A DNA stretch of 64,000 nt from Patescibacteria group bacterium. GTDB lineage: Bacteria > Patescibacteriota > Patescibacteriia > PEXW01. Positions 1 through 64,000 of the stretch are shown one piece after another. The notes under the pieces are model-generated. The model searched no databases and was not told the origin of the DNA. It was given only the letters and a program-made list of their open reading frames with translations. Location of the stretch: contig JBAYJA010000002.1 of the NCBI GenBank assembly GCA_041665345.1, forward strand, positions 18,649-82,648. Direction: 5' to 3'. The translations under genes were made by a program, and so were the position numbers. How positions within the stretch are numbered: position 1 is the stretch's first letter; each line of letters starts with the position of its first letter.

Positions 1-1308
1 AGTGCGGAGGTGCAGGAAGCGCTGGCTGCCACTGCCGGGGCTGAGAAACCCGTCACCACGAACCTGGATGAAATTAGCCTGGCGGACAAGGGGATAGAAG
101 AAGTTATTAAAACTGCGCCGGTATCCAAGATGGTGGCGGTCATTCTCCGGCACGCTATTGAAGGGAAAGCCTCGGACATTCACATTGAACCTACGGCTGA
201 GGGTTCGCGGGTGCGCTATCGCGTGGATGGCATTCTCCACACGTCCATCAAGCTGCCGCCGTACGTGCACTCGGCCATTGTGGCACGCATCAAAGTGATT
301 TCCAACCTCAAGCTGGATGAGACGCGCTTGCCGCAGGATGGTCGCTTCCATACGGAAGTGGATGGGAAGAGCATTGACCTGCGCGTTTCCACTCTCCCGC
401 TGATGGGCAATGAGAAAGTGGTGATGCGTATTCTGGACTCTACCGCTCAGAAACTCACCCTCACCGATCTGGGCTTCGTCGGCCGCGAAAAAGACGTGCT
501 GCAGAAGTCCCTCACCTCCACCCAAGGTATGGTACTCAGTACCGGTCCAACCGGCTCCGGAAAATCCACCACCCTATACACGCTCATGGGGATGATCAAC
601 AAAGAAGATATTAACATTGTGACCCTGGAGGATCCGGTGGAGTACCACATGGAGGGGGTGAACCAAAGTCAGGTGAATGCGGAAGTGGGTTTGTCTTTTG
701 CCAACGGGCTGCGCTCCATCCTTCGCCAAGATCCCGACGTGATTATGGTGGGTGAAATTCGGGACCGGGAGACGGCAGAATTAGCCGTGAACGCTGCGCT
801 GACCGGGCACTTGGTCTTTTCCACACTGCACACGAACGACGCCTTTGGCGCAGTGCCTCGGCTCATTGATATGAAAGTTGAACCTTTCCTCATCGCGGCA
901 TCACTTTCCACAGTCATTGCCCAGCGCTTGGTGCGCCGAATTTGCGAAAGCTGCCGGGAGCCTATTGACGTGCCAGAGGCAACGCATAAAGAGGTTTTGG
1001 AAGTGCTGCAGAATGCCTCCCAAAGTGCCTTTCCAGAAGGAGTGAACCTGAAAGAAAAATTTACATTCATGCATGGGAAGGGCTGCCAACGCTGCGGGAA
1101 CAGTGGCTACCGAGGTCGGTTGGTCATTGCCGAAGTGCTGGAAATTACCGAGCAGATGCAGGACATTATCACCGGCGGTTCCAAGCTGGCGGACATCAAA
1201 GCTGAAGCGAAGCGGCAAGGTGTGCTGACCATGAAAGAGGACGGTTTTGTGAAAGCCATCCTGGGCATGACGACCATTGAAGAAGTGCTACGCGCAACGC
1301 AAGAGTAA
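1..1308 (+). CDS. pilB: Type IV pilus assembly ATPase, PilB/GspE family (5' end cut by window edge)
   Basis: Frame open from nt 1. Walker A GPTGSGKSTT, Asp box DPDVIMVGEIRD, His box TLHTND, and a C-terminal CxxC...CxxC tetracysteine typical of GspE/PilB. Confidence 0.9.
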   Translation, partial: SAEVQEALAATAGAEKPVTTNLDEISLADKGIEEVIKTAPVSKMVAVILRHAIEGKASDIHIEPTAEGSRVRYRVDGILHTSIKLPPYVHSAIVARIKVISNLKLDETRLPQDGRFHTEVDGKSIDLRVSTLPLMGNEKVVMRILDSTAQKLTLTDLGFVGREKDVLQKSLTSTQGMVLSTGPTGSGKSTTLYTLMGMINKEDINIVTLEDPVEYHMEGVNQSQVNAEVGLSFANGLRSILRQDPDVIMVGEIRDRETAELAVNAALTGHLVFSTLHTNDAFGAVPRLIDMKVEPFLIAASLSTVIAQRLVRRICESCREPIDVPEATHKEVLEVLQNASQSAFPEGVNLKEKFTFMHGKGCQRCGNSGYRGRLVIAEVLEITEQMQDIITGGSKLADIKAEAKRQGVLTMKEDGFVKAILGMTTIEEVLRATQE

Positions 1309-1327
1309 CTTTCCATTTTCCACCCCT

Positions 1328-1747
1328 ATGCCAACCCCCCCCAAGAAAACCGCCAAATCCAAAGCCACCCCCAGCAAAGTCAAACCGTTAATCCTCCTGG
1401 TGGAAGATGATACCTTTCTGGCCGGGATGTACGTGACCAAGCTGGAGCTGGAAGGTTTCCGGGTGAATTTGGCCACCGATGGCGAGCAAGCGCTGCAGCT
1501 AGTGAAGAGAGAACTTCCGCGGATCATGCTGCTGGATATCGTCTTGCCGAAGAAGAGCGGATTTGAAGTGCTGGCTGCGGTGAAAGCCGATCCAGCCACC
1601 AAAGACGTGCCGGTCATTTTGCTCACCAACTTGGGCCAAAAGGAAGATGTGCAGAAAGGCCTCAAGCTTGGCGCCCTGGACTACCTCATCAAAGCCCACT
1701 TCATGCCGTCAGAGGTTGTGACGAAAGTGAAGCGATTGGTGAAATAG
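1328..1747 (+). CDS. Single-domain response regulator (CheY-like receiver)
   Basis: ATG at 1328 is in frame with ORF 1277. LLVEDD...LLDIVLP...LTNLGQKEDVQKG receiver motifs and no output domain. Start chosen to avoid overlapping pilB. Confidence 0.8.
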   Translation: MPTPPKKTAKSKATPSKVKPLILLVEDDTFLAGMYVTKLELEGFRVNLATDGEQALQLVKRELPRIMLLDIVLPKKSGFEVLAAVKADPATKDVPVILLTNLGQKEDVQKGLKLGALDYLIKAHFMPSEVVTKVKRLVK

Positions 1748-1750
1748 GGT

Positions 1751-1791
1751 TACGAATTACGAAAAAAGATACGAATATACGAATTACGAAT
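1751..1791. repeat. Five tandem/interspersed copies of heptamer TACGAAT
   Basis: tacgaat/tacgaaa at 1751, 1758, 1770, 1778 and 1785, read directly from the sequence between the REC gene and the pilT-like gene. Confidence 0.6.
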
Positions 1792-1992
1792 GGGGATGGG
1801 AAATAATGGAAGGCGGATGACTTTTCTTTCCACCCAACCCGTCCTCCCCTTTCCAAGGGGGCCAGCAGGCGGGTGCGACCCATCGGAAGCACCCCGGACG
1901 GTGCGGAGGGGTAACCCTTATCAGGAAGAAGTTCGTCTTCGGGACAAAGATTGATACAACCTCCAAAAAACCTCCTTCCTCCTCATACATCC

Positions 1993-3069
1993 ATGCTTAC
2001 TTCCGAGCAACAAGCTATTACCGCAATCCTTACCCAAGCGACGCAATACCGAGCGTCGGATGTGCATTTGGTTCCTGGAAGCCAACCCATGCTGCGGGTG
2101 GATGGGAAGCTAACACCCTTGCCAGATGCCAGCGTGCTCACGGCAGACCAACTGCGTGGGTACATTGAGGCAACCCTCACCCCGGCGCAGCTGGCCTTGC
2201 TGGAAAAGGAGCGAGATGTTCGCGTTGCCATTTCCCTGGAAGGGAAGCTGCGTTTTCGGCTGGTTGTGGCCTACCAGAAAGGTTCCTTGGCTTTGGAGCT
2301 TCGGTACATTCCGGACGTGCTCCCTGGGGTGAAAGAGCTTGGCCTGCCGCCCATTGTGGAGCAGATTCCAAGTTTTACCCACGGCTTGGTCCTGCTCTCC
2401 GGTCCGTATGGTTCTGGGCGGACAACTGTTCTGGCGAGCATACTGCAGACCATCAACCTCACCCGCGCTTGCCGCATTGTGACCCTGGAACGGCCAATTG
2501 AGTTTCTCCTGGCTGGTGAGAAGAGTGTCATTGAGCAGCGAGAAATTGGTACAGACGTACCCAGCGTTGCGCACGGCTTAGATCTCTTAGACCGGGAGGA
2601 TGCAGACGTGGTGGCGATTTCGGAATTGGAAAAGCCAGAAGACCTGCAGGCCACGCTCCGCTCCGCGCATGCCGGGCGGCTTATCATTGCCACTCTTCCC
2701 GCAGATTCGGCGGTGCAGACACTGGAAGCCATGGTGGCGGCTTTTTCCTTGGATGAGCAGACCTGGGCCCGGAAAAGGCTGTCTGAGGCTCTCCAGGCCG
2801 TCATAAACCTGCGTTTGGTGCCCCGGGTGGGCGGTGGACGCATCCTGGTTTCTGAAGTGCTGGCGCCGTCCACCCCCATTCGCGCGGGGATTCGGGATGG
2901 GCAGTTCCTTCAGCTGGCAAACACCCTGCAAACCAGCCGTGAGGAGGGGAGCGTGTCGCTCGACCGATCCCTAGCCGAACTGGTACGCTTAAATGAGATC
3001 AAGCCAGATGATGCCGAAGCCGTTGCCTTGGATCCCACCAATTTCAAATTCATGATTAGCCGTTCCTAA
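1993..3069 (+). CDS. pilT: PilT-like T4P retraction ATPase paralog with degenerate catalytic motifs
   Basis: N-terminus aligns with PilT (ASDVHL..MLRVDG). Walker A reads GPYGSGRTT (Lys->Arg) and the His-box position reads TLPADSA (His->Pro). ATG 1993 preferred over TTG 1951. Confidence 0.75.
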   Translation: MLTSEQQAITAILTQATQYRASDVHLVPGSQPMLRVDGKLTPLPDASVLTADQLRGYIEATLTPAQLALLEKERDVRVAISLEGKLRFRLVVAYQKGSLALELRYIPDVLPGVKELGLPPIVEQIPSFTHGLVLLSGPYGSGRTTVLASILQTINLTRACRIVTLERPIEFLLAGEKSVIEQREIGTDVPSVAHGLDLLDREDADVVAISELEKPEDLQATLRSAHAGRLIIATLPADSAVQTLEAMVAAFSLDEQTWARKRLSEALQAVINLRLVPRVGGGRILVSEVLAPSTPIRAGIRDGQFLQLANTLQTSREEGSVSLDRSLAELVRLNEIKPDDAEAVALDPTNFKFMISRS

Positions 3070-3077
3070 ACCCTGCT

Positions 3078-4286
3078 ATGGCCATTTACGACTACCGAGC
3101 GAAGAATGATACCGGGCAAACCGTGGTTGGAGCTGTGGTGGCGCCAACCGACGCGGTTGCGTACGATACCCTACGGGAAAAATCCCTGACGATTATTTCG
3201 CTGAAAGAGCGGAAGAAGAGCGCGCAACTTTTTGGCACCGACATTTTTAACCGGGTGAGCGTGAAGGAGCAGGTCATCTTTGCCCGGCAGCTCTCGGTGA
3301 TGATTTCCGCCAACGTGCCCATTGTGCGTGCCTTGCGTATTTTGGTACGGCAAACCAAGAATGTGCACTTCAAAATGATCCTCTCCGACATTCTGGATGA
3401 AGTGGATGGTGGCGCAAAATTTTCGGCTGCCCTGGCACGGTACCCACAGGTGTTCAATACGTTCTTCGTCTCCATGATCCGCTCAGGGGAAACCACGGGT
3501 AAGCTGGACGAAACCTTGGTGTACTTGGCTGACCAGAAGGAAAAAGATTACGGCGTCATTAGCCGGGTACGAGGTGCCTTCATCTACCCAGCAGTCATCC
3601 TCTTTGCCGTTCTGGCTGTAGGTATTGTCATGGTGGTGTTTGTGCTGCCCAAGCTCATGGAAATTTTCTTGCAGAGCGAAACAGAATTACCTTTTACCAC
3701 CAAGGCGCTTATCGCGGTCAGCGACTTTGTGCGGTTCCGATGGTACATTGTGATTCTGCTCATCATTGGCATTATTGTGGCCTTCGTTGCCTGGCGCCGG
3801 ACACCTGGTGGCCGCCGGGCAATTGACCTTATCAAACTAAAAGTCCCAGTGGCGGGCAGTATTTTTTCCATGATTTATCTGAGCCGCATGTCCCGGGCGT
3901 TGTCCACACTGTTGGCGTCCGGTGTGCCCATTTCCCAAGCCTTAGCCATCACCTCCGAAGTAGTTGGTAACCAAACCTACCAGCGCATTCTCCAAGCCAC
4001 AATCCGGGATGTAGAAGATGGGAATTCCATCACCACCCAGTTTATGAAGAGCAAGAGCGTGCCCTTGATGCTCAGCCAGATGATGAGCGTGGGTGAGCAG
4101 TCTGGGAAAATGGACTTGGTCTTGTTCAAGGTCGCTCAGTTCTATGAGAACGAGCTGGACGGCATGGTCCGCAACCTGGTGGCGCTCATTGAACCAATTA
4201 TCCTGCTCATCATGGGTGTGGGTGTGGGCTTCCTGGTGTCGTCCATTCTCATGCCAATTTACAACGTGAGCAATGCGATACAGTAA
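3078..4286 (+). CDS. pilC: Type IV pilus inner-membrane platform protein PilC/GspF
   Basis: 402 aa with the two-repeat GspF architecture and three TM segments. Sits after the pilus ATPases. Confidence 0.9.
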   Translation: MAIYDYRAKNDTGQTVVGAVVAPTDAVAYDTLREKSLTIISLKERKKSAQLFGTDIFNRVSVKEQVIFARQLSVMISANVPIVRALRILVRQTKNVHFKMILSDILDEVDGGAKFSAALARYPQVFNTFFVSMIRSGETTGKLDETLVYLADQKEKDYGVISRVRGAFIYPAVILFAVLAVGIVMVVFVLPKLMEIFLQSETELPFTTKALIAVSDFVRFRWYIVILLIIGIIVAFVAWRRTPGGRRAIDLIKLKVPVAGSIFSMIYLSRMSRALSTLLASGVPISQALAITSEVVGNQTYQRILQATIRDVEDGNSITTQFMKSKSVPLMLSQMMSVGEQSGKMDLVLFKVAQFYENELDGMVRNLVALIEPIILLIMGVGVGFLVSSILMPIYNVSNAIQ

Positions 4287-4380
4287 CAGTTTAGATTGAA
4301 GGTTTGGTTTTCGATAGCGGTATTGGTAGAAGATAGAGGTAATAAAGAAGTGGAAATACGAAAAGCATGATTGTGCAACG

Positions 4381-4458
4381 TCTCCCTCGCCCGCTGAGGG
4401 AGAGGGAACAAGGGAGAGGGGAGGTTTGGATAATAACCCCCTCCTTTCCAAGGAGGGG
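4381..4458. repeat. Two GC-rich hairpins downstream of pilC (TCTCCCTC-N7-GAGGGAGA and CCCCTCC-TTTCCAA-GGAGGGG)
   Basis: Perfect 8-bp and 7-bp stems at 4381-4403 and 4438-4458. Same stem/loop family as 46909-46929 and 1845-1861. Confidence 0.6.
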
Positions 4459-4695
4459 CTAGGGGTGGTTCTTACTTCCCACAAGGAATCGCCAGCGCGC
4501 TAGCTAGCAACCCCCTACATACAGTCCCCGCAAAACCTGGTATACTATTCACATATCCTTGTCGTGGCATGCAGGCTTGTTCCCTCACTCTCGTGGGGGG
4601 TCTAGGAGATGGGTGGTGCAGTACTGATCACTGATCCCCTTTACCCAAGCCTTCATCAATTTTCCACGGATACCCTGAAGGGAGGTGACAATGAC

Positions 4696-5301
4696 ATGAC
4701 ACAACGAAAAGGTTTTACCCTCATTGAACTTTTGGTGGTCATTGCCATCATTGGTATCCTCTCAGCGGTCGGTTTGATCGCTTTGAACGGTGCTCGTGAA
4801 AAGGCACGCGACAGCCAACGTAAGAGCGATTTGGGACAGCTCCGCACGGGTTTGGCGCTGTACTATGACACGAATAATGATTACCCATCGTCAGATGCGG
4901 GAACTGCGAATGGCCACACAACAGATAATGCCGAAGGTACAAATCCAACGCTCCCAACAGCCGGAACCGGGTCTATTGCTACAACGACGGTAAAATGGGT
5001 TCGCGCAGACTCTGGTCCTATTGCTGGGTTCTCAGCAGCAGGAGACTTGCTGTTCGATGCGTTAGTAGCAGGACAAAAGTATATTTCTCGTTTGCCCGCA
5101 GCACCAAATGGTGGAGCGAATAACTCCATGAAGCAGTATTGGTACGCTTCATGTACCACTGCTGGCGCAATAGGCAATACTGCCTACGCGATCGCAACGG
5201 AATTGGAACGTCCAGCTGATAGTACAAAACAGATGTGGATAGTAAACTCCACAAATGGTACAGCAGCTGAAACGACGCCCGCAGCAACCTACTGCTCGTA
5301 G
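4696..5301 (+). CDS. Type IV pilin (prepilin; class III signal MTQRKG|FTLIELLVV)
   Basis: GGAGGT Shine-Dalgarno 8 nt upstream of the ATG. Short basic leader, G/FTLIE cleavage motif with Glu+5 and a hydrophobic alpha1. C-terminal Cys pair (C...C) and terminal Ser. Confidence 0.85.
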
Positions 5302-5416
5302 TCTTGATGTTAGTGAAACCAAAGAAGGACCCAGCGGTCCTTTTTTGGCATACTCATCCATAGAGTAAAAAGTTTTTTTAATAGCAATACGAGTGCCTTT
5401 GTATTATACTAGTAGC

Positions 5417-5977
5417 ATGAAAATGATACCCGACCGTAAAGGCTTCACTTTAGTTGAACTCCTTGTGGTTATTGCCATCATTGGAATCCTTTCAGCGGTC
5501 GGACTTATAGCTCTTAACGGAACACGTGAGAAAGCAAGGGATGTTACTCGAAAAAGCGATTTGAAGCAGCTAACAACAGGGTTAGCCTTATACTACGATT
5601 CAAATAATAGTACATACCCTGATTCTACTGCTGCGGGTGTTGCTACTTGGACAGGTTTGGGAGGCGCACAGCTTGGTGAGCGAGCAGATGCAACAGGGTG
5701 TGGCCTTGGATGTGTGGTTTACGATGCTTTGGTTGGATCAAGCAAACATATTGCGCGTTTACCAAATGCACAGACGGTGGGACCAACAGACCTCTCAAAA
5801 CAGTTTTGGTACATGTCTTGTGTTGGCAAAGGAGATTCAAGTCAGGTGAGTGCAGAAGCTTATGCGTTAGTAACTGAATTGGAGCGTCCTGCAGATCCTA
5901 CAAAATCCTGGTGGATATACCGTTCAACTGAGTCAGCAGCGGAAGAAAGTGCACCAACTTCCACGCCTTGCGACTAA
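5417..5977 (+). CDS. Type IV pilin paralog (prepilin; KG|FTLVELLVV)
   Basis: N-terminal ~60 aa nearly identical to the upstream pilin. Conserved ELERPADxTK and a C-terminal Cys pair. Confidence 0.85.
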   Translation: MKMIPDRKGFTLVELLVVIAIIGILSAVGLIALNGTREKARDVTRKSDLKQLTTGLALYYDSNNSTYPDSTAAGVATWTGLGGAQLGERADATGCGLGCVVYDALVGSSKHIARLPNAQTVGPTDLSKQFWYMSCVGKGDSSQVSAEAYALVTELERPADPTKSWWIYRSTESAAEESAPTSTPCD

Positions 5978-5980
5978 GCT

Positions 5981-7555
5981 ATGATGACGTACCTCCGCTA
6001 CTGGTTGCCGGTGGGTTTTCTGCTAATCGCAGTAGCTGCAGGTTGGTTCCTGCCAAGTTTTACCAGTAAATGGCCTTTGGTGGTCATGGGGTTTTTGCTG
6101 CTTCCTCTCGCATGGTCGTTTCATTATTTGGTAAAAATTAAGTTTTCCTGGCGAGAACCGGCGGTGTACTTGTGGCTGAGTGTGGGTTTGGGGCTAATCA
6201 GCAGTGCTCTAGCTGCAAATCCATATTTGGCACTGCGGGGTTGGTTGGTGTTCTTGGCTGGGGTGGTTGTGTACTTTTTGGTTCGTTCACTAACCCCTGA
6301 GCATAGGCAACCCTTGATGATTGGTATCGTCATTGTCGGTGTGGTGATTGTTGGTTGGTCATATCTCGCCACAAAAACGTCATTGTCTATTCCTTGGGTT
6401 CCTGTAGTTAGCAAAGACCCACTACTCCTGACTGCTGCAGTGTTGCTCCCCTTGGCCTGTGCAATTATTCTGCTCATCAGGGCTCAGGGAAGGGGATTGA
6501 GGGTATTGTTTGCTGCTATAGCCATATTCCTCGTTAGCCCGTGGGTACTCCCAAGCACGTGGCAGGCATGGCATAGTGCCTGGGCAGCGCTCACCCAGCA
6601 AATGAATGTACTGCAACAGATATTTTCTGCACACCCGTTGGTGGGCGTTGGTTCAGGGAACTACACTTTTTACTTTCCCCGGTTTGCGTCGAATGCCTCG
6701 GTATATGCCGAACATGCACCAAGTTCACTAGTAGACGCCATTGTAGGTTTTGGCATACTCCCTATTGCCGCTTTCCTCGTTTTTCTCTTTTTCAGTATCC
6801 AACCACTGGTGGCACAAAAAGCCAAAATGCCTTGGGTATACGTGGCGTGCCTTGGTTTGCTTGGAGCCGTAGCCTGTGTCGTCTTTGTGGATCACCCGGC
6901 TGTGGCACTCAGTTGGCCAATCCTGTTTGGACTCATGAGTTCACCGTTCATAACCCAAGAGGGCTCCAGTCAAGAGACGCGACGAATCTTTCGGCGGTCA
7001 CTTCTTGTTGGTGGTTGGGTGGTAGCACTCCTGAGTCTGGCTATGGGTTTTGGTATTAATCGCTTTGGGCGAGCAGAGCGGGCAGCACAGTCCGGAGACA
7101 CCAAGAGCGCTGCATCGCTCTATGCCTCTGCCCTGCATTTTGATGCTGACCCAATGCAACGTCGGGCATATGCGGAGTCGCTTTGGCTGAATGGACACCA
7201 AAAGAAGGATCTTGCTGAGGCGGAGCATCAAGCCCGTTTAGCCTACCAGTGGAATAGGGAAGACACTTTTGCATACCAAGTCGCTGCTCGAATTGCTTTT
7301 TCAGAGGGCAATAATGCCGAGGCGGAACGGTTATACAAAGAGGTGCTACAACGAGATAGATTTTTTTCCTTAGACGCAGCTATTTCTTTGGCTGATGTGT
7401 ATAAGAAGCAGGGGAAGAAAGTTGAGGAACAACAACTTGTCGAACAAACCCTGGCGCCATTTACTGTAGAGGTAGTGGAAAAAGGCTTTGCTTTTTCAAC
7501 TATCTCCCAGCAACTTGAGCAAATCAAGAAACGTCTTGTAGATCTAAAAAAGTAG
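5981..7555 (+). CDS. O-antigen ligase (Wzy_C) family polytopic membrane protein with C-terminal TPR domain
   Basis: About 10 TM helices. Wzy_C-like loop HPLVGVGSGNY...AEHAPSSLVDAIVGFGIL. C-terminal ~180 aa shows helical TPR-like repeats. Confidence 0.65.
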   Translation: MMTYLRYWLPVGFLLIAVAAGWFLPSFTSKWPLVVMGFLLLPLAWSFHYLVKIKFSWREPAVYLWLSVGLGLISSALAANPYLALRGWLVFLAGVVVYFLVRSLTPEHRQPLMIGIVIVGVVIVGWSYLATKTSLSIPWVPVVSKDPLLLTAAVLLPLACAIILLIRAQGRGLRVLFAAIAIFLVSPWVLPSTWQAWHSAWAALTQQMNVLQQIFSAHPLVGVGSGNYTFYFPRFASNASVYAEHAPSSLVDAIVGFGILPIAAFLVFLFFSIQPLVAQKAKMPWVYVACLGLLGAVACVVFVDHPAVALSWPILFGLMSSPFITQEGSSQETRRIFRRSLLVGGWVVALLSLAMGFGINRFGRAERAAQSGDTKSAASLYASALHFDADPMQRRAYAESLWLNGHQKKDLAEAEHQARLAYQWNREDTFAYQVAARIAFSEGNNAEAERLYKEVLQRDRFFSLDAAISLADVYKKQGKKVEEQQLVEQTLAPFTVEVVEKGFAFSTISQQLEQIKKRLVDLKK

Positions 7556-7590
7556 TTTTCTTTGGGGTTTTCGTGTATACTTTTTGCTGT

Positions 7591-8010
7591 ATGAAAGCAA
7601 TACCAAAAGGTCTCTCCATGGTAAGTCTCGTCCTCATTGGCCTGGTGTTCCTGGCATTGGCTGCTGGGGCGCTGAGTTTGGTTGGCCGGGAACGCGCCAA
7701 GGCGCGGGATGCCCAACGCGTGGCCGATATGGCGCGGCTGCAGGTTGGGTTTTTGCTGCTGTACAATCGGACGGCCAGTTACGCCGGTGCGGCCCAAGGT
7801 GGGTGTGCCACGGTCAATGCTCCGGTTCGTACTTGTAACCTTGCACAAGATTTGACCAGCATCGCTTCCTTCAAAGACCCACGCGGGGGTGACTACCTGG
7901 TGTCCAAAGTGCCAGATGAGAAGACGTACGAAATTTCCTTCACCTTGGAACGTGGCACCTCTGGACTGGTTGCCGGAAAGCATGTCCTAACCCCGGCTGG
8001 GTTGCAGTAA
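7591..8010 (+). CDS. Pilin-like protein with degenerate prepilin N-terminus (no Glu+5)
   Basis: KG|LSMVSLVLIGLVFLALAAG hydrophobic alpha1 followed by an ARDAQRVADMARLQ pilin-like segment. 139 aa. Confidence 0.55.
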   Translation: MKAIPKGLSMVSLVLIGLVFLALAAGALSLVGRERAKARDAQRVADMARLQVGFLLLYNRTASYAGAAQGGCATVNAPVRTCNLAQDLTSIASFKDPRGGDYLVSKVPDEKTYEISFTLERGTSGLVAGKHVLTPAGLQ

Positions 8011-8045
8011 ACAGAAGAGTATTCCCCTCTCCCAGCCTTCCTCCA

Positions 8046-8108
8046 TCCGGGTGAACCCGGATGGAGGAAGGCGTCCCTCTCCCACAGAGTGGAGAGGGTG
8101 AGGAGGTT
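8046..8108. repeat. 16-bp perfect-stem hairpin (CCTTCCTCCATCCGGG-tgaa-CCCGGATGGAGGAAGG) plus adjacent 8-bp hairpin
   Basis: Reverse-complement arms read directly at 8046-8081. Second hairpin CCCTCTCC...GGAGAGGG at 8085-8108. Confidence 0.7.
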
Positions 8109-8205
8109 CCGTGTCCGAGCAGTTTTCACAGTTGCTGTTTTATCCCCTCCCTCGCCTCACCAGAGGAGAGGGTTCGCGCAGCGCGGGGGAGAGGAGAAGA
8201 ATGTT

Positions 8206-8583
8206 ATGTCCACGAAGCGCACATCACAAGCACGAGCTCTGCGGAAGAACCAGACGGAAACTGAGGCCATACTCTGGCAACATCTGCGCGCACATCGCTT
8301 CTCGGGTGTGAAGTTTCGCCGGCAGTATCCCATTGGTCCGTACATTGCAGATTTTTGTGCGCCAAGCTGTAGGTTGATTGTTGAGGTGGATGGGAGTGGA
8401 CATGAGGTGCCGGAGCAGCGCATGCATGATGTTCGGCGAGATACTTGGTTGTCCGAACAAGGGTGGAAAGTATTGCGTTTTTGGAACAATGAAGTTGGAA
8501 GTGAACTTGAAGCGGTGTTAGAGAAAATATTTGAAAGTATCCCCCAGATACAGAACATGGATGCAGAAGGTAAAAATCCCTAA
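8206..8583 (+). CDS. DUF559 endonuclease-domain protein (Vsr-like fold)
   Basis: QARALRKNQTETEAILWQHLR...GWKVLRFWNNEV matches the DUF559 signature. ATG 8206 lies just 3' of the GC-rich hairpin block. Confidence 0.7.
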   Translation: MSTKRTSQARALRKNQTETEAILWQHLRAHRFSGVKFRRQYPIGPYIADFCAPSCRLIVEVDGSGHEVPEQRMHDVRRDTWLSEQGWKVLRFWNNEVGSELEAVLEKIFESIPQIQNMDAEGKNP

Positions 8584-8591
8584 CGAATAAA

Positions 8592-9380
8592 ATGAAAATA
8601 CTCATCCTCACCACCCTCTTCTTCCTCGGCGCCTGCATAGGCAGTTTTTTGAATGTTGTCATTTACCGTCTACCACGCCGGAAGAGTTTTTTGAAAATCA
8701 AAGACCGGTCGTACTGTCCCCGTTGTCGGAGAGGTTTGGAGTGGTACGATCTCATTCCAGTTGTAAGCTACCTGGTGCTCCGGGGGAAGTGCAGGAAGTG
8801 CGGCAAAAAAATTAGTCCCCAGTACATTTTGGTTGAGCTAAGCATGGCTATCCTTGTACCGTTGCTGTGGTGGATGCATGGGACCAGCGTGTACGCACTG
8901 ATTGGTGTTGTGGGTGCCGTGGGATTACTCATCATTGCCTGGATTGATGGTCAACGGAAGGTAGTGCCAGATGCCGTGAGTTTGCCAACTCTGGGAGCGC
9001 TCGTCATCTTGCAGGTGGTGTATGCGTTTGTGGGGACTGATGCGCCCTGGCAGCACTTGTGGCACATTGCTTTAGCTTCCGTCCTTGGTGGGGGTTGGTT
9101 TGCCGCCCAATGGTTCCTTTCCAAGGGGCGATGGGTGGGGTCTGGGGATATCCGTATAGGGGCAATTCTTGGTGCGTATCTTGGCTTGTCCCTGGGTGGC
9201 TTAGCACTCTTTGGTTCGTACATTTTTGGGAGTATCTGGGCGGCGGTGCTGCTTAGCCGTGGCAAGGCGAAATTTGGCACGCAGTTGCCCTTTGGCGTCT
9301 TCCTGGGGCTTGCCGGCATCTTGACGTTCCTCTTTGGGCATGTCGTGGTAGAATGGTACCAGGAGCTCATTGGCTTCTAG
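8592..9380 (+). CDS. pilD: Prepilin peptidase (A24 family) PilD
   Basis: N-terminal CxxC...CxxC (CPRCRRG...CRKCGKK), multiple TM helices and a GSGDIRIG active-site region. Confidence 0.9.
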   Translation: MKILILTTLFFLGACIGSFLNVVIYRLPRRKSFLKIKDRSYCPRCRRGLEWYDLIPVVSYLVLRGKCRKCGKKISPQYILVELSMAILVPLLWWMHGTSVYALIGVVGAVGLLIIAWIDGQRKVVPDAVSLPTLGALVILQVVYAFVGTDAPWQHLWHIALASVLGGGWFAAQWFLSKGRWVGSGDIRIGAILGAYLGLSLGGLALFGSYIFGSIWAAVLLSRGKAKFGTQLPFGVFLGLAGILTFLFGHVVVEWYQELIGF

Positions 9381-9407
9381 TACCATTTCAGTAGTCAAAA
9401 GACCCTC

Positions 9408-10319
9408 ATGCGCAAAGTAGCAGGATTTACCCTTATTGAAGCCCTGGTTGTCATTGCCATCACCGGCATAATGCTAGGTGTGCTTTTGGCTAATTACCGA
9501 AGGTCAAACGAGAATAGTTTGCTGATTCGGGAGGTTGCCAGCGTGATGAGCCACATTCGCTTGGCGCAGGAAACCGCGGCGAGTAGTAAAATAACTGAGG
9601 CTCAAAATAATAATGATGAACTTCGGTTTTGTGAGAATGATATTCACCGTGAGTGTGATGCAGACAGTGACTGTCCTGGATCACCAGGTGTACAAAGATG
9701 TGCATTGATGCCACCTGCTGGAGGTGAGGTCATTAAATTTGATTGTGGATCAAACGAGTATGATTGGTATGCTGACACAGTACAGTGCAAGGCGAATTGC
9801 TTTCTTGGAGCGCATGTTTTTGCTGACGCGGAACTACTCTTAAACGCTTCTGATAACATTATTCACCATGGTACCGATCCTGACGGAGCCGGTGTTCCAC
9901 CGCATCTAGAGGATTATAAGCGAGAACGGCTGGTCTGGGATGCAAAAGTTCAAGTGAAGGATATAAAAATTAGTAATGCGGTTGCGTACGCGCAGTGTAC
10001 CGGACTTGGAGGGAATCGTACTGTTTGGAATGGGAGTTCTACTTTAGCGCCAACGAGCTCTGCGGTGCCTGTTGATCGAGAATTAAGCGCAACTATCCAA
10101 TTTACTTCTGAATCAGGCGACGCATTCTCTGCGAGTATTGGCCGGAAAGTGATTCTGACCGATAATGTCGCTCCAACGTCCGCAGATGGTGCACATACGC
10201 CATGGTCAAAGGTGGAAATATTGATGGGATTGGTCAATCGGACTACTGATTGCCGACTCGTTATAATGACTGATAAAAATGTGTTAACTGATACACCAGA
10301 TGCCGATTGCGCGATCTAA
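9408..10319 (+). CDS. Minor pilin-like protein, Cys-rich (prepilin MRKVAG|FTLIEALVV)
   Basis: Canonical class III signal with Glu+5. About 270 aa extracellular part with 14 or more cysteines. Confidence 0.75.
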   Translation: MRKVAGFTLIEALVVIAITGIMLGVLLANYRRSNENSLLIREVASVMSHIRLAQETAASSKITEAQNNNDELRFCENDIHRECDADSDCPGSPGVQRCALMPPAGGEVIKFDCGSNEYDWYADTVQCKANCFLGAHVFADAELLLNASDNIIHHGTDPDGAGVPPHLEDYKRERLVWDAKVQVKDIKISNAVAYAQCTGLGGNRTVWNGSSTLAPTSSAVPVDRELSATIQFTSESGDAFSASIGRKVILTDNVAPTSADGAHTPWSKVEILMGLVNRTTDCRLVIMTDKNVLTDTPDADCAI

Positions 10320-11415
10320 AAAATTTCGCTTGCCGGCTGGAACCACTCTCTTGGAGGGAATTATTGCCATTGGGGTAATAATCACTGCGGTTGTTGGGTC
10401 TTTGGTACTCATTATGACTACCATTAAGCTTGGCCGAGCAAACCAAGACCGCGTGGTGGCGCAGAATCTAGCGAGGGAAGGTGTGGAGCTGGTGGTGAGT
10501 TTACGGAACAGTGCGTCCCTCATGCGGGCGAGTGATGCATCAGTTTCATGGGATCAATTTTTCACTACATTAGTCCCAAAAAATTACGCGGCTTTGGCTC
10601 ACATGGATGTTGGAGCTGACTTTTTGGGTTTCTATCAAATTACCGGAGACACGCGTTGGTGTTACGAACGTGGCGCAGATGTTACTCCTCCAGCCTGCGG
10701 TGGGTACCCATCGGATAACTGCGTCCGATATGATTCTAACGTCATCACTGGTGTGGATATTGTTGTGAATCCGGGGCAGACCGTTCCTGCAGGAGTGGTG
10801 AATCGATGTGACATCATTGCCCTTGAAAATTACATTTTTGCTGGGTGGGATCTCCCACGGCTCTGTGGTCCGCTCCAAGATGCTTTTCCATATCCAGGTG
10901 TTTCAACAACGGTAGATTGTGACTTTAATGGAGATAACCAGCTAGACATCTCTGACCTCGTCATGATGGTAAACACCATTAATGACGCTTCATACCACTT
11001 GACCACTGGGTTTCCAAAAATGGCAATCAAACCCCCAGGGACGCAGACTGTGGCTGCGCAGTTGGAGATGTTTGTACCAGCCACAATAGATCTCACCTTT
11101 GACCCAAATGAAGCTTGGAATGATTCCCGAGCGAGGGTGCAAAGTTACCTGGGTACCTACATGCAAAACGTTGATGCAAGCAACCCTGCACTTGCTGCAA
11201 CGAAGTACTTCCGAGTTGTTTCAACCCGTGAAGTATGCCGAACCCCTGGTGGGGAGGAAATTATGCCAATGAATAGTAACAATGATTGCAAGGGGGAATT
11301 TGCTGGGGCAAAGAAGGTGGGTGTTTTGGTGACCAGTGAAGTACGCTGGCCAACGCCAACGAGTTCAACCAAAGCAGTGTACCAAACGTATTTGTATGAC
11401 TGGCTCCAGTTTTAA
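10300..11415 (+). CDS. Minor pilin-like protein with dockerin-like Ca-binding loop (prepilin ..LPAG|TTLLEGIIA)
   Basis: Class III signal with Glu+5. Internal DCDFNGDNQLDISDLVMMVNTIND resembles a dockerin/EF-hand calcium loop. Confidence 0.7.
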   Translation: MPIARSKKFRLPAGTTLLEGIIAIGVIITAVVGSLVLIMTTIKLGRANQDRVVAQNLAREGVELVVSLRNSASLMRASDASVSWDQFFTTLVPKNYAALAHMDVGADFLGFYQITGDTRWCYERGADVTPPACGGYPSDNCVRYDSNVITGVDIVVNPGQTVPAGVVNRCDIIALENYIFAGWDLPRLCGPLQDAFPYPGVSTTVDCDFNGDNQLDISDLVMMVNTINDASYHLTTGFPKMAIKPPGTQTVAAQLEMFVPATIDLTFDPNEAWNDSRARVQSYLGTYMQNVDASNPALAATKYFRVVSTREVCRTPGGEEIMPMNSNNDCKGEFAGAKKVGVLVTSEVRWPTPTSSTKAVYQTYLYDWLQF

Positions 11416-12253
11416 TTTTTTTGTCTTTGGCTTTCGGAACCGTCAACGGTCTGGTTTTACGCTTATTGAAGTTATTGTGACTATGGCGCTTTTCTCCATG
11501 ACGGTGCTCATGGCAGTCACATTGCTCGTAGTATTCATTCAGCAGCAGCGAAGAGCGGTTTCCCAAGAGCAACTGCAAAATGATATTCGGGCAGTTATTG
11601 AGCAAATGTCGCAAGAACTTCGTGAAAGCTCTATTGACTATGCATTCTACCAAAGTGAATTCCCATTACCTACTGGCAGACAGCGTCTATTCACTTCACT
11701 TGATGGTCAGGCGAATAATTCGGGTGATAGCTACCTCGCTTTTGTTGATGCCTTTGAACAGCGGATTCTCTATCGTTTTGCCTCGAATACCCTCCAACGC
11801 TGCGTACCCACCATTACTCTCGACTGTACGGATGCAGCTGAGAGTTGGGAAACCGTCACTCCGGTCTCAATGCAGATTACTAACTTCACTTTTTATGTGT
11901 CGCCTTCAGCCGACCCTTTTGCAGGCACTGGTCCGATAAATTGCGGAACACCTCCCGGAGGCGGCGTCACAGGGGTCTACAATGAAAGCATCTGTCGTTG
12001 GGGTGAGCACTGCCAAACAATTGATGGGAATGGCTTGCTAGGAGATAATTGCGCTTTTGGAAAAGGAAATCCACGTGCATGCTATTGCATTCCGCAAAAG
12101 TTTGGTGAAGTCATTGGTCTCCATCCCCGGGTGACCTTCAGCATTGCTGCGCAACGGACAGTAGGCCAGAATACCGTGAGTGATATTTTTCAAACCACCG
12201 TTGCCAGCCGGGTCTTCCAAAACATGCAACAACTGAACCAGTATGCGCCGTAA
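11396..12253 (+). CDS. Minor pilin-like protein (..RSG|FTLIEVIVTMALF)
   Basis: G/FTLIE motif with Glu+5 and a hydrophobic helix. In-frame ATG at 11396, but the leader length is uncertain. Confidence 0.65.
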   Translation: MTGSSFNFFVFGFRNRQRSGFTLIEVIVTMALFSMTVLMAVTLLVVFIQQQRRAVSQEQLQNDIRAVIEQMSQELRESSIDYAFYQSEFPLPTGRQRLFTSLDGQANNSGDSYLAFVDAFEQRILYRFASNTLQRCVPTITLDCTDAAESWETVTPVSMQITNFTFYVSPSADPFAGTGPINCGTPPGGGVTGVYNESICRWGEHCQTIDGNGLLGDNCAFGKGNPRACYCIPQKFGEVIGLHPRVTFSIAAQRTVGQNTVSDIFQTTVASRVFQNMQQLNQYAP

Positions 12254-13520
12254 GCAATTTTCACCAAAGCGAAAGGGTGTCACATTGATTTTAGCACTCA
12301 TGGTCATGAGTGCCGTCATTGCCATTGGGGTGACGATAGTTGCGATTGTCGTTTTCCAAACCCGCATTAATGCAACAACAACTCAGGGGCAGCAGGGCTA
12401 CTACGCGGCGGAATCTGGCATTGAGCAGGCACTCAGCAAAGTCTCAGGACTTCGAAGCGGTACCTTAGCTGCAGCAGAATTGGCTTTACAAGGCTCCCTT
12501 GCGCCAAATGCATCTCCTTTTCCTTTCAATCTTGACCTGAGTACGGCCGTGACAAGTGGAACTGTAACCCAAAAAGAGTTAAAGCAAAATCAAAGTACGT
12601 TTGTGGAAATCTATGATGTTGATGCCTCCATCACCACAAACCTGGGTGCTCCTGGTTTATGTGTTTTTGCTGAAAGTGGCGACACGACCAGTGATGAAGT
12701 CCTTGAAATTAGCTGGGTTGCTTGGCTGCAGACAACTGGGCAAGTTTCTGCAACGCAACGCGTCTTAGCTTCGTATTCTGAATTCTCTACTGAAAATAAT
12801 TGTACGATTGGAGGGGTAACGTACGACGGTTTCGTTGTCCCACTTACCCAATTTTACCCGGCGTTTCCAGGAACGTACGCAGGTTTTCGGATCCGCATTA
12901 CAGCTTTGGCGCCGGAGGGAACGAATGCAAATGGTGATGTTGCAAATCTCACAATCAACAGTTACCCGCAGCTGAATTCCCACCTCCGCATCAAATCCAC
13001 TTCACGCAGCGCGTTCGCTAACCAGCAGCAAGCATTGCTGGCCGTCGTACCCTGGTCAATACCCCTTTCCTCCCTCTTTGACTTTGTCATATTCAGTGAA
13101 AAAGATTTGACGAAAGACAAAGCGCAATCAACGACGGATGAAATTTTGCGGTATGGACCGTACACTGCCCCAGCACCTAACACCCCTACTTTAGTTGGAT
13201 CAGCTGCAATTCAAAATAATGCCGATCCATTAGTGAATCCATTCACTTCATGCGATACTGCTCCGTGTAAATACTATGTTCGTCTGTTGTATACCACTGG
13301 ATATAGCGGGAGCGTTACCTTACCAACATCAGGCGGAACAACGGAAACCGTCAATGCTGTCGGAAGTGGTTCGTGTATTATTACTGATCAATTCACAATT
13401 TCTACAAAGACACCGCCCCCAAGTATCAACATAAACTTTGGAGGAGATACGACGGGGGTGAGCTACGAACTTCTGAATCACCTCACGTATCGTGACCCAA
13501 CCGAAGGACCTTGTCCGTAA
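12243..13520 (+). CDS. Large minor pilin/tip-protein candidate lacking Glu+5 (GspK/PilX-like)
   Basis: KRKG|VTLILALMVMSAVIAIG N-terminal helix with no Glu5. 425 aa. Last gene of the pilin run. Confidence 0.55.
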   Translation: MRRKQFSPKRKGVTLILALMVMSAVIAIGVTIVAIVVFQTRINATTTQGQQGYYAAESGIEQALSKVSGLRSGTLAAAELALQGSLAPNASPFPFNLDLSTAVTSGTVTQKELKQNQSTFVEIYDVDASITTNLGAPGLCVFAESGDTTSDEVLEISWVAWLQTTGQVSATQRVLASYSEFSTENNCTIGGVTYDGFVVPLTQFYPAFPGTYAGFRIRITALAPEGTNANGDVANLTINSYPQLNSHLRIKSTSRSAFANQQQALLAVVPWSIPLSSLFDFVIFSEKDLTKDKAQSTTDEILRYGPYTAPAPNTPTLVGSAAIQNNADPLVNPFTSCDTAPCKYYVRLLYTTGYSGSVTLPTSGGTTETVNAVGSGSCIITDQFTISTKTPPPSININFGGDTTGVSYELLNHLTYRDPTEGPCP

Positions 13521-13521
13521 G

Positions 13522-16484
<2,963 letters not shown>

Positions 16485-16485
16485 C

Positions 16486-17004
16486 ATGGACACCCTTTCC
16501 CATGCCTTGTGGCCAGCCGCGCTATTCCCCAACGCGCGGTGGCGCTGGGTGGCTGCACTGTGGGGCATTCTGTCAGACCTAGGGATGGCCGGGCCGTTGC
16601 TGTACGTCATCTCTCAGGACGGTCTACGGCAACTGTGCTGGATAACCCCGGGTTGGGTGTGCAGCGCCGCGATCCCGCACTACAACATCCCAGATGTTTG
16701 GATGCTGCCGTACACCCTGCTGCACAGTTTTGTGCCCTGGGTCATTGTTGGCGTTGGCTTATCCCTGGTTTTTCGCAAACTGTATTTCCCCATAGTTGGC
16801 TGGGGTTTGCACATCCTCCTGGATATGACCATGCATGACGGTGACTATGCCACGCAAATTTTCTACCCATTTTCCAGCTACCACCCACCATTCCTGGTAA
16901 GCTGGCAGGATAGCCGGGTCTTGCTGGTCAATTGGGTTTTGTTGGTAGCTTTGCTTGGGGTTGGTTTTTTCGTGCGAAAACGAAGGAGGAAATCCAACGT
17001 GTAG
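16486..17004 (+). CDS. DUF457/YdjM-like membrane-bound hydrolase family protein
   Basis: MDTLSHALW N-terminus with multi-TM. Paralog of 59482-59946, which carries the RFTHSLL motif. Confidence 0.45.
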   Translation: MDTLSHALWPAALFPNARWRWVAALWGILSDLGMAGPLLYVISQDGLRQLCWITPGWVCSAAIPHYNIPDVWMLPYTLLHSFVPWVIVGVGLSLVFRKLYFPIVGWGLHILLDMTMHDGDYATQIFYPFSSYHPPFLVSWQDSRVLLVNWVLLVALLGVGFFVRKRRRKSNV

Positions 17005-17061
17005 CTCTTTGGTAATGTGTATGCGACGCACTACACGCATGGGAAATGCTATACTTTAGCC

Positions 17062-17346
17062 ATGCAACTCACCCCTGAAGAAGTAGAAAAATTGGCCAAG
17101 CTTGCCCGCCTGGAGCTCACCCCCGGGGTTCGGGAGCAATTTGCTGACCAGCTTTCCAAAATTGTGGAGTACGTGGATCAGGTGCAAGAGGTTGGCAAAG
17201 GCCTTACCGTGCAAACGGAGCGACGGACAGTAGCCGCAGCAGACCTGGCCAAAGATGCAGTTCTGGAAACGGCCACTGAGCCGCTGCTGGACTTAGCGGC
17301 AAAGCTGGAAGGGCGTTCTATTGTTGCTCCGGGCGTCAAGGCGTAA
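17062..17346 (+). CDS. gatC: Asp/Glu-tRNA amidotransferase subunit C
   Basis: MQLTPEEVEKLAKLARLEL... is a typical GatC, and the gene lies immediately upstream of gatA. Confidence 0.85.
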   Translation: MQLTPEEVEKLAKLARLELTPGVREQFADQLSKIVEYVDQVQEVGKGLTVQTERRTVAAADLAKDAVLETATEPLLDLAAKLEGRSIVAPGVKA

Positions 17347-17348
17347 CT

Positions 17349-18806
17349 ATGGATCCTCGTCGCCTTACCATCCCTGAGCTCCACGCTGCCTACACCGCAG
17401 GTGATTTGAGCGTGGAAGCCGTCACCGGCGCGTACTTGGATGCCATTGACCGGCACGGTGCAACCGTCGGAGCGTATTTGGAAGTGTTTGGGAGCCAGGC
17501 GATTCAGCAGGCAGAGGCTTTGGATGCGCGCCTTCGTGACGGCGAAAAACCCAGCGGCCTCTTTGGTGTCCCCACGGCTGTCAAAGATAACCTTTGCCTT
17601 ACCGGGACGCGCACCACAGCGGGTTCAAAAATGTTGGAACGGTACATTGCACCGTATACGGCAACCAGCGTGCAGCGGGTTATGGATGCGGGCGCGGTGG
17701 TGCTGGGGAAAACCAACTTGGATGAGTTTGCCATGGGTTCGTCAACGGAAAATTCTGCTTACCAGAAAACCACAAACCCCTGGGATGCTGCGCGCGTGCC
17801 CGGCGGTTCCTCTGGTGGTTCAGCCGCAGCAGTAGCCGCCAGCCAAGCGCTGGTTGCCTTGGGGTCAGATACCGGTGGTTCCATCCGGCAACCCGCCAGT
17901 TTCTGCGGGACAGTTGGTTTGAAGCCAACCTACGGCCGCGTGTCACGGCACGGACTCATTGCTCTGTCTTCATCATTGGATCAGGTTGGGCCATTTGCCA
18001 GAACCGTTGCTGATGCGTTTTCACTGTACACCGCACTGGTAGGGGTTGACCCGTTCGACGCAACCACGGTGCAGGCGCCTGCGTTTGATACTTCAGTGCT
18101 GAGCAAAGGTTTGCGCGGCCTCACCATTGGCGTTTTGGATACGGACATTGCCGGCATGGACGAAGAAGTTGTGGCCCGCATTACCGAAGCAACTGATTGT
18201 ATGCAGAAAGCCGGCGCAACCATCAAGAAGATCTCACTTCCCCTCTCCCGGGCGAGTTTGGCCGTGTACTACCTCATTGTGTCCAGCGAAGTCTCTTCCA
18301 ACCTTGGGCGGTACGATGGGGTTCGGTACGGCGGCACCGGGCAGGCGCGCACGGGCAACTACTGGCAGACCAGTATGGTTGAGCGCTCCCAAGGGTTTGG
18401 TGATGAAGCGCAACGGCGTATTCTCTTGGGTACCTACACCCTGTCCGCTGGCTATGCTGACCGGTACTACAAGCGTGCGCTGGAGTTGCAGCGGGGAATT
18501 GCTGCGGAGTTCGTGCAAGCGTTCAAAGATGTGGATGTGCTCTTTGGTCCCACGTCCCCGTCGGTCGCGTTCCGGCTGGGGGAGAAGTTTGATGACCCGC
18601 TCACTATGTACCTGTCAGACATTTTCACCGTGCCGGCCAACATAGCGAATGTGCCTGCGCTCTCACAACCCATTGGGTTTGCCAAAAAAATGCCTGTGGG
18701 TGGGCAGTTCATTGGCCCCAGCTTCCGGGAAGACCTGGTATTTCAGGCGGCTGCCGCTTTAGAACGGGAATTAACCTATGCAAATCTCGCCGCCCCGCTT
18801 GCGTGA
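17349..18806 (+). CDS. gatA: Asp/Glu-tRNA amidotransferase subunit A (amidase signature)
   Basis: GGSSGGSAAAVAA amidase signature. 485 aa. Confidence 0.92.
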   Translation: MDPRRLTIPELHAAYTAGDLSVEAVTGAYLDAIDRHGATVGAYLEVFGSQAIQQAEALDARLRDGEKPSGLFGVPTAVKDNLCLTGTRTTAGSKMLERYIAPYTATSVQRVMDAGAVVLGKTNLDEFAMGSSTENSAYQKTTNPWDAARVPGGSSGGSAAAVAASQALVALGSDTGGSIRQPASFCGTVGLKPTYGRVSRHGLIALSSSLDQVGPFARTVADAFSLYTALVGVDPFDATTVQAPAFDTSVLSKGLRGLTIGVLDTDIAGMDEEVVARITEATDCMQKAGATIKKISLPLSRASLAVYYLIVSSEVSSNLGRYDGVRYGGTGQARTGNYWQTSMVERSQGFGDEAQRRILLGTYTLSAGYADRYYKRALELQRGIAAEFVQAFKDVDVLFGPTSPSVAFRLGEKFDDPLTMYLSDIFTVPANIANVPALSQPIGFAKKMPVGGQFIGPSFREDLVFQAAAALERELTYANLAAPLA

Positions 18807-18827
18807 AACGCAGCGCTCTGCTATCCA

Positions 18828-19220
18828 TTGAGTATGGCTACGAACCAAAAACCCACCGTTGTGCTCATTGAAGATGACCCGCTGATTGCAGAAATGTACA
18901 CGGCGAAATTCACCAAGGAAGGTTTTGACCTGCACCACGCCGCCGATGGTCAGGCTGGTCTGGATCTCCTCAAGACCGTCACCCCGCAGGTTGTTCTGCT
19001 GGATATCATCATGCCCAAGCTTGACGGTTTTCAAGTGCTGCAGGCACTGCGCAAGGAACCAAAGTACGCTACTCTGCCCATCATCATGCTCACCAACCTG
19101 GGCCAGGAAGAAGATGTGCAGAAAGGCCGCCAGTACGGAGCAACCGACTATTTCATTAAAACGAATTTCACCCCGGCCGCCATTGTGGACAAAGTGCGCG
19201 CCGTTCTCGCTACGCAATAA
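18828..19220 (+). CDS. Single-domain response regulator (paralog of 1328-1747)
   Basis: VVLIEDD...LLDIIMP...LTNLGQEEDVQKG. About 45% identical to the pilus-locus REC protein. Confidence 0.8.
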   Translation: MSMATNQKPTVVLIEDDPLIAEMYTAKFTKEGFDLHHAADGQAGLDLLKTVTPQVVLLDIIMPKLDGFQVLQALRKEPKYATLPIIMLTNLGQEEDVQKGRQYGATDYFIKTNFTPAAIVDKVRAVLATQ

Positions 19221-19231
19221 TTGCATTTTTT

Positions 19232-19831
19232 ATGACGAAAGCAGTACACCCCAAAGAAGAGCGAACGCTGGTGCTGGTGAAACCCGACGGTGTGAAGCGT
19301 GGGTTGACTGGGGAGATTATCCGTCGGTTTGAGCAGCGCAATTTGAAAGTGATTGGTTTAAAAATGATTTGGGCAACCAAGGATGAAATGCACAAGCACT
19401 ACCCAAATGACGATGCATGGTTAACCCGCGTGGGGGAGAAGACCGCCAAAACCTACGAGAAGTACGGCTACGACCTTCAGGGTGAGCTTGGAACAACGGA
19501 TCTCCTGGCGATTGGCAAAATGGTGCGCGGGTGGTTGCTGGACTTCATGACCAGTGGACCCGTGGTGAAGATGGTGGTTCAGGGTGTGCACGCCGTGGAC
19601 ATGGTCCGAAAGATTTGCGGGGTGACCATGCCCTACATGGCAGACATGGGCACCATTCGTGGCGACTACTCGGTTGACTCTGCTGCCGCTGCGAACAAGG
19701 AGAAGCGCTCGGTGCACAATCTGGTCCACGCTTCAGAAACCCCAGAAGAGGCAGCAAATGAACTGGGAAACTGGTTCACCCCAGAAGAGATCCACGGCTA
19801 CAAGCGGATGGAAGAGGACATGCAGTTCTAG
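19232..19831 (+). CDS. ndk: Nucleoside diphosphate kinase (long form)
   Basis: ERTLVLVKPDGV...IIRRFE...NLVHASE NDK motifs. Confidence 0.85.
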   Translation: MTKAVHPKEERTLVLVKPDGVKRGLTGEIIRRFEQRNLKVIGLKMIWATKDEMHKHYPNDDAWLTRVGEKTAKTYEKYGYDLQGELGTTDLLAIGKMVRGWLLDFMTSGPVVKMVVQGVHAVDMVRKICGVTMPYMADMGTIRGDYSVDSAAAANKEKRSVHNLVHASETPEEAANELGNWFTPEEIHGYKRMEEDMQF

Positions 19832-19883
19832 GGGAAGCGAGCTTTGTACGTAGTAAGAAACAACAGTTTTCCGCTTCAGTGGC

Positions 19884-19960
19884 CGGGGTATAGCGCAGTT
19901 GGCTAGCGCGCTTGCATGGGGTGCAAGAGGTCGCCGGTTCAAGTCCGGCTACCCCGACCA
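19884..19960 (+). tRNA. tRNA-Pro (anticodon GGG)
   Basis: Manual cloverleaf. Acceptor cggggta/taccccg, D stem gcgc/gcgc, anticodon stem cttgc/gcaag with loop aTGGGGt, T arm gccgg-ttcaagt-ccggc and an encoded CCA. Confidence 0.85.
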
Positions 19961-20104
19961 CTGGTGCGGAGCTACGCCCGGAATTAAGATTTCCTCCGTT
20001 CATTGGTACGGGTTTCTTTGACGTGGAAAGTTGATTGTCCTGTTCAACGGATATGCTATATTCAGGTTCTGACAAGCGGCGAAACCTCGTACTCCGCTAT
20101 ATTT

Positions 20105-20392
20105 ATGTCCGAATATCTAACCAAACAAGAATTTACCAGTTTTACTAAGGGTTTGTACGCGACTATGCGTCAGAATACCCGTGAAATTATTGAACACTTC
20201 AATCAGAGCCAGTCTCAGCAAAATGTGAGCCTTGATAGGCTAGAAAACGGCCTTCAAAGTGTTTCTGATGATGTTGTTACTATTAAAGTAGCAGTTCTCG
20301 ATTTGACGAATACAGATCGTCACCTGCACAACCTTGTTGATGAATTGCATGATAAAGGGGTTGCAGTGAATAAGAAACGTATTTTTTCTTGA
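20105..20392 (+). CDS. Hypothetical small protein (AT-rich, tRNA-adjacent)
   Basis: ORF in an approximately 38% GC segment next to tRNA-Pro with its own hairpin+T-tract terminator. No recognisable SD or domain. Confidence 0.35.
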   Translation: MSEYLTKQEFTSFTKGLYATMRQNTREIIEHFNQSQSQQNVSLDRLENGLQSVSDDVVTIKVAVLDLTNTDRHLHNLVDELHDKGVAVNKKRIFS

Positions 20393-20410
20393 AGACCGCT
20401 GAATATGAAA

Positions 20411-20445
20411 AACACCTCTTCTCTATGATGAGGTGTTTTTCTTTC
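20411..20445. terminator. Bidirectional rho-independent terminator
   Basis: aacacctc-N12-gaggtgtt stem flanked by A5 and T5 runs, lying between convergent genes. Confidence 0.7.
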
Positions 20446-20451
20446 GACAAG

Positions 20452-21717
20452 TTACTTTGCCGACGGGGTAGTTACCAGGTACACCACCGCGGCTTTATCA
20501 TCGGTAATGTACAATCGGCCATCCGCTGTCGGTAGCACATCCACGGGTCTGCCCAAGGCGCCGTCTGCCGTGAGCCACCCAGAAATGAAGTCATGCGTGT
20601 CACCAGCTGATCCGTCAGCAGTGATATCAATCCGCACCACTTTGTACCCCGTGGGTTGGGTGCGGTTCCACGAACCGTGGTAGGCAACCAGCAGATCACC
20701 ACGCATGTCTGCTGGCCAGGCTTCGGTATCTGGGATAAAGGCCAGACCAAGTGGGGCAGAGTGTGCTTGCAGGTTGATATGTGCAGGAACGGCAGTAGCG
20801 CAGCGTGTGGCCGCATTCCGGCTGAAGTTCAGGTCTGCCACATTGTTGCCGTAGCAAAATGGCCAGCCGTAGAATTTGCCGGCTTCCAGAATATTCACTT
20901 CATCTGGTGGGAGATTGTCACCCAGCAGGTCGCGGCCGTTTTCCGTTGCCCAGAGCTTTCCATCCGCTGGTCGAAAAGCCAAAAACGCTGCATTACGCAA
21001 GCCTGTGGCAAAAACCTTGAAGTCAGATCCATCGCGGTTCAGGGAGTAGACCGTTGCATTTTGTTGGTTTGACTCATTGCAGACATTGCAGCTGGAACCA
21101 ATGCTCACGTACAGCCGCTTGTCCGAGCCAATGGCTAAGGTACGGCGATTATGGTTGTTCCCATCAGGGAGGTCTACGAGTTTTTCCAGCGGCGCATCGC
21201 TGTTCAATCGTGCTTTGCTAATGCGGCGCTCCTCGGCAATGTAGAGTAGGTTCGCATCGTCCGGATCTAGCACCAAGCCGTGGGGGTTGCTGAGATTTCG
21301 GAAGGGAGTCGTTTTCTCCGTCACCTTTCCATCCACCACCGTGAGTTTTGTCACTGTCCCTTGGGTTAGCTGACTCACCCACAAGTTTCCTTCGGCATCT
21401 TGGGCGATGTCCCGGGCTCCCACCAGCAGTTTGGCAAAAACGCTAATGGAAAAACCTGCAGGTAAGGTGAGAGGGAAACCCGTTGCGTTGTGCGAGACTT
21501 GGGTAGAAACATTTGCATTTGCGGTTGGTGTGGTGTTCGTTGCCTGAGTATTCGTGGGTTGGGTGTTGGCGTTTTCCAGCAGGTCCACAATGTCCTGCGG
21601 TGCGGGTTGCACAGCTGGGCCAGCCCCGCGAAAATTCCGGTACGCAAACACCCCCAGGGCAGTGAGGCCAAGGGCAAGAACGATGATAATGGTGACAACT
21701 GCCAGGCGGCGTGGCAT
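20452..21717 (-). CDS. PQQ-dependent sugar (glucose/sorbosone) dehydrogenase family beta-propeller protein, membrane-anchored
   Basis: GSDH-family motifs ATGLRNAAFLAFRPADGKLWATENG...DEVNILEAGKFYGWP. N-terminal TM helix plus a T/N/A-rich linker. Confidence 0.75.
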   Translation of the reverse strand: MPRRLAVVTIIIVLALGLTALGVFAYRNFRGAGPAVQPAPQDIVDLLENANTQPTNTQATNTTPTANANVSTQVSHNATGFPLTLPAGFSISVFAKLLVGARDIAQDAEGNLWVSQLTQGTVTKLTVVDGKVTEKTTPFRNLSNPHGLVLDPDDANLLYIAEERRISKARLNSDAPLEKLVDLPDGNNHNRRTLAIGSDKRLYVSIGSSCNVCNESNQQNATVYSLNRDGSDFKVFATGLRNAAFLAFRPADGKLWATENGRDLLGDNLPPDEVNILEAGKFYGWPFCYGNNVADLNFSRNAATRCATAVPAHINLQAHSAPLGLAFIPDTEAWPADMRGDLLVAYHGSWNRTQPTGYKVVRIDITADGSAGDTHDFISGWLTADGALGRPVDVLPTADGRLYITDDKAAVVYLVTTPSAK

Positions 21718-21721
21718 GTGC

Positions 21722-22183
21722 TTACTGTACTTGAATTTCCTTTTTCAGGATAGTGTCCCGGTCTTTGAAGTGGAATGTACCGTGAATATTTTTTCCTTCC
21801 AAAAGCAAGGGGAGCCAGAAGATATCGTCTGGCCACATGTCCGCGTAGGGGACAGCGGCATGCAAAAACCACAGTGGCCGCATTTCTTCAGACTCAGTAG
21901 CCTCGCCAGAAAATTGCGTAGTACTAAAGAGGTGGACGACCAGGGTTTCATCCGGCTTTTCCACAAATGAAAAACGGAGTACGCCGCGTGCCATGAGGTT
22001 GTCTGACGTAATCCCAGCTTCTTCTTCCAGTTCTCGCTTTGCTGCTGCTTCAATCGTTTCGCCTTCGTGCACTTTGCCCCCAAAGCCGTTCCACCGACCT
22101 TCCCCAAACCCGCGTTTCTTCATACCCAGCAGAATGCGCTGATCATCGTACACAATCACAAGCGTGAGGTGTTTTTCGGTCAT
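21722..22183 (-). CDS. NUDIX hydrolase
   Basis: Nudix box GGKVHEGETIEAAAKRELEEEAGI. Confidence 0.88.
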   Translation of the reverse strand: MTEKHLTLVIVYDDQRILLGMKKRGFGEGRWNGFGGKVHEGETIEAAAKRELEEEAGITSDNLMARGVLRFSFVEKPDETLVVHLFSTTQFSGEATESEEMRPLWFLHAAVPYADMWPDDIFWLPLLLEGKNIHGTFHFKDRDTILKKEIQVQ

Positions 22184-22204
22184 GGGGGAAGTATAGTGGA
22201 GAGA

Positions 22205-22251
22205 ATAGCGAGTTGGCCAGTTTTCGAGTTAGCGAGCTGGCGCGTTGGTAA
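22205..22251. repeat. Intergenic repeat (ATAGCGAGTT ... GCGAGCTGGCGCGTTGGTAA), copy 1
   Basis: 20-nt exact match and 10-nt exact match with 50121-50159. Confidence 0.8.
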
Positions 22252-22331
22252 AGCGGGTTCCTATTGACTGTAAGTAACTCGTTTGCTAGGTTGATGTATT
22301 CAGAAAAACAGAAATTCCTAAAGGAGGAAAA

Positions 22332-22706
22332 ATGGACCTTCAATCAATCCTAGCGGCGATCGATAGTTTGTCGATGGAACAGTCTCGTCAGCTACGTTCA
22401 AAGCTCGATGACCATTGCGAAAAAATTCGTGCAAGCCTAACCGCGGCATTGCCAGAATTACTTCAGGAGAAGTATGGGGATTGGGACAAAACTTCCAACC
22501 TTGTGTGGAATCGTGAGTGCGAATTCTGGATGTTTGAGGGGGTTGGAATGGAACTGACCGAAGATCAAATCGACGAGTACCGGCGGAAAGCTATGGTAAT
22601 GCTCGAACCAGTGATAGCTGCCTGGGAACCCCTCGGTGTCGAATTCGATGTTGTGACGCACCTTAAGTGTAATAACGGTCTTATCATGGCGTACTTCAAG
22701 GCTTGA
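22332..22706 (+). CDS. Hypothetical protein
   Basis: AAAGGAGGAAAAATG Shine-Dalgarno. 124-aa ORF followed by a hairpin+T5 terminator. No recognisable domain. Confidence 0.6.
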   Translation: MDLQSILAAIDSLSMEQSRQLRSKLDDHCEKIRASLTAALPELLQEKYGDWDKTSNLVWNRECEFWMFEGVGMELTEDQIDEYRRKAMVMLEPVIAAWEPLGVEFDVVTHLKCNNGLIMAYFKA

Positions 22707-22727
22707 TGTTGTACGCAAAGAATTTAC

Positions 22728-22757
22728 AAACCACGATTGCAAAGTCGTGGTTTTTCT
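22728..22757 (+). terminator. Rho-independent terminator
   Basis: ccacga-N8-tcgtgg stem followed by TTTTTC. Confidence 0.7.
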
Positions 22758-22912
22758 ATTTGACAGTACATCAAATCGAGCTATCCTGGACATATCCGTA
22801 GTGAGGAATGGCCACCCTTCCTACTTCTCCATCAGGAGTGACGTTGGATACGGCTGCCGCGAGTGTTGGGGGAGCGTCATACTAGTTGCTCCTTGTATAC
22901 TAAGCCCAACAA

Positions 22913-23656
22913 CTATACTCGCGGCTTTTCTTTTTTCGTCCGCACAAAAGTCCGCTTTCTGTTCTTAGATAGTCTCCTTTCAATTTCTGGGTGGCGTTTC
23001 AGGTATGCAGCAAGTTGCGCTGGCAGTGCATTTGCCGGAACAATTACCTTAACACCCGGTGGAATGACTCGCTGTATTTGTTTCGCAATAATTCCAAAGT
23101 GGGTGCAGGCTAAGATCAGGATGTCGATACCAGAAAACTTTTGCTGCAGTGTTTGTAGCGTTGACTGAATGAATTTCGGTTTTTTAGATTCAACCGCGAG
23201 GACAAGTTTGAATGTTGGAATTCCCGTAACCTGTGTTCCAGGAAACCGAGTTTTGATTTCCGTTTGAAAAACTTTTGACCGAATGGTACTGGGTGTCGCT
23301 AAGATACCAATATGTTTCCCTTTGTGCTTCTCTACGTGTTCGATGGTTGGAATGACAATTCCCAACACGCGCCGGTCAGGGAAGTGTTTGGGGAGCCACT
23401 GCTTTTGGATTTTTCGTAAGGCTTGGGCTGAGGCGGTGTTGCATGCCAAGATTACCAGAGCGCAATCGTGCTCGAAGAGATAGTGTAGGGCTTTTGTGAC
23501 GAGTTTGTAGATTTGTGCCGGCGACTTGGTGCCGTAAGGGAGATTGGCAGTATCCGAATACGCCAGGTAGTCATACCTGGGTAACTTTTTCACAATTTGT
23601 TGTAGGACATGCAAGCCTCCAAGGCCAGAGTCGAATATGCCAATGTAAGTACTCAT
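22913..23656 (-). CDS. murI: Glutamate racemase
   Basis: IGIFDSGLGGL...ACNTAS motifs. ATG at 23656-23654 overlaps the upstream stop by 1 nt (TGATG). Confidence 0.9.
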   Translation of the reverse strand: MSTYIGIFDSGLGGLHVLQQIVKKLPRYDYLAYSDTANLPYGTKSPAQIYKLVTKALHYLFEHDCALVILACNTASAQALRKIQKQWLPKHFPDRRVLGIVIPTIEHVEKHKGKHIGILATPSTIRSKVFQTEIKTRFPGTQVTGIPTFKLVLAVESKKPKFIQSTLQTLQQKFSGIDILILACTHFGIIAKQIQRVIPPGVKVIVPANALPAQLAAYLKRHPEIERRLSKNRKRTFVRTKKEKPRV

Positions 23657-24420
23657 CAATTTTTTTTCTTTGATTTAATTCGGTACCCAAAACGCGTAGC
23701 GCCTCCATAGGAATTCTTTACTACCGGAGATTTGGCGTATTCTTGTAATGATCTAAAGAAACTAACAGACTTTGCTCCCCTTAAGTGGAAGTTAATATAG
23801 TTAATTTTATTTTTTGTTAATATATGATGGTATTTATTTTCAAGATCACGAGCATACATCATTTTCCATGCATGAAATTCTTCTTGATCTAATTTAGCAT
23901 TTTGAATTTCATTTATAACACCTGGCATCAGATAAAAAATTCTATAAAAAATTGTGTGGAATTTAATAATTTCTTTTCTCGATATTTTTTTATTATGAAG
24001 GAATTCAATTTCCTCCTTATGAAATTTTATCCAGCTCAAGTGATAACCGTGAATTACAGTATTCCTAACTGGGTAAATTTCTTTTGAAAGTTTAATTGCT
24101 GCACCAATAATAGTTTTTGAGAAATTATCTTGAAAATTCTTCTGAAAAAATTCTAATTTTTTCCAAGGAAAGTCCCTAATAATCCTGTTAGCCCATTCCC
24201 TTTGCAAAGTGACATCATGATTGAAAAGTATTATTGCTTGATTGATAATTTCAGTAATGTAATATTCAAAAAAAATTGAAAAAAATAAGGCACCAAGAAC
24301 AATTTCCTTAGGTTTAGGTTTTTTCTTTCTTAAAAATTTGTTGCAAAATTCATTATAATAGAGCTCAGAACCAAACTCATTTCCAATAATTATTTTATAA
24401 ATGAATTCCTTTTTCCCCAT
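23656..24420 (-). CDS. AT-rich orphan protein with HEPN-like RNxxxHG motif (candidate toxin/abortive-infection RNase)
   Basis: Roughly 28-30% GC over 765 nt against about 55% in the surroundings. 254-aa ORF with motif RNTVIHG at residues ~139-145 and Lys/Ile/Phe/Asn-rich composition. Stop overlaps the murI start. Confidence 0.6.
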   Translation of the reverse strand: MGKKEFIYKIIIGNEFGSELYYNEFCNKFLRKKKPKPKEIVLGALFFSIFFEYYITEIINQAIILFNHDVTLQREWANRIIRDFPWKKLEFFQKNFQDNFSKTIIGAAIKLSKEIYPVRNTVIHGYHLSWIKFHKEEIEFLHNKKISRKEIIKFHTIFYRIFYLMPGVINEIQNAKLDQEEFHAWKMMYARDLENKYHHILTKNKINYINFHLRGAKSVSFFRSLQEYAKSPVVKNSYGGATRFGYRIKSKKKN

Positions 24421-24748
24421 ATTTCAAAAGTAGCACCGCTGGTATTAAAAGAAAAGCCAAAAAACCACCTATTGGTGGTCTAATCAATCAACATGCAAAT
24501 TGCTACTTCGTTGGTACAGCAGCCTTGGCTGCAGCCTGGGTCACTTGCTTCGCATTTGTTCGAACGCACGACGTACACGCCATCACCCGCTTTCCTTTGA
24601 GGAAAAGGGTTTGGAGGTTGACATGCTGCCGGCGGATGGTAGCAATGTTGGAGTGGCTCCGGCTATTCGCCTTCAGACTCCCTTTGCCGCAAATGGTGCA
24701 ATTACGTGCCATATAAGGTATGCTGGGTGCTGTGCCGGGAAGCCTACC

Positions 24749-25420
24749 ATGTCTTTTTCGCTCAGGCAAGTCCATGACCGTATGCCCTTCCTCCACCTCC
24801 TCACCACGAATCCGTTAGAAGCCGTTGCTTGGGTTTTGGCCATTATTTTGGCCATTACCGTGCATGAATTTAGCCATGCCCTGGTGGCTTGGCTGCAAGG
24901 GGACTCTACCGCCCAGTTGGAAGGCCGGGTCACGCTCAATCCCATAGCGCACGTTGACCCCGTTGGGTTCATCGCCCTCATTTTGGTGGGTTTTGGCTGG
25001 GGCAAGCCGGTGCCATTCAATCCGTACAACCTTAAAGCCAAACGCTGGGGTCCAGCCCTCGTTTCACTTGCCGGCCCTGCGTCCAACCTCCTGGGGGTTG
25101 TAGTTTTTGGCTTGGTACTCCGGTTGGTACTGCAGTTTTCAAGCTTACCATCAGACAACTTACTCATCACTTTTCTCATCCTGTGCGTGCAGTTCAACGT
25201 GGTGCTCATGCTCTTCAACCTGCTGCCTGTGCCGCCATTGGATGGGTCAAAACTCCTGCAATTGCTCCCATCCCGGTTTGACTATATCATCGAAAACCTC
25301 AATAAATACGGGTTTATTATCCTCCTCGCCGTGGTATTATTGGGTCAGCCATTCCTTAGTCGGATTTTTGGCGCAGTGACCGATTTTATGTTCAGTTTGA
25401 TTCTGAAGGGTCTCGACTAA
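24749..25420 (+). CDS. M50-family (site-2 protease-like) zinc metalloprotease
   Basis: HEFSHAL HExxH in a TM helix, multiple TM segments and an LLPVPPLDG motif. Start uncertain; ATG 24749 chosen. Confidence 0.75.
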   Translation: MSFSLRQVHDRMPFLHLLTTNPLEAVAWVLAIILAITVHEFSHALVAWLQGDSTAQLEGRVTLNPIAHVDPVGFIALILVGFGWGKPVPFNPYNLKAKRWGPALVSLAGPASNLLGVVVFGLVLRLVLQFSSLPSDNLLITFLILCVQFNVVLMLFNLLPVPPLDGSKLLQLLPSRFDYIIENLNKYGFIILLAVVLLGQPFLSRIFGAVTDFMFSLILKGLD

Positions 25421-25545
25421 CGTAGGGCTGCACACTTCGCCTTGACGTACCTGACTTCTCATGGTACGCTCAGCCCTGTTCTGAGGTCGCGGTTCCCCGC
25501 CCACGGATGAGCGAGGCGCTTTCTCACTAGCTACATTTTTTTCTC

Positions 25546-25959
25546 ATGCCAACGGTCAACCAGCTCGTCCGCCTGGGACGACATACAAACCTGAAGAAAT
25601 CAAAGACTCCGGCCCTCCAGCCGGTGCTGAACGCTTTGAAGCGCCACCGACATGAATTGCCGGAAGGTAGCCCGTTTAAGCGTGGTGTGTGCGTGAAAGT
25701 GACCACGACCACCCCCAAGAAGCCAAACTCCGCACTCCGCAAGATTGCGCGTGTTCGGCTGTCCAACGGTATGGAAGTCACAGCGTACATTCCGGGGATT
25801 GGCCATAATTTGCAAGAGCACTCCATTGTCCTCATTCGTGGCGGCCGGGTGAAAGACTTGCCAGGTGTGCGGTACCACATTGTTCGCGGAGTCTACGACA
25901 CCCAAGGTGTTGCCAATCGCAAGCAAGGTCGCAGTCTCTACGGTGTAAAAGCCAAGTAA
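25546..25959 (+). CDS. rpsL: 30S ribosomal protein S12
   Basis: MPTVNQLVR...[10 protein letters not shown]. Confidence 0.95.
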
Positions 25960-25960
25960 T

Positions 25961-26425
25961 ATGCGCGGAAAACAAGCACCCCGTCGTGTCATTGCCCCAG
26001 ATCCGCTCTTCCAGAGCATTCCTTTGGCAAAATTTATCAACTACGTCATGCAGCGTGGCAAGAAGACCGTGGCACAGAAAATTGTCTACGGTGCTTTGGC
26101 CATTGTGAAAGAGAAGACGGGTAAACCAGAAATGGAGAGCTTTGATCTAGCCATCCGCAACGTGGCGCCGGTGGTGGAAGTGAAAGCCAAGCGCGTGGGT
26201 GGTGCAAACTACCAAGTCCCCATGGAAGTCCGCGGTGATCGTCGGATGGCACTGGCCTACCGTTGGTTGCTGGACGCAGCGCGGAATAAGAAGGGGAAAC
26301 CCATGGCGCAGAAATTGGCTGCAGAATTGCTGTCTGCCTTGGCCAATGAAGGTGATGCGGTGAAGAAGAAAATGGACGTGCACCGCATGGCAGAGGCCAA
26401 CCGTGCTTTCGCTCACTTTGCATAA
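25961..26425 (+). CDS. rpsG: 30S ribosomal protein S7
   Basis: Typical S7 sequence in str operon order. Confidence 0.95.
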
Positions 26426-26518
26426 GAAAAGCGAATTTTCGCTCAACTGTGGCAATCGACTTTTTCCTGCGGCCGCGTGTGCCGCGGTTTCTATAACTAG
26501 CGATTTTTCAAACCCAGT

Positions 26519-28609
26519 ATGCCTAGAGAATACTCCTTAGAAGATACCCGTAACATTGGCATTATTGCCCACATTGACGCGGGAAAAACCACGGTTTCCG
26601 AGCGTGTGCTTTTCTACACCGGCAAGAAGCACAAGATTGGTGAAGTGCACGAAGGCGCAGCGGAAATGGACTGGATGGAACAGGAGAAAGAGCGCGGGAT
26701 TACCATTACCGCCGCCGCAACTACCTGCTTTTGGAAGAACAAGCGCATCAACCTGATTGATACCCCAGGCCACATTGACTTCACCGTGGAAGTGCAGCGA
26801 TCTTTGCGCGTGCTGGATGGTGGTGTGGTGGTTTTTGACGGCGTAGCGGGTGTGGAATCCCAATCCGAAACCGTCTGGCACCAGGCTGAAAAGTTTGGCG
26901 TGCCCCGCATTTGCTTTATCAACAAGATGGACCGCATGGGCGCGGATTTCTACTACGATCTGAAGAGCATCCACGAACGTTTGACCACGAATGCTCATCC
27001 ACTGCAGCTGCCCATTGGCGCGGCAGAGACGTTTACGGGTCTCATCGACCTGTTTACCCGCAAGGCCTACATTTCCAAGGACGATTTAGGGAAAGACATT
27101 GAAGAAACGGATGTGCCGGCAGACATGAAGGAAAAAGTGGAAGAGTACCGCCACAGCCTCATTGAAGCCATTGTGGAGCAAGATGAAACCTTGCTGAGCC
27201 AGTATTTGGAAGGGAAGGAGCCTGAGATTGATGCCCTGAAGGCTACCCTCCGAAAGGCCTGCATTGCGAATAAACTGGTGCCAGTGCTGTGCGGCTCTGC
27301 TTTGAAGAACAAAGGTGTTCAAGCGCTGCTGGATGCAGTCATTGACTTCCTGCCGAATCCGCTGGACGTGCCACCGGTCGTTGGGAAACATCCAAAGACA
27401 GACGAGCCGGTTGCATGCCCACCTGATGACACCAAGCCTTTTGCTGGTCTCGTTTTCAAAATTGCGGCTGACCCGTTTGTGGGCAAACTCGCGTTCTTCC
27501 GGGTGTACTCTGGCATGCTCAAAGCCGGTTCCTACGTGCTGAATACCAGCACGGGTAACCAAGAGCGCATCGGCCGCATTGTCCGTTTACATGCCAACCA
27601 CCGGGAAGATGTGAACGAAGTGTACGCCGGCGACATTGCCGCTGCGGTGGGCATGAAGAGCACATTCACTGGCCAAACCATTTGCGACCCAGACCATCCA
27701 TTGGTTTTGGAGAGCATTGTCTTTCCCACGCCGGTCATTGACCTGGCCATTGAACCCAAGACCAAAGCTGACCAGGAGAAAATGGGCACGGCTATTCAAC
27801 GTTTGGCAGAAGAAGACCCAACCTTCCGCGTCAAATTCAACGAAGAAACCAACCAAACCATCATCTCCGGTATGGGCGAATTGCACTTGGATATTATCGT
27901 TGACCGCATGAAGCGGGAATTCAAAGTGGAGGCCAACGTAGGTAAGCCTCAGGTAGCGTACAAGGAAACCATCAAAGGCACGGCCGAAGGTGAAGGGAAG
28001 TACATTCGCCAAACTGGCGGTCGCGGGCAGTACGGCCACTGCTGGGTCAAAGTTGAACCCAATGAGAAGGGGAAAGGCTACGAATTCATTGACGAAGTGA
28101 CGGGTGGTGCTATTCCCCGCGAGTACATTCAGCCCATTAACAAAGGGATCCACGAAGCATTGGAGCGCGGCGTCATTGCCGGGTACCCCATGGTAGACGT
28201 AAAAGCAACGGTCTATGACGGTAGCTACCACGATGTGGACTCCTCCGAAATCGCCTTTAAAATTGCGGGTTCCATGGCTGTCCAGACTGCTGTGAAGAAG
28301 GCTACCCCCGTGATTTTGGAACCAATCATGAAAGTAGAAGTGGTTACCCCAGAAGCGAACATGGGTGACGTGATGGGTGATTTGAACTCCAAACGCGCGC
28401 AAATTAAGGAAATGCGCGATCGTGGCTCTATGCGCGTGATTGATGCAGAAGTACCGCTGGCAGCGATGTTTGGCTATGCCACCAGCTTGCGCTCCATGAC
28501 CCAAGGCCGAGCCTCGTACAGCATGGAATTCTCCCACTACGCCGAAGTACCAAAGAACATTGCAGCCGAGCTGATTGCCAAAGCCGCTGGAGAAACCACC
28601 CGAGTGTAG
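26519..28609 (+). CDS. fusA: Elongation factor G
   Basis: [10 protein letters not shown]1 motif. 696 aa. Confidence 0.97.
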
Positions 28610-28777
28610 CCAGAAAGTTGACACGATTCAGTAGATGTGTTGGAATGGCGTTTCAGGGGTGAAGACTTGCGCCATTTGCGAACCCCTGCTATACTCGCTC
28701 CTGCACCTGCAGGTTTGCCTGCAGGCTCAGCCGTAGTTACTTTTTCTCACTATTTTACTTCGCTAACCGTAACGACC

Positions 28778-29962
28778 ATGGCAGACAAATTTGACCGATC
28801 GAAGCTCCATGTGAACGTGGGAACCATTGGCCACGTTGACCATGGAAAGACCACCCTCACTGCGGCAATCCTGAAGACCCTTGCGGACAACGGGATGATG
28901 GCTCAGCAAAAAGGGGTTGACCAAATTGATAACGCGCCTGAAGAAAAGGCACGTGGTATTACCATTGCCACCGCACACGTTGAGTACGAATCCGAGAAGC
29001 GCCACTACGCGCACGTGGACTGCCCAGGCCACGCGGACTACGTGAAGAACATGATCACCGGCGCAGCCCAGATGGACGGCGCAATTCTGGTGGTTTCTGC
29101 TGCTGACGGTCCCATGCCCCAGACCCGCGAGCACATTCTCTTGGCTCGACAGGTTGGCGTGCCCTACATCGTCGTTTTCCTCAACAAAGTTGACATGGTG
29201 TCTGACGCGGAACTCATTGACCTGGTGGAAGTGGAAATCCGCGACTTGCTGAAGAAGTACGAATTCCCAGGGGATACCACCCCAATCATCCGTGGTTCAG
29301 CTTTGAAAGCCCTGGAAGGGGACAAGGCCAGCCAGGAATCTATCCTCCAATTGGTCAAAACGTTGGACGAGTACATTCCTGATCCAGCGCGCGATTTGGA
29401 CAAGCCATTCCTCATGCCTGCCGAAGACGTCTTCTCCATCGAAGGCCGTGGCACAGTGGTCACGGGTCGTATCGAACGCGGGGTCATCAAAGTGAACGAC
29501 GAAGTGGAACTGGTTGGCCTCCGCGCCACGCAGAAGACCGTGGTGACTGGCATTGAAATGTTCAACAAGTCCCTGGATCAAGGTCAAGCTGGTGACAACG
29601 CCGGTTTGCTCCTCCGCGGTACCAAGAAGGACGAAGTGGAACGCGGGCAGGTCATTGCCAAGCCCGGCACCATCACCCCTCACACGGAATTTGAAGCAGA
29701 GTGTCTGATTCTCACCAAGGAAGAAGGTGGCCGCCATACCCCATTCATGAAAGGGTACAAGCCACAGTTCTACCTCCGCACCACAGACGTCACCGGTGAA
29801 ATCATGTTGCCCGAAGGTACGGAAATGGTGATGCCTGGCGACCAGCTGAAATTCGTGGTGAAACTCGTCTCCCCGGTGGCTTTGGAAGAGAAGCAACGCT
29901 TCGCCATTCGCGAAGGTGGCCACACGGTCGGTGCCGGTGTCATTACCAAGATTTTGAAGTAA
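28778..29962 (+). CDS. tuf: Elongation factor Tu
   Basis: [30 protein letters not shown] 28778 chosen over the spurious upstream in-frame extension. Confidence 0.97.
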
Positions 29963-29970
29963 ACTTTCTT

Positions 29971-30010
29971 CCCCCGTCCTCCGCCTCTGGCGGGGGGCGG
30001 GGGTTTCTCT
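29971..30010 (+). terminator. GC-rich hairpin plus U-rich tract after tuf
   Basis: ccgcc-tct-ggcgg core with extended G/C arms followed by tttctctctc. Confidence 0.55.
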
Positions 30011-30038
30011 CTCCGTTCTTTCTGCACGTTTCCCATCC

Positions 30039-30398
30039 ATGCCAACGCCTGAACCCGCCATTCCCCAGACTGTGCTTGCCCCCGAGGAAGAATCCCACCA
30101 GCGGATTCGCATCCGCATTCGTGGGTATGATCACAAGATCATTGACCAGTCCATTCACACGATTATAGAAACCGTGAAACGGACGGGTGCGAGCGTGCGC
30201 GGACCAGTGCCGTTGCCCACGGAGAAGAATCGCTTCACCGTCATTCGCTCCGCCTTCGTGCATAAGAATTCCCGCGAGCAGTACGAAATGCGAACCCACA
30301 AGCGTTTACTGGATATCGTTGACCCTACAGCCAAGACCGTGGATGCGCTCATGAATTTGAACTTACCGGCCGGGGTTGACGTGGAAATTAAAATGTAG
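30039..30398 (+). CDS. rpsJ: 30S ribosomal protein S10 (N-terminally extended)
   Basis: [12 protein letters not shown] core with about 17 extra N-terminal residues. Confidence 0.9.
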
Positions 30399-30615
30399 GA
30401 AGCTGCAGTGCCCTGCGCCCACGCGATGACGAATGTCACCCCGTGCGCAGAGGGTACCAAGTGTGCCCATCGTTAGGCTAATAGGTTCTGGGGCCAAGAA
30501 GACTTGTACTGGTTGCGCGAAGCCCTGGATAACGATTTGCCGATAGTCTGTGTTCGCCAAAGGCGAATCAGTCCATCTGGCAGTATGACCGCCAGATTTT
30601 TCTTTACCTGTAACT

Positions 30616-31224
30616 ATGAGCTTCATTCTCGCCAAAAAGATTGGGATGTCCCAACGGTTCGCCGACAACGGTGACGTTGTGCCCGTGACCTTGCTGGAAG
30701 CAGGTCCGTGCGTGGTCACCCAGGTGAAAACCCAAGAAAAAGATGGCTACACGGCCATCCAGCTTGGTTTTGGCAAAGCGAAGCACATGTCAAAGGCACG
30801 CACTGGCCATTTGAAAGATTTGGCACCCAGCCAGTGGTTGCGAGAATTTTGGGTGGAGGATGCAAAAGGTTTGGATCGGGGAACGAAAGTTGATGCTTCA
30901 GTCTTTACCCCTGGTGATACCGTGGAAGTGAGCGGTACCTCCAAAGGCAAAGGCTTCCAAGGCGTCGTGCGGCGGCACCACTTCCGTGGGGGTCCGGCGA
31001 GCCACGGCCATAAAGACAACTTGCGCGCCCCAGGGTCTATTGGTGCAACCTTCCCCCAGCACGTGATGAAGGGCTTGCGCATGGCTGGCCGCATGGGCGG
31101 GGAGAAAACCACGGTCAAACACCTGAAAGTTGTGGAAGTGCTGGCTGACAAAAATTTGCTGGCAATTTCTGGCGCCATTCCCGGAAGCCGGGGTAGTTTG
31201 GTGCTGATCCGGAAAACTGCGTAA
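30616..31224 (+). CDS. rplC: 50S ribosomal protein L3
   Basis: Typical L3. Confidence 0.95.
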   Translation: MSFILAKKIGMSQRFADNGDVVPVTLLEAGPCVVTQVKTQEKDGYTAIQLGFGKAKHMSKARTGHLKDLAPSQWLREFWVEDAKGLDRGTKVDASVFTPGDTVEVSGTSKGKGFQGVVRRHHFRGGPASHGHKDNLRAPGSIGATFPQHVMKGLRMAGRMGGEKTTVKHLKVVEVLADKNLLAISGAIPGSRGSLVLIRKTA

Positions 31225-31229
31225 CCTGT

Positions 31230-31901
31230 ATGCCCGCGACGAAAACTCCCACTCCCGAAAAGTTGACCCTGGATGTGTTTTCCGTGACTGGCGAAAAGCA
31301 GAAGACGTTGGCGTTGGACGCAGACATTTTTGGCGTCAAGCCAGACACGGGTTTACTGCACGACGTGGTGGAAGCGCACTTGGCTAACCAGCGGTTGGGA
31401 CTGGCGCACACCAAGACCAAAGGCGAAGTGCGGGGTGGTGGGAAGAAGCCCTGGAAGCAGAAGGGGACTGGCCGCGCACGCACGGGTTCGATTCGCAACC
31501 CACAGTGGCGCGGGGGTGGTGTCACCTTTGGCCCACGTACGGGAGCAAACCACACCAAGAAGATCAACGTGAAAGCCAAGCGGAAGGCACTGGCCATGGC
31601 GCTGTCTGCCCAAGTTGCGGCTAAGCACGTCATTCTGGTGGAAGGTATGCCAACGGATGGAAAGACCAAGAGCGTCCACACGCTGTTGACCAAGCTTTCC
31701 GCACGACGGCGTGCCCTGCTGGTTCCTGCTGCACACTCCGCAGTCATTGTTCGGGCGACGCGGAACCACCCGGAAATCACCGTGCTTCGTTCCGACAGCC
31801 TGAATGTCTACGACGTCCTGCGCGCACATCGTGTTGTCCTCAGCGTGGATAGCTTGCCAGTGATTCGCAAAACTTTCTTCGCCGCTGCAGCCAAGGCGTA
31901 A
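31230..31901 (+). CDS. rplD: 50S ribosomal protein L4
   Basis: Typical L4. Confidence 0.95.
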   Translation: MPATKTPTPEKLTLDVFSVTGEKQKTLALDADIFGVKPDTGLLHDVVEAHLANQRLGLAHTKTKGEVRGGGKKPWKQKGTGRARTGSIRNPQWRGGGVTFGPRTGANHTKKINVKAKRKALAMALSAQVAAKHVILVEGMPTDGKTKSVHTLLTKLSARRRALLVPAAHSAVIVRATRNHPEITVLRSDSLNVYDVLRAHRVVLSVDSLPVIRKTFFAAAAKA

Positions 31902-31905
31902 TTCT

Positions 31906-32349
31906 ATGAGCCTGCTTGATAAATTCCGAAAAAAGCACGAGGCCGTTGGCCAAGAGAAGAAACCCACGAATGTGGTGAAAACTTCGGATGCGCCTAAGGA
32001 GAAAAAGGCTGAGGCAAAAGAAACGACAAAGCCCGTGAAGGCTGAAGCGCGCGTCCTGAAGAGTGACACCCGCCACGCGTACCGTGTCCTCCTCCGTCCG
32101 TTGATCACCGAAAAAGCCACTCGCTTGCAGCAAATCCACCAGTACACGTTTGCCGTCGCCAAGCGGGCGTCCAAAGTGGAAATCGCGCAGGCCATTCACG
32201 CGGCGTACGGCGTTCGGCCAACCATGGTGCGCACGCAGGTGGTGCACGGGAAAGCCGTTCGGTTTGGTCGGATGCAAGGCAGCCAGAAAGAGTGGAAGAA
32301 AGCCATTGTCTCGGTGCCGGCCGACAAGCATTTGAACATCAGCGAGTAA
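31906..32349 (+). CDS. rplW: 50S ribosomal protein L23 with ~50-aa Lys-rich N-terminal extension
   Basis: L23 core from YRVLLRPLITEKA onward, preceded by a K/E-rich tail. Confidence 0.9.
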   Translation: MSLLDKFRKKHEAVGQEKKPTNVVKTSDAPKEKKAEAKETTKPVKAEARVLKSDTRHAYRVLLRPLITEKATRLQQIHQYTFAVAKRASKVEIAQAIHAAYGVRPTMVRTQVVHGKAVRFGRMQGSQKEWKKAIVSVPADKHLNISE

Positions 32350-32353
32350 GTGT

Positions 32354-33193
<840 letters not shown>

Positions 33194-33196
33194 CCT

Positions 33197-33526
33197 ATGT
33201 CCCGCTCGCTTAAAAAAGGTCCATTCACCCACCCGAAGCTCTTGAAGAAAGTTGGTAAGCTTCGCCAAGGTGATAAGACGATCATCAAAACCTGGTCCCG
33301 CGATTCCGTCATTACACCGGAAATGGTGGGTTTCAGCTTTGGCGTGCACAATGGTCGCGTCCACGTAACGGTGAATGCTACGGAGAACATGGTGGGTCAC
33401 CGCCTGGGTGAGTTCTCACCAACCAAGAAATTTGTCCGTCACGGCGGAAAGATGCAGAAGGAGAACGAAATGGCTGCAGCCGCTGCAACCAAGCCCGCTG
33501 CTGCACCAGCTCCAGCGAAGAAGTAA
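33197..33526 (+). CDS. rpsS: 30S ribosomal protein S19 (C-terminal Ala/Pro/Lys tail)
   Basis: Typical S19 core. Confidence 0.95.
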
Positions 33527-33535
33527 GGCATACCT

Positions 33536-34000
33536 ATGGCAACTGCTCCCAAAAAAGTGAAGAAGCCAGCCGTCGTGGCGCCCGAGCTGTACTCGGCCAC
33601 ACTGCGGCACTTGCGCATTTCCTCGCGGAAAGTGCGGTTGGTGGCTAACCTGATTCGGGGCAAAGCCGTGCTTGAAGCGCAGAATATTCTCACCCATTTG
33701 GCCAAAGGCAGCACAGGTCCGCTGCGGAAACTCCTGGACTCGGCCGTTGCCAATGCCAAACAAGCCGGGGAGAAAGTGGAAGGCTTGCACATTGCAAAAA
33801 TTACGGCTGACATGGCACCTCGCTTGGAACGCTACCGCCCCCGCGCAATGGGTCGCGCTGCCTTGATTCTGAAGCATGCATCGCACATCACGCTTTCCGT
33901 TGCGCATCGTGATATCCCCGTCGTCACCCCTGTGGCAAAAGCAAAGGCCGAGAAACAGCCTGCGTCCGTCACCCCTAAAGCCCCAGCGGCAAAAAGCTAA
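33536..34000 (+). CDS. rplV: 50S ribosomal protein L22 (C-terminal extension)
   Basis: Typical L22 core. Confidence 0.93.
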   Translation: MATAPKKVKKPAVVAPELYSATLRHLRISSRKVRLVANLIRGKAVLEAQNILTHLAKGSTGPLRKLLDSAVANAKQAGEKVEGLHIAKITADMAPRLERYRPRAMGRAALILKHASHITLSVAHRDIPVVTPVAKAKAEKQPASVTPKAPAAKS

Positions 34001-34004
34001 TTGT

Positions 34005-34667
34005 ATGGGACAGAAAGTTCACCCAACCGCGTTTCGCCTCGGCATCACCACGGAATGGAGCTCCAAGTGGTTCTCCGTGCGTGGTTTCCGCAGCCAGCTC
34101 CAAGAGGATGTGAAGGTAAAGTCCTTCATCCGCAAGAAGTTGAAGGCGGCTGCTGTTTCCCGCGTGGAAATTGAGCGCTCTGGGAATGCCATTACCGTAA
34201 CGATCGCGACGGCGAAACCTGGCATTGTCATTGGTCGCGGGGGAGCGGGAGTGGAAGATTTGAAGAAGCAGTTGGCTTCCTACTTCCCACCCAAGATGAA
34301 GTTCCGTCTGAACATTCAGGAAGTAGCAAACCCAGCACTGGTCGCGCAGTTGGTGGCGCAGAACATGATTGAGCAAATTGAGCGCCGTTTGCCTTTCCGC
34401 CGCATCCTCAAACAGTCTATTGAGCAGGTGAAGAAAGCTGGTGGCCAAGGGGTGAAAGTGATGGTTGCCGGCCGCTTGAATGGCTCAGACATTGCCCGCA
34501 CGGAAGCGCTCAGCTGGGGCAAACTCCCTTTGCAAACCCTTCGTGCTGACATTGACTTTGGTCGCGGCGCTGCTTTCACCACCTACGGTGCCGTGGGCGT
34601 AAAAGTCTGGCTGTACCGCGGCGACGTGTTCGCCAAGAAGGACGGCACTCCACCCGAGGTCAAGTAA
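34005..34667 (+). CDS. rpsC: 30S ribosomal protein S3
   Basis: [16 protein letters not shown] 34005 chosen over the upstream extension that overlaps rplV. Confidence 0.95.
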
Positions 34668-34675
34668 CTATTTCT

Positions 34676-35092
34676 ATGCTTACTCCCAAGAAGGTCAAAC
34701 ACCGAAAGCACCACCGCGGGCACATCCGCGGGAATGCCACGCAAAAACTCCGCGTGAGTTTCGGCGCCTTTGGTTTGAAAGCTTTGGAGTCAGGATGGAT
34801 TAGCGCGCGGCAGATTGAAGCTGCCCGCCGTGCCATGACTCGCTTGCTGCAACGCGGTGGCAAAGTGTGGATCCGCATCTTCCCCGACAAGCCCGTGACC
34901 CTCAAAGGCTCAGAAATTCGCATGGGTGGCGGCAAAGGCCCAGTTGATCACTACGTAGCCATTATCAAACCCGGCACGGTGATGTTTGAACTGGATGGCG
35001 TTGCTGAAAGTGTCGCGCGGCGCGCCATGCAATTGGCGGCGTACAAGCTGGCCGTGAAGACGAGGTTTGTCACCAAGGCCGAAACCCTGTAG
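34676..35092 (+). CDS. rplP: 50S ribosomal protein L16
   Basis: Typical L16. Confidence 0.95.
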
Positions 35093-35098
35093 AGTCCT

Positions 35099-35305
35099 AT
35101 GCACCTCACACTCAAAGAACTGAAGAACAAAACCGCCGAAGAACTTCGCCTGCACCTGGCTGAAGCACGCGAGCGCGTGCGCGACCTCCGTTTCCGGGTG
35201 GCGCAAGACAGCCACAAGGATGTGCGGGAAGTCCGGGAAGTCCGGCAGATGATTGCGCGCATTCTCACGCTCCTCCGCAAGCCGCACACTCCGTCTAAAG
35301 TCTAA
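35099..35305 (+). CDS. rpmC: 50S ribosomal protein L29
   Basis: Typical L29. Confidence 0.9.
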   Translation: MHLTLKELKNKTAEELRLHLAEARERVRDLRFRVAQDSHKDVREVREVRQMIARILTLLRKPHTPSKV

Positions 35306-35311
35306 TTTCGT

Positions 35312-35572
35312 ATGGAAACTGCAACTCCCAAAACCCGCGTGCCTCGATCCTTCAGTGGGGTTGTCACCGCAAATGCGATGACCAAAACCATTGTGGTTCG
35401 GGTTGACCGCATTCTGGTGCACCCCAAGTACGGCAAGCGCTACCGCGTGAGCAAGAAGTACCACGTGCACGCAGAGCAGGGGACTTTCCCCGTGGGAACC
35501 AAAGTGCAGTTTGTGGAATGTCGGCCGTACTCCAAGACCGTTCGGTGGCGCGTGCTCACCCCCACCGCGTAA
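35312..35572 (+). CDS. rpsQ: 30S ribosomal protein S17
   Basis: Typical S17. Confidence 0.93.
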   Translation: METATPKTRVPRSFSGVVTANAMTKTIVVRVDRILVHPKYGKRYRVSKKYHVHAEQGTFPVGTKVQFVECRPYSKTVRWRVLTPTA

Positions 35573-35578
35573 GCTCCT

Positions 35579-35950
35579 ATGGTACAACTTCGCTCAAAAC
35601 TCGTTTCTGCCGACAACACTGGCGCCCGCGACTTGCAGGTGATCACTGTGCTCAATGGCTACAAAAAGCGCTACGGGCAGATTGGCGACATTGTGAAGGT
35701 CGTGGTGAAAGCTGCGGTGCCGCATGCCGCCGTGAAGAAGAGTGAAATGTACCACGCCGTCATTGTGCGCCAGCGGAAAGAGTACCGTCGCGTGGACGGC
35801 TCCTACATTCGCTTCGATGACAACGCTGCGGTGATTGTTGACCCAAAGTCCAAAGAGCCCAAAGGCACCCGTATCTTTGGACCCGTGGCTCGCGAATTGA
35901 AGGCCATGGGCTACAGCAAACTCATTTCTCTCGCTCCTGAAGTTCTGTAA
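35579..35950 (+). CDS. rplN: 50S ribosomal protein L14
   Basis: Typical L14. Confidence 0.96.
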
Positions 35951-35954
35951 TTGT

Positions 35955-36269
35955 ATGCGACTCAAGACTGGCGACCAGGTACAAGTAGTGAGCGGACGCA
36001 ACCGCGGCAAGCAGGGCAAAGTCCTGCAGGTCTTTCCTGAGCGCGCCCTGGTGGTTGTGGATGGTTTGAACAAGCGCACGCGCCACATCCGCAGCAAGCA
36101 GACCCGCGACAAGGGACAGAAAGTGGAATTCTTTGCCCCCCTTCACGAATCCAACGTCATGCTGGTGTGCGCGTCCTGCGGAAAGCCCCGCCGGGCAAAA
36201 GTGCACGTGGGCACAGACAAGAAGAAGCAGCGCTTGTGCGCAAAGTGTGGTAAACCTTTTGGTGCCTAA
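35955..36269 (+). CDS. rplX: 50S ribosomal protein L24 with C-terminal CxxC...CxxC segment
   Basis: KOW-like N-terminus. C-terminal VCASCGKP...RLCAKCGKPF carries four Cys. Confidence 0.9.
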   Translation: MRLKTGDQVQVVSGRNRGKQGKVLQVFPERALVVVDGLNKRTRHIRSKQTRDKGQKVEFFAPLHESNVMLVCASCGKPRRAKVHVGTDKKKQRLCAKCGKPFGA

Positions 36270-36275
36270 TTCTCT

Positions 36276-36902
36276 ATGACTCCTCGCCTCCTCAAACTCT
36301 ACCGAACGACCGTCATCCCCGCCTTGCGTACCCGCTTGGGCGTGCAGAATGTGCATGCATTACCGCGTGTGACCAAAGTCGTTTTGAACACCAGCTTTGG
36401 CACGTCGGTGAAGGACCCCAAAATTCAGGAGACGGTAGTTTCCACCTTCACCCGCATTACCGGGCAGAAGCCGGTGCTCACCCGAGCCAAGAAATCTATT
36501 TCTGCTTTCAAATTGCGACAAGGGATGGTCATTGGTGCGAAAGTCACCTTGCGCGGTACCCGTATGTACGAATTTTTGGACAAGCTCATCAACGTTACTC
36601 TGCCGCGCGTCCGCGACTTCCGCGGCGTGTCACCCAAAGCATTTGACCGGCAGGGGAACTTCACGCTCGGCTTCCGCGAGCACTTAGCTTTTCCAGAAAT
36701 CCACACAGACGAAGTGGAAAAAATCCATGGTTTGGAAGTGATTGTGGCTACCTCGGCAAAAACCATTGACGCTGGCCGAACGTTGCTGGAACTCCTGGGT
36801 TTCCCTTTCCGCGACACCGCAGTTTCTGCTCGCACGCGGGAAGAAGAGAAGCTGGGCGCCAAGAAGCAAGCTCCCGTCGTGAAGAAATCCCCTTCAAAGT
36901 AA
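36276..36902 (+). CDS. rplE: 50S ribosomal protein L5
   Basis: Typical L5 with a Lys-rich C-terminal tail. Confidence 0.95.
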   Translation: MTPRLLKLYRTTVIPALRTRLGVQNVHALPRVTKVVLNTSFGTSVKDPKIQETVVSTFTRITGQKPVLTRAKKSISAFKLRQGMVIGAKVTLRGTRMYEFLDKLINVTLPRVRDFRGVSPKAFDRQGNFTLGFREHLAFPEIHTDEVEKIHGLEVIVATSAKTIDAGRTLLELLGFPFRDTAVSARTREEEKLGAKKQAPVVKKSPSK

Positions 36903-36911
36903 GCTCACCCT

Positions 36912-37097
36912 ATGGCTACAGCCGCACAAGTCGCAAAGTCCAAACGCACGCCCAAGTTCAGCTCCCGGCTGGTTCGCCGGTGCTGGCGCTGTGGTCGGCG
37001 GCGTGGGTACATGCGCAAGTTTGACCTCTGCCGCATCTGCGTGCGCGAGTTGGCCAACAAGGGCGAAATTCCTGGACTCCGTAAAGCTAGCTGGTAA
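36912..37097 (+). CDS. rpsN: 30S ribosomal protein S14 type Z (zinc-binding)
   Basis: 61 aa with CWRCGRRRG...CRIC. Confidence 0.93.
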
Positions 37098-37100
37098 CCT

Positions 37101-37484
37101 ATGGACCCTATCGCAGACATGCTCACCCGGATTCGGAACGCTGGCTTAGCCCGGCACCGAACCGTCACCATTCCCCAATCGAAACTTCGTTTCGCGCTTG
37201 CCAGCGTACTCGTGCGCGAGCAGTACCTGGCTGCGGCAATTCCGGCTCCTGATGGCCGAACGTTCACCGTGACCTTGAAGTACCAGCCCAACGGTGCTCC
37301 GCACATCCAGGAATTGCATCGCTCGTCCACCCCTGGCCGTCGCTACTACGTTTCCGTGGGTGCAATCCCCCGGGTGAAGAACGGCTTGGGTATGGCGGTG
37401 CTCTCCACGTCCCAAGGTATTCTCACCGATCGGGAAGCTCGGAAAGCACGCACGGGCGGCGAGCTCCTCTGTACAGTCGCTTAA
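37101..37484 (+). CDS. rpsH: 30S ribosomal protein S8
   Basis: MDPIADMLTRIRNA. Confidence 0.95.
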   Translation: MDPIADMLTRIRNAGLARHRTVTIPQSKLRFALASVLVREQYLAAAIPAPDGRTFTVTLKYQPNGAPHIQELHRSSTPGRRYYVSVGAIPRVKNGLGMAVLSTSQGILTDREARKARTGGELLCTVA

Positions 37485-37493
37485 CTTTTTCCT

Positions 37494-38042
37494 ATGTCCC
37501 GCATTGGCAAACTCCCCATTCCCATCCCCGCCGGCACCACTGTGCGTTTCACCGCACCAGAAGTGGCGGTTTCGGGTACCAAAGGGAGCCTGACCTTCAA
37601 CCTGCACCACCGGGTGACATTGGACGTGCAGCCAACGGAGGTTCTGGTCAAAGTGCCAAACCCTGATAACCGGAATGATCGTGCGCTCTGGGGTCTGTGC
37701 CGCCAGCTGGTGGCAAATGCAGTGCACGGGGTGACCACGGGTTTTGAGAAGCGGTTGGAAATTACGGGCGTGGGCTTTAAAGCTGCAATGCAAGGCAAAG
37801 ACCTTCAACTGAACCTGGGCTTCTCTCATCCCATTCTCTTCGCTGCACCCGCTGGGATTACCCTGGGGGTGGAGAAGAATGTTATTATCGTGGGTGGGGT
37901 GGACAAGCAGGTGGTTGGAGAAACCGCTGCGCAAATTCGCCGTCTGAAGCCGCCGGAACCGTACAAGGGCAAGGGTCTGAAGTACGTGGGTGAAGTCATC
38001 CGCCGTAAAGCTGGTAAGGTCATGAAGGCCGCCGCAAAGTAA
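37494..38042 (+). CDS. rplF: 50S ribosomal protein L6
   Basis: MSRIGKLPIPIP. Confidence 0.95.
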   Translation: MSRIGKLPIPIPAGTTVRFTAPEVAVSGTKGSLTFNLHHRVTLDVQPTEVLVKVPNPDNRNDRALWGLCRQLVANAVHGVTTGFEKRLEITGVGFKAAMQGKDLQLNLGFSHPILFAAPAGITLGVEKNVIIVGGVDKQVVGETAAQIRRLKPPEPYKGKGLKYVGEVIRRKAGKVMKAAAK

Positions 38043-38046
38043 CTGT

Positions 38047-38415
38047 ATGCCTGTATCCACACGCACATCTCGTCGGTTTCGTCGGCACACTCGGATTCGC
38101 ACGCGCGTCTCCGGTACGGCAACGCGTCCACGCGTGAGCGTCTTCCGCAGCGCCGCGCACATTCGCGTGCAGCTCATTGATGACGTGGCTGGAAAAACTT
38201 TGGTTGCAGTAACCGATGAACAACTGAAAGCAATTCCCAAGGATGCAGAGCGCACGGGCAAGGTGGCCAAAGCCTACGCCGTGGGCCAAGCACTGGCTGA
38301 AGGTGCAAAAGCAAAAAAAATTACTGCCGTGGTCTTTGACCGCGCTGGTTACCGCTACCATGGCCGCGTTCGCGCCTTGGCTGAAGGCGCCCGCGCCGGA
38401 GGCTTAACTTTCTAA
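38047..38415 (+). CDS. rplR: 50S ribosomal protein L18
   Basis: Typical L18. Confidence 0.93.
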   Translation: MPVSTRTSRRFRRHTRIRTRVSGTATRPRVSVFRSAAHIRVQLIDDVAGKTLVAVTDEQLKAIPKDAERTGKVAKAYAVGQALAEGAKAKKITAVVFDRAGYRYHGRVRALAEGARAGGLTF

Positions 38416-38425
38416 TACTTTCGCT

Positions 38426-38944
38426 ATGCCCGCACCCCAACGACCAGGACGCTTCGGCCATCGACCTCACCGTGAACGTGAGAAGTCTGAGTTTGACCAG
38501 AAGACCATTGACCTCGCGCGCGTCACCCGCGTGGTCGCGGGTGGGAAGCGCATGCGCTTCCGCGCCTGTGTGGTTGTTGGTGATCGCAAAGGCCGGGTAG
38601 GCATGGGCGTGGCCAAAGGTGTGGACGTGCAGAGTGCCGTGGAAAAAGCGTCTACCGCCGCCAAGAAGCGCCTCGTCACTGTTGTTCTGGAACGCGGTAC
38701 CATTCCCCATGCAATTCAGGTCAAATTTGGTGCAGCCCTCGTCCTCCTCAAACCCGCCCCCCAAGGTTCTGGGGTTATTGCTGGCGGTGCCGCGCGTGCC
38801 GTGCTGGATCTGGCTGGGGTCACCAACATCAGCAGCAAGATGCTAGGTTCCAAGAACAAGGTGAATAATGTTCGTGCCGTGGTCATTGCGCTTAGCCGCT
38901 TGCAACCTCGCATGCGCGTGAAGACGAAGACCGCCAACGCTTAA
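38426..38944 (+). CDS. rpsE: 30S ribosomal protein S5
   Basis: Typical S5. rplO follows directly with no rpmD (L30) between them. Confidence 0.95.
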   Translation: MPAPQRPGRFGHRPHREREKSEFDQKTIDLARVTRVVAGGKRMRFRACVVVGDRKGRVGMGVAKGVDVQSAVEKASTAAKKRLVTVVLERGTIPHAIQVKFGAALVLLKPAPQGSGVIAGGAARAVLDLAGVTNISSKMLGSKNKVNNVRAVVIALSRLQPRMRVKTKTANA

Positions 38945-38948
38945 CTCT

Positions 38949-39458
38949 ATGGCAACCACGCTCCACACCCTCAAACCCAACAAAGGTAGCCGCAAGCGCA
39001 GTGTGCGTATTGGACGTGGGAACGCGTCTGGTCATGGTGCGTACAGTGGCCGAGGTATCAAAGGCCAACGCGCCCGAAGTGGTGGCCGGAAGAACCTGGC
39101 TCGCCGGGGTTTGAAGCAAATGCTCATGCAGTTGCCCAAGAACCGCGGTTTCCGGAGCATGCACGCAGCGGCAGCGGTGGTGAATCTCTCCCTCTTGCAA
39201 TCAACCTTTCCTGCACATACGCATGTGACCCCAGTGCTCCTGCTCCGCCGGAAGCTCATCACCAGCACCAAGTATGTGAAAATCTTGGGTGATGGGACAT
39301 TGAAGAATGCATTGGATGTGCACGCGCATGCGTTTTCTGCGACGGCCAAAACTGCCATTGAAAAAGCTGGGGGCACTGTGCATATCATGGTGGTTCCAAA
39401 GCAACCCACGCCTCGCCGTCAGGCAGAGCGTCTCGCCAAAGCCGCAGCTGCGGCCTAG
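38949..39458 (+). CDS. rplO: 50S ribosomal protein L15
   Basis: Typical L15. Confidence 0.93.
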   Translation: MATTLHTLKPNKGSRKRSVRIGRGNASGHGAYSGRGIKGQRARSGGRKNLARRGLKQMLMQLPKNRGFRSMHAAAAVVNLSLLQSTFPAHTHVTPVLLLRRKLITSTKYVKILGDGTLKNALDVHAHAFSATAKTAIEKAGGTVHIMVVPKQPTPRRQAERLAKAAAAA

Positions 39459-39473
39459 CGCCATACACAAACC

Positions 39474-40760
39474 ATGCTAGAACGCCTCCGTCAGCTCTGG
39501 AACGTCCGAGAACTGCGGAATAAAATTCTGTTCGTGCTTGGAATGCTCGTGATTTTTCGCATTCTGGCACATATTCCCATTCCGGCCATAGACGCAGCGG
39601 GTCTGAAGTCCTTCCTCTCCGGCAACCCACTGCTTGGGCTTTTGAATTTGTTCTCCGGTGGTGGTCTGGAAAACTTCTCCATTGTCATGTTGGGTGTGGG
39701 GCCGTACATTACGGCTTCCATTATCATGCAGCTGCTCACCATGATTGTGCCAAAGCTGGAAGCGATTCAGAAAGACGGTGAGTCAGGGCAAGCAAAAATT
39801 AACCAGTATACGCGCTACCTGACACTGCCCATGGCTTTGCTCCAGGGTTTTAGCACCCTCACGTTCCTGCGGCAGCAAGCGGGCGGGGCTTCCGTGCTTG
39901 GCGCCATCTCCCCGTTTGACATGGTTGTGGCTCTTGCGGCAATTTTGGGCGGCACCATGCTGCTCATGTGGATTGGTGAACTTATCTCCGAGAAAAAAGT
40001 TGGGAACGGCATTTCTCTACTCATTTTTGCTGGGATCATCGCCCAGCTCCCGCAGTCGGTGCAGCAGACGGTCAGCGTCATTGATCAAACGCAAATTCTG
40101 ACCATTGTCTCTTTCTTGGTCATTGGACTCATTACCATTGCGGGTGTGGTTTTTGTCACCGAAGGGCAGCGGAATATCCCCGTGACCTACGCCAAGCGGG
40201 CAATTGGTACTAGCTCTATGGGTGGGGTAAACACGCACCTCCCTTTGCGGGTGAACCAGGCCGGCGTTATCCCCATTATTTTCGCCGTGTCTATCATTCT
40301 CTTCCCCCCACTCATTGCGCAGTTTTTCACCACGAGCGCTACTCCGTGGATTGCAAACCTGGCGGTGTGGGTTCGGGATTTTTTCCAAAATCAGACCTAC
40401 TACGGGCTCATGTACTTTATCTTGGTCGTGGCGTTTACGTACTTCTACACCGCCGTGGTTTTCCAGCCCCAGCAAATTGCTGAAAACCTCCAGAAGCAAG
40501 GCGGGTTCATTCCTGGCATTCGTCCCGGCACACCCACAGCGCACTACCTGAGCTACGTCAGCAATCGTATTATCTTGGGTGGCGCGCTTTTCTTGGGTCT
40601 CATTGCGGTTTTGCCCACAATCTTGCAGTCATTTTCCAACATGCAGTCAATTGCCATTGGCGGTACTAGTTTGCTCATCGTCGTCAGCGTCGTACTGGAA
40701 ATGCTGAAGCAAGTGCAGGCGCAGCTGGTGATGCGGGACTACGAGTCATTCTACAAGTAA
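39474..40760 (+). CDS. secY: Preprotein translocase SecY
   Basis: 10-TM SecY. 428 aa. Confidence 0.96.
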   Translation: MLERLRQLWNVRELRNKILFVLGMLVIFRILAHIPIPAIDAAGLKSFLSGNPLLGLLNLFSGGGLENFSIVMLGVGPYITASIIMQLLTMIVPKLEAIQKDGESGQAKINQYTRYLTLPMALLQGFSTLTFLRQQAGGASVLGAISPFDMVVALAAILGGTMLLMWIGELISEKKVGNGISLLIFAGIIAQLPQSVQQTVSVIDQTQILTIVSFLVIGLITIAGVVFVTEGQRNIPVTYAKRAIGTSSMGGVNTHLPLRVNQAGVIPIIFAVSIILFPPLIAQFFTTSATPWIANLAVWVRDFFQNQTYYGLMYFILVVAFTYFYTAVVFQPQQIAENLQKQGGFIPGIRPGTPTAHYLSYVSNRIILGGALFLGLIAVLPTILQSFSNMQSIAIGGTSLLIVVSVVLEMLKQVQAQLVMRDYESFYK

Positions 40761-40855
40761 GCGACGTCATGTACACTTTGCACAGACGCCGAGCAGTCGC
40801 CCAGCGTTGATTTTGCAGTTTCTCTCGTCTACGGTATAGTATTCAAGCACGACAC

Positions 40856-41536
40856 ATGTCTACCTCACACGCTCGCCCAATGAACCTAGTGCTCCTTGGC
40901 CCACCAGGCTCGGGGAAAGGCACGCAGAGTCAGCTCCTTGAGGAGCGTTTTTCGTTATACCATTTGGGAACAGGTGATTTGATCAGAGCAGTTTTGCATC
41001 GTGCAGGTGGGACGGATACTTTTGCGAATGAGGTGCAGGAACGCTACAGCGCTGGGGTACCGCAGCCCGACCACGTCATACTGGAAATGGTGGAGCACGA
41101 ACTGACCCGTTTGCACCACAAAACCGGTTTTGTCTTTGACGCTTTTCCACTTTCGCTACCCCAGGCAATTGATCTGGAGCGGATGGTACAGAAGTTTGAT
41201 ATGCGGGCGCCCATTGCCATCTCCATTGATGTGATTCGGGAGGAAGCTGTACGCCGCCTCACCCTGCGGAAGTACTGCCCAAATGACAAACTGGTTTTCC
41301 ACCCGCAGGACGCTGATTACAAAGGCAACCACTGTCATATCTGTAGTGCAGAACTCCAGCATCGATCAGATGACACACCGGAAATTGCTGGGAAGCGGTA
41401 CGATGGGTACGTGCAGCGTATTCTGGATTTGAAAGCTTTCTACAAGGAACGTGGTCGTCTGCTGGATGTGAATGGTGAGCAACCCATCAAGGCTGTTTTC
41501 AACGACATCCTTCACGCACTGGTGCCATACCTATGA
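40856..41536 (+). CDS. adk: Adenylate kinase (zinc-lid type)
   Basis: GPPGSGKGTQ P-loop. Lid with CPND...CHICS. Confidence 0.93.
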   Translation: MSTSHARPMNLVLLGPPGSGKGTQSQLLEERFSLYHLGTGDLIRAVLHRAGGTDTFANEVQERYSAGVPQPDHVILEMVEHELTRLHHKTGFVFDAFPLSLPQAIDLERMVQKFDMRAPIAISIDVIREEAVRRLTLRKYCPNDKLVFHPQDADYKGNHCHICSAELQHRSDDTPEIAGKRYDGYVQRILDLKAFYKERGRLLDVNGEQPIKAVFNDILHALVPYL

Positions 41537-42279
41537 TTCGCTTGAAATCTGCCCAAGACATTGCCATCCTCCGCGAGGGCGGTGCGATTTTAGCACGAAC
41601 ATTGCATACGGTTCGTGAGGCAGTTGTTCCTGGGGTACGGGCAGCATTCTTGGACAGTATTGCGGAAGAAGCTATTCTGCAGGCGGGAGGAAAACCGGCG
41701 TTCAAAGGCTACGAAGGGTTCCCTGCCACGCTCTGCGTCTCCATTAACGATGCAGTGGTGCACGGCATTCCGGGCGAGCAAGTTTTGCAGGAGGGGGATA
41801 TCGTGGGCATTGATTGTGGCGTGACCTACAAGGGGTTGATTACCGACGCGGCGATGACCGTTCCGGTTGGCAAGGTCAAGAAAGACGCGCAGAAGTTAAT
41901 TCGGGTGGCCGAGGAAGCGCTTCAGGAAGCCATTGCTTTTGCCGCGCCAGGGAAAATGACCGGTGACTTGGGTGCGCTTATTCAACGGTATGTAGAGAAG
42001 CGGGGTTTTGGTATTGTTCGGGCGTTGGTTGGTCACGGCGTTGGCTATGCTGTGCACGAAGAACCCAAGGTGCCCAACTACGGCGTCGTCGGGAGCGGCA
42101 CAATCCTGGAGCCAGGTTTGGTCATTGCCATTGAACCCATGATTACCGCGGGTGGGTATGAAGTGAAGACGCACAAAGATGGCTGGACCATTGTGACGGC
42201 AGACGGCAGCTTGGCCGCCCATGCCGAGCATACAGTGGTGATTACCGAAACCGGCTGCGAGATTCTTACCCAGATATGA
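41533..42279 (+). CDS. map: Methionine aminopeptidase type I
   Basis: Typical MetAP metal-ligand pattern. 248 aa. Confidence 0.95.
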   Translation: MIRLKSAQDIAILREGGAILARTLHTVREAVVPGVRAAFLDSIAEEAILQAGGKPAFKGYEGFPATLCVSINDAVVHGIPGEQVLQEGDIVGIDCGVTYKGLITDAAMTVPVGKVKKDAQKLIRVAEEALQEAIAFAAPGKMTGDLGALIQRYVEKRGFGIVRALVGHGVGYAVHEEPKVPNYGVVGSGTILEPGLVIAIEPMITAGGYEVKTHKDGWTIVTADGSLAAHAEHTVVITETGCEILTQI

Positions 42280-42680
42280 AAATTTTGGGTATTGATTGGG
42301 GCGAGCGACACTTGGGGCTGGCGTTGAGTAGTGAAGACGGTGCTTGGGCCTTTCCCTGGAAGACCGAAAGCATCCGGGGTTTTTCGCATGCCATGCAGGT
42401 CATTACCCAGATTGTGGGAGCAGAGAAAATTGGGGCCGTCGTGGTGGGGTTACCATTAGGGATGAACGGAAAAGACACGCCACAGACCAGCCGGGTACGG
42501 GAAGTCGTGGCAGATTTGTCCAATCTGATTTCGGTTCCGGTGGAGATGGTTGATGAGCGTTTGACCACCCAGTCGGCCGTGCGTTTGCAGCAGGATGGTG
42601 ATCGGCATACTGATGCGCCAAATGACACCCAGGCAGCAGTGGCGATTCTCCAAACCTACCTTGACCAGCATCGGTCATGA
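42276..42680 (+). CDS. ruvX: Putative pre-16S rRNA nuclease / Holliday-junction resolvase-like YqgF
   Basis: MKILGIDWGERHLGLALS...VVVGLPLGMNG is typical of YqgF/RuvX. Confidence 0.85.
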   Translation: MKILGIDWGERHLGLALSSEDGAWAFPWKTESIRGFSHAMQVITQIVGAEKIGAVVVGLPLGMNGKDTPQTSRVREVVADLSNLISVPVEMVDERLTTQSAVRLQQDGDRHTDAPNDTQAAVAILQTYLDQHRS

Positions 42681-43765
42681 ACTTCGTGCTTGCCTTTGGC
42701 GCTGCTTTTTTGCTCAGCCTGGGTCTGACCCCGATGGTGAGACGCGTCGCGTTACGCTGGGGGATTGTTGACCGGCCCAGCGACGCGCCAGACCGGAAGA
42801 TCCAAACCCAACCCATTGCCTTGCTGGGTGGCATTGCGCCGTTCCTGAGTTTTACCATGGTAAGTTGGGGCTTTGCGTTGGGCACTGATTGGTTTCTGCA
42901 AGGTTTTTTGCAACCCAAGTTTCTCTTGGGTATGACCGTGGCTGGTGTCGTGCTTATGATTGGCGGTGTGCTGGATGATGTGAAGCACCTTCGCCCCAGC
43001 CGGCAGCTACTCTTCCCAATTCTCGCTGTACTCATCATCATCGCATCTGGTATTGGCATCCCGTACATTACCAATCCTTTTGGCGGAATCATCAATTTAG
43101 AAAGCGTATCCTGGACTGTGCTGGTGATTGCCGGCGTGCCGTACATGCTCACCTTGTTCGCTGACCTCTTTGCCTTTGGTTGGGTCATGGCCACCACGTA
43201 CACCACCAAGATTCTGGATGGGTTGGATGGTTTGGTCGCCGGCACCACGCTCATTGGTGGTATTGTCATTGCCATCCTCAGTTTTTCCAAAGAGGTATAC
43301 CAGCCAGAGCTGGCCGTGCTCGCGCTGGCTTTGGCCGGAGCCGCAGCCGGGTTCTTGGTGTGGAACTGGCACCCAGCAAAAATTTTCTTGGGTGAAGGTG
43401 GGTCAACCTGGACTGGCTTCATGCTGGGCACGCTCGCTATTCTCGCCGGGGGAAAAATTGCCACCGCCTTGCTCATCCTGGGCATTCCCGCGCTGGACGT
43501 CGCTTGGGTCATTCTCCGACGTTTATTCGGCCACCGATCTGCAGCCAGTGCAGACAGAGGACACCTGCACTTCCGTTTGCTGGACGCTGGTTTGAGCCAC
43601 CGACAGGCAGTGCTCATGCTGTATACCATCACTGCAGTGTTTGGTATGGTCACCCTGGTCACGCGCGGCCCGCAGAAAGTGTACGCCCTCTTGGGGCTGG
43701 CAGGAGTCATGGTGCTGCTGGCAACGGCAGTCGTTCTTGCTTACAGGCAGAAACAGCGTAGATAA
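42677..43765 (+). CDS. Glycosyltransferase family 4 (MraY/WecA-type polyprenyl-phosphate sugar-1-phosphate transferase)
   Basis: 10-11 TM helices with DDxxD-type (LDDVKHL) and HxxxLD-like motifs of the MraY/WecA family. Confidence 0.8.
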   Translation: MNFVLAFGAAFLLSLGLTPMVRRVALRWGIVDRPSDAPDRKIQTQPIALLGGIAPFLSFTMVSWGFALGTDWFLQGFLQPKFLLGMTVAGVVLMIGGVLDDVKHLRPSRQLLFPILAVLIIIASGIGIPYITNPFGGIINLESVSWTVLVIAGVPYMLTLFADLFAFGWVMATTYTTKILDGLDGLVAGTTLIGGIVIAILSFSKEVYQPELAVLALALAGAAAGFLVWNWHPAKIFLGEGGSTWTGFMLGTLAILAGGKIATALLILGIPALDVAWVILRRLFGHRSAASADRGHLHFRLLDAGLSHRQAVLMLYTITAVFGMVTLVTRGPQKVYALLGLAGVMVLLATAVVLAYRQKQRR

Positions 43766-43800
43766 AAAAAGACCCAGGAAGAGGATTCCTGGGCTTTATT
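43764..43800. terminator. Bidirectional rho-independent terminator
   Basis: cccaggaa-gagga-ttcctggg stem flanked by A7 upstream and a T-rich run downstream. Confidence 0.7.
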
Positions 43801-43815
43801 GAAGGTGGGTTTTTG

Positions 43816-44487
43816 TTACGTTGTGCGGAAAGTAGCGTCGATGTTGTTGCTTGGAAAGAAAGTTCTGAACAGGTATTCCCGAACTCGATGTCCCTGACTT
43901 GCGCAGGCGCGTTCGGCTTGCGTTCTCACTTTTCGACCCCGGGCACATTCAATTTCGATTTGTTCTTCAGTAATCCGAAGCCAGAGAAAGACTGTTCGAC
44001 AGTTAATAATTGGCTTCCAGAAGTTAATGATGAAGGACTCCTGCGAATCTTCTTGAGCAGCTTCGAAACTGATTCGATTAAGAATGCAGTCTCGAACACC
44101 TTCCGCCTGCGCTCCTAATGAGTACAGTCGTTTCAGCAAACGAGCAATGTTTTGAAGATCCAAATTTGGATCCAGACACGCGATGGATAACTCCTGAAGG
44201 ATAAGCTCCTGCTCATCCTTTATTACTTTGTCCCTTTTTCGCAGGGTACAAGCGTCTTGTTCCTCTACAAGAAATTCAGGTTTTTCCACTGCAGGTTCCT
44301 TTCCTGGTTTGTGAGGGTACGATGTTTCCCAACAGTCCCGTCCTGGGGCTGCGAGCACTTTTTGATATCTCAATCTACCAAGCTGGACCCACTTTGTCAA
44401 TGGTATGCGGGGCAGGGTAGGGGTGGTACCATGCAAATATATGCAACGAAGCTGGGTTACACTACTTGCGGTTTTCTTTGTCCTCAT
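43816..44487 (-). CDS. Hypothetical protein (start uncertain: ATG 44487 or GTG 44556)
   Basis: 246-codon open frame in a ~47% GC segment that ends at the bidirectional terminator. No recognisable domain. Its 5' end overlaps the divergent DUF192 gene. Confidence 0.4.
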   Translation of the reverse strand: MRTKKTASSVTQLRCIYLHGTTPTLPRIPLTKWVQLGRLRYQKVLAAPGRDCWETSYPHKPGKEPAVEKPEFLVEEQDACTLRKRDKVIKDEQELILQELSIACLDPNLDLQNIARLLKRLYSLGAQAEGVRDCILNRISFEAAQEDSQESFIINFWKPIINCRTVFLWLRITEEQIEIECARGRKVRTQAERACASQGHRVREYLFRTFFPSNNIDATFRTT

Positions 44488-44932
44488 TGCCACATTTTGG
44501 GCGTTTGGCGGGGATGAAGTGACGGAGTACCTCCCGTACGCTACCCAGCGTTTCACCGGCCAGTCTGCCCACGTGTTGGTTGGCGGGAAGACGTTTGGTA
44601 CTGAAGTTGTGCGAAGTGAAAAATCTCAGGCCAAGGGTTTGTCTGGGCGTCGAAGTTTACCCGCAGACCGGGGGATGCTCTTCGTCTTTGCAAAACCAGG
44701 GTTGTACCCTTTTGTGATGCGGGACATGCGCTTTGCATTAGATATCATCTGGATCCAGGATGGGAAAATTGTTGACCTCTGGCGGAACGCACCATATGGG
44801 AAAGAACCTCCAGCCCAGTACACGCCAAAGACCGCCGCTGACCAAGTGTTGGAAATTCGGGCAGGTATGGCAGGTGTTCTCCAGGTAGGAGATATGGTGG
44901 TTATTACTGACGATCGGTGGTTCTTCCGCTAG
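44441..44932 (+). CDS. DUF192 family protein with N-terminal signal/TM
   Basis: RGMLFVF...MRDMRFALDIIWIQDGKIVD matches the DUF192 signature. Confidence 0.7.
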   Translation: MQRSWVTLLAVFFVLIATFWAFGGDEVTEYLPYATQRFTGQSAHVLVGGKTFGTEVVRSEKSQAKGLSGRRSLPADRGMLFVFAKPGLYPFVMRDMRFALDIIWIQDGKIVDLWRNAPYGKEPPAQYTPKTAADQVLEIRAGMAGVLQVGDMVVITDDRWFFR

Positions 44933-44933
44933 T

Positions 44934-45686
44934 ATGGCAAACAGTAAAGCGCCGGTTGGGTGCCTCCTCATCCATGGGTTTACCTCGCACCGCTCCAGTT
45001 TGGAAGCGGTTATTCCGGAATTGGAAAAGCGGCACATTCCATGGCACTACCCCATTCTGGCAGGACACGGCACTTCACCCGCTGATTTGCGAAATGTTAC
45101 CTGGCAAGATTGGGTGAATGATGTGACGCAAGGGCTACAGTACTTGCAAGGGGATGTTGAAAAAGTGGTGGTGGTCGCGCTGTCCATGGGCAGCATGTTG
45201 GGACTAGAATTAGCTGCTGCTTTTCCAACGCAGATTGTGGGAGTGGAGCTGCTCTCACCAACACTCCATTTCCGATTGAAATTGGCGAAGTTTACGCCTA
45301 TGCTCAGCCGGGTCATCAGACGTTTTCCAAATCCCAGCCCCGCGAAGTTCAGCTCGTTGAAGTTGGCCAAGCAGGATAAAGGTTACCAGTGGTTCCCGAC
45401 AGGGACTTTTCGGCAGTACTGGGAACGCACACAGGATTTTGACCCGGTCATCCAGCGGGTACACCAGCCCACCCGGATCATCCACGCCAAGCGGGACATG
45501 GTTGGCCATCCCTCTGGGGCGCAGCATATTTTTGACCTGCTCCCAGCCAAGCAGAAGGAGCTCATTTGGCTGCACAAGTCTGGCCACGAAGTACTGCTGG
45601 ATGCGGAAGTCCCAACGGTTTTGGAGCATATCCTCAGTTTTCCACCCCTGCAGGCAGCCGCCAGAGCCCTTGACGGGACAAGGTAA
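44934..45686 (+). CDS. Alpha/beta-hydrolase fold carboxylesterase
   Basis: HGFTS oxyanion region, nucleophile elbow ALSMGS and a C-terminal His. Confidence 0.8.
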   Translation: MANSKAPVGCLLIHGFTSHRSSLEAVIPELEKRHIPWHYPILAGHGTSPADLRNVTWQDWVNDVTQGLQYLQGDVEKVVVVALSMGSMLGLELAAAFPTQIVGVELLSPTLHFRLKLAKFTPMLSRVIRRFPNPSPAKFSSLKLAKQDKGYQWFPTGTFRQYWERTQDFDPVIQRVHQPTRIIHAKRDMVGHPSGAQHIFDLLPAKQKELIWLHKSGHEVLLDAEVPTVLEHILSFPPLQAAARALDGTR

Positions 45687-45701
45687 GCCTGGTAGCATTC
45701 T

Positions 45702-46031
45702 GTGTACATTCCTATGGATACCTTCGCAGTCATCGCAACCGGCGGTAAGCAATACCTCGTCAAAGAGGGGGACGTCCTTCAGGTGGAAAAACTGGAAGGC
45801 GAAGCAAAGGCCAAACTGACGTTTGACCAGGTGCTTCTGGTTGCCAAAGGCAAAACCCCAACCGTGGGTAAGCCTTTTATTGCCGGAGCAAAGGTGGAAG
45901 CAGAACTCATGAACCAGATGCAAGGTAAGAAAATCTACGTGGAAACCTATAAGGCGAAGACCCGCAAGCACCGGAAAATTGGCCATCGGCAGCAGCTGAC
46001 CAAAGTGAAGATTACCAAAATCACCGGGTAA
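45702..46031 (+). CDS. rplU: 50S ribosomal protein L21
   Basis: FAVIATGGKQYLVKEGD. The start may be ATG 45714. No rpmA follows. Confidence 0.88.
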   Translation: MYIPMDTFAVIATGGKQYLVKEGDVLQVEKLEGEAKAKLTFDQVLLVAKGKTPTVGKPFIAGAKVEAELMNQMQGKKIYVETYKAKTRKHRKIGHRQQLTKVKITKITG

Positions 46032-46057
46032 AGGTTTTTTTGGGGTGATTGGTGATG

Positions 46058-46081
46058 CGAGGTGAAAACCTCGTTTTTTTA
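46058..46081 (+). terminator. Rho-independent terminator after rplU
   Basis: cgaggt-gaaa-acctcg stem followed by T7. Confidence 0.8.
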
Positions 46082-46140
46082 TTTGACTTGGGTGTTGGTC
46101 CTTGGTAAGGTTGCAGGAATCAAAAAAATGGAGGAAAGTC

Positions 46141-46725
46141 ATGATTCAAGAGGTTGTTCCGAGATTTCGAACGTCGGTTGAAAAATTTGATACGACGACA
46201 TGTCAGCGGACAAACCAGCGTTTTGCAAATCTCAATCCACAGTGTGGACCTTGGCCTTTTACAGAAATCGCCTACACACATCAAGCTGGAGAGTTTGCGC
46301 AGTTTAGTACACAACTTACGCCCGAGTTTATCCAGGCACAGATCCTTCCCCGTGGGCGGCCGCATTTTTCCCTGCTCCACATTGCCCTCATCGATGATGC
46401 GATTGCGTCATCATCATTCCAGTGCATCATGGGCGAGTCATACGGGGAAAGGTATCGGTACCTTGAGCTCGGCGCGATTGCTGGGTTTCATCACGAAGCT
46501 TTTTTCCGTGGGAGTTTGAGTCAGGTACCCTTGGGGGCAATTGAAGTGAACGGGTTTTTGGTCCGATGGCAATGTATGAAGCGGAAACCAACGAGCAGGC
46601 TTGAGCAGCGAGGAATTCTACAAGTGGCTGTGCTCACGGAAAGCGCGGGTGAAGAGCAGCAAATTGCTTCTGTCGAAATTGAGTATTTCCGTCGTCACGG
46701 CGTACTAAACATTGCAAAGCAGTAG
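46141..46725 (+). CDS. Hypothetical protein
   Basis: GGAGG 6 nt upstream of ATG 46141. 194 aa followed by a terminator. No recognisable domain. Confidence 0.55.
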   Translation: MIQEVVPRFRTSVEKFDTTTCQRTNQRFANLNPQCGPWPFTEIAYTHQAGEFAQFSTQLTPEFIQAQILPRGRPHFSLLHIALIDDAIASSSFQCIMGESYGERYRYLELGAIAGFHHEAFFRGSLSQVPLGAIEVNGFLVRWQCMKRKPTSRLEQRGILQVAVLTESAGEEQQIASVEIEYFRRHGVLNIAKQ

Positions 46726-46747
46726 CACATTGAAAAAAGACTTACCC

Positions 46748-46778
46748 TGAGAAGTAAGTCTTTTTTTCTGATTCTTAA
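46748..46778 (+). terminator. Rho-independent terminator
   Basis: agacttac-N8-gtaagtct stem followed by T7. Confidence 0.8.
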
Positions 46779-46908
46779 AAGTATTTTCCTTAAAGCGCGG
46801 GCAAAGTGATCCTGAGAAAGGATAAAGCAATAGAAGACCAAGTGTGTCTTTCTTATACTCTGGGTTCTAAACACCCTAGTTTTCCCCATCAGGATTACCT
46901 CCCCCTAC

Positions 46909-46929
46909 CCCCTCCTTCGAAAGGAGGGG
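46909..46929. repeat. CCCCTCC-TTCGAAA-GGAGGGG hairpin (same family as 4438-4458)
   Basis: Identical 7-bp stem to 4438-4458 and a 7-nt palindromic loop, in the convergent intergenic region upstream of the recR stop. Confidence 0.65.
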
Positions 46930-47034
46930 AGGAGTTTTATCAGTAACCCATGCCCCTACCCTCTAACCCCACTCGCCGCTTCAACTAAACCCTACTCTCT
47001 GTGGCGAAACCGTACTCCGTATTACCGAGCTTCT

Positions 47035-47640
47035 TCAAACCGTCCTTCTCCCCTTCATCGCATCCCCCAACGTCACTTCATCCGCATACTCCAGGTTTGA
47101 GCCCATGGGCAGACCTCGCGCCAGGCGGGTAAGCTTCAGGTTGAGTGGTCGGAGCAGCTTGGTGAGGTAGAGCATCGTCGTTTCGCCTTCCAAGTCTGGG
47201 TTTAAGCCAAAGATCACCTCAGTTATTTGTGTACTTGGGTTTTTGAGTCGCGTCAGCAGTTTGTCGACATGCAAATCATCGCCTGTAATCCCAGCCAGGG
47301 GATTGACCACCCCACCCAGCACGTGGTAGAACCCGCGAAATTCATGCGTGCGTTCAATGGCGGCCACGTCCTGGGTTTCGGCCACCACGCACAGCAACGC
47401 CGTGTTGCGTTTCACATCCGCGCAAATGCGGCAGGGGTCGGCGCCGCTCCACTGGCCGCAGGTGCTGCAACGGTGCACGCCGGTTTGGACATTGGTAATC
47501 GCCCGCGTGAGCTGCTCCCGCTCGGTCACTGGCGCTTTCACCAAATGGAACGCCAGACGTTCTGCTGACTTGGGGCCAATACCCGGCAGGCGGTTCAGCC
47601 GCTCAATGAGTTCCTGGATGGCGTCAGCGTAGGTTGGCAT
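47035..47640 (-). CDS. recR: Recombination protein RecR
   Basis: HhH N-terminus, C4 zinc finger (CSTCGQ...CRIC) and a Toprim domain. Confidence 0.93.
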   Translation of the reverse strand: MPTYADAIQELIERLNRLPGIGPKSAERLAFHLVKAPVTEREQLTRAITNVQTGVHRCSTCGQWSGADPCRICADVKRNTALLCVVAETQDVAAIERTHEFRGFYHVLGGVVNPLAGITGDDLHVDKLLTRLKNPSTQITEVIFGLNPDLEGETTMLYLTKLLRPLNLKLTRLARGLPMGSNLEYADEVTLGDAMKGRRTV

Positions 47641-47643
47641 GCG

Positions 47644-47940
47644 CTAGACCGGGAGGTTGGGGAGACCACCCATTTCTTTCACCCGGCTGGCCATTTTCTT
47701 CTGCGCCTTCTTGGTGGCGTCGTTCACGGCTTCGGCCACGGCCTTTTGCACGTCACTGGCTTTTTCTGGGTGGAGCATATCAGGCTCGATTGTCACATCC
47801 TGCACTTCCAAGTTACCATCCATGGAAACTTTCACTTTGCCCCAGCCGCCACTGCCTTCCACCAGCTCTGTTTTTAGCGAGCTCTGGATCTTCTTGGCTT
47901 GGCTGCGGTAATCTTTTATCTGCTTCAGCTTTTCAAACAT
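47644..47940 (-). CDS. ybaB: Nucleoid-associated protein YbaB/EbfC
   Basis: 98 aa with the typical YbaB sequence, adjacent to recR. Confidence 0.88.
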   Translation of the reverse strand: MFEKLKQIKDYRSQAKKIQSSLKTELVEGSGGWGKVKVSMDGNLEVQDVTIEPDMLHPEKASDVQKAVAEAVNDATKKAQKKMASRVKEMGGLPNLPV

Positions 47941-47961
47941 AAACTTGCGTGGGTTAGGGAA

Positions 47962-49341
47962 TTAGAGAGGAGCGGGGCCGGTAAATTTTTCATCTGCCCG
48001 GCTTTCAAACCGCACTTTATTATCGTTGAAGATGAGATCAACCTGGCCGGTGGGGCCATTGCGATGCTTGGCCACGTGAATTTCTGCAACGTTCTTCTTC
48101 ATCGGGTCAATATTTTCACGGTCGTACATGGCTGGGCGGTAAATGAACATGACCACGTCGGCATCTTGCTCAATGCTCCCAGACTCGCGGAGGTCAGCCA
48201 GCATAGGGATTTTCCGTTCCCGGCTTTCCACGGCGCGGGAGAGCTGGGACAGGGCAATGACTGGAATGCTCAGCTCGCGGGCAATTGCTTTGAGGCCGCG
48301 GGTAATTTCCGCCACTTCTTGTACCCGGTTTTCCGAATTGGATCGGCCTTCCATGAGCTGCAAGTAGTCCACCACAATCATGCCCAGGCCGTGCTCCGCC
48401 TGCAAGCGGCGGGCTTTGGTACGCATCATCATGACGTTGCTGGTGGCGGAGTCATCAATGTACAGCGGGGCTTCGCTCAGCACACCCATGGCATGGCCAA
48501 TCTTGGGGAAGTCATTGTCCTCGGGCCGGTCAGACAAGCGGCCGGTGCGCATTTTCCAGAGGTCCACCCCGGCTTCAGCGCACAGCATTTTGTCCACCAG
48601 CTGCTCCTTGGACATTTCCAAAGAGAAGATACCAACCGGAACCCGGGCCTTCACCGCCGCGTACCGGGCAAAGTCCATAGCAAGCGTCGTTTTGCCCATG
48701 CTCGGGCGGGCAGCGACAATGATCAGGTCACTTTTTTGGAACCCAGCCAGGAGTTTATCAATGTCTGGGAAGCCGCTGGTAATGCCGCGCAGTTTGCCTG
48801 CGCCTTTGTGGAGTTCATCAATGCGGTCAAACGCCTCGGTCAGGACAGAGCGAATGGGGATGAAGTTCTGCTTTAGGTAACGCTGGGAGACGCCAAAGAC
48901 CTCTTGCTCAGCTTCGTCCAGCACGCCCTCCACATTTGCTTCTTCCTGATAGGCCAGGGAAGTGATTTGCGAAGCGGCGTGGAGCAGCCGGCGGAGCGTG
49001 GATTTTCGCTGCACAATGTTGGCGTAGCTCACCACGTGGCTGGCCGTAGGCACAGCATTGGCCAGGGCGGTAAGGGCACTCATGCCACCCAGTTTTTCTA
49101 AGAGCTTTCGCTCTTCTAAGCGGTTGGCCAAGCTCACCACGTCAATGGGTTCCTGGGCAGTGTACAGTTCCTGCATGGCCTCGTAGATCTTACCGTTCAA
49201 GTCCCGGTAGAAATCCGTGGGTTGCAGAATGTCCGCGACCTTAATAATAGCGTCTTTATCAATGAGTAAAGAGCCCAAAAGCGCCTGTTCGGCCTCCAGG
49301 TTCTGCGGGGGGAGTTTTTCCAGAGAATGCGTGTCTACCAT
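47962..49341 (-). CDS. dnaB: Replicative DNA helicase DnaB
   Basis: N-terminal DnaB domain, Walker A ARPSMGKTT and a RecA-like C-terminal domain. Confidence 0.95.
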   Translation of the reverse strand: MVDTHSLEKLPPQNLEAEQALLGSLLIDKDAIIKVADILQPTDFYRDLNGKIYEAMQELYTAQEPIDVVSLANRLEERKLLEKLGGMSALTALANAVPTASHVVSYANIVQRKSTLRRLLHAASQITSLAYQEEANVEGVLDEAEQEVFGVSQRYLKQNFIPIRSVLTEAFDRIDELHKGAGKLRGITSGFPDIDKLLAGFQKSDLIIVAARPSMGKTTLAMDFARYAAVKARVPVGIFSLEMSKEQLVDKMLCAEAGVDLWKMRTGRLSDRPEDNDFPKIGHAMGVLSEAPLYIDDSATSNVMMMRTKARRLQAEHGLGMIVVDYLQLMEGRSNSENRVQEVAEITRGLKAIARELSIPVIALSQLSRAVESRERKIPMLADLRESGSIEQDADVVMFIYRPAMYDRENIDPMKKNVAEIHVAKHRNGPTGQVDLIFNDNKVRFESRADEKFTGPAPL

Positions 49342-49591
49342 AGGTCTTCATATGATACCTGCGGGGCAAAACTGGGGCAAGGCGCACCTGTCCCCAGCGG
49401 GTGCACGGGTTGTGCACAGTTTTGAACTTGGTAGAGGGTTTGGGTGTAGAAGCTTGTATGGTTGGAGGGTGGGGGTGTAGCAGCGAAAAAGGGAGTTTAA
49501 AGAAAACCCCTCCTCTTTGCCTATTTACCTAACTAGCCTCAAAACCTTTATCCTTCTGCATCTAGCTCGCTTCATGCTATTCTACCTACCG

Positions 49592-50119
49592 ATGTCTATC
49601 ACCGACCCCATTGTTGTTGTCCTCGACGTGGAAACCACTGGTCTGAAACCAGAGGACGGCCATGAGATTATTGAAATTGCCGCGCAGAAAGTCCAAGGCC
49701 AGGATGTGGTGGGGGAATTCTGCTGCTTGGTGAAACCCATTCGTCGGGTGGAAGCAGACGTGGAAAAAGTGCATGGTATTAGTAACGAACTCCTTGCAGT
49801 TGAAGGCAAAAACCCAGAGGATGTATTTCCTGCCTTCGTGGCATTTTTGGGAACCCTGCCCATTGTGGCGCACAATGCTCCATTTGATGTGGGTTTCATT
49901 AACGCGCACCTGAAGCGAATGGGTATTCCCACGTTGACGAACCAAGTGTTGGACACCATTACCCTGGCGAAGAAGTACCTGATTATTCCCAGCTACAGTT
50001 TGCAAAAAGTAGCAGCCTACCTGGAAGTGCCGCAGCCAACCGCGCACCGGGCGTTGGCAGACGTGGAAACCACCCGGCAGGTGTTTTGGAAACTAGTGCA
50101 AAGGGCGAAGGGGAAGTGA
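49592..50119 (+). CDS. DnaQ-like 3'-5' exonuclease (DEDDh; Pol III epsilon family)
   Basis: VVLDVETTGL Exo I and a HNAPFDVGF Exo II-like region. ATG 49592. Confidence 0.8.
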   Translation: MSITDPIVVVLDVETTGLKPEDGHEIIEIAAQKVQGQDVVGEFCCLVKPIRRVEADVEKVHGISNELLAVEGKNPEDVFPAFVAFLGTLPIVAHNAPFDVGFINAHLKRMGIPTLTNQVLDTITLAKKYLIIPSYSLQKVAAYLEVPQPTAHRALADVETTRQVFWKLVQRAKGK

Positions 50120-50120
50120 G

Positions 50121-50159
50121 ATAGCGAGTTAGAAGGTTGGCGAGCTGGCGCGTTGGTAA
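50121..50159. repeat. Intergenic repeat (ATAGCGAGTT ... GCGAGCTGGCGCGTTGGTAA), copy 2
   Basis: Exact 20-mer and 10-mer shared with 22205-22251. Lies between the dnaQ-like stop and tRNA-Lys. Confidence 0.8.
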
Positions 50160-50229
50160 GGAGGAATTGCCTGCAAGCTTTGAAAGGCTTGCATTATTCT
50201 GCTAATTACAGCACAATCAACCTGTATTT

Positions 50230-50304
50230 GGGTTCGTAGCTCAATGGTAGAGCAGGGGCCTTTTAAGCCCAAGGTTCTGGGTTCGAGTCCCAGCGAGCCC
50301 ACCA
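50230..50304 (+). tRNA. tRNA-Lys (anticodon TTT)
   Basis: Manual cloverleaf. Acceptor gggttcg/cgagccc, D stem gctc/gagc, anticodon loop cTTTTAa, T arm ctggg-ttcgagt-cccag and an encoded CCA. Confidence 0.85.
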
Positions 50305-50522
50305 CGCGTGCAAGCGCCATTCGCCCTCCTCGGGCGTGCTTCGCGTGCCCGATTGCGGGCTTCGGCGCAGCCCGCTTTCCCCGTAAACCCCTTCGGTGTT
50401 TGCGGGGGCCCCATTAAAAATTTAACGAAGCCTCGCTTTGCCCCACAAACCCGTGCTCACTACATTCCGCTTCGTGTTTGTGGGAACCCCCTATCATTAA
50501 GGTTTTTTGGTATACTAAACGT

Positions 50523-51248
50523 ATGTTAGAAAGCAAAGGAGAAGGTGGCCAACAATTCAAAGCACCCGAGGAGGAAGGAAAAAAAGAGAGTAGTTTTTTT
50601 GATGCGCCAATGGATGAAAAAGTTGGTGCACTGAAGACCACGTACCTGAAGGATTTGGCTGAGCTTGTTACTGGTGAAGCAGTGCCAGAATTAACAAAAG
50701 AAGAGGATCCGAATGCATATGAAATCGATCATCATTACGCAAAGGATGAAATAATCGCCGAGTACTTTTCCAGACTCATGAAAGACAAGGTGGTTTTGGA
50801 TCTTGGATGCGGAGTCCAGACTACTGGGTACAAGATCGCAAATTTTTCACATGCTAAAGAATACATTGGCGTGGAGAAGCATTTTGGGAAAAGCGCGTTT
50901 GAAAAAACAGCAGAAACTGCAGCTGGTGAATCAACGCCATTTCAGATTGTACAACAAGACATGGTTGAGTATGTTCAAGATCAGTCGCACTCGGCAGATG
51001 TCATCTTTTTAGTGGGTGTTGACCTCATTATTATTCCTGAAAACGAGTGGGAAAGACTTTTGCAAGGAATCCATCAAACTCTAACTGAGGATGGGCGTCT
51101 GCTCATCGGGGGTGGGATGGGGAAACCATGGCAGACAATTGAGAAATACTTTGTTCAGGACGCTTCGCTGGATGAGGTAAAAGCAAAACCAGAGTACATG
51201 CTTACTTGGATTCCATCAGTATGGAAAAAGAGGATGCACAGCCAGTAG
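50523..51248 (+). CDS. Class I SAM-dependent methyltransferase-like protein (low-GC islet gene 1)
   Basis: Motif I VVLDLGCGVQTTG with a downstream DVIFLVGVD. TATACT directly upstream. Roughly 40% GC. Confidence 0.6.
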   Translation: MLESKGEGGQQFKAPEEEGKKESSFFDAPMDEKVGALKTTYLKDLAELVTGEAVPELTKEEDPNAYEIDHHYAKDEIIAEYFSRLMKDKVVLDLGCGVQTTGYKIANFSHAKEYIGVEKHFGKSAFEKTAETAAGESTPFQIVQQDMVEYVQDQSHSADVIFLVGVDLIIIPENEWERLLQGIHQTLTEDGRLLIGGGMGKPWQTIEKYFVQDASLDEVKAKPEYMLTWIPSVWKKRMHSQ

Positions 51249-51311
51249 TAGTCATTTTGGATTATTTGTAAATAGTGACTCTACCTTTCCTTATCTTAAA
51301 CAGATTTCACT

Positions 51312-52355
51312 ATGATTGAAGGCTCAGGTGAGAATCGTGAACAGTTTAATGCTCCTGATGAGGAGCAAGCTGAAGGAGAAAAATTTCCAACGCTTGTTAA
51401 CCGTAAAGGTGAGCAGCGCATTGTTCGAAGCGCAGAAGAGGCTACTGCCTTAGTTACGGGGAGTAAGGATTGGGAGCGCGGAAATTTTTATCTTCTTGGC
51501 GGAACAAATGAAAAGCTGCGTGACGATTTATTGAAGAGTATAGGTTTGACCTTCGCGGAGCTGTATAAAATCTCTGCACAACACGTGGAAAATGCCCGGT
51601 TAGCGCTAAATAAGGATAGAGAAATACTGTATCTTCAAGAAGGGTCCGAGCAATGGCATGAGGCGGTGAGAAATTATCACTATTTTAACCGGTTGGAAAG
51701 CGAGCAAAGAAAGGAAAGAAATCCAGAAGAAGATTTCCCTCCGCTGTATGCTAAAGTTGAAGGTCTTGAAGCTGAGGTTCTTGAGAAAATTGAAACAACA
51801 ATTGTAAGAATTGCTCATTATATTGGCAAAGATTCACGTGCGTTGCTTGACTCATATGGGAGATTTAATAAAAGTCTCCTTGAGCAGCATGTGGAATTTG
51901 AACCTTTTAATGCAAAGAATTTATACGAGGCGTTCTGTCTCTTTGATTATTATTTTAACTATTCTGATGGTATGAATAAGAAAATCGAAAATGTCATGGA
52001 AAATCACAAGCCAAAAAAAGTAATGAAGTATGAAAAAAATCCACTCCTTAGCCCTTTTACAGAAACATGTAGAAAACTTCAAGCGGAAGGTGCAGAGCAC
52101 ATACCTGCCTGGCTGGCAGAACAAGCAAACATGGCAGGTACATCAGCTGTTTTCAGTGATGCGCAAGAGTTTATGAGTCAATTTGTAAAGGATATGACTA
52201 GCTATAAGGAACGGTATGAGGCTTATATCCTTCAGAATAAGATTGAAAACACACCAGCTTTTCCTGTTGAAATGTCATTCATAACGAATTTTGAAAAGAT
52301 GTCTAAAGAAATTAGCCGTGTTGGAAAGCCAAAGGGTGAATCTGCAGAGGAATAA
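51312..52355 (+). CDS. Hypothetical protein (low-GC islet gene 2), N-terminus related to gene 1
   Basis: 347 aa. N-terminal GSGENREQFNAPDEEQAEGEK parallels GEGGQQFKAPEEEGKKE of the neighbour. Confidence 0.55.
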   Translation: MIEGSGENREQFNAPDEEQAEGEKFPTLVNRKGEQRIVRSAEEATALVTGSKDWERGNFYLLGGTNEKLRDDLLKSIGLTFAELYKISAQHVENARLALNKDREILYLQEGSEQWHEAVRNYHYFNRLESEQRKERNPEEDFPPLYAKVEGLEAEVLEKIETTIVRIAHYIGKDSRALLDSYGRFNKSLLEQHVEFEPFNAKNLYEAFCLFDYYFNYSDGMNKKIENVMENHKPKKVMKYEKNPLLSPFTETCRKLQAEGAEHIPAWLAEQANMAGTSAVFSDAQEFMSQFVKDMTSYKERYEAYILQNKIENTPAFPVEMSFITNFEKMSKEISRVGKPKGESAEE

Positions 52356-52400
52356 TTAGCAGACATAAGGTTTGTTGCATTTTTCTGGTACAATGTATCC

Positions 52401-55100
52401 ATGCCAGATTTCCGACCGGCAACGGTGCCGATAGATGACGTTTTTCACCAGGTTGATGCTTCTAAACGGGGTTTGACCCAGCTTGAGGTTGATGCCCGAT
52501 TGCAGCAGTTTGGACCCAATAAGCTCCCAACCAACGAAGCTTCTTCTTCGGCGCGGACGTTCTTCCGGCAGTTTGAGAGCAGCTTGGTGATTATTATGCT
52601 CATTGCCACGGTGGTGAGTTTTTTCTTAGGTGATAACCTAGACGCTGTGGTTATTCTGGCCGCAGTTTTTTTGAATGTGCTGGTTGGTTTTTTCCAAGAG
52701 CGCCGGGCGGAGCGTGCGCTGGCTGCATTGCAAAAGGTTGCAACCTTCACTTCCACTGTGCTGCGCGATGGGCGGGAGCGGGACATTGCTTCATCCGAGG
52801 TTGTGCCAGGTGATGTGCTGGTGCTCCATGCTGGGCAGAAGGTTGCTGCTGATGCACGGCTGCTGGAAGTGTACGAATTTGAGGCAAATGAATCTGCGCT
52901 GACTGGTGAGTCCGCCCCTGTGGAGAAGCAGGCCGGGGTGCTCCCAGAAGCCGTGACCATTCCAGAACAGTTGAACATGGCTTTTGCGGGCACGGTGATT
53001 ACCCGCGGCCGGGGATTAGCAATAGTGACGACGACGGGTTTGCGGACGGAGCTGGGGAAGATCGCGCAGCTCTTAGATACTACGGTGACCGAGAAAACCC
53101 CGCTGCAACGTCGCTTGGTCAAGCTCAGCCGGAATCTTGCTGCAATTATTCTCGTTGTCGCGGCGCTGGTGTTCCTGCTGGGCTTATTCCGTTTGTACGA
53201 CATCGAAATAATGTTCACCACGGCAGTGGCTATTGCCGTGGCCTCCATTCCCGAAGGTTTAGCCGTGGTGGTTACCATTGCCTTGGCCTTGGGCATGACG
53301 CACATGCTGAAGCAACGCGCCTTGGCCCGGTCACTCCTGGCAGCCGAAGCGCTGGGTTCTGTAACGGTGATTGCGACGGATAAGACTGGAACCGTCACCG
53401 AAGGCTACATGCGTGTGGTGCAAATATTGACGCATGACCGTGCTGTGGGGCACCCGCACCGTGATCCAGGCGAACCTGATCCAACCGCGCTCACTGTGCT
53501 GAAGATCGCCGCCCTGGCCTCAGATGCCACGATTGAGAACCCAGACCGGCCGTTGGAAGAGTGGGACATTCGGGGCAACCTCACCGAACGAGCACTAGTA
53601 CGCGCTGCAGCTGAATCCGGTTTCAACTTGCCGGAGCTACGCCGGCAGTACACCCGCTTGGGTGAAGTACCGTTTGATTCTTCCCGGCGGTTCATGGCCG
53701 CGCTGCTGGAGCGGAAAAATGATGGCACCAGCGTGGTGGTGAAAGGCGCGCCCGAGGTGCTCTTTGCAAATGTGCAGTTCATTGACGAAGATGGGAAGCG
53801 GGTTCCGTTTACTCCAGAACGGAAACGTGAATGGGAAACCCGAGTGCGAGACATGAGTTCCCAAGGGCTTCGAGCTTTGGCTGTTGGTGAAAGGAAGGAT
53901 GTGGCAGGCATTACAGAACTAACTGATGAAAACGCGCTGCACGACCTTACACTGGTTGGTGTGGTTGGTATTCAAGACCCACTTCGGTCAGACGCCAAAG
54001 AAACCATTCGAATTCTCACAGAAGCAGGCATTCGAACGGTCATGCTGACCGGTGACAACCGGGCTACTGCGCTGGCGATTGCCAAAGGCTTGCAACTTGC
54101 GTCAACGGAAGCCGAGGTGATGGACGGCCGGGATTTGGAAGCATTGGATGCCGAAACGTTACAAGAACGCGTGGCGAATATTCGCGTCTTTGCGCGGGTG
54201 AGTCCCAAGGACAAACTTCGTATCATTGATGCATTGCAGGCACGCGGAGAAGTGGTGGCCATGACGGGCGACGGGGTGAATGACGCCCCAGCGCTGAAAG
54301 CTGCCGACATTGGCGTGGCTTTGGGTTCGGGGACAGATGTGGCCAAAGAGGCCGCGGATTTAGTTTTGCTCGATAATAATTTGCGAACGATTAGCAATGC
54401 AGTGTTTGAAGGACGAGTTATTTACCGCAATATCAAGCGGATTGTTCTCTACCTTCTCTCTGGCAGTTTTGCAGAGTTTGTCATCATCTGTGCAGCAGTT
54501 CTGCTTGGTTGGCCTTTGCCCATGGTGGCATCGCAAATTTTGTGGAACAACTTGGTGACCGATGGTCTGCCGACCATTGCCCTAACGCAGGAAACTGAGG
54601 ATGCTGGGATTTTGAAGGAGAAGCCTATTAAACCCAACCAACCCATTGTTGGCCCTTTCACCCTCCGGCTGACCATTGTCATGAGCCTGGTCATCGGTCT
54701 GGGTGCGCTGGCGCTGTTCTGGCTGGGTTGGGACAATGGTCGTAACCTTGCCTACGGCCGAACACTGGCCTTTGCCGCGGTGGGTATTTCTACGTTGCTG
54801 TGCGCGTTTTCTGCCCGCACGCTGCGTCACCCCCTCACGTCCAGCTCACCACTTCGTAACCCATCTCTACTCGTAGCTTTAGGGTTTAGCCTGGGCCTGC
54901 AACTTTTGGCTGTATACCTGCCCCTTGGACAGAAAGTGTTTGGCACGGTGGCACTCAGCCTGGGTGACTGGGTACTGATTTTGGCCTTTGCGGTAATCGT
55001 GGTGGCAATTACCGAGATGAGTAAAGTCTGGTTCCGAAAGCGGGATGTGCCAGTGATAGCCTTTGTGGGGAAGGGGGATGGGGAAGCCGTAAAGCTATAG
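52401..55100 (+). CDS. P-type cation-transporting ATPase (type II, Ca2+/Mg2+-ATPase-like)
   Basis: DKTGTVT phosphorylation site, TGDGVNDAPALKAADIGVA hinge and 10 TM helices. 899 aa. Confidence 0.92.
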   Translation: MPDFRPATVPIDDVFHQVDASKRGLTQLEVDARLQQFGPNKLPTNEASSSARTFFRQFESSLVIIMLIATVVSFFLGDNLDAVVILAAVFLNVLVGFFQERRAERALAALQKVATFTSTVLRDGRERDIASSEVVPGDVLVLHAGQKVAADARLLEVYEFEANESALTGESAPVEKQAGVLPEAVTIPEQLNMAFAGTVITRGRGLAIVTTTGLRTELGKIAQLLDTTVTEKTPLQRRLVKLSRNLAAIILVVAALVFLLGLFRLYDIEIMFTTAVAIAVASIPEGLAVVVTIALALGMTHMLKQRALARSLLAAEALGSVTVIATDKTGTVTEGYMRVVQILTHDRAVGHPHRDPGEPDPTALTVLKIAALASDATIENPDRPLEEWDIRGNLTERALVRAAAESGFNLPELRRQYTRLGEVPFDSSRRFMAALLERKNDGTSVVVKGAPEVLFANVQFIDEDGKRVPFTPERKREWETRVRDMSSQGLRALAVGERKDVAGITELTDENALHDLTLVGVVGIQDPLRSDAKETIRILTEAGIRTVMLTGDNRATALAIAKGLQLASTEAEVMDGRDLEALDAETLQERVANIRVFARVSPKDKLRIIDALQARGEVVAMTGDGVNDAPALKAADIGVALGSGTDVAKEAADLVLLDNNLRTISNAVFEGRVIYRNIKRIVLYLLSGSFAEFVIICAAVLLGWPLPMVASQILWNNLVTDGLPTIALTQETEDAGILKEKPIKPNQPIVGPFTLRLTIVMSLVIGLGALALFWLGWDNGRNLAYGRTLAFAAVGISTLLCAFSARTLRHPLTSSSPLRNPSLLVALGFSLGLQLLAVYLPLGQKVFGTVALSLGDWVLILAFAVIVVAITEMSKVWFRKRDVPVIAFVGKGDGEAVKL

Positions 55101-55340
55101 AGGTGTAGAGTTTTAGAGATCTTGGAATTCTGTAACAATCTGTCATTGCGAGGAACGAGTCCTCGAGCGACGCGGCAATCCCGCTGTAACACGGAACCAA
55201 GAAGACTCACTAAGCTCCTTTTTTCTGTCATCCTGAACGTAGCGTAGCGGAGTGAAGGATCTTGCTTTTCATTAAGGACTGTCCGCAAGATTCTTCGTCA
55301 GACTCAGAATGACAGAGGAAGGGGGATAATGAGTCTACAG

Positions 55341-55380
55341 CCAAAAAAAAGTTCACCATCCATTGACGGTGAACTGAATA
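55341..55380 (-). terminator. Rho-independent terminator for the minus-strand gene 55402-55788
   Basis: On the minus strand, gttcacc-N10-ggtgaac is followed by T8. Confidence 0.75.
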
Positions 55381-55401
55381 TGTTCGTATTTTTTGGTGCA
55401 A

Positions 55402-55788
55402 TTACCCGTGCGATTCTACACGCTCGAGCCAACCACTTTGCGTTGTAAAATCCAGCATCCCTTTAAACTGGATCCAACAGGTCATATGTTCGACTGCGAT
55501 CATATCCCGGAAGTCTTCACAGGCTGCCCAAAGGAAGGCGGTAAACTCTTGAGCCATTCCGCTTCGATTAACCCTTTTTGTATCAGTGATGATTAGCAGG
55601 AGTTCTCGCTTCTCACCCTTTTCATTTTCCGTTAAGAAAGTTTCACCTCGAAATGTTGGTGATTTGACTCCTCCTCGGCTGTGCGGTGGGGGTAAGTAGC
55701 CGGGATATGGGTCTGCATCGATTTCCGTAAACAGGGAATGCATAAACGCCAGTCGATCGGGACCTGCCAAAATTTGTATCCTAGGCAT
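55402..55788 (-). CDS. Hypothetical protein
   Basis: GGAGG SD 5-9 nt upstream of the ATG. 128 aa followed by a terminator. No recognisable domain. Confidence 0.55.
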   Translation of the reverse strand: MPRIQILAGPDRLAFMHSLFTEIDADPYPGYLPPPHSRGGVKSPTFRGETFLTENEKGEKRELLLIITDTKRVNRSGMAQEFTAFLWAACEDFRDMIAVEHMTCWIQFKGMLDFTTQSGWLERVESHG

Positions 55789-55921
55789 TTTTCCTCCTAC
55801 AGGTTGTTAAGTGATTTACTATATTAGGTATCAAACTCTTCATACAAACTACACTAACCTGACGGATAATCAAGCGTGAAAATTACTTGCCAAAGCCCTG
55901 AAAAATCAGTATATTTAGGCC

Positions 55922-57214
55922 ATGAATGTTCGGATTGCTGACATTGCTGGTTTTGACGGCAAAGAGGTTTCTATCCAAGGCTGGGCCGCCAATGTGCGCT
56001 CCAGCGGGAAGATTGCGTTCCTCCAATTGCGTGACGGCTCAGCTGGCTTGCTGCAAGTTGTCGTGTCGCACGAGGCCGTGGGGGATGCAGTTTTTGCGTC
56101 CGCAAAAGCAGTGACCATTGAGTCCTCGATCATTGTCACCGGTCTGGTGAAAGCTGAGCCCCGTTCACCCGGCGGTTTTGAGTTACAGGCCACCAAGGTC
56201 GAGCTGCTCCAAAAAGCTGAAGAATACCCCATTGGCAAGAAAGAGCATGGTCCAGACTTTTTGCTGGATAACCGGCATCTGTGGATCCGCAGCCCGCGTC
56301 AGGCCGCGATTCTCCGCGTGCGGGACACAGTCATTTGGGCGTTACGGGACTTTTTCCGCAAAGAAGGGTTTATTCTCACGGACACGCCCATTTTGACGCC
56401 CACCTCCTGCGAAGGGACGACGACCCTTTTTGAAACTGAGTACTTTGACCAACAGGCGTACCTCTCGCAGTCTGGCCAGCTCTACCTGGAAGCCTTGGCA
56501 ATGGCTTTGGGCAAGGTCTACGATTTTGGTCCCACCTTTCGCGCGGAAAAGTCCAAAACCCGGCGGCACCTGACCGAATTCTGGATGCTGGACGCGGAAG
56601 CAGCGTACATGGACTTGGAAGCCAGCATGCAGCTGCAGGAGCGGATGATTGTCCATGTTGTCCAAACAGTCCTTACCGAGCGCAAGACAGAGCTCGCACT
56701 CTTGGAGCGAGATGTCACAGCCTTGGAAAAAATTCAATCGCCATTCGAACGCATGACCTACGATCAAGCACTGGCAAAACTCAAAGAACTTGGCTCTGAC
56801 ATCAAATGGGGGACAGACTTGGGTAACGATGACGAGACCATCTTGACCAAAGCCTACGACAAGCCAATTTTCATTACACACTACCCTTCGGAGATCAAAG
56901 CTTTCTACATGAAGCCAGACCCAACGAATCCAAAAGTTGCCTTATGTGCCGACCTCCTTGCCCCGGAAGGGTATGGGGAAGTAATTGGTGGCTCGCAGCG
57001 CATTGATGATTTGCAGATGCTGGAGCAGCGGATTGCCGAGCACAAGCTTCCCAAGAAGGATCTGGAGTGGTACTTGGATTTGCGGCGTTACGGTTCGGTG
57101 CCGCACAGTGGCTTTGGCATTGGCCTGGAGCGCACGGTGACCTGGCTGTGTGGTCTCACTCATGTCCGTGAGTCCATCCCTTTCCCAAGATTGATTAATC
57201 GTCTAACACCGTAA
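55922..57214 (+). CDS. asnS: Asparaginyl-tRNA synthetase
   Basis: Motif 2 FRAEKSKTRRHLTEFWMLDAE and a C-terminal GGSQR...RYGSVPHSGFGIGLER...IPFPR typical of AsnRS. Confidence 0.88.
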   Translation: MNVRIADIAGFDGKEVSIQGWAANVRSSGKIAFLQLRDGSAGLLQVVVSHEAVGDAVFASAKAVTIESSIIVTGLVKAEPRSPGGFELQATKVELLQKAEEYPIGKKEHGPDFLLDNRHLWIRSPRQAAILRVRDTVIWALRDFFRKEGFILTDTPILTPTSCEGTTTLFETEYFDQQAYLSQSGQLYLEALAMALGKVYDFGPTFRAEKSKTRRHLTEFWMLDAEAAYMDLEASMQLQERMIVHVVQTVLTERKTELALLERDVTALEKIQSPFERMTYDQALAKLKELGSDIKWGTDLGNDDETILTKAYDKPIFITHYPSEIKAFYMKPDPTNPKVALCADLLAPEGYGEVIGGSQRIDDLQMLEQRIAEHKLPKKDLEWYLDLRRYGSVPHSGFGIGLERTVTWLCGLTHVRESIPFPRLINRLTP

Positions 57215-57216
57215 CT

Positions 57217-58608
57217 ATGGAACGCACGCTCGCTGTAGAAACCCCACAACTCGTTGGTCAGGAAGTGAAACTTCAAGGCTGGGTACACAACCACCGGCGC
57301 TTGGGGAAAATGGTGTTCATTGACTTGCGGGATCGCACAGGTTTGGTGCAAGTGCTTTTTGCTGATGATTTGACCGAACCAGCCAATCAAATTCGGCCAG
57401 AGTACGTGGTGGAAATAACTGGCACGGTTGTTGAACGGAAAGGCAAAGGTGCAAATCCAAATCTTCCCACAGGCTTGGTGGAAATTCATGCGAAGTCGCT
57501 CAGCGTCTTGAGTGAGGCGCAAACTCCACCTTTTCCCATCAACGACGAAACCAAAGCTCAGGAGACGAATGAGGAGCTTCGGTTGGAGTACCGGTATTTG
57601 GATTTACGCCGCCAGAGTATGCGGCAGAATCTGGCCTTACGCGCCAAAGTGAATGCACACTTCCGAGCTTTCTTGCAGGAGCAAGGTTTTACCGAAGTAG
57701 AAACACCGTACCTAACCAAAGGCACACCCGAAGGTGCGCGGGAGTTCATTGTGCCGTCCAGGAATTTTGCCGGGAAGTTTTACGTGTTGCCGCAGAGCCC
57801 GCAGCAATTCAAGCAGCTGCTTATGGTGGCTGGGGTGGAACGCTACTTCCAGATTGTGCGGTGCTTCCGGGATGAAGACCAGCGGGGCGACCGGCAGCCA
57901 GAGTTCACCCAGCTGGATATGGAAATGAGCTTTGTAGATGAACACGAAGTCATGCAGTTGGTGGAAGACATGATGATCGCCTTGGTCAAAGCTGTCACAC
58001 CGGAAAAGCACATCACCCAGGTGCCGTTCCCGCGCATTCCATATGTTGAAGCAATGGCCAAGTACAATTCGGACAAGCCAGATATTCGGAAAGATAAGAA
58101 CGATCCAAACGAGCTGGGCTTTTGTTTCATTACTGACTTCCCCTTGTTTGAATATTCGGAAGAGGAAAAGAAGTTGGTTCCGGTGCACCATCTCTTCACC
58201 GCGCCCAAAGACGCTGACCTGGAGTTGCTGGCCACTGATCCAGCCAAAGTCACGGCCAAGCAGTATGACTTGGCGCTGAATGGGTTTGAGGTTGCAGGTG
58301 GCAGTATTCGGAATCACAAACCAGAGGTGCAGCAGCAAATTTTTAACATCCTCAAACTGGCACCCGAAGACGTTACCCGTCGGTTTGGCCACATGCTGAA
58401 GGCCTTTAGCTACGGTGTGCCACCGCACGGGGGGATTGCCCCAGGCATTGACCGGCTGGTTGCGATTCTCGCCGGTGTGCCAAACATCCGGGAAGTCATT
58501 GCTTTCCCCAAGACCGGTGACGCACGCGACCCCATGATGGGCGCGCCAACTGAGCTGCCCGAGCAGCAACTGAGAGACGTGCACATCGCATCCATCAAGA
58601 AAGAGTAA
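57217..58608 (+). CDS. aspS: Aspartyl-tRNA synthetase, bacterial type lacking the GAD insertion domain
   Basis: QLDMEMSF motif 2 region and GGIAPGIDRLV motif 3. 463 aa against ~590 for GAD-containing forms. Confidence 0.88.
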   Translation: MERTLAVETPQLVGQEVKLQGWVHNHRRLGKMVFIDLRDRTGLVQVLFADDLTEPANQIRPEYVVEITGTVVERKGKGANPNLPTGLVEIHAKSLSVLSEAQTPPFPINDETKAQETNEELRLEYRYLDLRRQSMRQNLALRAKVNAHFRAFLQEQGFTEVETPYLTKGTPEGAREFIVPSRNFAGKFYVLPQSPQQFKQLLMVAGVERYFQIVRCFRDEDQRGDRQPEFTQLDMEMSFVDEHEVMQLVEDMMIALVKAVTPEKHITQVPFPRIPYVEAMAKYNSDKPDIRKDKNDPNELGFCFITDFPLFEYSEEEKKLVPVHHLFTAPKDADLELLATDPAKVTAKQYDLALNGFEVAGGSIRNHKPEVQQQIFNILKLAPEDVTRRFGHMLKAFSYGVPPHGGIAPGIDRLVAILAGVPNIREVIAFPKTGDARDPMMGAPTELPEQQLRDVHIASIKKE

Positions 58609-58613
58609 GGTCT

Positions 58614-58916
58614 ATGCCTGCCCTGTCTCGCCTCCAGCGGTTCATTCTCCGAGAAGCACTTGGGGGAGTGGTGACCAAGCGAGCAGCGTTTCAAAAGTTT
58701 TATTCTAAGCAACCCAAGCCGCCCTCAGCGCATGATCGAGAGAACGCCATAACCAAGTCTATTGAACGGCTGATCGACAATGGGTACCTGGTGGGGCTGG
58801 GTCGTCGCACACCCCAGAGGTGGTTCTTGGAAGCCGTGCGGTTGACCCCCGCCGGCAAAAAGACTGCCAAACGGCTACTTGGCCAGCAACAACAATTTCC
58901 CTTTCGCCGAAAGTAA
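58614..58916 (+). CDS. Hypothetical small basic protein (possible winged-helix)
   Basis: 100 aa, basic, with a helical N-terminal half. No recognisable motif. Confidence 0.45.
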   Translation: MPALSRLQRFILREALGGVVTKRAAFQKFYSKQPKPPSAHDRENAITKSIERLIDNGYLVGLGRRTPQRWFLEAVRLTPAGKKTAKRLLGQQQQFPFRRK

Positions 58917-58921
58917 ACCCT

Positions 58922-59479
58922 ATGTCCATCCCCGCAAAAATCAGCAAGTTCCTGGGCGCCAAGAAAGTGCAGTACGACGTGGTGCCGCACAAGACCGTTT
59001 TCACCGTGTACGACTTAGCCCAGACCATGAAGCTCAAGTTGGAGCAGATTGCCAAGACGCTGCTGGTCAAAGCTGACAAGCGGTACATTCTGGTGGTCAT
59101 GCCCGCACACTACCGTCTGGATTTTGGGAAATTGAAAAAAGTGTTGAAAGTGAAGGACGTGAGCATTGCCAAGGAAAAGGACATGCAAGCCAAGTTCAAG
59201 ACCAAACCCGGGGCCATGGTTCCGTTTGGGGCCATTCACAAGTTGGATGTCATTACCGACAAGTCATTTTTGAAAGTGAAGGACGCGCTGTTCTCCGCCG
59301 GCAGTTTCACAGATAGTATCCGGATGAAGTTAAAGGACTATTTGAAAGCTGTTGAGCCAACCGTGGCTGATATTGGAAAGAAGTTTCCCATCAAACTTCA
59401 GATCGTGAAGAAGGCACCGAAGAAACCACATCGCAAAGGTACGCGAAAGCCAAAACTAGCCAAGCGGAAGAAGCGGTAG
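58922..59479 (+). CDS. YbaK/ProX-family aminoacyl-tRNA deacylase domain protein with Lys-rich C-terminal tail
   Basis: VPHKTVFTVYDLAQ...ILVVMPAHYRLDFGKLKK matches the YbaK/EbsC fold signature. The tail reads KKAPKKPHRKGTRKPKLAKRKKR. Confidence 0.65.
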   Translation: MSIPAKISKFLGAKKVQYDVVPHKTVFTVYDLAQTMKLKLEQIAKTLLVKADKRYILVVMPAHYRLDFGKLKKVLKVKDVSIAKEKDMQAKFKTKPGAMVPFGAIHKLDVITDKSFLKVKDALFSAGSFTDSIRMKLKDYLKAVEPTVADIGKKFPIKLQIVKKAPKKPHRKGTRKPKLAKRKKR

Positions 59480-59481
59480 TC

Positions 59482-59946
59482 ATGGACGCAATTTCTCATG
59501 CCGCCTGGGGAGCGACCATCCTTCGGAATCGGAAATTTGTGGGTTGGGCAGCGCTCACTGGCATTTTGCCAGATTTGATCCCTGCGCTCTACGGCGTGGT
59601 GCGGTATGGGAAGCGCTACTTTACTGATATCATTGATCAGTCCTTCGCTGAACACCCCGGGAACTTTTACATCATCCTGTATCGCTTCACGCACAGCTTG
59701 CTCCCCATTAGTCTTGTATCGCTCGTGCTTTGGGTGGTCGCTCCGGTGTGGCTCCCACTGGTCATTCCGTACTACTTGCACTTGGCCATGGACGTCTTTA
59801 CGCACCGCGGCTTGTGGGCAACGCGCTTGCTCTACCCCGTGTCAGACTGGCATATTGAAGGTTGGAATTGGTGGCAGCGACGCTGGGTGAACATTGGGAA
59901 CTGGAGCGCGCTCGTCATTCTCAATTTGTGGTTCTTCCTTCGTTAA
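59482..59946 (+). CDS. DUF457/YdjM-like membrane-bound hydrolase family protein (paralog of 16486-17004)
   Basis: MDAISHAAWGA N-terminus, LPDL and RFTHSLL motifs, multi-TM. Confidence 0.5.
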   Translation: MDAISHAAWGATILRNRKFVGWAALTGILPDLIPALYGVVRYGKRYFTDIIDQSFAEHPGNFYIILYRFTHSLLPISLVSLVLWVVAPVWLPLVIPYYLHLAMDVFTHRGLWATRLLYPVSDWHIEGWNWWQRRWVNIGNWSALVILNLWFFLR

Positions 59947-59949
59947 ACC

Positions 59950-60669
59950 ATGCGCAACATTACTGTGGAAAAATTTGAAGGCCCACTTGACCTCCTCCTC
60001 CAACTCATTGAGACCGAGGAGCTGGACATTACCCAAGTAGCTTTAGCGCAGGTAACGGAACAGTACTTGCGTACCCTGGAAGGCGCAACGAATGTGGGGC
60101 CAGAAGAACTCGCTGATTTTTTAGTGGTGGCGGCAAAGCTCTTACTCATCAAGTCCAGAGTGCTGCTGCCGCAGCTGCAGGTGGGGGACGAAACTGAGGC
60201 GACAGATTTGGAACGGCAGCTGAAGATGTACAAGGCGTACTTGGATGCCTCCCGGGCTGTAGCCAAAATTATTCACAAGCGGCGGTTCACCTTTGGTCGG
60301 GGCAAACCAGCGGTGATGATTGAGCAGAAATTTTCACCCCCGCCATCGTTGACGAGTGCAGCATTGCACGTCACTTTCCTCACGGTTCTGCAAGAATTGG
60401 AGCCAATCATCAGCCTGCCCAAGGCGGTGATTGAGCGCACAGTGTCCATTGCCGAGAAGATTGAGCATATCCGGGTTTTGATTCTGGACCAAGCTTTGGT
60501 ATCCTTCAAGCAGATTGTGCAGCAAGCAGGCTCCAAAACCGACGTGATCGTTTCCTTCCTCGCCCTCTTGGAGCTGGTGAAGCAGCGGGGGATCATGGTG
60601 AAGCAGACTGCACTCTTCGATGACATTGCCATTCAACGCCTAGACCCACCCACCAATGCTGAAGCATAA
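59950..60669 (+). CDS. scpA: Segregation and condensation protein A
   Basis: FEGPLDLLLQLIETEELDI typical ScpA. Confidence 0.9.
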   Translation: MRNITVEKFEGPLDLLLQLIETEELDITQVALAQVTEQYLRTLEGATNVGPEELADFLVVAAKLLLIKSRVLLPQLQVGDETEATDLERQLKMYKAYLDASRAVAKIIHKRRFTFGRGKPAVMIEQKFSPPPSLTSAALHVTFLTVLQELEPIISLPKAVIERTVSIAEKIEHIRVLILDQALVSFKQIVQQAGSKTDVIVSFLALLELVKQRGIMVKQTALFDDIAIQRLDPPTNAEA

Positions 60670-61243
60670 GATTGAAACCCTCCTCTTCCTGGCTGGCAAA
60701 CCACTCACGGTAAAAAAACTTGTTGAGTTGGTTGATGCACCCAAAGCTGACGTGCAAGCAGCGGCGACGGAGCTCATGCATGACTACGAACAGAAGCAGA
60801 CCGGTCTGCTCATCCAGCAGGCGGGGGACAGCTTCCAGCTCGTCAGTCACCCAGACCATCGGGCCTTGGCGCAAACCTTTGTGAAAGATGAAGTGTCCGG
60901 CGAGCTTACCAAGCCCAGCCTGGAAGCACTGACCATTGTGGCGTACCGCGGGCCTGTGACCAAAACTGAGCTGGAGCAAATTCGCGGGGTGAATTGCACG
61001 CTCATTCTCCGCAACCTGTTGATCCGTGGTTTGGTGGAAGCGAGTTACGATAAAACGCAAGCCACCACGGTCTACTCCGTTACCCATGACTTTGTTCGCT
61101 TCCTGGGGCTTGCTACGGTAGAAGAGCTTCCTGACTACGAAAAACTCCATTCCCATGCCACCCTCAACGAATTCCTTGAGCGGACGGGCGCGGTCGCCGC
61201 AGCGGACAGCAACGCCCAAGCGGAAACCGTCCCAGCCGCGTAA
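60656..61243 (+). CDS. scpB: Segregation and condensation protein B
   Basis: IETLLFLAGKPLTV...TIVAYRGPVTKTELEQIRGV winged helices. Confidence 0.9.
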   Translation: MLKHKIETLLFLAGKPLTVKKLVELVDAPKADVQAAATELMHDYEQKQTGLLIQQAGDSFQLVSHPDHRALAQTFVKDEVSGELTKPSLEALTIVAYRGPVTKTELEQIRGVNCTLILRNLLIRGLVEASYDKTQATTVYSVTHDFVRFLGLATVEELPDYEKLHSHATLNEFLERTGAVAAADSNAQAETVPAA

Positions 61244-61247
61244 ACCT

Positions 61248-62255
61248 ATGATGCATCCAGTGCCCATCTCACCAGTCAATCCGGCTGGGAGCGTGCGTCG
61301 TCGCTTGCTTCCTGGGAATGCCTTTGCCGTCCTTGGCTTCTTGCTGGTCAGTGGGGTCATTGTGGCAGTCATTGCCATGGCCTACGTTTTTGTCTACCTG
61401 CCTGATGCGCGGCTGGCAGCACATCTGGGAAAAGTTGCAGGGGCAACGTACACGCGTTCGCTTCCAGTCGTCCCCTTGCCCACGACACCTGTGCCAGTGG
61501 TTACCCCGGTTTCCGGGATTTTACTGGATGTTGATTCTGCAACCGTGCTGTGGGAGAAAAATGCACTCCAACCTCGGCCAATTGCCAGCCTCACAAAGTT
61601 GGTGAGTGCGGTGACCTGGCTCAACACCAACCCAAAACTTGATGCCTACGTCACCATTCCCAGTGACATTGATCAAGCCGTGGCCGAAGCCGGTGAACCC
61701 GGCGATGTTGCAAGTAAAGTGAGTCTCCAGCCAGGGGAGCGCGTGCGGGCAAAAGATCTCCTTGCCAGCGCTATCATTGCTTCGGCGAATAATGCCCTGC
61801 TGGCGCTGGTTCGAAGCACGGGGTCGGTGGCTGACTTTACGCAAGAGATGGCGCAGTCTGCGGCTGACGCGCATACTACAACCTTGACCGTGGCTGACCC
61901 CACGGGCTTAGACCGGGCGAACGTTGCCTCGGCCAAGGACATTGCTCTGCTGGCGCACCAAGCCTTCCAGAACCCAGTGCTCAAGCCATTCTTCACCCAA
62001 GCGCAGACGCGCATCACTACCGCCGGGGGCCGGACCTTCACTGCCCGCAGCACTGATGAGCTGGTTCGGACGACCCGGACGTACACGGTGGTGGGGGCGA
62101 AAACTGGGTACTTGCCTGAGGCTGGGTACACCTTTGCGGTTGAAGCCAAGAAAGACGACAGAAAACTCGTCTTGGTCTTGCTGGGTGAACCAAATTCCGC
62201 TGCCCGTTTTGCAGACGCTGACGCCTTGCTGCAGTGGGGTTTTAGCGCGACGTAG
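61248..62255 (+). CDS. D-alanyl-D-alanine carboxypeptidase (peptidase S11 / PBP5 family) with N-terminal TM anchor
   Basis: SxxK (SLTKL), SxN (SAN) and KTG (GAKTGY) motifs. Confidence 0.85.
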   Translation: MMHPVPISPVNPAGSVRRRLLPGNAFAVLGFLLVSGVIVAVIAMAYVFVYLPDARLAAHLGKVAGATYTRSLPVVPLPTTPVPVVTPVSGILLDVDSATVLWEKNALQPRPIASLTKLVSAVTWLNTNPKLDAYVTIPSDIDQAVAEAGEPGDVASKVSLQPGERVRAKDLLASAIIASANNALLALVRSTGSVADFTQEMAQSAADAHTTTLTVADPTGLDRANVASAKDIALLAHQAFQNPVLKPFFTQAQTRITTAGGRTFTARSTDELVRTTRTYTVVGAKTGYLPEAGYTFAVEAKKDDRKLVLVLLGEPNSAARFADADALLQWGFSAT

Positions 62256-62305
62256 CAACCAGAAGCTGCATTGCCAGTACCGTGCAGCCGAGCTACAATT
62301 GCTGC

Positions 62306-63064
62306 ATGCGACCGCTTGTCGTTGCCAATTGGAAAATGCACGTTACACCGCCGCAAGCGGAGGCTTTTGTGCAGGATTTTTTAGCCCAGGATCCAGCGCC
62401 GCTCCAGGCCGCGAACGTGGTGCTCTGCCCGGCCGCGCCGGTGATTGGCACGGTGGCCCAGGTCTGCGCCGGTTCCCCCGTGCGCTGGGGGGCGCAGAAC
62501 GCATACTGGGAAGCGCGAGGGCAGTTTACCGGTGAGGTGTCCATGGAAATGCTCCGCGCGTTGGGCTGTGCCTACGTGCTGTGTGGCCATTCAGAACGGC
62601 GGGCACACTTTGGGGAAACGGACCAGGATGTGAGCCGGAAGGTGCAGCAGGCCGTGGCGAATGGCATTGAACCAATTCTGTGTGTCGGGGAGACATTTGC
62701 GCAGCGGCAGCAGCAGATTCATGAGGTAACGGTGAGCGAGCAGGTACGCAAAGGTGTGGATCTCCTCAGTGCGTTCCCGCAAAAGAAGTTTACTATTGCG
62801 TACGAGCCTGTTTGGTCTGTGGGTACCGGACATCCAATCGAACCGGAACAAGCGTGGGCAATGGCACGGCTGATCCACCAAACCCTACGAGAGGAAATGC
62901 CTGACACTGCCGATACAGTGCCAATTATTTATGGCGGCAGCGTGAAACCCGACAATGCAAAATCCTTTGTGGATGGGAAGCACCTCGTTGGCGTCCTGGT
63001 CGGGAGTGCAAGCCTTGACCCAAAAGCCTTGTACGAAATTATTACCCAGCTGACAACGAAATAG
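62306..63064 (+). CDS. tpiA: Triosephosphate isomerase
   Basis: MRPLVVANWKMH...VLCGHSERR...YEPVWSVGTG. ATG 62306 preferred over GTG 62282. Confidence 0.93.
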   Translation: MRPLVVANWKMHVTPPQAEAFVQDFLAQDPAPLQAANVVLCPAAPVIGTVAQVCAGSPVRWGAQNAYWEARGQFTGEVSMEMLRALGCAYVLCGHSERRAHFGETDQDVSRKVQQAVANGIEPILCVGETFAQRQQQIHEVTVSEQVRKGVDLLSAFPQKKFTIAYEPVWSVGTGHPIEPEQAWAMARLIHQTLREEMPDTADTVPIIYGGSVKPDNAKSFVDGKHLVGVLVGSASLDPKALYEIITQLTTK

Positions 63065-63065
63065 T

Positions 63066-63944
63066 ATGCTTACTCACGTGAAAGAAATTGTGCATGATGC
63101 TATTGCCAGGAACTACGCCATTGGCGCCTTCAACGTGGAAAATTTGGAGACAACCCTGGGTGTTGTTCGGGCAGCGGTGAAGGAGAAGTCCCCCCTCATT
63201 TTGCAGGTGTCAGAAAAGACCATTGCCTACGCCGGGCTCCGGGCGATTACCAGCATTGTGGAGCACATTGCGCGTGATGAAGCCGGCACCATTCCGGTTG
63301 CCTTACACTTAGACCATGGCAAGTCGTTCCGTTCCGTGGCAGCGTGTATCAGCGCAGGTTTTTCTTCCATCATGATTGACGCGTCTGACGTGCCGTTCCA
63401 GGAAAATGTGATTCTCACCAAGCAGGCAGTTGACTACGCACACCGCAAAGAAGCTTGGGCGCAAGGGGAGTTGGGGGTGGTGAAAGGTTTGGAAGAAGCA
63501 ATGACCCTGGCGCAGCGTGAACCTTTTATGACCAAGCCGGACGAAGCGAAAGCGTTTGTTGCCCAAACCGGGGTTGATACCCTGGCCGTAGCCGTGGGGA
63601 ACATGCATGGGGTAGTGAAAATGCGGAAAGGCGCTACCCAGGAGCTGGATCAAGCCCGGTTGGAAGCCATCCACGACATGCTGCCCGACACTCCTTTGGT
63701 GCTCCACGGTGCGTCTGGGCTTGGGAAGGCGGAATTGACCCGCGCGGCTGACCATGGCGTGCGGATTGTGAACATGAACACAGAACTCAAACTCGCTTTT
63801 GCCAATGCACTCCGCGCAACGCTGACCAAGGATGATGAGGCGTATGACCCGCGGCTGATTTTTGGGCCAGCCATGGCCGCCTTGGAGGCGTTGGTCAGTA
63901 CCAAGCTCCGCGCCTTAGGCAGCACCGGTAAAGCAAACGGTTAA
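63066..63944 (+). CDS. fba: Class II fructose-bisphosphate aldolase
   Basis: AIGAFNVENLE...LHLDHG...GNMHG motifs. Confidence 0.9.
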   Translation: MLTHVKEIVHDAIARNYAIGAFNVENLETTLGVVRAAVKEKSPLILQVSEKTIAYAGLRAITSIVEHIARDEAGTIPVALHLDHGKSFRSVAACISAGFSSIMIDASDVPFQENVILTKQAVDYAHRKEAWAQGELGVVKGLEEAMTLAQREPFMTKPDEAKAFVAQTGVDTLAVAVGNMHGVVKMRKGATQELDQARLEAIHDMLPDTPLVLHGASGLGKAELTRAADHGVRIVNMNTELKLAFANALRATLTKDDEAYDPRLIFGPAMAALEALVSTKLRALGSTGKANG

Positions 63945-64000
63945 TTTTTTTCACCTTTTCTCCTCCTTCTAAACACTTCACTATGCCAGTACGCATTGCC

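Follow-up and report, generated by a model that had tools for sequence, protein, structure and literature searches.

In PilT, the Walker A motif binds phosphates and an Asp-box Glu coordinates Mg2+ (PMC5424180, PMC6858323), while two arginine fingers, which are universally conserved (PMC5424180), sense nucleotide across subunits (PMC5424180, PMC6858323). The Glu that follows Walker B activates water, and a His-box His holds the gamma-phosphate (PMC5424180, PMC6858323). Both residues are needed in vivo, as E204A and H229A abolish twitching (PMC6858323). PilT carrying K136A or E204A still supports retraction in the presence of PilU (PMC6821130). PilT with a mutated Walker A motif continues to assemble into foci that depend on PilC, and it links PilU to the machine (10.1101/2025.10.30.685630). 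In PilU itself, every catalytic motif is preserved, and its C-terminus makes the contact with PilT. Retraction without a dedicated working retraction ATPase is represented by the V. cholerae competence pili that lack PilT and by the Tad ATPase CpaF, systems that have either no PilT-like protein or one bifunctional ATPase. Saccharibacterial PilT has been reported with conserved Walker A and B boxes, and our full-text literature search returned no described degenerate, inactive or pseudo-ATPase natural PilT, in CPR or elsewhere.

Here, we describe a PilT of a different kind in a Patescibacteria group bacterium. The window, that is, the whole stretch of 64,000 nucleotides analysed, is part of a 1,075,605-bp ENA contig and contains a type IV pilus locus. 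Within it, positions 1993-3069 (plus strand) encode a 358-aa PilT orthologue with degenerate catalytic motifs, referred to as PilT*. In two-domain fold, length and position between pilB and pilC, it resembles canonical PilT of P. aeruginosa, Aquifex and G. metallireducens (PilT4). It differs from them in its catalytic motifs and in its score against the family profile.

Catalytic motifs and predicted fold

The best phmmer match to PilT* among all PDB chains was Aquifex PilT (2ewv, E=3.6e-65), aligned without gaps across the ATPase core. A preliminary description made from the sequence had proposed that the Walker A Lys and the His-box His are substituted, and the alignment bears this out. GPYGSGRTT (aa 137-145 of the ORF translation) aligns to GPTGSGKST, which places R143 on the Walker A Lys; within TLPADSA (aa 234-240), P236 aligns to the His-box His of TLHTNTA. 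The spacing of R143, E211 and P236 equals that of K136, E204 and H229 in P. aeruginosa and V. cholerae PilT, with an offset of +7.

All motifs lie on the plus strand. In Walker A (2401-2427), Lys has become Arg (codon CGG) and Thr has become Tyr (Y139), with the glycines and the Thr kept. The Asp box, VTLERPIEF (2479-2505), aligned to ITIEDPIEY of 2ewv, keeps E166 and E170 and has R167 for the Asp. The atypical Walker B region, DADVVAISELEK (2599-2634), aligned to DPDVIFVGEMRD, keeps E211, and S210, E213 and K214 stand for G, R and D of GEMRD, which becomes SELEK. In the His box, AGRLIIATLPADSA (2671-2712), aligned to TGHLVFGTLHTNTA, both His are replaced, the first by R229 and the second by P236. 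As in canonical PilT, the QRE and GGG elements and the arginine fingers are present, the latter as R87-F88-R89 (2251-2259; aligned by hand). PIRAGIRDG (2875-2901), the counterpart of the PilT AIRNLIRE motif, is kept in part, and the PilT-type IR(D/E)G motif is present in the alignment. Four of these changes go beyond those listed in the preliminary description, namely Y139, R167, the replacement of G, R and D in GEMRD, and R229. PilT* thus departs from canonical PilT at five catalytic or near-catalytic positions whose invariance there is 98-100%. This strengthens the earlier suggestion of a pseudo-ATPase, for which loss of activity is predicted. The neighbouring PilB, as had been stated, retains both motifs, as GPTGSGKSTT and TLHTND.

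The altered motifs belong to a correctly read gene. Nucleotide conservation with three relatives sets in exactly at 1993, and the homologues are 357-358 aa long, so the ATG at 1993 is the true start. An identical protein was found in three independent assemblies (ENA, JGI, Logan), which rules out a sequencing or assembly error as the source of the motifs.

PilT* belongs to Pfam T2SSE (6.8e-21). It scores 276.7 bits against TIGR01420, the PilT/PilU family, which is under the curated NCBIfam cut-off of 319.1 but still makes TIGR01420 its top-scoring NCBIfam family by a wide margin. An AlphaFold2 model resting on a 70-sequence alignment reached a mean pLDDT of 93 and a pTM of 0.89. In a Foldseek comparison, it matched ATP-bound G. 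metallireducens PilT4 (6ojx) with a TM-score of 0.90 and an rmsd of 2.5 A over 357 columns, and PilU, DotB and PilB structures ranked under the PilT structures. The superposition on PilT that had been suggested as a check therefore yields a predicted PilT fold, with an N-terminal PAS-like domain and a RecA-like ATPase core, and PilT* is a full-length PilT-fold protein. Although PilT* is also a PilT-family member of similar size to PilU, and matches the PilU structure 9n32 (E=5.4e-40), the match to PilT 2ewv is stronger. As PilU keeps the canonical catalytic motifs that are absent here, and PilT* is nearer PilT and occupies the PilT slot, a PilU identity is ruled out.

Organization of the pilus locus

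The locus runs from a large protein through pilM, a pilN-like gene, two small genes, pilB, a REC-only response regulator and pilT* to pilC. Two pilins, a 524-aa membrane protein, a pilin-like gene, a DUF559 gene, pilD and minor pilins follow. The genes with positions in this paragraph are all on the plus strand. pilB (1-1308; ORF 10-1308) is cut at the window start and has all motifs canonical; in the source contig, PilB has 587 aa with MshEN and T2SSE domains. Between pilB and pilT* lies the REC-only regulator (1328-1747; Pfam Response_reg, 2.1e-21), and downstream are the pilC platform protein gene (3078-4286; Pfam T2SSF, 2.4e-55), two pilin genes with N-methylation motifs (4696-5977, comprising 4696-5301 and 5399-5977, from gene calls in the source contig) and the prepilin peptidase gene pilD (8592-9380; Pfam A24_N_bact and Peptidase_A24). 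In summary, the order pilM-N-O-pilB-REC-pilT*-pilC-pilins-pilD is found here and in relatives. It also holds in a complete Nomurabacteria genome with a PilT* of just 48% identity, and the synteny is kept between lineages whose PilT* share just 35-48% identity.

A survey in which one genome per species was scanned, covering at least 80 loci, showed that the Patescibacterial pilB-(REC)-pilT-pilC slot holds either a canonical PilT, with GPxGxGKST, TIEDPIEY, GEMRD and TGHL..TLHTN, or a degenerate one (17 loci among the matches listed). Because the slot is otherwise filled by canonical PilT, PilT* is a positional orthologue rather than an additional paralogue. The pilB-pilT-pilC order, which had been regarded as an unusual place for such a gene, is the normal Patescibacterial and Firmicute arrangement. 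PilB was fully canonical in all 17 of the PilT* loci among the matches listed and serves as an internal control.

The REC gene is syntenic in 15 of these 17 loci. Since it is also found beside many canonical CPR PilTs, it has no diagnostic value, and the idea that it is specific to degenerate PilT was rejected. The acidic pocket of the regulator is intact in the window and in other loci of the survey (L004, L008-L013, L029, L033, L049-L052 and others). Its N-terminal tail is rich in Lys and Pro, and in many Patescibacteria the gene separates pilB from pilT. No cognate kinase was apparent in the neighbourhood of the REC gene.

Several further features of the locus were recorded. Between the REC gene and pilT*, a 245-bp spacer contains four exact TACGAAT heptamers and one TACGAAA variant at 1751-1791, and the corresponding spacer of a relative (L008, PilT* 93% identical) is about 100 bp long and free of TACGAAT repeats. 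A structured RNA or regulatory element in the 245-bp spacer is unsupported, since its RNA fold is not significant (z = -0.56) and has no Rfam match, only the repeats being present. An ARAGORN tRNA-Ala(GGC) call at 3395-3473, within the pilC coding sequence, lacks Rfam support and is probably a false positive. The polytopic 524-aa membrane protein (5981-7555), encoded among the pilin genes, has a helical-repeat C-terminus and no Pfam match; a 514-aa gene holds the same position in another assembly (L002). At 8206-8583, between the pilin-like gene and pilD, a DUF559/MTES_1575 endonuclease-like gene is found. Other assemblies of the same organism have it too, but the Nomurabacteria locus L004 does not, so that it is probably a mobile insertion. 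Seven contigs in the survey (L008, L010, L013, L016, L043, L046, L065) are titled 'uncultured Gammaproteobacteria bacterium' and are Patescibacterial by gene content; they appear to be mislabelled MAGs.

Conservation and selection across the PilT* clade

The altered motifs extend well beyond one genome. The best 120 database homologues are all Patescibacterial where named, and about 110 of them carry the same altered motifs. In a neighbour-joining tree of 209 PilT sequences, a clean split separates 132 degenerate sequences from 77 canonical ones; the canonical tips closest to the degenerate clade are CPR PilTs. PilT* is consequently not a one-off sequence but a member of a large, apparently monophyletic clade under selection, and identical substitutions in about 130 homologues cannot be ascribed to chance. 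None of the homologues has a broken or shortened ORF. The clade signature consists of GP[FY]GSGR[TS]T, TIE[KRQ]PIE and [SA]G[RK]L without the His.

Position by position (numbering of the window protein; 77 canonical sequences), the replacements are distinctive. At the Walker A Lys, position 143, canonical PilT has K in 100%, and the PilT* clade has R in 86% and K in 12%. The Asp-box Asp (167), D in 100% of canonical sequences, is K in 31%, R in 28% and Q in 18% of the clade (77% together). At the GEMRD element, the canonical G210, E211 and R213 are each 100% conserved; in the clade, position 210 is S in 66%, the catalytic E211 is kept in 68%, and position 213 is E, D or S. The first His-box His (229; H in 98% of canonical sequences) has become R in 71% and K in 20% (R/K 91%), and the second (236; H in 100%) has become N, T, E, P or A. 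His is absent from both positions in all 130 of the 130 sequences classed as degenerate.

Other residues are shared by the two groups. G137, G142, E166, P168, E170, Q182-R183-E184, D188 and R87 are 97-100% kept in canonical PilT and PilT*, and G137, G142, E166, E170 and R87 reach 99-100% within the PilT* clade. D203, G281/G282 and E288 are largely kept (87-100%), and the position of R89 is R in 54% and K in 43% (R/K 97%). Newly conserved in the clade are F/Y139 (96%), S141 (96%) and G280 (97%). A clade-wide exchange was also observed at aa 167 and 213 (2491-2493 and 2629-2631), where Lys, Arg or Gln takes the place of the Asp-box Asp, and Glu or Asp that of the GEMRD Arg; judged from sequence, this pair could form a charge-swapped salt bridge.

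A profile search over 1.84 billion representatives placed these substitutions in a wider frame. The best 150 matches, which were inspected, included 60 single-domain members without the His box, with a Walker A Arg in 34 and a Lys in 24. Given that 24 of the 60 clade members, as 50%-identity representatives, keep the Walker A Lys, what defines the clade is that the His box and GEMRD are lost, the Lys-to-Arg replacement being frequent but not universal.

Two related architectures were noted. A separate orphan subclade of PilT* in Patescibacteria keeps the Walker A Lys, has no His box and is encoded at a distance from pilB and pilC (L017:8001-10139; also L014 and L016). Its gene lies immediately upstream of a pilM homologue, the order being Der-Pth-PilT*-PilM-Mfd-DprA-TopA. 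The subclade has about 40 members among the matches listed, including Kerfeldbacteria-type contigs of 0.7-1.3 Mb. The representative library also contains tandem PilT-PilT fusions of 700-1024 aa (P0121-P0128, P0156, P0165, P0181, P0186). P0128 and P0165 each have a degenerate N-terminal half, whose Walker A reads GSGR, and a C-terminal half that is canonical in P0128 and less degenerate in P0165, so that a degenerate domain is covalently joined to one that is better conserved.

Compared with the relative whose PilT* is 93% identical, the dN/dS of PilT* was 0.039 (Nei-Gojobori, dS about 1), against 0.009 for pilB, 0.015 for pilC and 0.022 for the REC gene. PilT* was less conserved than its own PilB in every one of 105 locus pairs, the mean difference being 17 points, whereas canonical PilT, usually conserved at least as well as PilB, was the better conserved of the two in 72% of 496 pairs (loci among the matches listed in both cases). 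At 50-60% PilB identity, mean identity was 38.7% for PilT* and 55.8% for canonical PilT. PilT* is clearly maintained, but under relaxed constraint, and the combination of a low dN/dS with faster evolution than PilB fits a lost catalytic constraint and a retained structural or binding role. Essential invariant residues have been lost under purifying selection and with clade-wide conservation, as is characteristic of pseudoenzymes. A decaying pseudogene or functionless relic, as the loss of invariant catalytic residues and the faster evolution relative to its neighbours might suggest, is effectively refuted by the dN/dS of 0.039, the full-length ORF in every homologue, the clade's own conserved motifs and confident fold, and the synteny kept across lineages at 35-48% PilT* identity, and it can be set aside as extremely improbable.

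Proposed role of PilT* and its implications

The elements of PilT* predicted to handle nucleotide and Mg2+ are kept, namely the P-loop glycines, the Ser/Thr, both Asp-box Glu residues and the arginine fingers, whereas those predicted to serve the gamma-phosphate and hydrolysis are lost or variable (the Walker A Lys, both His, and the Arg and Asp of GEMRD). From this contrast we infer a ring that would bind nucleotide and hydrolyse it poorly or not at all; the catalytic Glu, present in just 68% of members, cannot be required for a function common to the whole clade. With moderate confidence, we propose that PilT* is a nucleotide-binding, hydrolysis-deficient PilT that acts non-catalytically at the PilC platform in competition with PilB. 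It would form a PilT-type ring, bind nucleotide with very slow or no turnover, and dock on PilC, where it would compete with the canonical PilB for the site. Its presence there would bring extension to a halt and allow, or gate, pilus retraction that is unpowered and independent of a motor, possibly under the control of the adjacent REC protein. In a more specific and distinctly speculative form, which we consider unlikely, the retraction motor of much of the Patescibacteria would have become, as PilT*, a nucleotide-sensing, non-hydrolysing switch that sets direction or dwell time at PilC, perhaps itself set by the REC protein, with pili that retract without a motor or are driven both ways by PilB. 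On this view, the newly conserved aromatic and basic pocket residues F/Y139, R143, R/K229 and K/R167 could even bind a ligand other than ATP.

This proposal has precedents among the known systems. Like the engineered ATPase-dead PilT of V. cholerae and A. baylyi (K136A, E204A), PilT* has lost catalytic residues, and those alleles still engage PilC and contribute to pilus dynamics. However, they are laboratory alleles that depend on PilU, whereas PilT* is an ancient natural form that extends through a whole clade, and no PilU was seen in its vicinity. A genome with PilT* only would need to retract its pili in the manner of the motor-independent or single-motor systems, with the difference that here a PilT-derived protein is kept under selection. 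Mixed PilT/PilU-type hexamers, to which the preliminary description had likened a regulatory or structural role, are not supported, because PilT and PilU make separate homohexamers (PMC6821130).

Some of the evidence counts against the hydrolysis-deficient model, in particular the kept E211, the charge-conserving Arg143 and the Walker A Lys in 24 of 60 representatives. The gains at F/Y139, S141, R/K229 and G280 look like remodelling of a pocket rather than plain decay, and the remodelled pocket could be an altered but working active site. PilT* would then be an active retraction ATPase with a rebuilt site, in which Arg143 replaces the Lys, and R/K229 and K/R167 handle the gamma-phosphate. The replacements are indeed specific and conserved (R143 86%, R/K229 91%, K/R/Q167 77%, F/Y139 96%), the window protein keeps E211, both Asp-box Glu residues and the arginine fingers, its dN/dS is low, and it fills the sole PilT slot of the locus. 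Nevertheless, this explanation is doubtful. Engineered Lys-to-Arg changes in P-loop NTPases generally leave binding intact and cripple hydrolysis. Furthermore, the catalytic Glu is missing from a third of the clade, position 236 is unconserved (N/T/E/P/A), and the conservation deficit of about 17 points relative to PilB argues for relaxed catalytic constraint. In addition, PilT function in vivo requires the His-box His as well as the catalytic Glu (PMC6858323).

A natural equivalent of PilT K136A with PilU appears improbable; in it, PilT* would serve as the adaptor through which a catalytically competent ATPase of the PilT or PilU type, encoded at another place in the genome, docks. An ATPase-lacking PilT that bridges PilU to PilC and supports retraction provides a model for it (PMC6821130; 10.1101/2025.10.30.685630), and the separate orphan subclade with its Walker A Lys, as well as the tandem fusions with one degenerate half known from elsewhere, are compatible with such a partnership. 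The search for a partner speaks against it. By tblastn, PilB was the only relative of PilT* in the 64-kb window, no second PilT-family gene was found in the 8-kb upstream flank, and the roughly 72 kb thus covered of a 1.08-Mb genome held neither PilU nor a second PilT. The flanks of the 17 PilT* loci listed, out to 8 kb, likewise contained no second PilT-family gene, and the in-locus and orphan Lys-type forms shared no contig among the matches listed, although this last point is weak evidence.

Type IV pili are thought to be central to host attachment and DNA uptake in CPR bacteria. The PilT* lineage includes Nomurabacteria, Kerfeldbacteria, Komeilibacteria, Buchananbacteria and Falkowbacteria-type genomes. 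In genome papers, the gene is routinely annotated as "PilT (retraction ATPase)", and retractile pili are deduced from its presence (for example PMC11809585, on a recent Patescibacterium genome). If a lineage-wide PilT cannot hydrolyse ATP, such inferences need revisiting, and the simple sequence signature separates the two PilT types in annotation pipelines. The pili of PilT*-bearing CPR bacteria probably use a non-motor PilT, and the clade would constitute a natural experiment on an ATPase-independent role of PilT that has so far been seen only in engineered Walker mutants.

Follow-up and report, generated by a model that had tools for sequence, protein, structure and literature searches.

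A probable Wzy_C descendant lacking the catalytic histidine occupies a pilin-linked slot in Patescibacteria and may serve as a non-catalytic pilin partner

Patescibacteria (CPR) use type IV pili as their chief means of attaching to host cells, and glycosylation of their pilins has so far been predicted from sequence only, with no enzyme named (PMC11623550). We analyzed a 64-kb stretch of Patescibacteria DNA (the window) in which two prepilin genes are followed by a gene for a 524-aa membrane protein (positions 4696-7555) within a complete type IV pilus (T4P) operon of a Kerfeldbacteria/Parcubacteria-like member of this group. A sequence-only reading had proposed that this accessory protein is a pilin O-oligosaccharyltransferase (O-OTase). 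Does the accessory protein glycosylate the pilins beside it, or has it taken on another role?

All genes described here lie on the plus strand. Upstream of the pilins, a core block (10-4286) encodes PilB (10-1308, truncated at its 5′ end by the window edge), a response regulator (about 1325-1747), PilT (1951-3069), and PilC (3078-4286). The same order, which in Pfam terms is T2SSE / Response_reg / T2SSE / T2SSF, occurs at three syntenic loci (L003, L005, and L012); PilB, PilT, and PilC are 94-99% identical to those of L005, and the response regulator is 88% identical. Downstream of the accessory gene is a 139-aa pilin-like ORF (7591-8010) with a Cys pair and the motif KG|LSMVS, in which Ser replaces Glu at +5. 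A Pfam scan of this small ORF gave no match; it is 37% identical to the N terminus of pilin 1 (E 3e-10). It was found at every examined locus whose contig runs beyond the accessory gene, and with it conservation resumes on the right-hand side of the variable cassette described below. There follow the PilD prepilin peptidase (8592-9380; PF06750, E 1e-32; PF01478, E 3e-7) and a block of four minor-pilin-like genes (9408-13520; individually 9408-10319, 10300-11415, 11336-12253, and 12243-13520), three of which match N_methyl or PilX_N. These four evolve fast, with 43-77% identity to L005.

Both prepilins carry the class III signal peptide (G|F-x-x-x-E plus a hydrophobic helix) and match PF07963 and TIGR02532. 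Prepilin 1 (4696-5301; 201 aa; PF07963, E 5e-9) begins MTQRKG|FTLIELL, ends AATYCS, and is the probable major pilin. Prepilin 2 (5417-5977; 186 aa; PF07963, E 3.5e-9) contains DRKG|FTLVELL and ends TSTPCD. Their identities to the L005 counterparts are 96% and 84%, respectively. As the sequence-only reading had stated, the two are paralogs (53% identity, E 4e-58) with nearly identical N-terminal halves, each contains a Cys pair, and the first ends in TYCS; pilin 2 has a second Cys pair, giving four Cys. That reading had also pointed to the C-terminal Ser as glycan acceptor, by analogy with TfpO systems, which the sequences do not support. The pilin adjoining the accessory gene is pilin 2, not pilin 1, and ends in Asp. 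Among loci, the last pilin residue is S, N, D, Q, or P (D or N in the accessory-adjacent pilin 2), so a C-terminal Ser acceptor of the TfpO kind is not conserved here. In Cys-containing pilins, a Thr is conserved two residues before the last Cys and the tails are rich in Thr, Ser, Ala, and Pro, a composition compatible with O-glycosylation.

Pilin 1 is followed by an intrinsic-terminator-like hairpin and U-run (5319-5348, plus strand; 13-bp stem, -19.9 kcal/mol, z = -5.4 versus shuffles); the scanner called it on the minus strand only, and the plus-strand reading rests on the fold. Upstream of pilin 2 is a promoter-like site (5378-5407, plus strand; TTAATA-18-TATTAT) that matches the consensus at 9 of 12 positions, a consensus match only and a weak one, as a single site was found where 3.8 are expected by chance. 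The accessory gene starts 3 nt past the pilin 2 stop codon, a gap too short for any terminator, and pilin 2 would be co-transcribed with it.

The accessory protein (5981-7555) is, as had been proposed, polytopic with a C-terminal TPR domain. Its membrane domain (residues 1-360) has a putative, divergent Wzy_C fold, and we count about 11 hydrophobic helices in the protein from the AF2 secondary structure and a crude hydropathy scan. The TPR domain (residues 361-524; 7061-7552) gives a weak Pfam signal in the copy from the window and a clear one in 12 of 12 family members, matches PDB TPR profiles (E 8e-12), and is predicted to lie outside the membrane from a positive-inside reading of the loops. 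The sequence-only reading had counted on a match to Wzy_C (PF04932; gathering score, 31.7 bits), and by this test it formally fails: the window's copy has no match even at E<=10. Three of the 12 family members match at E<=1, the best (P0004) at 29.9 bits, under the cutoff, and searches for PglL_A or Wzy_C_2 Pfam matches found none. When the search was made with a profile of the accessory family, 567 proteins were retrieved at E<=1e-3 (best non-family match, 5e-13), aligned at profile positions of about 150-330. All 10 matches checked were Wzy_C proteins (52-82 bits), and homology to bona fide Wzy_C proteins extends, at profile level, across the Wzy_C region. Canonical Wzy_C proteins and the accessory family agree completely (100%) at the GxGxG columns and at the downstream Gly.

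We examined the residues of the former catalytic external loop (residues 191-249; 6551-6727), where confidence in the structure model is lowest (pLDDT<50 at residues 223-252). Columns of the accessory family (n=12) were compared with 146 canonical Wzy_C matches, using the E. coli WaaL motif HLH338NEIIEAG and the spacing of R288 as reference for the His and Arg columns. GxGxGN is kept, and the canonical Arg, His, and Asn are replaced. The His column (residue 247, codon 6719-6721) holds His in 116 of 145 canonical matches, and all 12 family members have Pro there. At the Asn column (residue 248), 114 of 147 canonical matches have Asn, and the family has nine Ser, two Asn, and one Asp; at the Glu column (residue 256, just past the loop), Glu is found in 107 of 147, and the family has nine Ser and three Gly. 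The Arg column (residue 204), the position that binds Und-PP, is Arg in 64 of 107 canonical matches and Thr, Leu, or Gln in six, five, and one family members. The His is required in E. coli WaaL (H337/338), PglL (H349), PglS (H324), and TfpM (H286) (PMC9829042, PMC12800693), as are the Asn, Glu, and Arg of the other columns (PMC9829042, PMC12800693, PMC10269572). The His-less form is rare: at 50% identity it falls into only 4 clusters in a set of 1.84 billion representatives, and it occurs in 4 of 185,579 GTDB species.

The sequence-only reading had described an O-antigen-ligase-like loop running from HPLVGVGSGNY to AEHAP. Its GVGSGN is indeed the GxGxG of Wzy_C, but the His of AEHAP (H245) lies two residues upstream of the catalytic column and is His, Arg, or Gln in four family members each. 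Reading the motif by eye had picked the wrong histidine.

The nearest His-bearing relatives, Wzy_C+TPR proteins P0014, P0015, P0019, and P0022, sit in the same slot of the same operon, between the pilin(s) and the small ORF or PilD. The TfpO-like position holds as first described: the accessory gene lies directly 3′ of a pilin at nine independent His-less loci and at the four outgroup loci tested, and sister genomes share the order pilin, accessory, small pilin-like ORF, PilD. Identity to the window's accessory protein is 38-74% at the His-less loci and about 26-30% in the outgroup. Ahead of the loop, family members lack about 70 aa relative to the outgroup, and roughly two TM helices are missing from the accessory protein. 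The loop itself measures 52 aa with one K/R, which is not conserved across the family; outgroup loops measure 67-71 aa and contain 4-8 K/R.

Pilin and accessory gene vary jointly between related genomes, while the T4P flanks are conserved. The small ORF is 95% identical in L005 and L010, and PilD of L010 is 90% identical to that of the window; the L010 pilin and accessory protein are only 37% and 27% identical to the window's, and the DNA match between the two begins at 7615. In PilB, PilT, PilC, and the response regulator, the window is as far from L012, which is His-bearing, as it is from L003, which is His-less. The left breakpoint is visible only in L011, where it falls inside the N-terminal region of the pilin. 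Pilin tails also track the type of accessory protein: His-less loci have T-[PY]-C-x, with one variable residue after the Cys, and His-bearing loci have CPQT, CPSV, CTPT, or CPVS, with mostly three residues, often including Ser or Thr. We are confident of two conclusions taken together, that the accessory protein descends from Wzy_C+TPR membrane enzymes and that it forms, with the pilin, a swappable cassette.

Since the catalytic residues have been lost in a descendant of pilin glycosylases, this cassette accessory is unlikely to be a pilin glycosylase of the standard kind. Judged from its sequence, the accessory protein has, on balance, ceased to be a canonical O-OTase. We favor, tentatively, a reading in which an O-OTase-derived protein may have been repurposed as a non-catalytic, pilin-specific partner. 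The protein would have lost the canonical reaction, in which a glycan linked to Und-PP is transferred en bloc, with the help of the His, to Ser or Thr of the pilin. The external TPR domain and TM1-2 might instead bind the cognate, co-evolving pilins or the conserved pilin-like protein, and the partner could promote pilin maturation or entry into the assembly machine, a role that would be functionally analogous to that of the non-enzymatic TfpX/Y/Z of P. aeruginosa.

Patterns of conservation bear on this reading. Mean pairwise identity within the family is 0.58 for the TPR domain versus 0.41 for the membrane domain; by region, it is 0.36 in the loop, 0.30-0.31 in the Wzy_C core helices, 0.62 in TM1-2, and 0.64 in the EHR loop. 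In the outgroup, the catalytic loop is the most conserved region (0.50 versus 0.34 overall), and the TPR domain stands at 0.33. By these alignments, constraint is shifted from the old catalytic loop to the external TPR domain, TM1-2, and cytoplasmic motifs. Wzy and WaaL enzymes generally evolve fast, so low conservation of the loop is by itself no proof of inactivity. In comparison with L005, dN/dS of the accessory gene is about 0.07, peaking at about 0.16 in the old loop, and the invariant Pro at the His column argues for selection rather than drift.

Another explanation, to which we give a fair hearing but somewhat less credence, is that the protein is an active pilin O-oligosaccharyltransferase or glycan transferase with an active site remodelled to work without the canonical His. 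Such an enzyme would attach a lipid-linked glycan to Thr or Ser of the pilin tails, one candidate acceptor being the conserved Thr in T-[PY]-C-x, with the TPR domain docking the pilin. Besides Wzy_C descent and the TfpO/TfpM-like position directly 3′ of a pilin, the purifying selection just described fits this explanation. Pro at the His column is also found in other Wzy_C proteins (TPN/TPD type, about 10% of matches; the three family members P0008-P0010 have SPN/SPD, like this class), and TPN/TPD-type proteins occur in classical polysaccharide loci with flippase and glycosyltransferase (GT) genes, so the scaffold presumably transfers glycan there without that His. The family retains several external residues that could form an alternative active site: GxGxGN; an invariant acidic residue at 252, which aligns with the Glu that E. 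coli WaaL and P0014-16 have five positions past their His; and the invariant K30, N80, Y82, W139, P141, W201, G222, G224, and R367. Thr/Ser-rich tails beside a disulfide loop recall the penultimate-Thr sequon of TfpM (PMC9829042), and fast co-divergence with the pilins is expected of antigenic or phage-driven glycosylation (PMC11841053).

Several features speak against an active transferase. Pro replaces the His on which all O-OTases and WaaL proteins characterised so far depend (PMC9829042, PMC12800693), neither the Glu nor the counterpart of R288 is kept, and the loop offers no conserved basic residue for the pyrophosphate. Constraint on the former catalytic loop is close to the lowest in the protein, the opposite of what is seen in the His-bearing sister group, and the tail after the Cys is cut to one variable residue where the sister group has Ser or Thr. 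The glycan donor could be initiated by the product of a gene at 42677-43765, which the sequence-only reading had called a WecA/MraY-type transferase. We agree with the assignment to the GT4 (WecA/TagO/MraY-type) polyprenyl-phosphate sugar-1-phosphate transferases (PF00953, E 2e-28; best NCBIfam match WecA at 81 bits, far under its 326-bit cutoff; MraY, 52 bits), and the presence of a WecA-like GT4 in the window suits an active transferase. The gene directly follows those for SecY, Adk, and Map, at a distance of 35 kb from the cassette, and a scan of 27 other ORFs within the 64-kb window found neither a flippase nor another GT gene. We do not count it as linked evidence. The pilin-adjacent slot and its occupation by His-bearing relatives speak for the original O-OTase proposal; the replaced catalytic His and Arg speak against it.

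We consider it improbable that the protein polymerizes or ligates glycans of the cell envelope (wall polysaccharide or S-layer glycan, in the manner of Wzy or WaaL) and lies in a pilus operon incidentally. Its Wzy_C superfamily membership, the His-less Wzy_C proteins of polysaccharide loci, and the GT4 initiating transferase in the genome would all suit such an enzyme, but the gene keeps its place between pilins and PilD at all nine independent His-less loci and the four tested outgroup loci, starts immediately after pilin 2, and is swapped with the pilin as a unit, and no glycan-synthesis genes adjoin it at any examined locus. The lost catalytic residues and a dN elevated relative to neighbouring genes might suggest that a former pilin glycosylation gene has become functionless and is decaying. 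This is effectively refuted by 12 intact full-length orthologs (38-100% identity), which share 60 invariant positions and are free of frameshifts, by the low dN/dS and the invariant Pro, and by the highly conserved TPR domain.

To return to the non-catalytic partner, a broader form of this reading, which we put forward as a possibility, is that a Wzy_C-type pilin oligosaccharyltransferase has turned pseudoenzyme, its enzyme-plus-TPR scaffold kept solely as a pilin-specific T4P chaperone or adaptor and circulating as one of at least two alternative cassettes, glycosylating and non-glycosylating, that near-identical genomes swap. If so, cassette exchange would switch pilus surface chemistry in these ultrasmall episymbionts, as among the pilin groups of P. 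aeruginosa, and the switch would be built from catalytic and non-catalytic forms of one protein family. This locus and its sister loci provide the first concrete candidates for pilin glycosylation in CPR, with a Wzy_C+TPR gene fixed in the pilin-to-PilD slot. From its sequence, the canonical, His-bearing sister form is a plausible pilin O-OTase, and closely related genomes swap it and the rare His-less form along with the pilin. The locus makes CPR pilus glycosylation directly testable, as it does the function, catalytic or binding, of a Wzy_C scaffold that lacks the histidine of every characterised O-OTase.

How does the locus compare with known systems? The uncharacterised His-bearing sister proteins have the same slot, a Wzy_C membrane domain followed by TPR, the NxYAxLxGW motif, and 26-30% identity over about 290-330 aa. 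They differ in their length (577-640 aa), in matching Wzy_C at 52-72 bits, and in retaining QRW...PRY-x-HN...E..AE.G. TfpO (PilO) and TfpM of Pseudomonas, Acinetobacter, and Moraxella are likewise polytopic Wzy_C-superfamily proteins encoded directly 3′ of a pilin as part of a pilin-specific cassette, and their cognate pilin has a C-terminal disulfide loop and a very short tail (PMC9829042). Unlike them (420-470 aa, no TPR), the window's protein has a C-terminal TPR domain and no Pfam Wzy_C match, H286 of TfpM is an invariant Pro, the Arg and Glu are lost, and the C-terminal Ser/Thr of the pilin is not conserved. To our knowledge, Patescibacteria have no outer membrane and no O-antigen. With WaaL (C. 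metallidurans 7TPJ; E. coli K-12), the accessory protein shares GxGxG and the acidic residue five after the His column, but it is only 8% identical, has fewer TM helices, carries a TPR domain in addition, and lacks equivalents of R288 and H337/338; WaaL was recovered neither as a sequence-level PDB match nor by Foldseek. PglL and PglS are also Wzy_C-superfamily proteins of about 520-600 aa with an extra C-terminal periplasmic domain (PMC9829042, PMC12800693), a domain that here is TPR, and their essential H349 and H324 are Pro here.

In the P. aeruginosa cassettes (groups I-V, with TfpO, TfpW, TfpX, TfpY, and TfpZ), the accessory proteins are glycosyltransferases or non-enzymatic assembly factors (PMC11841053). 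TfpX/Y/Z, small proteins with 3 TM helices, are not homologous to the accessory protein, and the layout differs in having two pilins per cassette and a terminator-like hairpin after pilin 1 rather than between the adjacent pilin and accessory genes. The likeness lies in the organization: in both systems, the pilin and its downstream accessory gene vary jointly, and a terminator, here a putative one behind the probable major pilin, follows the major pilin gene (PMC11841053).

The first 13.5 kb of the window hold a complete type IV pilus operon, with all genes co-directional on the plus strand. PilB (10-1308, cut by the window edge) is followed by a stand-alone receiver gene encoding a response regulator (1277-1747, probable start about 1325); PilT (1951-3069); PilC (3078-4286); two prepilins (4696-5301 and 5417-5977; N-methylation motifs, E 5e-9 and E 3.5e-9); a 524-aa membrane/TPR protein, here called the accessory protein (5981-7555); a small pilin-like ORF (7591-8010); a DUF559 nuclease-like gene (8206-8583, ORF from 8089; PF04480, E 1e-40); PilD (8592-9380); and four minor-pilin-like genes (9408-13520). 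The sequence-only reading had singled out the two pilins and the membrane/TPR protein, and the coordinates and sequence features were all as it described. In the comparison loci from other genomes, the response-regulator gene is kept between PilB and PilT wherever this region is present (L003, L005, L006/L007, L012, and L018). To the right of the operon lie a metallophosphatase (13522-14409, minus strand) and LigA, the NAD-dependent DNA ligase (14427-16484). The same pair flanks the operon in L003/L004 and L005, and this right flank is syntenic among relatives down to at least 38% identity.

The accessory gene occupies a conserved slot. At nine independent loci of its family, whose members lack the catalytic His, the gene lies between the pilin(s) and an ORF of ~138 aa plus PilD, wherever the contig extends that far. 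Longer contigs also carry PilB, the response regulator, PilT, and PilC upstream and minor pilins, the metallophosphatase, and LigA downstream. The closest His-bearing Wzy_C(+TPR) proteins (P0014, P0015, P0019, and P0022) hold the same slot, and the position directly 3' of a pilin gene, to which our attention had been drawn, is borne out in nine independent family loci and four His-bearing loci. L010, which encodes P0014, matches the window at 95% in the small ORF and 90% in PilD, as does the close relative L005, and at 37% in the pilin and 27% in the Wzy_C/TPR protein. Its DNA is about 83% identical to the window from 7615 onward, with no alignment across 4696-7555. Judged by PilB, PilT, PilC, and the response regulator, a His-bearing locus (L012) and a His-less one (L003) are equidistant from the window. 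L005 itself is 99% identical in PilC, 84% in pilin 2, and 74% in the accessory protein. Compared gene by gene, these identities show a mosaic.

The small ORF, which had no match in the Pfam scan, marks the right-hand edge of the variable cassette. It resembles the pilin 1 N terminus (37% identical, E 3e-10) and has a Cys pair, an N-R-T sequon, and Ser in place of Glu at +5. Pilin 2 and the accessory protein are less conserved than this ORF in the closest loci (the ORF is 95% identical in L005/L010), and where the pilins are 37-49% identical, the ORF reaches 62-72%. Between the small ORF and PilD, the DUF559/REase-like endonuclease gene has no counterpart in the close relatives L005 and L010 and is therefore an insertion in the window. 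GIY-YIG nuclease genes lie between the small ORF and PilD in L003/L004, past PilD in L012/L013, and among the minor pilins in L006; such repeated nuclease insertions beside a recombining cassette may be no coincidence. The minor-pilin genes evolve far faster than the core genes (three are 43-53% identical to L005, versus 94-99% for PilB, PilT, and PilC), and one (10300-11415) weakly resembles dockerin (PF00404, E 0.005).

The membrane/TPR protein had been read as a Wzy_C (O-antigen ligase) protein. Searched directly, it had no Wzy_C match in Pfam even at E<=10 and weak TPR matches, and Pfam and NCBIfam scans found neither PglL_A nor Wzy_C_2. We therefore used family profiles. A search of 5.8 billion proteins yielded only 12 full-length relatives, at 38-100% identity. 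Homologs are annotated as Patescibacteria or Parcubacteria, and the family occurs in only four of 185,579 GTDB species representatives (Ca. Kerfeldbacteria, Ca. Parcubacteria, and two 'Patescibacteria group' MAGs). Three of the 12 relatives reach Wzy_C at E<=1, the best of which, P0004, at 29.9 bits, falls short of the 31.7-bit gathering score. A profile of the membrane domain only (A2), run against 1.84 billion representatives, recovered the family as only four clusters at 50% identity, with at least 395 bits. Below these, scores fell to 65 bits, with 567 weaker matches, all over profile positions about 150-330. All ten of the weaker matches that we tested were bona fide Wzy_C proteins (52-82 bits), six with C-terminal TPR repeats. 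PDB sequence searches returned TPR proteins only with the full-length profile and no match at E<=10 with the membrane-only profile. As E. coli WaaL aligned directly to the family profile scores about 0, which is insignificant, we used it for motif and spacing only and based column equivalence on the alignments to 146 Wzy_C hits, which were significant. Thus, Wzy_C descent held up and the direct Pfam match did not. Judged by profile evidence, which is solid, with fold evidence from a single method, the accessory protein is a real, highly divergent offshoot of Wzy_C+TPR proteins.

To compare catalytic columns, we aligned the 146 distant Wzy_C hits to the profile of the 12 family members. The GxGxG glycines and a downstream Gly are 100% conserved in both groups. 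The His of the 'AHN' motif (116 of 145 canonical sequences) is Pro in all 12 family members (Pro247 in the accessory protein); the adjacent Asn (114 of 147) is Ser in nine, Asn in two, and Asp in one; a Glu (107 of 147) is Ser in nine and Gly in three; and an Arg 15 residues before a conserved Pro (64 of 107) is Thr in six, Leu in five, and Gln in one. E. coli K-12 WaaL carries ...HLH338NEIIEAG and GAR288-x14-P, with spacings identical to the canonical columns. WaaL H337/338 and R288 are essential, and the equivalent His is needed in PglL, PglS (H324), and TfpM (H286) (PMC10269572, PMC9829042, PMC12800693). The His of 'AEHAP' (H245), which the sequence-only reading had placed in the ligase loop, lies two residues upstream of the His column and is H, R, or Q in the family. 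At 52 aa, the large external loop is shorter than in the nearest His-bearing relatives (67-71 aa), and it contains a single K/R, which is not conserved, where they have 4-8; the family is also about 70 residues (roughly two helices) shorter ahead of the loop. We considered whether an Arg equivalent to WaaL R215 had disappeared along with the two missing TM helices, and dropped the idea because that short loop carries no conserved Arg in the outgroup.

Conservation is distributed differently in the two groups. Within the family, mean pairwise identity is 0.62 in TM1-2, 0.64 in the cytoplasmic EHR loop, 0.58 in the TPR domain (residues 361-524), 0.36 in the external loop, and 0.30-0.31 in the Wzy_C core helices. 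In six His-bearing relatives, conservation peaks in the external loop (0.50 versus 0.34 overall; TPR 0.33), which has conserved QRW, PRY-x-HN, and E..AE.G motifs. A positive-inside reading predicts about 11 TM helices and puts the N terminus inside and both the loop and the TPR domain outside; TM counts are approximate, as our crude hydropathy scan merges and splits helices. Relative to L005, dN is 0.159 for the accessory gene and 0.010 for PilC. The accessory gene dN/dS is about 0.07, highest (about 0.16) in the old catalytic loop; because dS is saturated (1-2.3, or undefined), these ratios are rough, and we used only the dN contrast and the indication that the gene is under purifying selection.

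Pilins 1 and 2 are 53% identical (E 4e-58) and end in ...TYCS and ...TPCD, respectively. A C-terminal Ser acceptor, proposed from the TfpO rule, is not kept across loci. At His-less loci, pilins end in T-[PY]-C-[S/N/D/Q], apart from one Cys-free pilin ending in ...ATPAP, and the pilin adjoining the accessory gene has D or N as its last residue. Pilins at His-bearing loci mostly have three residues past the last Cys, often with S/T (CPQT, CPSV, CTPT, and CPVS). Thus, in a small sample of seven outgroup tails, the canonical enzyme is accompanied by a TfpO/TfpM-like tail and the His-less form by a shortened one. In pilin 1 and its orthologs, the segment just before the tail (residues about 183-190, window 5200-5290) reads 'NSTNGT' or 'NALNGT'; it contains one or two N-x-S/T sequons, which pilin 2 lacks.

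Directly 3' of pilin 1 is a strong hairpin (5319-5348; A-tract, 13-bp stem, U-tract; -19.9 kcal/mol, z -5.4) that looks bidirectional, and a weak promoter-like site (5378-5407) lies between it and pilin 2. The gap between pilin 2 and the accessory gene is 3 nt. Given the hairpin and this gap, pilin 1 looks like a separately terminated major pilin, and pilin 2 seems to be transcribed as a unit with the accessory gene and the small ORF. The hairpin and promoter-like site suggest that pilin 1 is expressed as a separate unit and is probably much more abundant.

Because several catalytic residues are lost, the loop is short and depleted of basic residues, and constraint now falls on the binding domain, we favor, tentatively, a non-catalytic accessory. 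Such a pattern, with residues lost together, a reduced loop, and relocated constraint, is typical of a pseudoenzyme that keeps its scaffold. The protein would be a pilin-specific, probably non-catalytic accessory that binds the co-evolving pilins, or the conserved pilin-like protein, outside the membrane.

The main alternative, and one to be taken seriously, is a transferase that remains active through a non-canonical site. Pro occupies the His column in about 10% of Wzy_C hits (TPN/TPD), and three family members resemble this class in having SPN/SPD. Two Pro-type Wzy_C proteins (L019/L020, 7001-8206; L021, 6422-7591) lie alongside flippase and GT genes in classical polysaccharide or LPS-core-like loci, weakening the argument that His-less means dead and suggesting, with the 10% share, a sizeable His-independent class inside Pfam Wzy_C. 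The family also retains K30, N80, Y82, an acidic residue at 252, and R367, and the pilin tails are rich in Thr/Ser/Ala/Pro. The WecA/TagO/MraY-type transferase gene (GT4; 42677-43765), once counted toward a pilin glycosylation module, is present, but it lies 35 kb from the cassette, directly past SecY-Adk-Map, and we rejected it as linked evidence; among 27 other window ORFs scanned, there was no flippase and no glycosyltransferase. The GT4 gene shows only that a polyprenyl-linked glycan can be started, not that pilins receive one. An incidental envelope-glycan enzyme is improbable, as the slot is fixed and the gene is co-transferred with the pilin. A decaying pseudogene, contradicted by the conservation, is the least credible reading of all.

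Pilin-linked Wzy_C O-OTases and pilin-accessory cassettes are already known. Our literature search yielded no report of pilin accessories in CPR that are O-antigen-ligase-like or TPR-fused, no TPR-fused version fixed in Patescibacteria type IV pilus operons, and no His-less derivative exchanged against a canonical form. A study of Saccharibacteria type IV pili predicted pilin glycosylation sites only and named no enzyme (PMC11623550). In the P. aeruginosa cassettes, some accessories are glycosyltransferases (TfpO, TfpW) and others are non-enzymatic assembly factors (TfpX/Y/Z) (PMC11841053), and there, as in the loci described here, pilin and accessory vary as a unit.

Follow-up and report, generated by a model that had tools for sequence, protein, structure and literature searches.

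An AT-rich single-gene insertion that separates murI from the rpmB terminator in a Patescibacteria genome, and the possibility that its product is a divergent HEPN-type RNase

In a metagenome-assembled genome of the Patescibacteria, a strongly AT-rich open reading frame (ORF) runs directly into murI, the gene of glutamate racemase, and its product contains the sequence RNTVIHG. The locus raises the question of how such a gene came to stand before an essential cell-wall gene, and whether the product is a ribonuclease of the HEPN superfamily, as an earlier note on this DNA had proposed from the motif. We addressed both points by computational analysis of a stretch of 64,000 nucleotides, hereafter called the window. 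The protein is encoded on an ENA contig of 1,075,605 bp and on a Logan contig that was assembled independently; each of them is 100% identical to the window through the ORF region. On the minus strand, the order is rpmB, its terminator, a 37-nt leader, the ORF and murI, and the other side of the locus contains genes for an M50 peptidase, rpsL, rpsG and fusA; the neighbours are housekeeping genes and form no defence island. The rpmB gene, which is conserved in the three relatives described below (L003, L004 and L005), had been missed by the gene callers, and an over-extended plus-strand call for the M50 peptidase overlaps it. The features of the locus are as follows.

24503..24712, minus strand: rpmB (ribosomal protein L28); Pfam Ribosomal_L28, 36.2 bits (cut-off 27), E = 6e-9.
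24458..24481, minus strand: intrinsic terminator of rpmB, hairpin and T-run; 8-bp stem with 4 GC pairs, then TTTTTTG (terminator scan).
23645..24457, minus strand: lineage-specific insertion of ~813 bp; blastn breakpoints at window 24458/23644 versus L004 2250/2290.
24421..24457, minus strand: leader of the ORF, 37 nt, from the sequence.
23656..24420, minus strand: AT-rich ORFan of 254 aa, basic and predicted to be all-alpha; composition, self-matches only, low-confidence AF2 models.
24223..24303, minus strand: long hydrophobic helix, residues 40-66, after a basic cluster RKKKPKPK; Kyte-Doolittle and a sub-threshold COX4 match.
24034..24222, minus strand: putative HEPN core, residues 67-129 (helices 2-3 and the motif); Pfam HEPN_Swt1 alignment, profile positions 35-96 of 115.
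24046..24066, minus strand: RNTVIHG, residues 119-125, candidate Rx4H catalytic motif, from the sequence.
23654..23658, minus strand: TGATG overlap of the ORF stop (TGA, 23658..23656) and the murI start (ATG, 23656..23654).
22913..23656, minus strand: murI (glutamate racemase), with its ancestral leader gone; TIGR00067, 160.8 bits versus a cut-off of 146.65.

The ORF starts with ATG, stops with TGA and encodes 254 amino acids. Its GC content is 28.1% compared with 52.8% across the whole window, and the earlier description of an AT-rich ORF in a GC-richer genome therefore holds, with a somewhat lower genome value than the ~55% given there. No other of the 63 gene-like ORFs of the window has so low a GC content (z(GC) = -5.7, z(GC3) = -3.7 for this ORF), and a comparison with the host by codon position also sets it apart, the values at positions 1/2/3 being 34/26/25% for the ORF and 52/38/49% for murI. 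The remaining five frames across the region contain 12-32 stops each. The longest open frames obtained in 20,000 shuffles had a mean length of 61 codons and a maximum of 158, and none reached 254 codons; since GC1 in addition exceeds both GC2 and GC3, the frame is not a product of chance. An antisense ORF of 61 aa is also present at 23902..24087, and its length equals the mean of the longest chance ORF. The product is rich in Lys, Ile, Phe and Asn, as had been noticed before (K33, I31, F24 and N18), and is basic, with 45 K+R residues versus 24 D+E residues. No second ORF was found in the insert, which is composed of the 37-nt leader and the 254-aa ORF and nothing more, in agreement with the earlier remark that no antitoxin-sized partner is visible.

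In order to place the origin of this DNA, we compared the locus with three syntenic relatives found via MurI homologues, L004, L003 and L005, in which MurI is 89%, 81% and 58% identical to that of the window at the protein level, respectively. The DNA of L003 and L004 is homologous to the window across rpmB and its terminator as far as 24458, and the homology resumes at 23644-23646 in codons 3-4 of murI; the rpmB terminator is accordingly the left boundary of the insertion. In L004 the slot is empty and consists of 39 bp with an RBS-like GGTGAAGG and the murI ATG (MQIGIFD), and the slot in L005 is likewise empty (~40 nt). L003 contains a non-homologous cassette of 579 bp with exactly the same left junction as the window insertion. 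This cassette has a 117-aa ORF of ~45% GC, which comes with a strong RBS and a terminator of its own, and the cargo gave no defence matches. The N-terminus of MurI reads MSTY-IGIFDSG in the window, MQ-IGIFDSG in L004 and MN-IGIFDSG in L003. The AT-rich ORF is missing from all three relatives, which was the presence/absence comparison suggested at the outset.

Since the slots of L004 and L005 are empty and L003 contains a different cassette, the ancestral arrangement is the rpmB terminator followed directly by murI. The window genome has gained ~813 bp and lost the native leader, the start codon and the first codons of murI, and the slot after the rpmB terminator was hit at least twice, once in the window genome and once in L003. 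Based on these observations, we consider it almost certain that foreign AT-rich DNA with a single gene was inserted horizontally before murI. Horizontal acquisition, which the earlier note had deduced from composition, can now be argued on comparative grounds as well, from two empty slots and one different cassette. No direct or inverted repeats beyond chance flank the insertion, no tRNA or integrase was found next to it, and no Rfam element was detected. Because flanking repeats, a tRNA and an integrase are absent, the event looks like an illegitimate or flank-mediated replacement rather than transposition or site-specific integration.

Here, we need to consider that the compositional step is abrupt and that the data are exclusively metagenome-assembled, as would be expected if an AT-rich fragment of another organism had been joined to the contig during assembly. 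Such a chimera is extremely unlikely, since both junctions are identical in the 1.08-Mb ENA contig and the independent Logan contig and are reported on 4-6 contigs, and since the junctions leave murI with a functional start codon in the correct frame and coincide exactly with the insertion point of another genome.

The stop codon of the ORF overlaps the start codon of murI in TGATG at 23658..23654, exactly as first described, and the insertion has replaced the native leader and start codon of this essential gene. That murI initiation depends on translational coupling to the ORF is something that we only infer. The missing Shine-Dalgarno sequence was rejected as evidence for coupling, because such sequences are few in this genome as a whole, even before rpsL and fusA, as judged from crude start calls. 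The murI ATG is preceded by an A-rich, unstructured leader. No consensus promoter was found before the ORF; its 37-nt leader contains no consensus promoter, no Shine-Dalgarno sequence, no minus-strand promoter-like site and no Rfam family. Promoter-like sites on the minus strand are located inside the ORF, at 24136..24107 and 24053..24024.

These signals bear on another explanation, according to which the insert is decaying or neutral foreign DNA that is selected only as a promoter, an unstructured A/T-rich leader and a start codon for murI, the ORF being intact because the transfer was recent or because translation through it aids murI initiation. Removal of the ancestral leader and start of murI by the insertion, the minus-strand promoter-like sites within the ORF and the A-rich stretch before the ATG are all compatible with such a role, AT-rich leaders may suffice in a genome with few Shine-Dalgarno sequences, and a single sequence variant of the ORF is known. 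However, an unconstrained frame of 254 codons at 28% GC would soon gain stops, as judged by the 12-32 stops of the other frames, and the composition resembles that of coding DNA, GC1 being higher than GC3. We therefore regard this explanation as unlikely.

We then searched for relatives of the product, which is an ORFan. A word-indexed search of 5.8 billion (5.8e9) clusters returned self-matches only, and an exhaustive phmmer search of 1.84 billion (1.84e9) representatives at 50% identity returned only the protein itself. The putative domain segment, when searched alone for homologues, gave no candidates. There was no match at E <= 10 to the PADLOC defence models or in a PDB sequence search, no match of the product to the PHROGs and NCBIfam family libraries, and none in scans of IMG/VR and, using MurI, of JGI metagenomes. 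The tblastn searches against phages and plasmids, performed with the full protein and with the segment, yielded noise only (E >= 3). Two candidates were discarded: P0002, in which a 21-aa stretch spuriously matched a tandem-repeat protein, and a 73-aa phage hypothetical protein from tblastn, which is too small for HEPN.

A lone AT-rich ORF located precisely between two conserved genes might also be a free-standing homing endonuclease or another selfish nuclease, which would have cut the empty rpmB-murI junction and been copied in at repair. The presence/absence polymorphism at a conserved site (empty in L004 and L005, filled in the window) is consistent with this explanation, as are the lack of a target-site duplication and the few flanking murI codons, which would have been co-converted. 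Nevertheless, we consider it very unlikely for the following reasons. First, no GIY-YIG, HNH, LAGLIDADG or PD-(D/E)XK family was found in Pfam at E <= 10 with the whole protein and five sub-segments, and PHROGs gave no nuclease family. Second, no further copy turned up among ~15 billion proteins, whereas a mobile gene would be expected to recur. Finally, the L003 cassette at the same point is unrelated and non-nuclease-like. An N-terminal FIY...LYY...R pattern bears a vague likeness to GIY-YIG and was rejected, since it has no profile support.

With regard to function, the RNxxxHG motif named in the earlier note is indeed present, although not in the C-proximal half where it had been placed, since residues 119-125 fall just before the midpoint. 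The HEPN superfamily is characterized by a four-helix up-down bundle, in which the Rx4-6H motif has a polar residue (N/D/H) after the Arg and is located where helix 3 ends or where the helix 3-4 loop begins, and helix 2 often contains Ex3[KR] with a second conserved acidic residue (Anantharaman et al. 2013, PMC3710099). The sequence R119-N120-T-V-I-H124-G has such a polar residue, a feature of low discriminating power, and E75-W-A-N-R79 is found in a predicted helix (residues 70-83) before the motif, a pattern that we estimate to occur by chance in about 1 in 6 helices with this composition. The general pattern R.{4,6}H is found at three places in the product; 77% of its shuffles contain it, as do 143 of the 233 window open frames of at least 100 aa. 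For the narrower form RN...H the figures are 3.3% of shuffles and 5 of the 233 frames, and for RN...HG they are 0.16% of shuffles and 2 of the 233. The motif alone is weak evidence for HEPN.

The only Pfam family recurring for the central region was HEPN_Swt1 (PF18731), which scored 16.6 bits with the full-length protein and 18.2-18.3 bits with isolated segments (E = 0.003-0.01); the gathering score of this family is 27.5 bits, and the native score is 9-11 bits short of it, which leaves the protein outside the family as defined by Pfam. Four queries with different end points all aligned to the same part of the profile (positions 34-96 of 115), and the match was lost in the R119A/N120A/H124A/G125A mutant. 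No Abi_2, AbiJ, AbiU2, AbiV, RnlA/LsoA, MNT-HEPN, Csm6 or Cas13 family appeared in the Pfam output for the whole protein and the sub-segments. The profile comparison proposed in the earlier note thus yielded a sub-threshold match to HEPN_Swt1 and none to Abi_2, RnlA/LsoA, MNT-HEPN and Cas13/Csm6.

To separate the contribution of the motif from that of its surroundings, the native sequence was compared with 237 motif-retaining controls, comprising 167 shuffles with RNTVIHG in place and 70 chimeras, in which the upstream region was swapped for the protein's own natural helical segments (forward or reversed) or for the reversed native flank. A weak match to a HEPN family was found in about 15 of the 167 shuffles (~10%), although shuffling does not fully reproduce the properties of real helical proteins as a null; the best reached E = 0.0083, and none equalled the native sequence. 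Twelve of these matches were to DUF4209, which has been equated with the C6orf70 HEPN family (PMC3710099), and one each was to LA2681, MAE_28990 and Swt1. The 70 natural-helix chimeras gave no match to HEPN models. On these models the native sequence outscored all of the controls (237/237), and since none of them equals it (empirical p ~1% or less), the flanks add signal beyond the motif. At the same time, much of the HEPN score comes from the motif itself, because ~10% of the motif-retaining shuffles weakly match some HEPN model. The product also has an unrelated, sub-threshold match to COX4 (E = 0.002-0.005), and controls of the same composition matched the unrelated families STAT_linker at E = 2.7e-4 and GLTSCR1 at E = 0.008. 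An E-value of ~0.003 is therefore within the general noise for this composition, since irrelevant families reach 2.7e-4 to 0.008 in controls.

The secondary structure was helix-only in two AlphaFold (AF2) models with pLDDT values of 45 and 51, and these low-confidence models place about four helices over residues 37-143. The Kyte-Doolittle profile (19 residues) has its maximum of 1.65 at residues 49-50, and the COX4 match, which recurred, covers the TM-helix region. The basic cluster and hydrophobic helix of residues 31-66 may either anchor the protein in a membrane or correspond to the buried helix 1 of a HEPN domain.

The same observations can be explained if the insert is foreign cargo of another function, for example a membrane-anchored accessory protein, derived from an AT-rich phage, a plasmid or other Patescibacteria, in which RNTVIHG is coincidental and the HEPN_Swt1 match is noise amplified by the motif. 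Unrelated Pfam families match at equal or better E-values in the same composition, the ~10% of motif-retaining shuffles that weakly match some HEPN model and the 5 of 233 window open frames with RN...H indicate what chance can produce, the basic cluster and hydrophobic helix (residues 31-66, Kyte-Doolittle 1.65) resemble a signal-anchor, and no defence, phage or structural match was obtained. On the contrary, the native sequence beats 237/237 controls on HEPN models, and the same profile region was matched in four queries. We regard a coincidental motif as somewhat doubtful while still a serious possibility.

As for a HEPN-type product, we infer that residues ~33-148 most likely adopt the HEPN fold, as a very divergent domain of the Swt1/Abi2 clade. 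That the protein is a divergent HEPN-type metal-independent endoRNase is a tentative proposal, to which we give slightly less than an even chance. The full statement, in which a foreign insertion before murI is combined with a product that is a divergent HEPN RNase, is likewise put forward as quite possible and somewhat short of probable. What the comparison shows is that ~813 bp of foreign AT-rich DNA with one gene was inserted between the rpmB terminator and murI, and that the insertion deleted the ~40-nt leader and first codons of murI, leaving a new ATG that overlaps the stop of the foreign gene. If the product is a HEPN RNase, its homodimer would join two R119-N120-x3-H124 motifs into one metal-independent endoribonuclease site, and this dimeric site would cut RNA to leave 2',3'-cyclic phosphate ends. 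Since the gene would share one transcription/translation unit with an essential gene, the product must be tolerated when it is expressed, and this shared unit together with the absence of an antitoxin gene argues for a latent Abi-type effector rather than a classical TA toxin. The hydrophobic N-terminal helix and/or the C-terminal helical extension of ~105 aa would restrain the effector until a trigger such as phage infection. A role in defence or as a toxin is conjectural.

A further-reaching version of the proposal is that the product is a singleton, possibly membrane-tethered HEPN-like RNase that founds a new family and is hard to lose owing to the captured leader, start and probably transcription of murI. 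The captured signals would then amount to addiction by hijack of essential-gene expression, with no antitoxin, at a recurrent cassette point behind the rpmB terminator. We consider this version decidedly improbable.

If the product is indeed a HEPN protein, it would extend the HEPN RNases by a singleton at the level of a family and would be a rare candidate for an immune or toxin effector that acts alone in Patescibacteria, whose genomes are small and in which, to our knowledge, few defence genes have been recognised. Whatever its function, the locus is a clean natural case in which a foreign gene has taken the place of the signals that an essential cell-wall gene had used for its expression, and it shows a point behind the terminator of a ribosomal-protein gene where insertion has recurred. 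Current understanding is not overturned by these results; their value lies in a candidate for expansion of the HEPN superfamily and in a caution on calls made from motifs only.

Finally, we compared the ORF product with known systems. With the Swt1-like/Abi2 clade of HEPN proteins (PF18731; PMC3710099), it shares R-N-x3-H, a predicted helix-only domain of ~115 residues and perhaps an Ex3R in the helix before the motif; if it is indeed a HEPN protein, it would function in the manner of a solo member of this clade. It has been known that bacterial Swt1-like members are usually fused to an AAA+ ATPase, a wHTH or a REase, or are located in restriction-modification operons (PMC3710099), whereas the ORF product is solo, with an unrelated C-terminal extension of ~105 aa, a hydrophobic N-terminal helix and housekeeping neighbours. 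The stand-alone Abi proteins (AbiD/AbiF = Abi_2, AbiJ, AbiU2 and AbiV) have in common with it a single-gene, antitoxin-less layout and a latent, horizontally acquired RNase, which is putative here, but the product matches none of their Pfam or PADLOC models and has no phage-defence context. The HEPN-MNT (HepT/MntA) type II/VII TA systems also contain a small HEPN protein with Rx4-6H, again putative here; in contrast to them, no MNT nucleotidyltransferase gene is adjacent, the neighbours are rpmB and murI, and there is no match to HEPN (PF05168) or DUF86. The free-standing homing endonucleases of phages (T4 seg/mob) resemble the locus in the AT-rich solo ORF, the overlap with a downstream start and the patchy presence, but the ORF product has no nuclease motif or family and is a singleton in all databases searched. 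Since the HEPN_Swt1 score is below the threshold, Abi_2 gave no match and an MNT partner is absent, the product is not filed under HEPN_Swt1, Abi_2 or HEPN-MNT. At most, it would join the HEPN superfamily as a new member without relatives. The recurrent slot behind a terminator and the captured start of an essential gene form an arrangement that is tidy and not unprecedented.

The slot between the rpmB terminator and murI is a recurrent insertion point, because the syntenic relative L003 holds at this position an ORF that is unrelated to that of the window. The cassette of L003 lies directly after the T-run of the rpmB terminator, which is the same slot as that of the window insertion, and it comprises the following features.

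L003 (CAZBMC010000008.1) 4748..5326: slot cassette
L003 4863..5216: 117-aa ORF of the cassette, ~45% GC

This ORF carries a strong RBS (AAAGGAGG) and a terminator of its own, and searches of Pfam and PADLOC with its product matched nothing. When we examined the whole window using crude start calls, GGAG or GAGG preceded only ~3% of gene starts, and neither motif was present upstream of the rpsL and fusA starts; translation in this organism may seldom begin at Shine-Dalgarno sequences.

At the rpmB end of the slot, the M50 peptidase call overlaps rpmB on the opposite strand.

Window 24503..24712, minus strand: rpmB, encoding ribosomal protein L28 (36.2 bits in Pfam)
Window 24500..25420, plus strand: M50 peptidase, called as 265 aa with its start at ~24623

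None of the genes called in the public records corresponds to rpmB. The called M50 peptidase probably extends too far, and moving its start to ~24749 or ~24782 would eliminate the overlap.

A second variable slot flanks murI, and it is occupied by a small gene that is fast-evolving or replaced.

Window 22332..22706, plus strand: 124-aa ORF between murI and the NUDIX gene, no family match
L004 3211..3588, minus strand: positional counterpart in this second syntenic relative

The two ORFs share only 32% identity, while the DNA on their flanks is 80-81% identical. L003 does not have the ORF, and the corresponding gap is ~130-260 bp.

Several small rearrangements between the relatives are found in the neighbourhood of tRNA-Pro and the GSDH-like gene, where tRNA-Pro(GGG) is inverted in L003 (8103..8179) relative to the window (19884..19960).

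L004 5469..6056: additional AhpC/Redoxin gene, flanked by the GSDH-like gene and the ORF that follows it, not found in the window

A 129-aa ORF (window 20003..20392, plus strand, 40% GC) adjoins tRNA-Pro. Its family matches were at noise level only, and its region is kept in L004 with 79% DNA identity. The L003 contig is labelled 'uncultured Gammaproteobacteria', yet it is collinear with the Patescibacteria window locus at 81-89% identity; the public record has probably been misbinned or given the wrong taxonomy.

In our control searches, K/I/F/N-rich helical sequences gave false Pfam hmmscan matches down to E ~3e-4 (e.g. STAT_linker), and the bare RNxxxHG heptad gave weak matches to HEPN models, DUF4209 above all, in ~10% of shuffles, indicating that caution is required when HEPN domains are called by motif.

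Finally, a lower-GC region follows a tRNA gene.

Window 50230..50304: tRNA-Lys(TTT), with two lower-GC ORFs downstream
Window 50478..51248: first ORF, 43% GC, matching the PADLOC 'mad2' model (E = 6.6e-10)
Window 51312..52355: second ORF, 39.8% GC, no defence match

The second ORF contains the only other patch below 36% GC in the window (51751..52100). The 'mad2' match of the first is probably due to a methyltransferase domain, and the region as a whole (50230..52355) may represent a small tRNA-linked island.

Follow-up and report, generated by a model that had tools for sequence, protein, structure and literature searches.

At the locus described here, two adjacent genes encode proteins that are unrelated over most of their length but begin with a similar peptide, which raises the question of how the peptide came to be shared and what purpose it may serve. 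The genes belong to an uncultivated member of the Patescibacteria with a genome of ~1.07 Mb and were analyzed in a 64 kb stretch of DNA (64,000 nucleotides), referred to below as the window. An initial annotation had regarded the common N-terminus as a possible targeting or packaging leader, of the kind that serves contractile injection systems or microcompartments, or as a duplicated module.

Genomic context of the gene pair

The gene pair sits in a core region of the genome, between a tRNA-Lys gene and a P-type ATPase gene, in the following arrangement.

50230–50304, forward strand: tRNA-Lys (anticodon UUU), the left neighbor of the islet (ARAGORN; Rfam tRNA, 72.3 bits)
50508–50516, forward strand: extended −10-like element TGGTATACT, ending 6 nt ahead of the gene 1 ATG (read from the sequence)
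50523–51248, forward strand: gene 1, predicted class I SAM-dependent methyltransferase of 241 residues (open reading frame, Pfam)
51312–52355, forward strand: gene 2, predicted all-α protein of 347 residues from an uncharacterized family
52386–52394, forward strand: extended −10-like element TGGTACAAT, 6 nt ahead of the ATPase ATG, at the right boundary of the islet (sequence and pattern scan)
52401–55100, forward strand: P-type ATPase gene, the right neighbor (Pfam domains)

Pfam annotation of the window and a further 10 kb beyond it identifies type IV pilus genes, ribosomal operons, DnaB, tRNA synthetases and glycolysis genes, and the window content around the pair consists only of core genes and a type IV pilus cluster. 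The gene pair forms an islet of foreign composition in this region. The GC content is 0.435 in gene 1 and 0.398 in gene 2, compared with 0.528 in the window, and the GC3 values of the two genes (0.41 and 0.34, respectively) are lower than those of DnaB, the ATPase and two AspRS-type genes (0.58–0.68). The 3′ end of tRNA-Lys lies 218 nt upstream of gene 1. The low-GC, two-gene islet beside tRNA-Lys that the initial annotation described is thus confirmed. Homologs of both families in other genomes are also compositional outliers and occupy varied neighborhoods.

Adjacency to a tRNA gene and deviant composition, by which tRNA-integrated islands are recognized, are both found in the gene pair. The islet resembles tRNA-linked genomic islets in its low GC3, its tRNA adjacency and its narrowly distributed accessory genes, but differs in that it spans only 1.9 kb and lacks an integrase and a direct repeat of the tRNA 3′ end. 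No integrase or recombinase reading frame is present between 50305 and 52400, and no second copy of the 23-mer at the tRNA-Lys 3′ end was found in the window with up to three mismatches allowed. A blastn comparison of the islet with plasmids gave no match. The islet edges were also considered as att sites, but their short repeats are better read as similar leaderless promoter elements. The layout TGnTAnAnT followed by 6 nt and ATG was found by pattern scan at 17062 and at the ATPase start (52401) as well, and a motif upstream of gene 1, TAAGGTTT[T/G]TTG, also occurs in the ATPase upstream region. The element TGGTATACT is likely the promoter of a leaderless two-gene transcript, from which gene 1 and gene 2 would be co-transcribed across an intergenic gap of 63 nt that contains no terminator-like hairpin.

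Gene 1 encodes a predicted methyltransferase and gene 2 an all-helical protein

The gene 1 product matches the Pfam family PF13649 (Methyltransf_25) over residues 91–191 with 33 bits (cut-off 27). The methyltransferase motif noted in the initial annotation, VLDLGCG, is present at residues 90–96 and corresponds to the glycine-rich motif I (hh[DE]hGxGxG); L92, D93, L94, G95 and G97 are invariant across the family alignment. In the AF2 model (pLDDT 63), β-strands and α-helices alternate, and the top Foldseek matches are all SAM methyltransferases (E values of 2e-4 and weaker, TM-scores of 0.3–0.4), a match to generic class I methyltransferases. The gene 1 product is accordingly predicted to be a divergent class I SAM methyltransferase. 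Its homologs form five clusters with 58–62% identity, and those with names come from Patescibacteria; the family is small and restricted to Patescibacteria. A match to the PADLOC mad2 profile (E = 5.6e-10, residues 72–228 versus profile positions 274–431 of 492) suggested the anti-phage system MADS, but this assignment was rejected because the match covers the methyltransferase domain only, gene 2 has no PADLOC counterpart and the neighboring genes are core genes. An apparent synteny of gene 1 and the ATPase gene with one homologous locus (L003) was likewise rejected, since the ATPases are only 30% identical and are not orthologous.

The gene 2 product belongs to a small family whose known members come from CPR-type genomes. 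Its conserved motifs are RELLYL..G.D.W.E.VNNYWYN, HPLLEPF, LPDWLAEQG.MAG.SA and KIHR, and its predicted structure is all-helical. No credible match was obtained from Pfam, PHROGs, NCBIfam or PADLOC, and neither a sequence-profile search of the PDB nor a search of BFVD returned any match. The start codon is delimited by an in-frame stop four codons upstream, and no alternative start occurs within the first 55 codons. The pairing of the two genes was not observed at other loci: no methyltransferase homolog was found within the 6–10 kb fetched on each side of gene 2 homologs (L015, L111 and L113), and no gene 2 homolog was found near methyltransferase homologs (L003–L014).

The two proteins share an acidic N-terminal head predicted to be disordered

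The N-terminal segments of the two proteins, referred to here as heads, are as follows.

50523–50594, forward strand: gene 1 head, residues 1–24, MLESKGEGGQQFKAPEEEGKKESS, with the core QFKAPEEE at 50553–50576
51312–51383, forward strand: gene 2 head, residues 1–24, MIEGSGENREQFNAPDEEQAEGEK, with the core QFNAPDEE at 51342–51365

The two N-termini follow the consensus M-[LI]-E-x2-G-E-x3-Q-F-[KN]-A-P-[DE]-E-E-x6-F. The reading of the QFxAP(E/D)EE motif in the initial annotation holds at the sequence level, including the longer gene 2 string through EEQAEGEK, as does its description of the proteins as otherwise unrelated: the similarity is confined to the first 18 residues and F25. A possible extension to about residue 50 was discarded, because the shared LVTG is not significant (E = 0.1–0.25) and is accounted for by family-conserved residues. 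Both proteins have the same architecture, with a 24-residue head followed by F25 and then the family core. The conserved core of the gene 1 family starts directly after the head, at (L/F)FD, and that of the gene 2 family starts at F25-x-T-L. In the AF2 models, pLDDT falls below 50 at residues 1–30 of gene 1 and residues 1–18 of gene 2. Coil is predicted for both heads, with pLDDT of about 30–40, and both contain glycine and proline. The structure predictions proposed in the initial annotation thus depict the heads as intrinsically disordered, acidic, Gly/Pro-rich segments that form no amphipathic helix.

The similarity between the heads is real and specific, far exceeds chance and is held at the amino-acid level. 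BLASTP aligns the two proteins from M1 to residue 18 with 10 identities in 18 positions (25.4 bits, pairwise E = 0.001). The in-register prefix score of 54 was reached by 5 of 3,000,000 composition-matched shuffles of residues 2–30, corresponding to a probability of about 1.7e-6, or at most 0.004 after correction for the 2,556 gene pairs in the window. Among these 2,556 pairs, the head pair ranks fourth, behind three pairs that are prepilin signal peptides or whole-length paralogs, and is the only pair above 40 that belongs to neither class. The top score at seven other CPR loci (about 1,000 gene pairs) is 32. When 60 cross-family pairs of N-termini from the two families were compared, the head pair scored 59, the next pair 29 and the median pair 20.

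The codon pattern indicates the level at which this similarity is maintained. Over the 18 codons, 12, 16 and 7 bases are identical at positions 1, 2 and 3, respectively; the corresponding skew in mismatches (6, 2 and 11) is modestly significant (chi-square, about 0.04). In the core (codons 11–18, a segment picked after data inspection), positions 1 and 2 are identical at 16 of 16 sites, whereas position 3 differs in 7 of 8 codons. Only 2 of the 9 identical residues other than methionine have the same third base. Because third positions differ while positions 1 and 2 of the core are identical, the identity is held at the protein level and does not stem from a recent copy of the DNA. A recent DNA duplication was also rejected because the sequences preceding the two start codons show no similarity (P = 0.59). 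Any promoter copied along with the head has left no remaining trace.

A shared interaction motif is the preferred explanation

The preferred explanation, to which a rough probability of 45% is assigned, is that the genes form a two-gene accessory operon of foreign composition in which the head arose once and selection has maintained it in both proteins as a short linear motif for interaction. On this view, one gene acquired its 5′ end from its neighbor by copying or recombination, so long ago that the synonymous sites are now saturated, and both heads would since have been retained because selection acts on the peptide. Their Q-F-x-A-P-acidic-E-E core would be a short linear motif through which the two presumably co-expressed proteins recognize the same binding partner or site. 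Common origin is taken as more probable than convergence, and the binding function is a proposal. Partial convergence of two already acidic heads may have contributed, as the gene 2 head segment QFNAPDEEQAEGEK aligns weakly with QPNAGEDKLAVEGIK of its family member P0012, and the methyltransferase head segment QFKAPEEEGK aligns weakly with PFNTINPENK of its family member P0003. Only two instances of the head are known, in one genome lineage, and the databases contain no closer relatives, which makes the evolution of the head untraceable.

Docking motifs in disordered tails are known in bacteria, as exemplified by the N-terminal clamp-binding motif of Hda and the NWETF pentapeptide through which CheR attaches to chemoreceptors. 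The heads resemble these motifs in that a terminal disordered segment carries an aromatic and acidic core of a few residues, whose protein-level conservation contrasts with drifting flanks. Q-F-x-A-P-acidic-E-E, however, fits neither QL[SD]LF nor NWETF, and the conservation exceeds a typical core of 3–6 residues in that it includes M-[LI]-E..G-E at the start of the protein. One candidate partner in the present case is the neighboring methyltransferase. Overall, the head looks like a private docking motif common to one pair rather than a general targeting signal.

The duplicated module proposed in the initial annotation stands: the shared segment is genuine and specific and is maintained in the amino-acid sequence. 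Such a module could also have persisted without function. Partial duplication or illegitimate recombination may have transferred the initial ~24 codons from one gene to the adjacent one, leaving a neutral, decaying relic. The adjacency of the genes, the match in register from M1 and the limitation to two copies agree with this possibility, as does the variability of the heads in both families, where they appear dispensable (the homolog P0010 is almost headless). The synonymous sites are nonetheless saturated while 10 of 18 residues remain identical, and methyltransferase orthologs with ~60% overall identity have heads that barely align with the gene 1 head (scores of 11–19). Given this saturation and the divergence of orthologous heads beyond recognition, a neutral head this old would be expected to have become unrecognizable, and a functionless relic is a possible but doubtful explanation.

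The methyltransferase could itself be the binding partner. The relaxed six-frame motif scan located a weaker third copy of F-x-A-P-x-[DE]-E within gene 1, downstream of its head.

50598–50618, forward strand: FDAPMDE, weaker third copy of F-x-A-P-x-[DE]-E in gene 1

The islet thus contains three copies of this pattern, two in the heads and one (FFDAPMDE) in the LFDGPIDE segment that is conserved in the methyltransferase family, with F26 and D27 invariant in the family alignment. The head might be a docking or recognition motif for the same-operon methyltransferase, which would bind or methylate within the acidic motif of its partner; the head of the enzyme itself would be a pseudo-substrate or regulator in tethered form. 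Alternatively, the head could be the first known example of a lineage-specific tag for export or targeting in Patescibacteria, with more bearers in the unsearched ~93% of the genome. The two readings together are considered unlikely.

Searches for further copies and for delivery machinery

A leader for targeting, packaging or secretion of a larger cargo set, whether into an injection particle, a compartment or a host cell, would be expected to recur, and its recurrence was examined at several levels. The exact motif QFxAP[ED][ED] was not found elsewhere in the six-frame translation of the window, and no third full head copy was found in 74 kb of the genome (the window and 10 kb beyond). A degenerate pattern for QF[KN]AP[DE]E[DE] was scanned against GTDB representatives (185,579 genomes), JGI metagenomes and IMG/VR, and gave 35, 58 and 1 matches, respectively, which is about the number expected by chance. 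Each match falls either within a longer reading frame or within a short non-coding frame interrupted by stops; none in the three collections has a head-like placement in a reading frame that continues. None of the matching GTDB genomes has a Patescibacteria title, and no taxon is given for the contigs from metagenomes and viruses. The genes of the window were not recovered in these collections, which means that the source genome is not among them and that the negative result covers other genomes and is silent on the rest of this one. No homolog of the gene 1 or gene 2 family carries the head, and a tblastn search of phage genomes with the gene 2 head gave no match. The two known bearers both lie in the 74 kb examined and represent one genome lineage. 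The initial annotation had named two outcomes that would refute a shared signal: the motif does not recur in the 74 kb and the collections searched, as in the first, but the similarity is well above that of shuffled controls, contrary to the second.

The machinery for such a leader was not observed either. Pfam annotation of the window and the 10 kb beyond it revealed no sheath, tube, baseplate, encapsulin or shell genes. Neither head is predicted to form the amphipathic α-helix expected of a microcompartment encapsulation peptide, and neither contains a PF07963 (N_methyl) match or a hydrophobic stretch of the Sec or prepilin type. The acidic heads were therefore rejected as class III prepilin signal peptides. 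Those signals, which are carried by several pilins of the window and are the only other shared N-termini in the pairwise scan besides whole-length paralogs, are hydrophobic, match PF07963 and are processed by a prepilin peptidase encoded nearby, unlike the acidic, non-hydrophobic heads. N-terminal packaging leaders are found on cargo of contractile injection systems, such as the Photorhabdus virulence cassette effectors, and in the capsid-targeting sequence of phage T4. Compared by description rather than by sequence, the heads resemble these leaders as short, disordered N-terminal peptides on unrelated side-by-side proteins; however, the known leaders contain about 50 residues, in contrast to 24 in the head, which has two bearers, no particle genes within 74 kb and no phage or viral match. 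A literature search on N-terminal, leaderless or disordered signals in Patescibacteria gave no relevant result. The injection-system and microcompartment proposals of the initial annotation thus gained no support. A general leader retains some appeal, since the head is N-terminal, disordered and common to unrelated adjacent accessory proteins, Patescibacteria are typically host-dependent and ~93% of the genome lies outside the searched part, but it is judged improbable in view of the absence of recurrence, machinery and head-bearing homologs.

Two acidic, low-complexity N-termini could also have come to resemble each other by chance or convergence. This could be argued from the acidic and variable heads of both families, their weak own-family alignments and the selection of the pair by eye from many genes, but it is very improbable given the corrected shuffle probability and the scores of at most 29, versus 59, for cross-family pairs of like composition from other genomes.

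Implications

On present evidence, the shared head is well supported, yet it is a curiosity confined to a single uncultivated lineage. If the head is functional, it would offer an experimental handle on two otherwise opaque Patescibacteria protein families, with the 24-residue peptide usable as a bait for partners or as a candidate methyltransferase substrate, and it would be a clean bacterial case of a short disordered module that moved between neighboring genes and was then held by selection. Should the methyltransferase dock on the head, the pair would constitute a self-contained, horizontally mobile enzyme–substrate module marked by a common N-terminal peptide. If more bearers exist elsewhere in the genome, the head may point to an unrecognized targeting route in ultra-small symbiotic bacteria.

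Genomic setting of the islet

The window lies within a 1,075,605-bp contig of a metagenome-assembled Patescibacteria (CPR) genome. The segment at 50523-52355, between a tRNA-Lys gene and a P-type ATPase gene, is filled by two ORFs on the + strand (gene 1 and gene 2), together termed the islet.

Features of the islet and its surroundings
1-13500: complete-looking type IV pilus cluster (PilB-/PilT-type ATPases, PilC, prepilin peptidase and several class III signal peptide pilins)
50230-50304: tRNA-Lys(UUU)
50523-51248, + strand: gene 1, 241 aa (ORF call)
51312-52355, + strand: gene 2, 347 aa (ORF call)
52401 (start): P-type cation ATPase gene

The GC contents of gene 1 and gene 2 are 0.435 and 0.398, versus 0.528 for the window. 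The difference is carried by third codon positions, where GC3 is 0.41 for gene 1 and 0.34 for gene 2 but 0.58-0.68 for the genes on either side, and the low-GC islet noted beside tRNA-Lys in the initial annotation is therefore real. The islet lacks an integrase and any repeat of the 3' end of the tRNA, and its DNA does not resemble plasmid sequences.

Core genes make up the remainder of the window: the pilus cluster, the S10-spc ribosomal operon with SecY, DNA ligase, gatCA, DnaB, ScpAB and two AspRS-type synthetase genes. The latter are tandem class II aminoacyl-tRNA synthetase genes (55922-57214 and 57217-58608, 2-nt gap), each with tRNA_anti-codon and tRNA-synt_2 domains (AspRS/AsnRS type). 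A 79-nt tRNA-Ala(GGC) called by ARAGORN at 3395-3473 (anticodon at position 40) lies inside a PilC/T2SSF-type ORF (3078-4286) and probably represents either a false-positive call or an atypical overlap. The GC-rich 218-nt spacer between tRNA-Lys and gene 1 (50305-50522) has a minimum free energy of -83.2 kcal/mol (z = -4.2; 0 of 200 shuffles as good) and folds into three hairpins, two of which have related stems (CCCCGTAAAC...GTTTGCGGGG and CCCACAAAC...GTTTGTGGG). The spacer matches no Rfam family and could be a terminator array, an unrecognised small RNA or an insertion-site remnant.

An extended -10-like element, TGnTAnAnT, ends exactly 6 nt before the ATG of three genes: TGGTATACT at gene 1 (50508-50525), TGGTACAAT at the ATPase gene (52386-52403) and TGCTATACT at the ATG at 17062 (17053-17064). 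This constant spacing suggests leaderless transcripts in this genome. The upstream regions of gene 1 and the ATPase gene also have TAAGGTTT[T/G]TTG in common; the short flanking repeats of the islet were rejected as att sites and are read as similar promoters. Gene 1 and gene 2 are separated by 63 nt with no terminator-like hairpin and are likely co-transcribed.

Gene 1 and gene 2 protein families

Gene 1 encodes a class I SAM methyltransferase that scores above the curated threshold of PF13649, contains the motif I (VLDLGCG) correctly recognised in the initial annotation, and has a predicted fold resembling generic class I methyltransferases. Among 5.8 billion clustered proteins, its homologues form only five other clusters (58-62% identity), and all source-named clusters are labelled Patescibacteria. 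The homologues occupy differing neighbourhoods, adjoining a HicAB, PemK, deaminase or SWIB gene, and likewise fall below their neighbours in GC3.

The gene 2 protein has no fitting family in Pfam, PHROG, NCBIfam or PADLOC, and a word-indexed search found no close homologue. Searching 1.84 billion representatives exhaustively with HMMER recovered nine relatives (26-34% identity), and the family strongly conserves RELLYL..G.D.W.E.VNNYWYN, HPLLEPF, LPDWLAEQG.MAG.SA and KIHR. The AF2 model of gene 2 is all-helical (pLDDT 76). Family members are chromosomal, in small CPR-type genomes and in contexts unrelated to one another; the homologue P0012 (locus L111, 6001-7056) is a compositional outlier, with a GC3 of 0.30 versus about 0.55 in its neighbours. 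The P0012 gene sits between the genes for a MOFRL glycerate kinase and a pyruvate phosphate dikinase; a dikinase gene also lies ~10 kb from the homologue P0017 in locus L015. These features suggest horizontal transfer of the family between CPR genomes. At the examined loci of homologues, the two families show no linkage to each other outside this islet. Directly downstream of P0017 are 3.3 kb without a called gene (10943-14271), and a serine recombinase gene is located at 14784-16298.

A shared N-terminal head

The N-termini of gene 1 (MLESKGEGGQQFKAPEEEGKKESSF) and gene 2 (MIEGSGENREQFNAPDEEQAEGEKF) have in common an acidic segment, the head, with the core Q-F-x-A-P-x-E-E. The heads are in register from the initiator Met, with 10 identities among the first 18 residues and a further one at F25. 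Position 25 is the onset of the family-conserved core, which reads (L/F)FD.P for the methyltransferase family and [FY]-T-L for that of gene 2; because the similarity stops where each core begins, the head is a discrete 24-residue unit in both proteins. Disorder is predicted for each of the heads. The start codon of gene 2 is unambiguous, with a stop four codons upstream and no alternative start within 55 codons.

The in-register BLOSUM62 prefix score of 54 was reached in 5 of 3,000,000 shuffles, in which residues 2-30 were permuted with each head's own composition preserved. The shared motif proposed for these adjacent, otherwise unrelated proteins thus holds, and the concern that it might align no better than shuffled controls did not materialise. 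The local score is 59, versus a next best of 29 and a median of 20 for the 60 N-terminus pairs that combine 6 methyltransferases with 10 gene 2 relatives across the families; these pairs are equally acidic and variable and therefore constitute a composition-matched natural control. The head pair ranks 4th among 2,556 window gene pairs with alternative starts allowed, behind three pairs of prepilin signal peptides or whole-length paralogues, and its similarity holds after correction for all window pairs. Apart from whole-length paralogues, only the pilins of the window otherwise have an N-terminal segment in common, and about 1,000 gene pairs from seven other CPR loci reached at most 32. As a positive control, two YdjM-like paralogues 43 kb apart (16486-17004 and 59482-59946) are alike in their N-terminal 30 residues (score 65). 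The similarity, well beyond shuffles and cross-family controls, supports the duplicated or shared module envisaged in the initial annotation.

Probable constraint on the head peptide

The heads are 65% identical at the DNA level, with 12, 16 and 7 of 18 codons identical at the first, second and third positions. In the core, positions 1-2 are identical at 16 of 16 sites, whereas 7 of 8 codons differ at the third; across all 18 codons the skew reaches only modest significance, and the core was singled out after data inspection. Together with the dissimilarity of the sequences preceding the two ATGs, this core pattern rules out a recent DNA copy. Head identity appears to be held at the amino-acid level. 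Methyltransferase orthologues (~60% identical overall) have heads almost unalignable to the window head (scores 11-19), and 56% head identity within one genome alongside such divergence argues for constraint on the peptide. A functionless relic is unlikely, since the residues are preserved yet synonymous sites are saturated.

A relaxed scan located a weaker third F-x-A-P-x-[DE]-E copy in gene 1, FFDAPMDE, 14 residues past the head motif and within a family-conserved LFDGPIDE segment. Because the islet holds three copies, the neighbouring methyltransferase might dock on the motif or act on it as a substrate site, although this is improbable.

Recurrence and interpretation

The head motif is found nowhere else in the window or in the 10 kb past its end, is absent from homologues of either family, and gave no tblastn match in phage genomes for the gene 2 peptide. 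A degenerate DNA core pattern matched 35 times in GTDB (one genome per species), 58 times in JGI metagenomes and once in IMG/VR, about as often as expected by chance; every match falls either inside a longer reading frame or in a short non-coding frame interrupted by stops. These scans returned no window genes, so the source genome is absent from the collections, and about 7% of it was covered, by the window and the 10 kb past its end. Within this scope, the lack of recurrence that the initial annotation had counted against its proposal was observed. A general targeting or packaging leader, of the injection-system or microcompartment type it suggested, is improbable and finds no support in the searched data: the motif does not recur there, no machinery was found in the window, and the head has no helical or hydrophobic character. 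Chance or convergence, with which the weak alignment of each head to those of its own family would agree, is the least credible explanation given the shuffle, cross-family, window-pair and other-locus controls.

The head pair would represent a short shared N-terminal peptide module; its similarity is statistically solid but so far private to a single uncultivated lineage. The best-supported, though tentative, reading (probability about 0.45) is a single origin: the head may have passed from one islet gene to its neighbour long ago and been retained by selection as a short linear interaction motif, which would provide the co-expressed accessory proteins with a binding partner or site in common.
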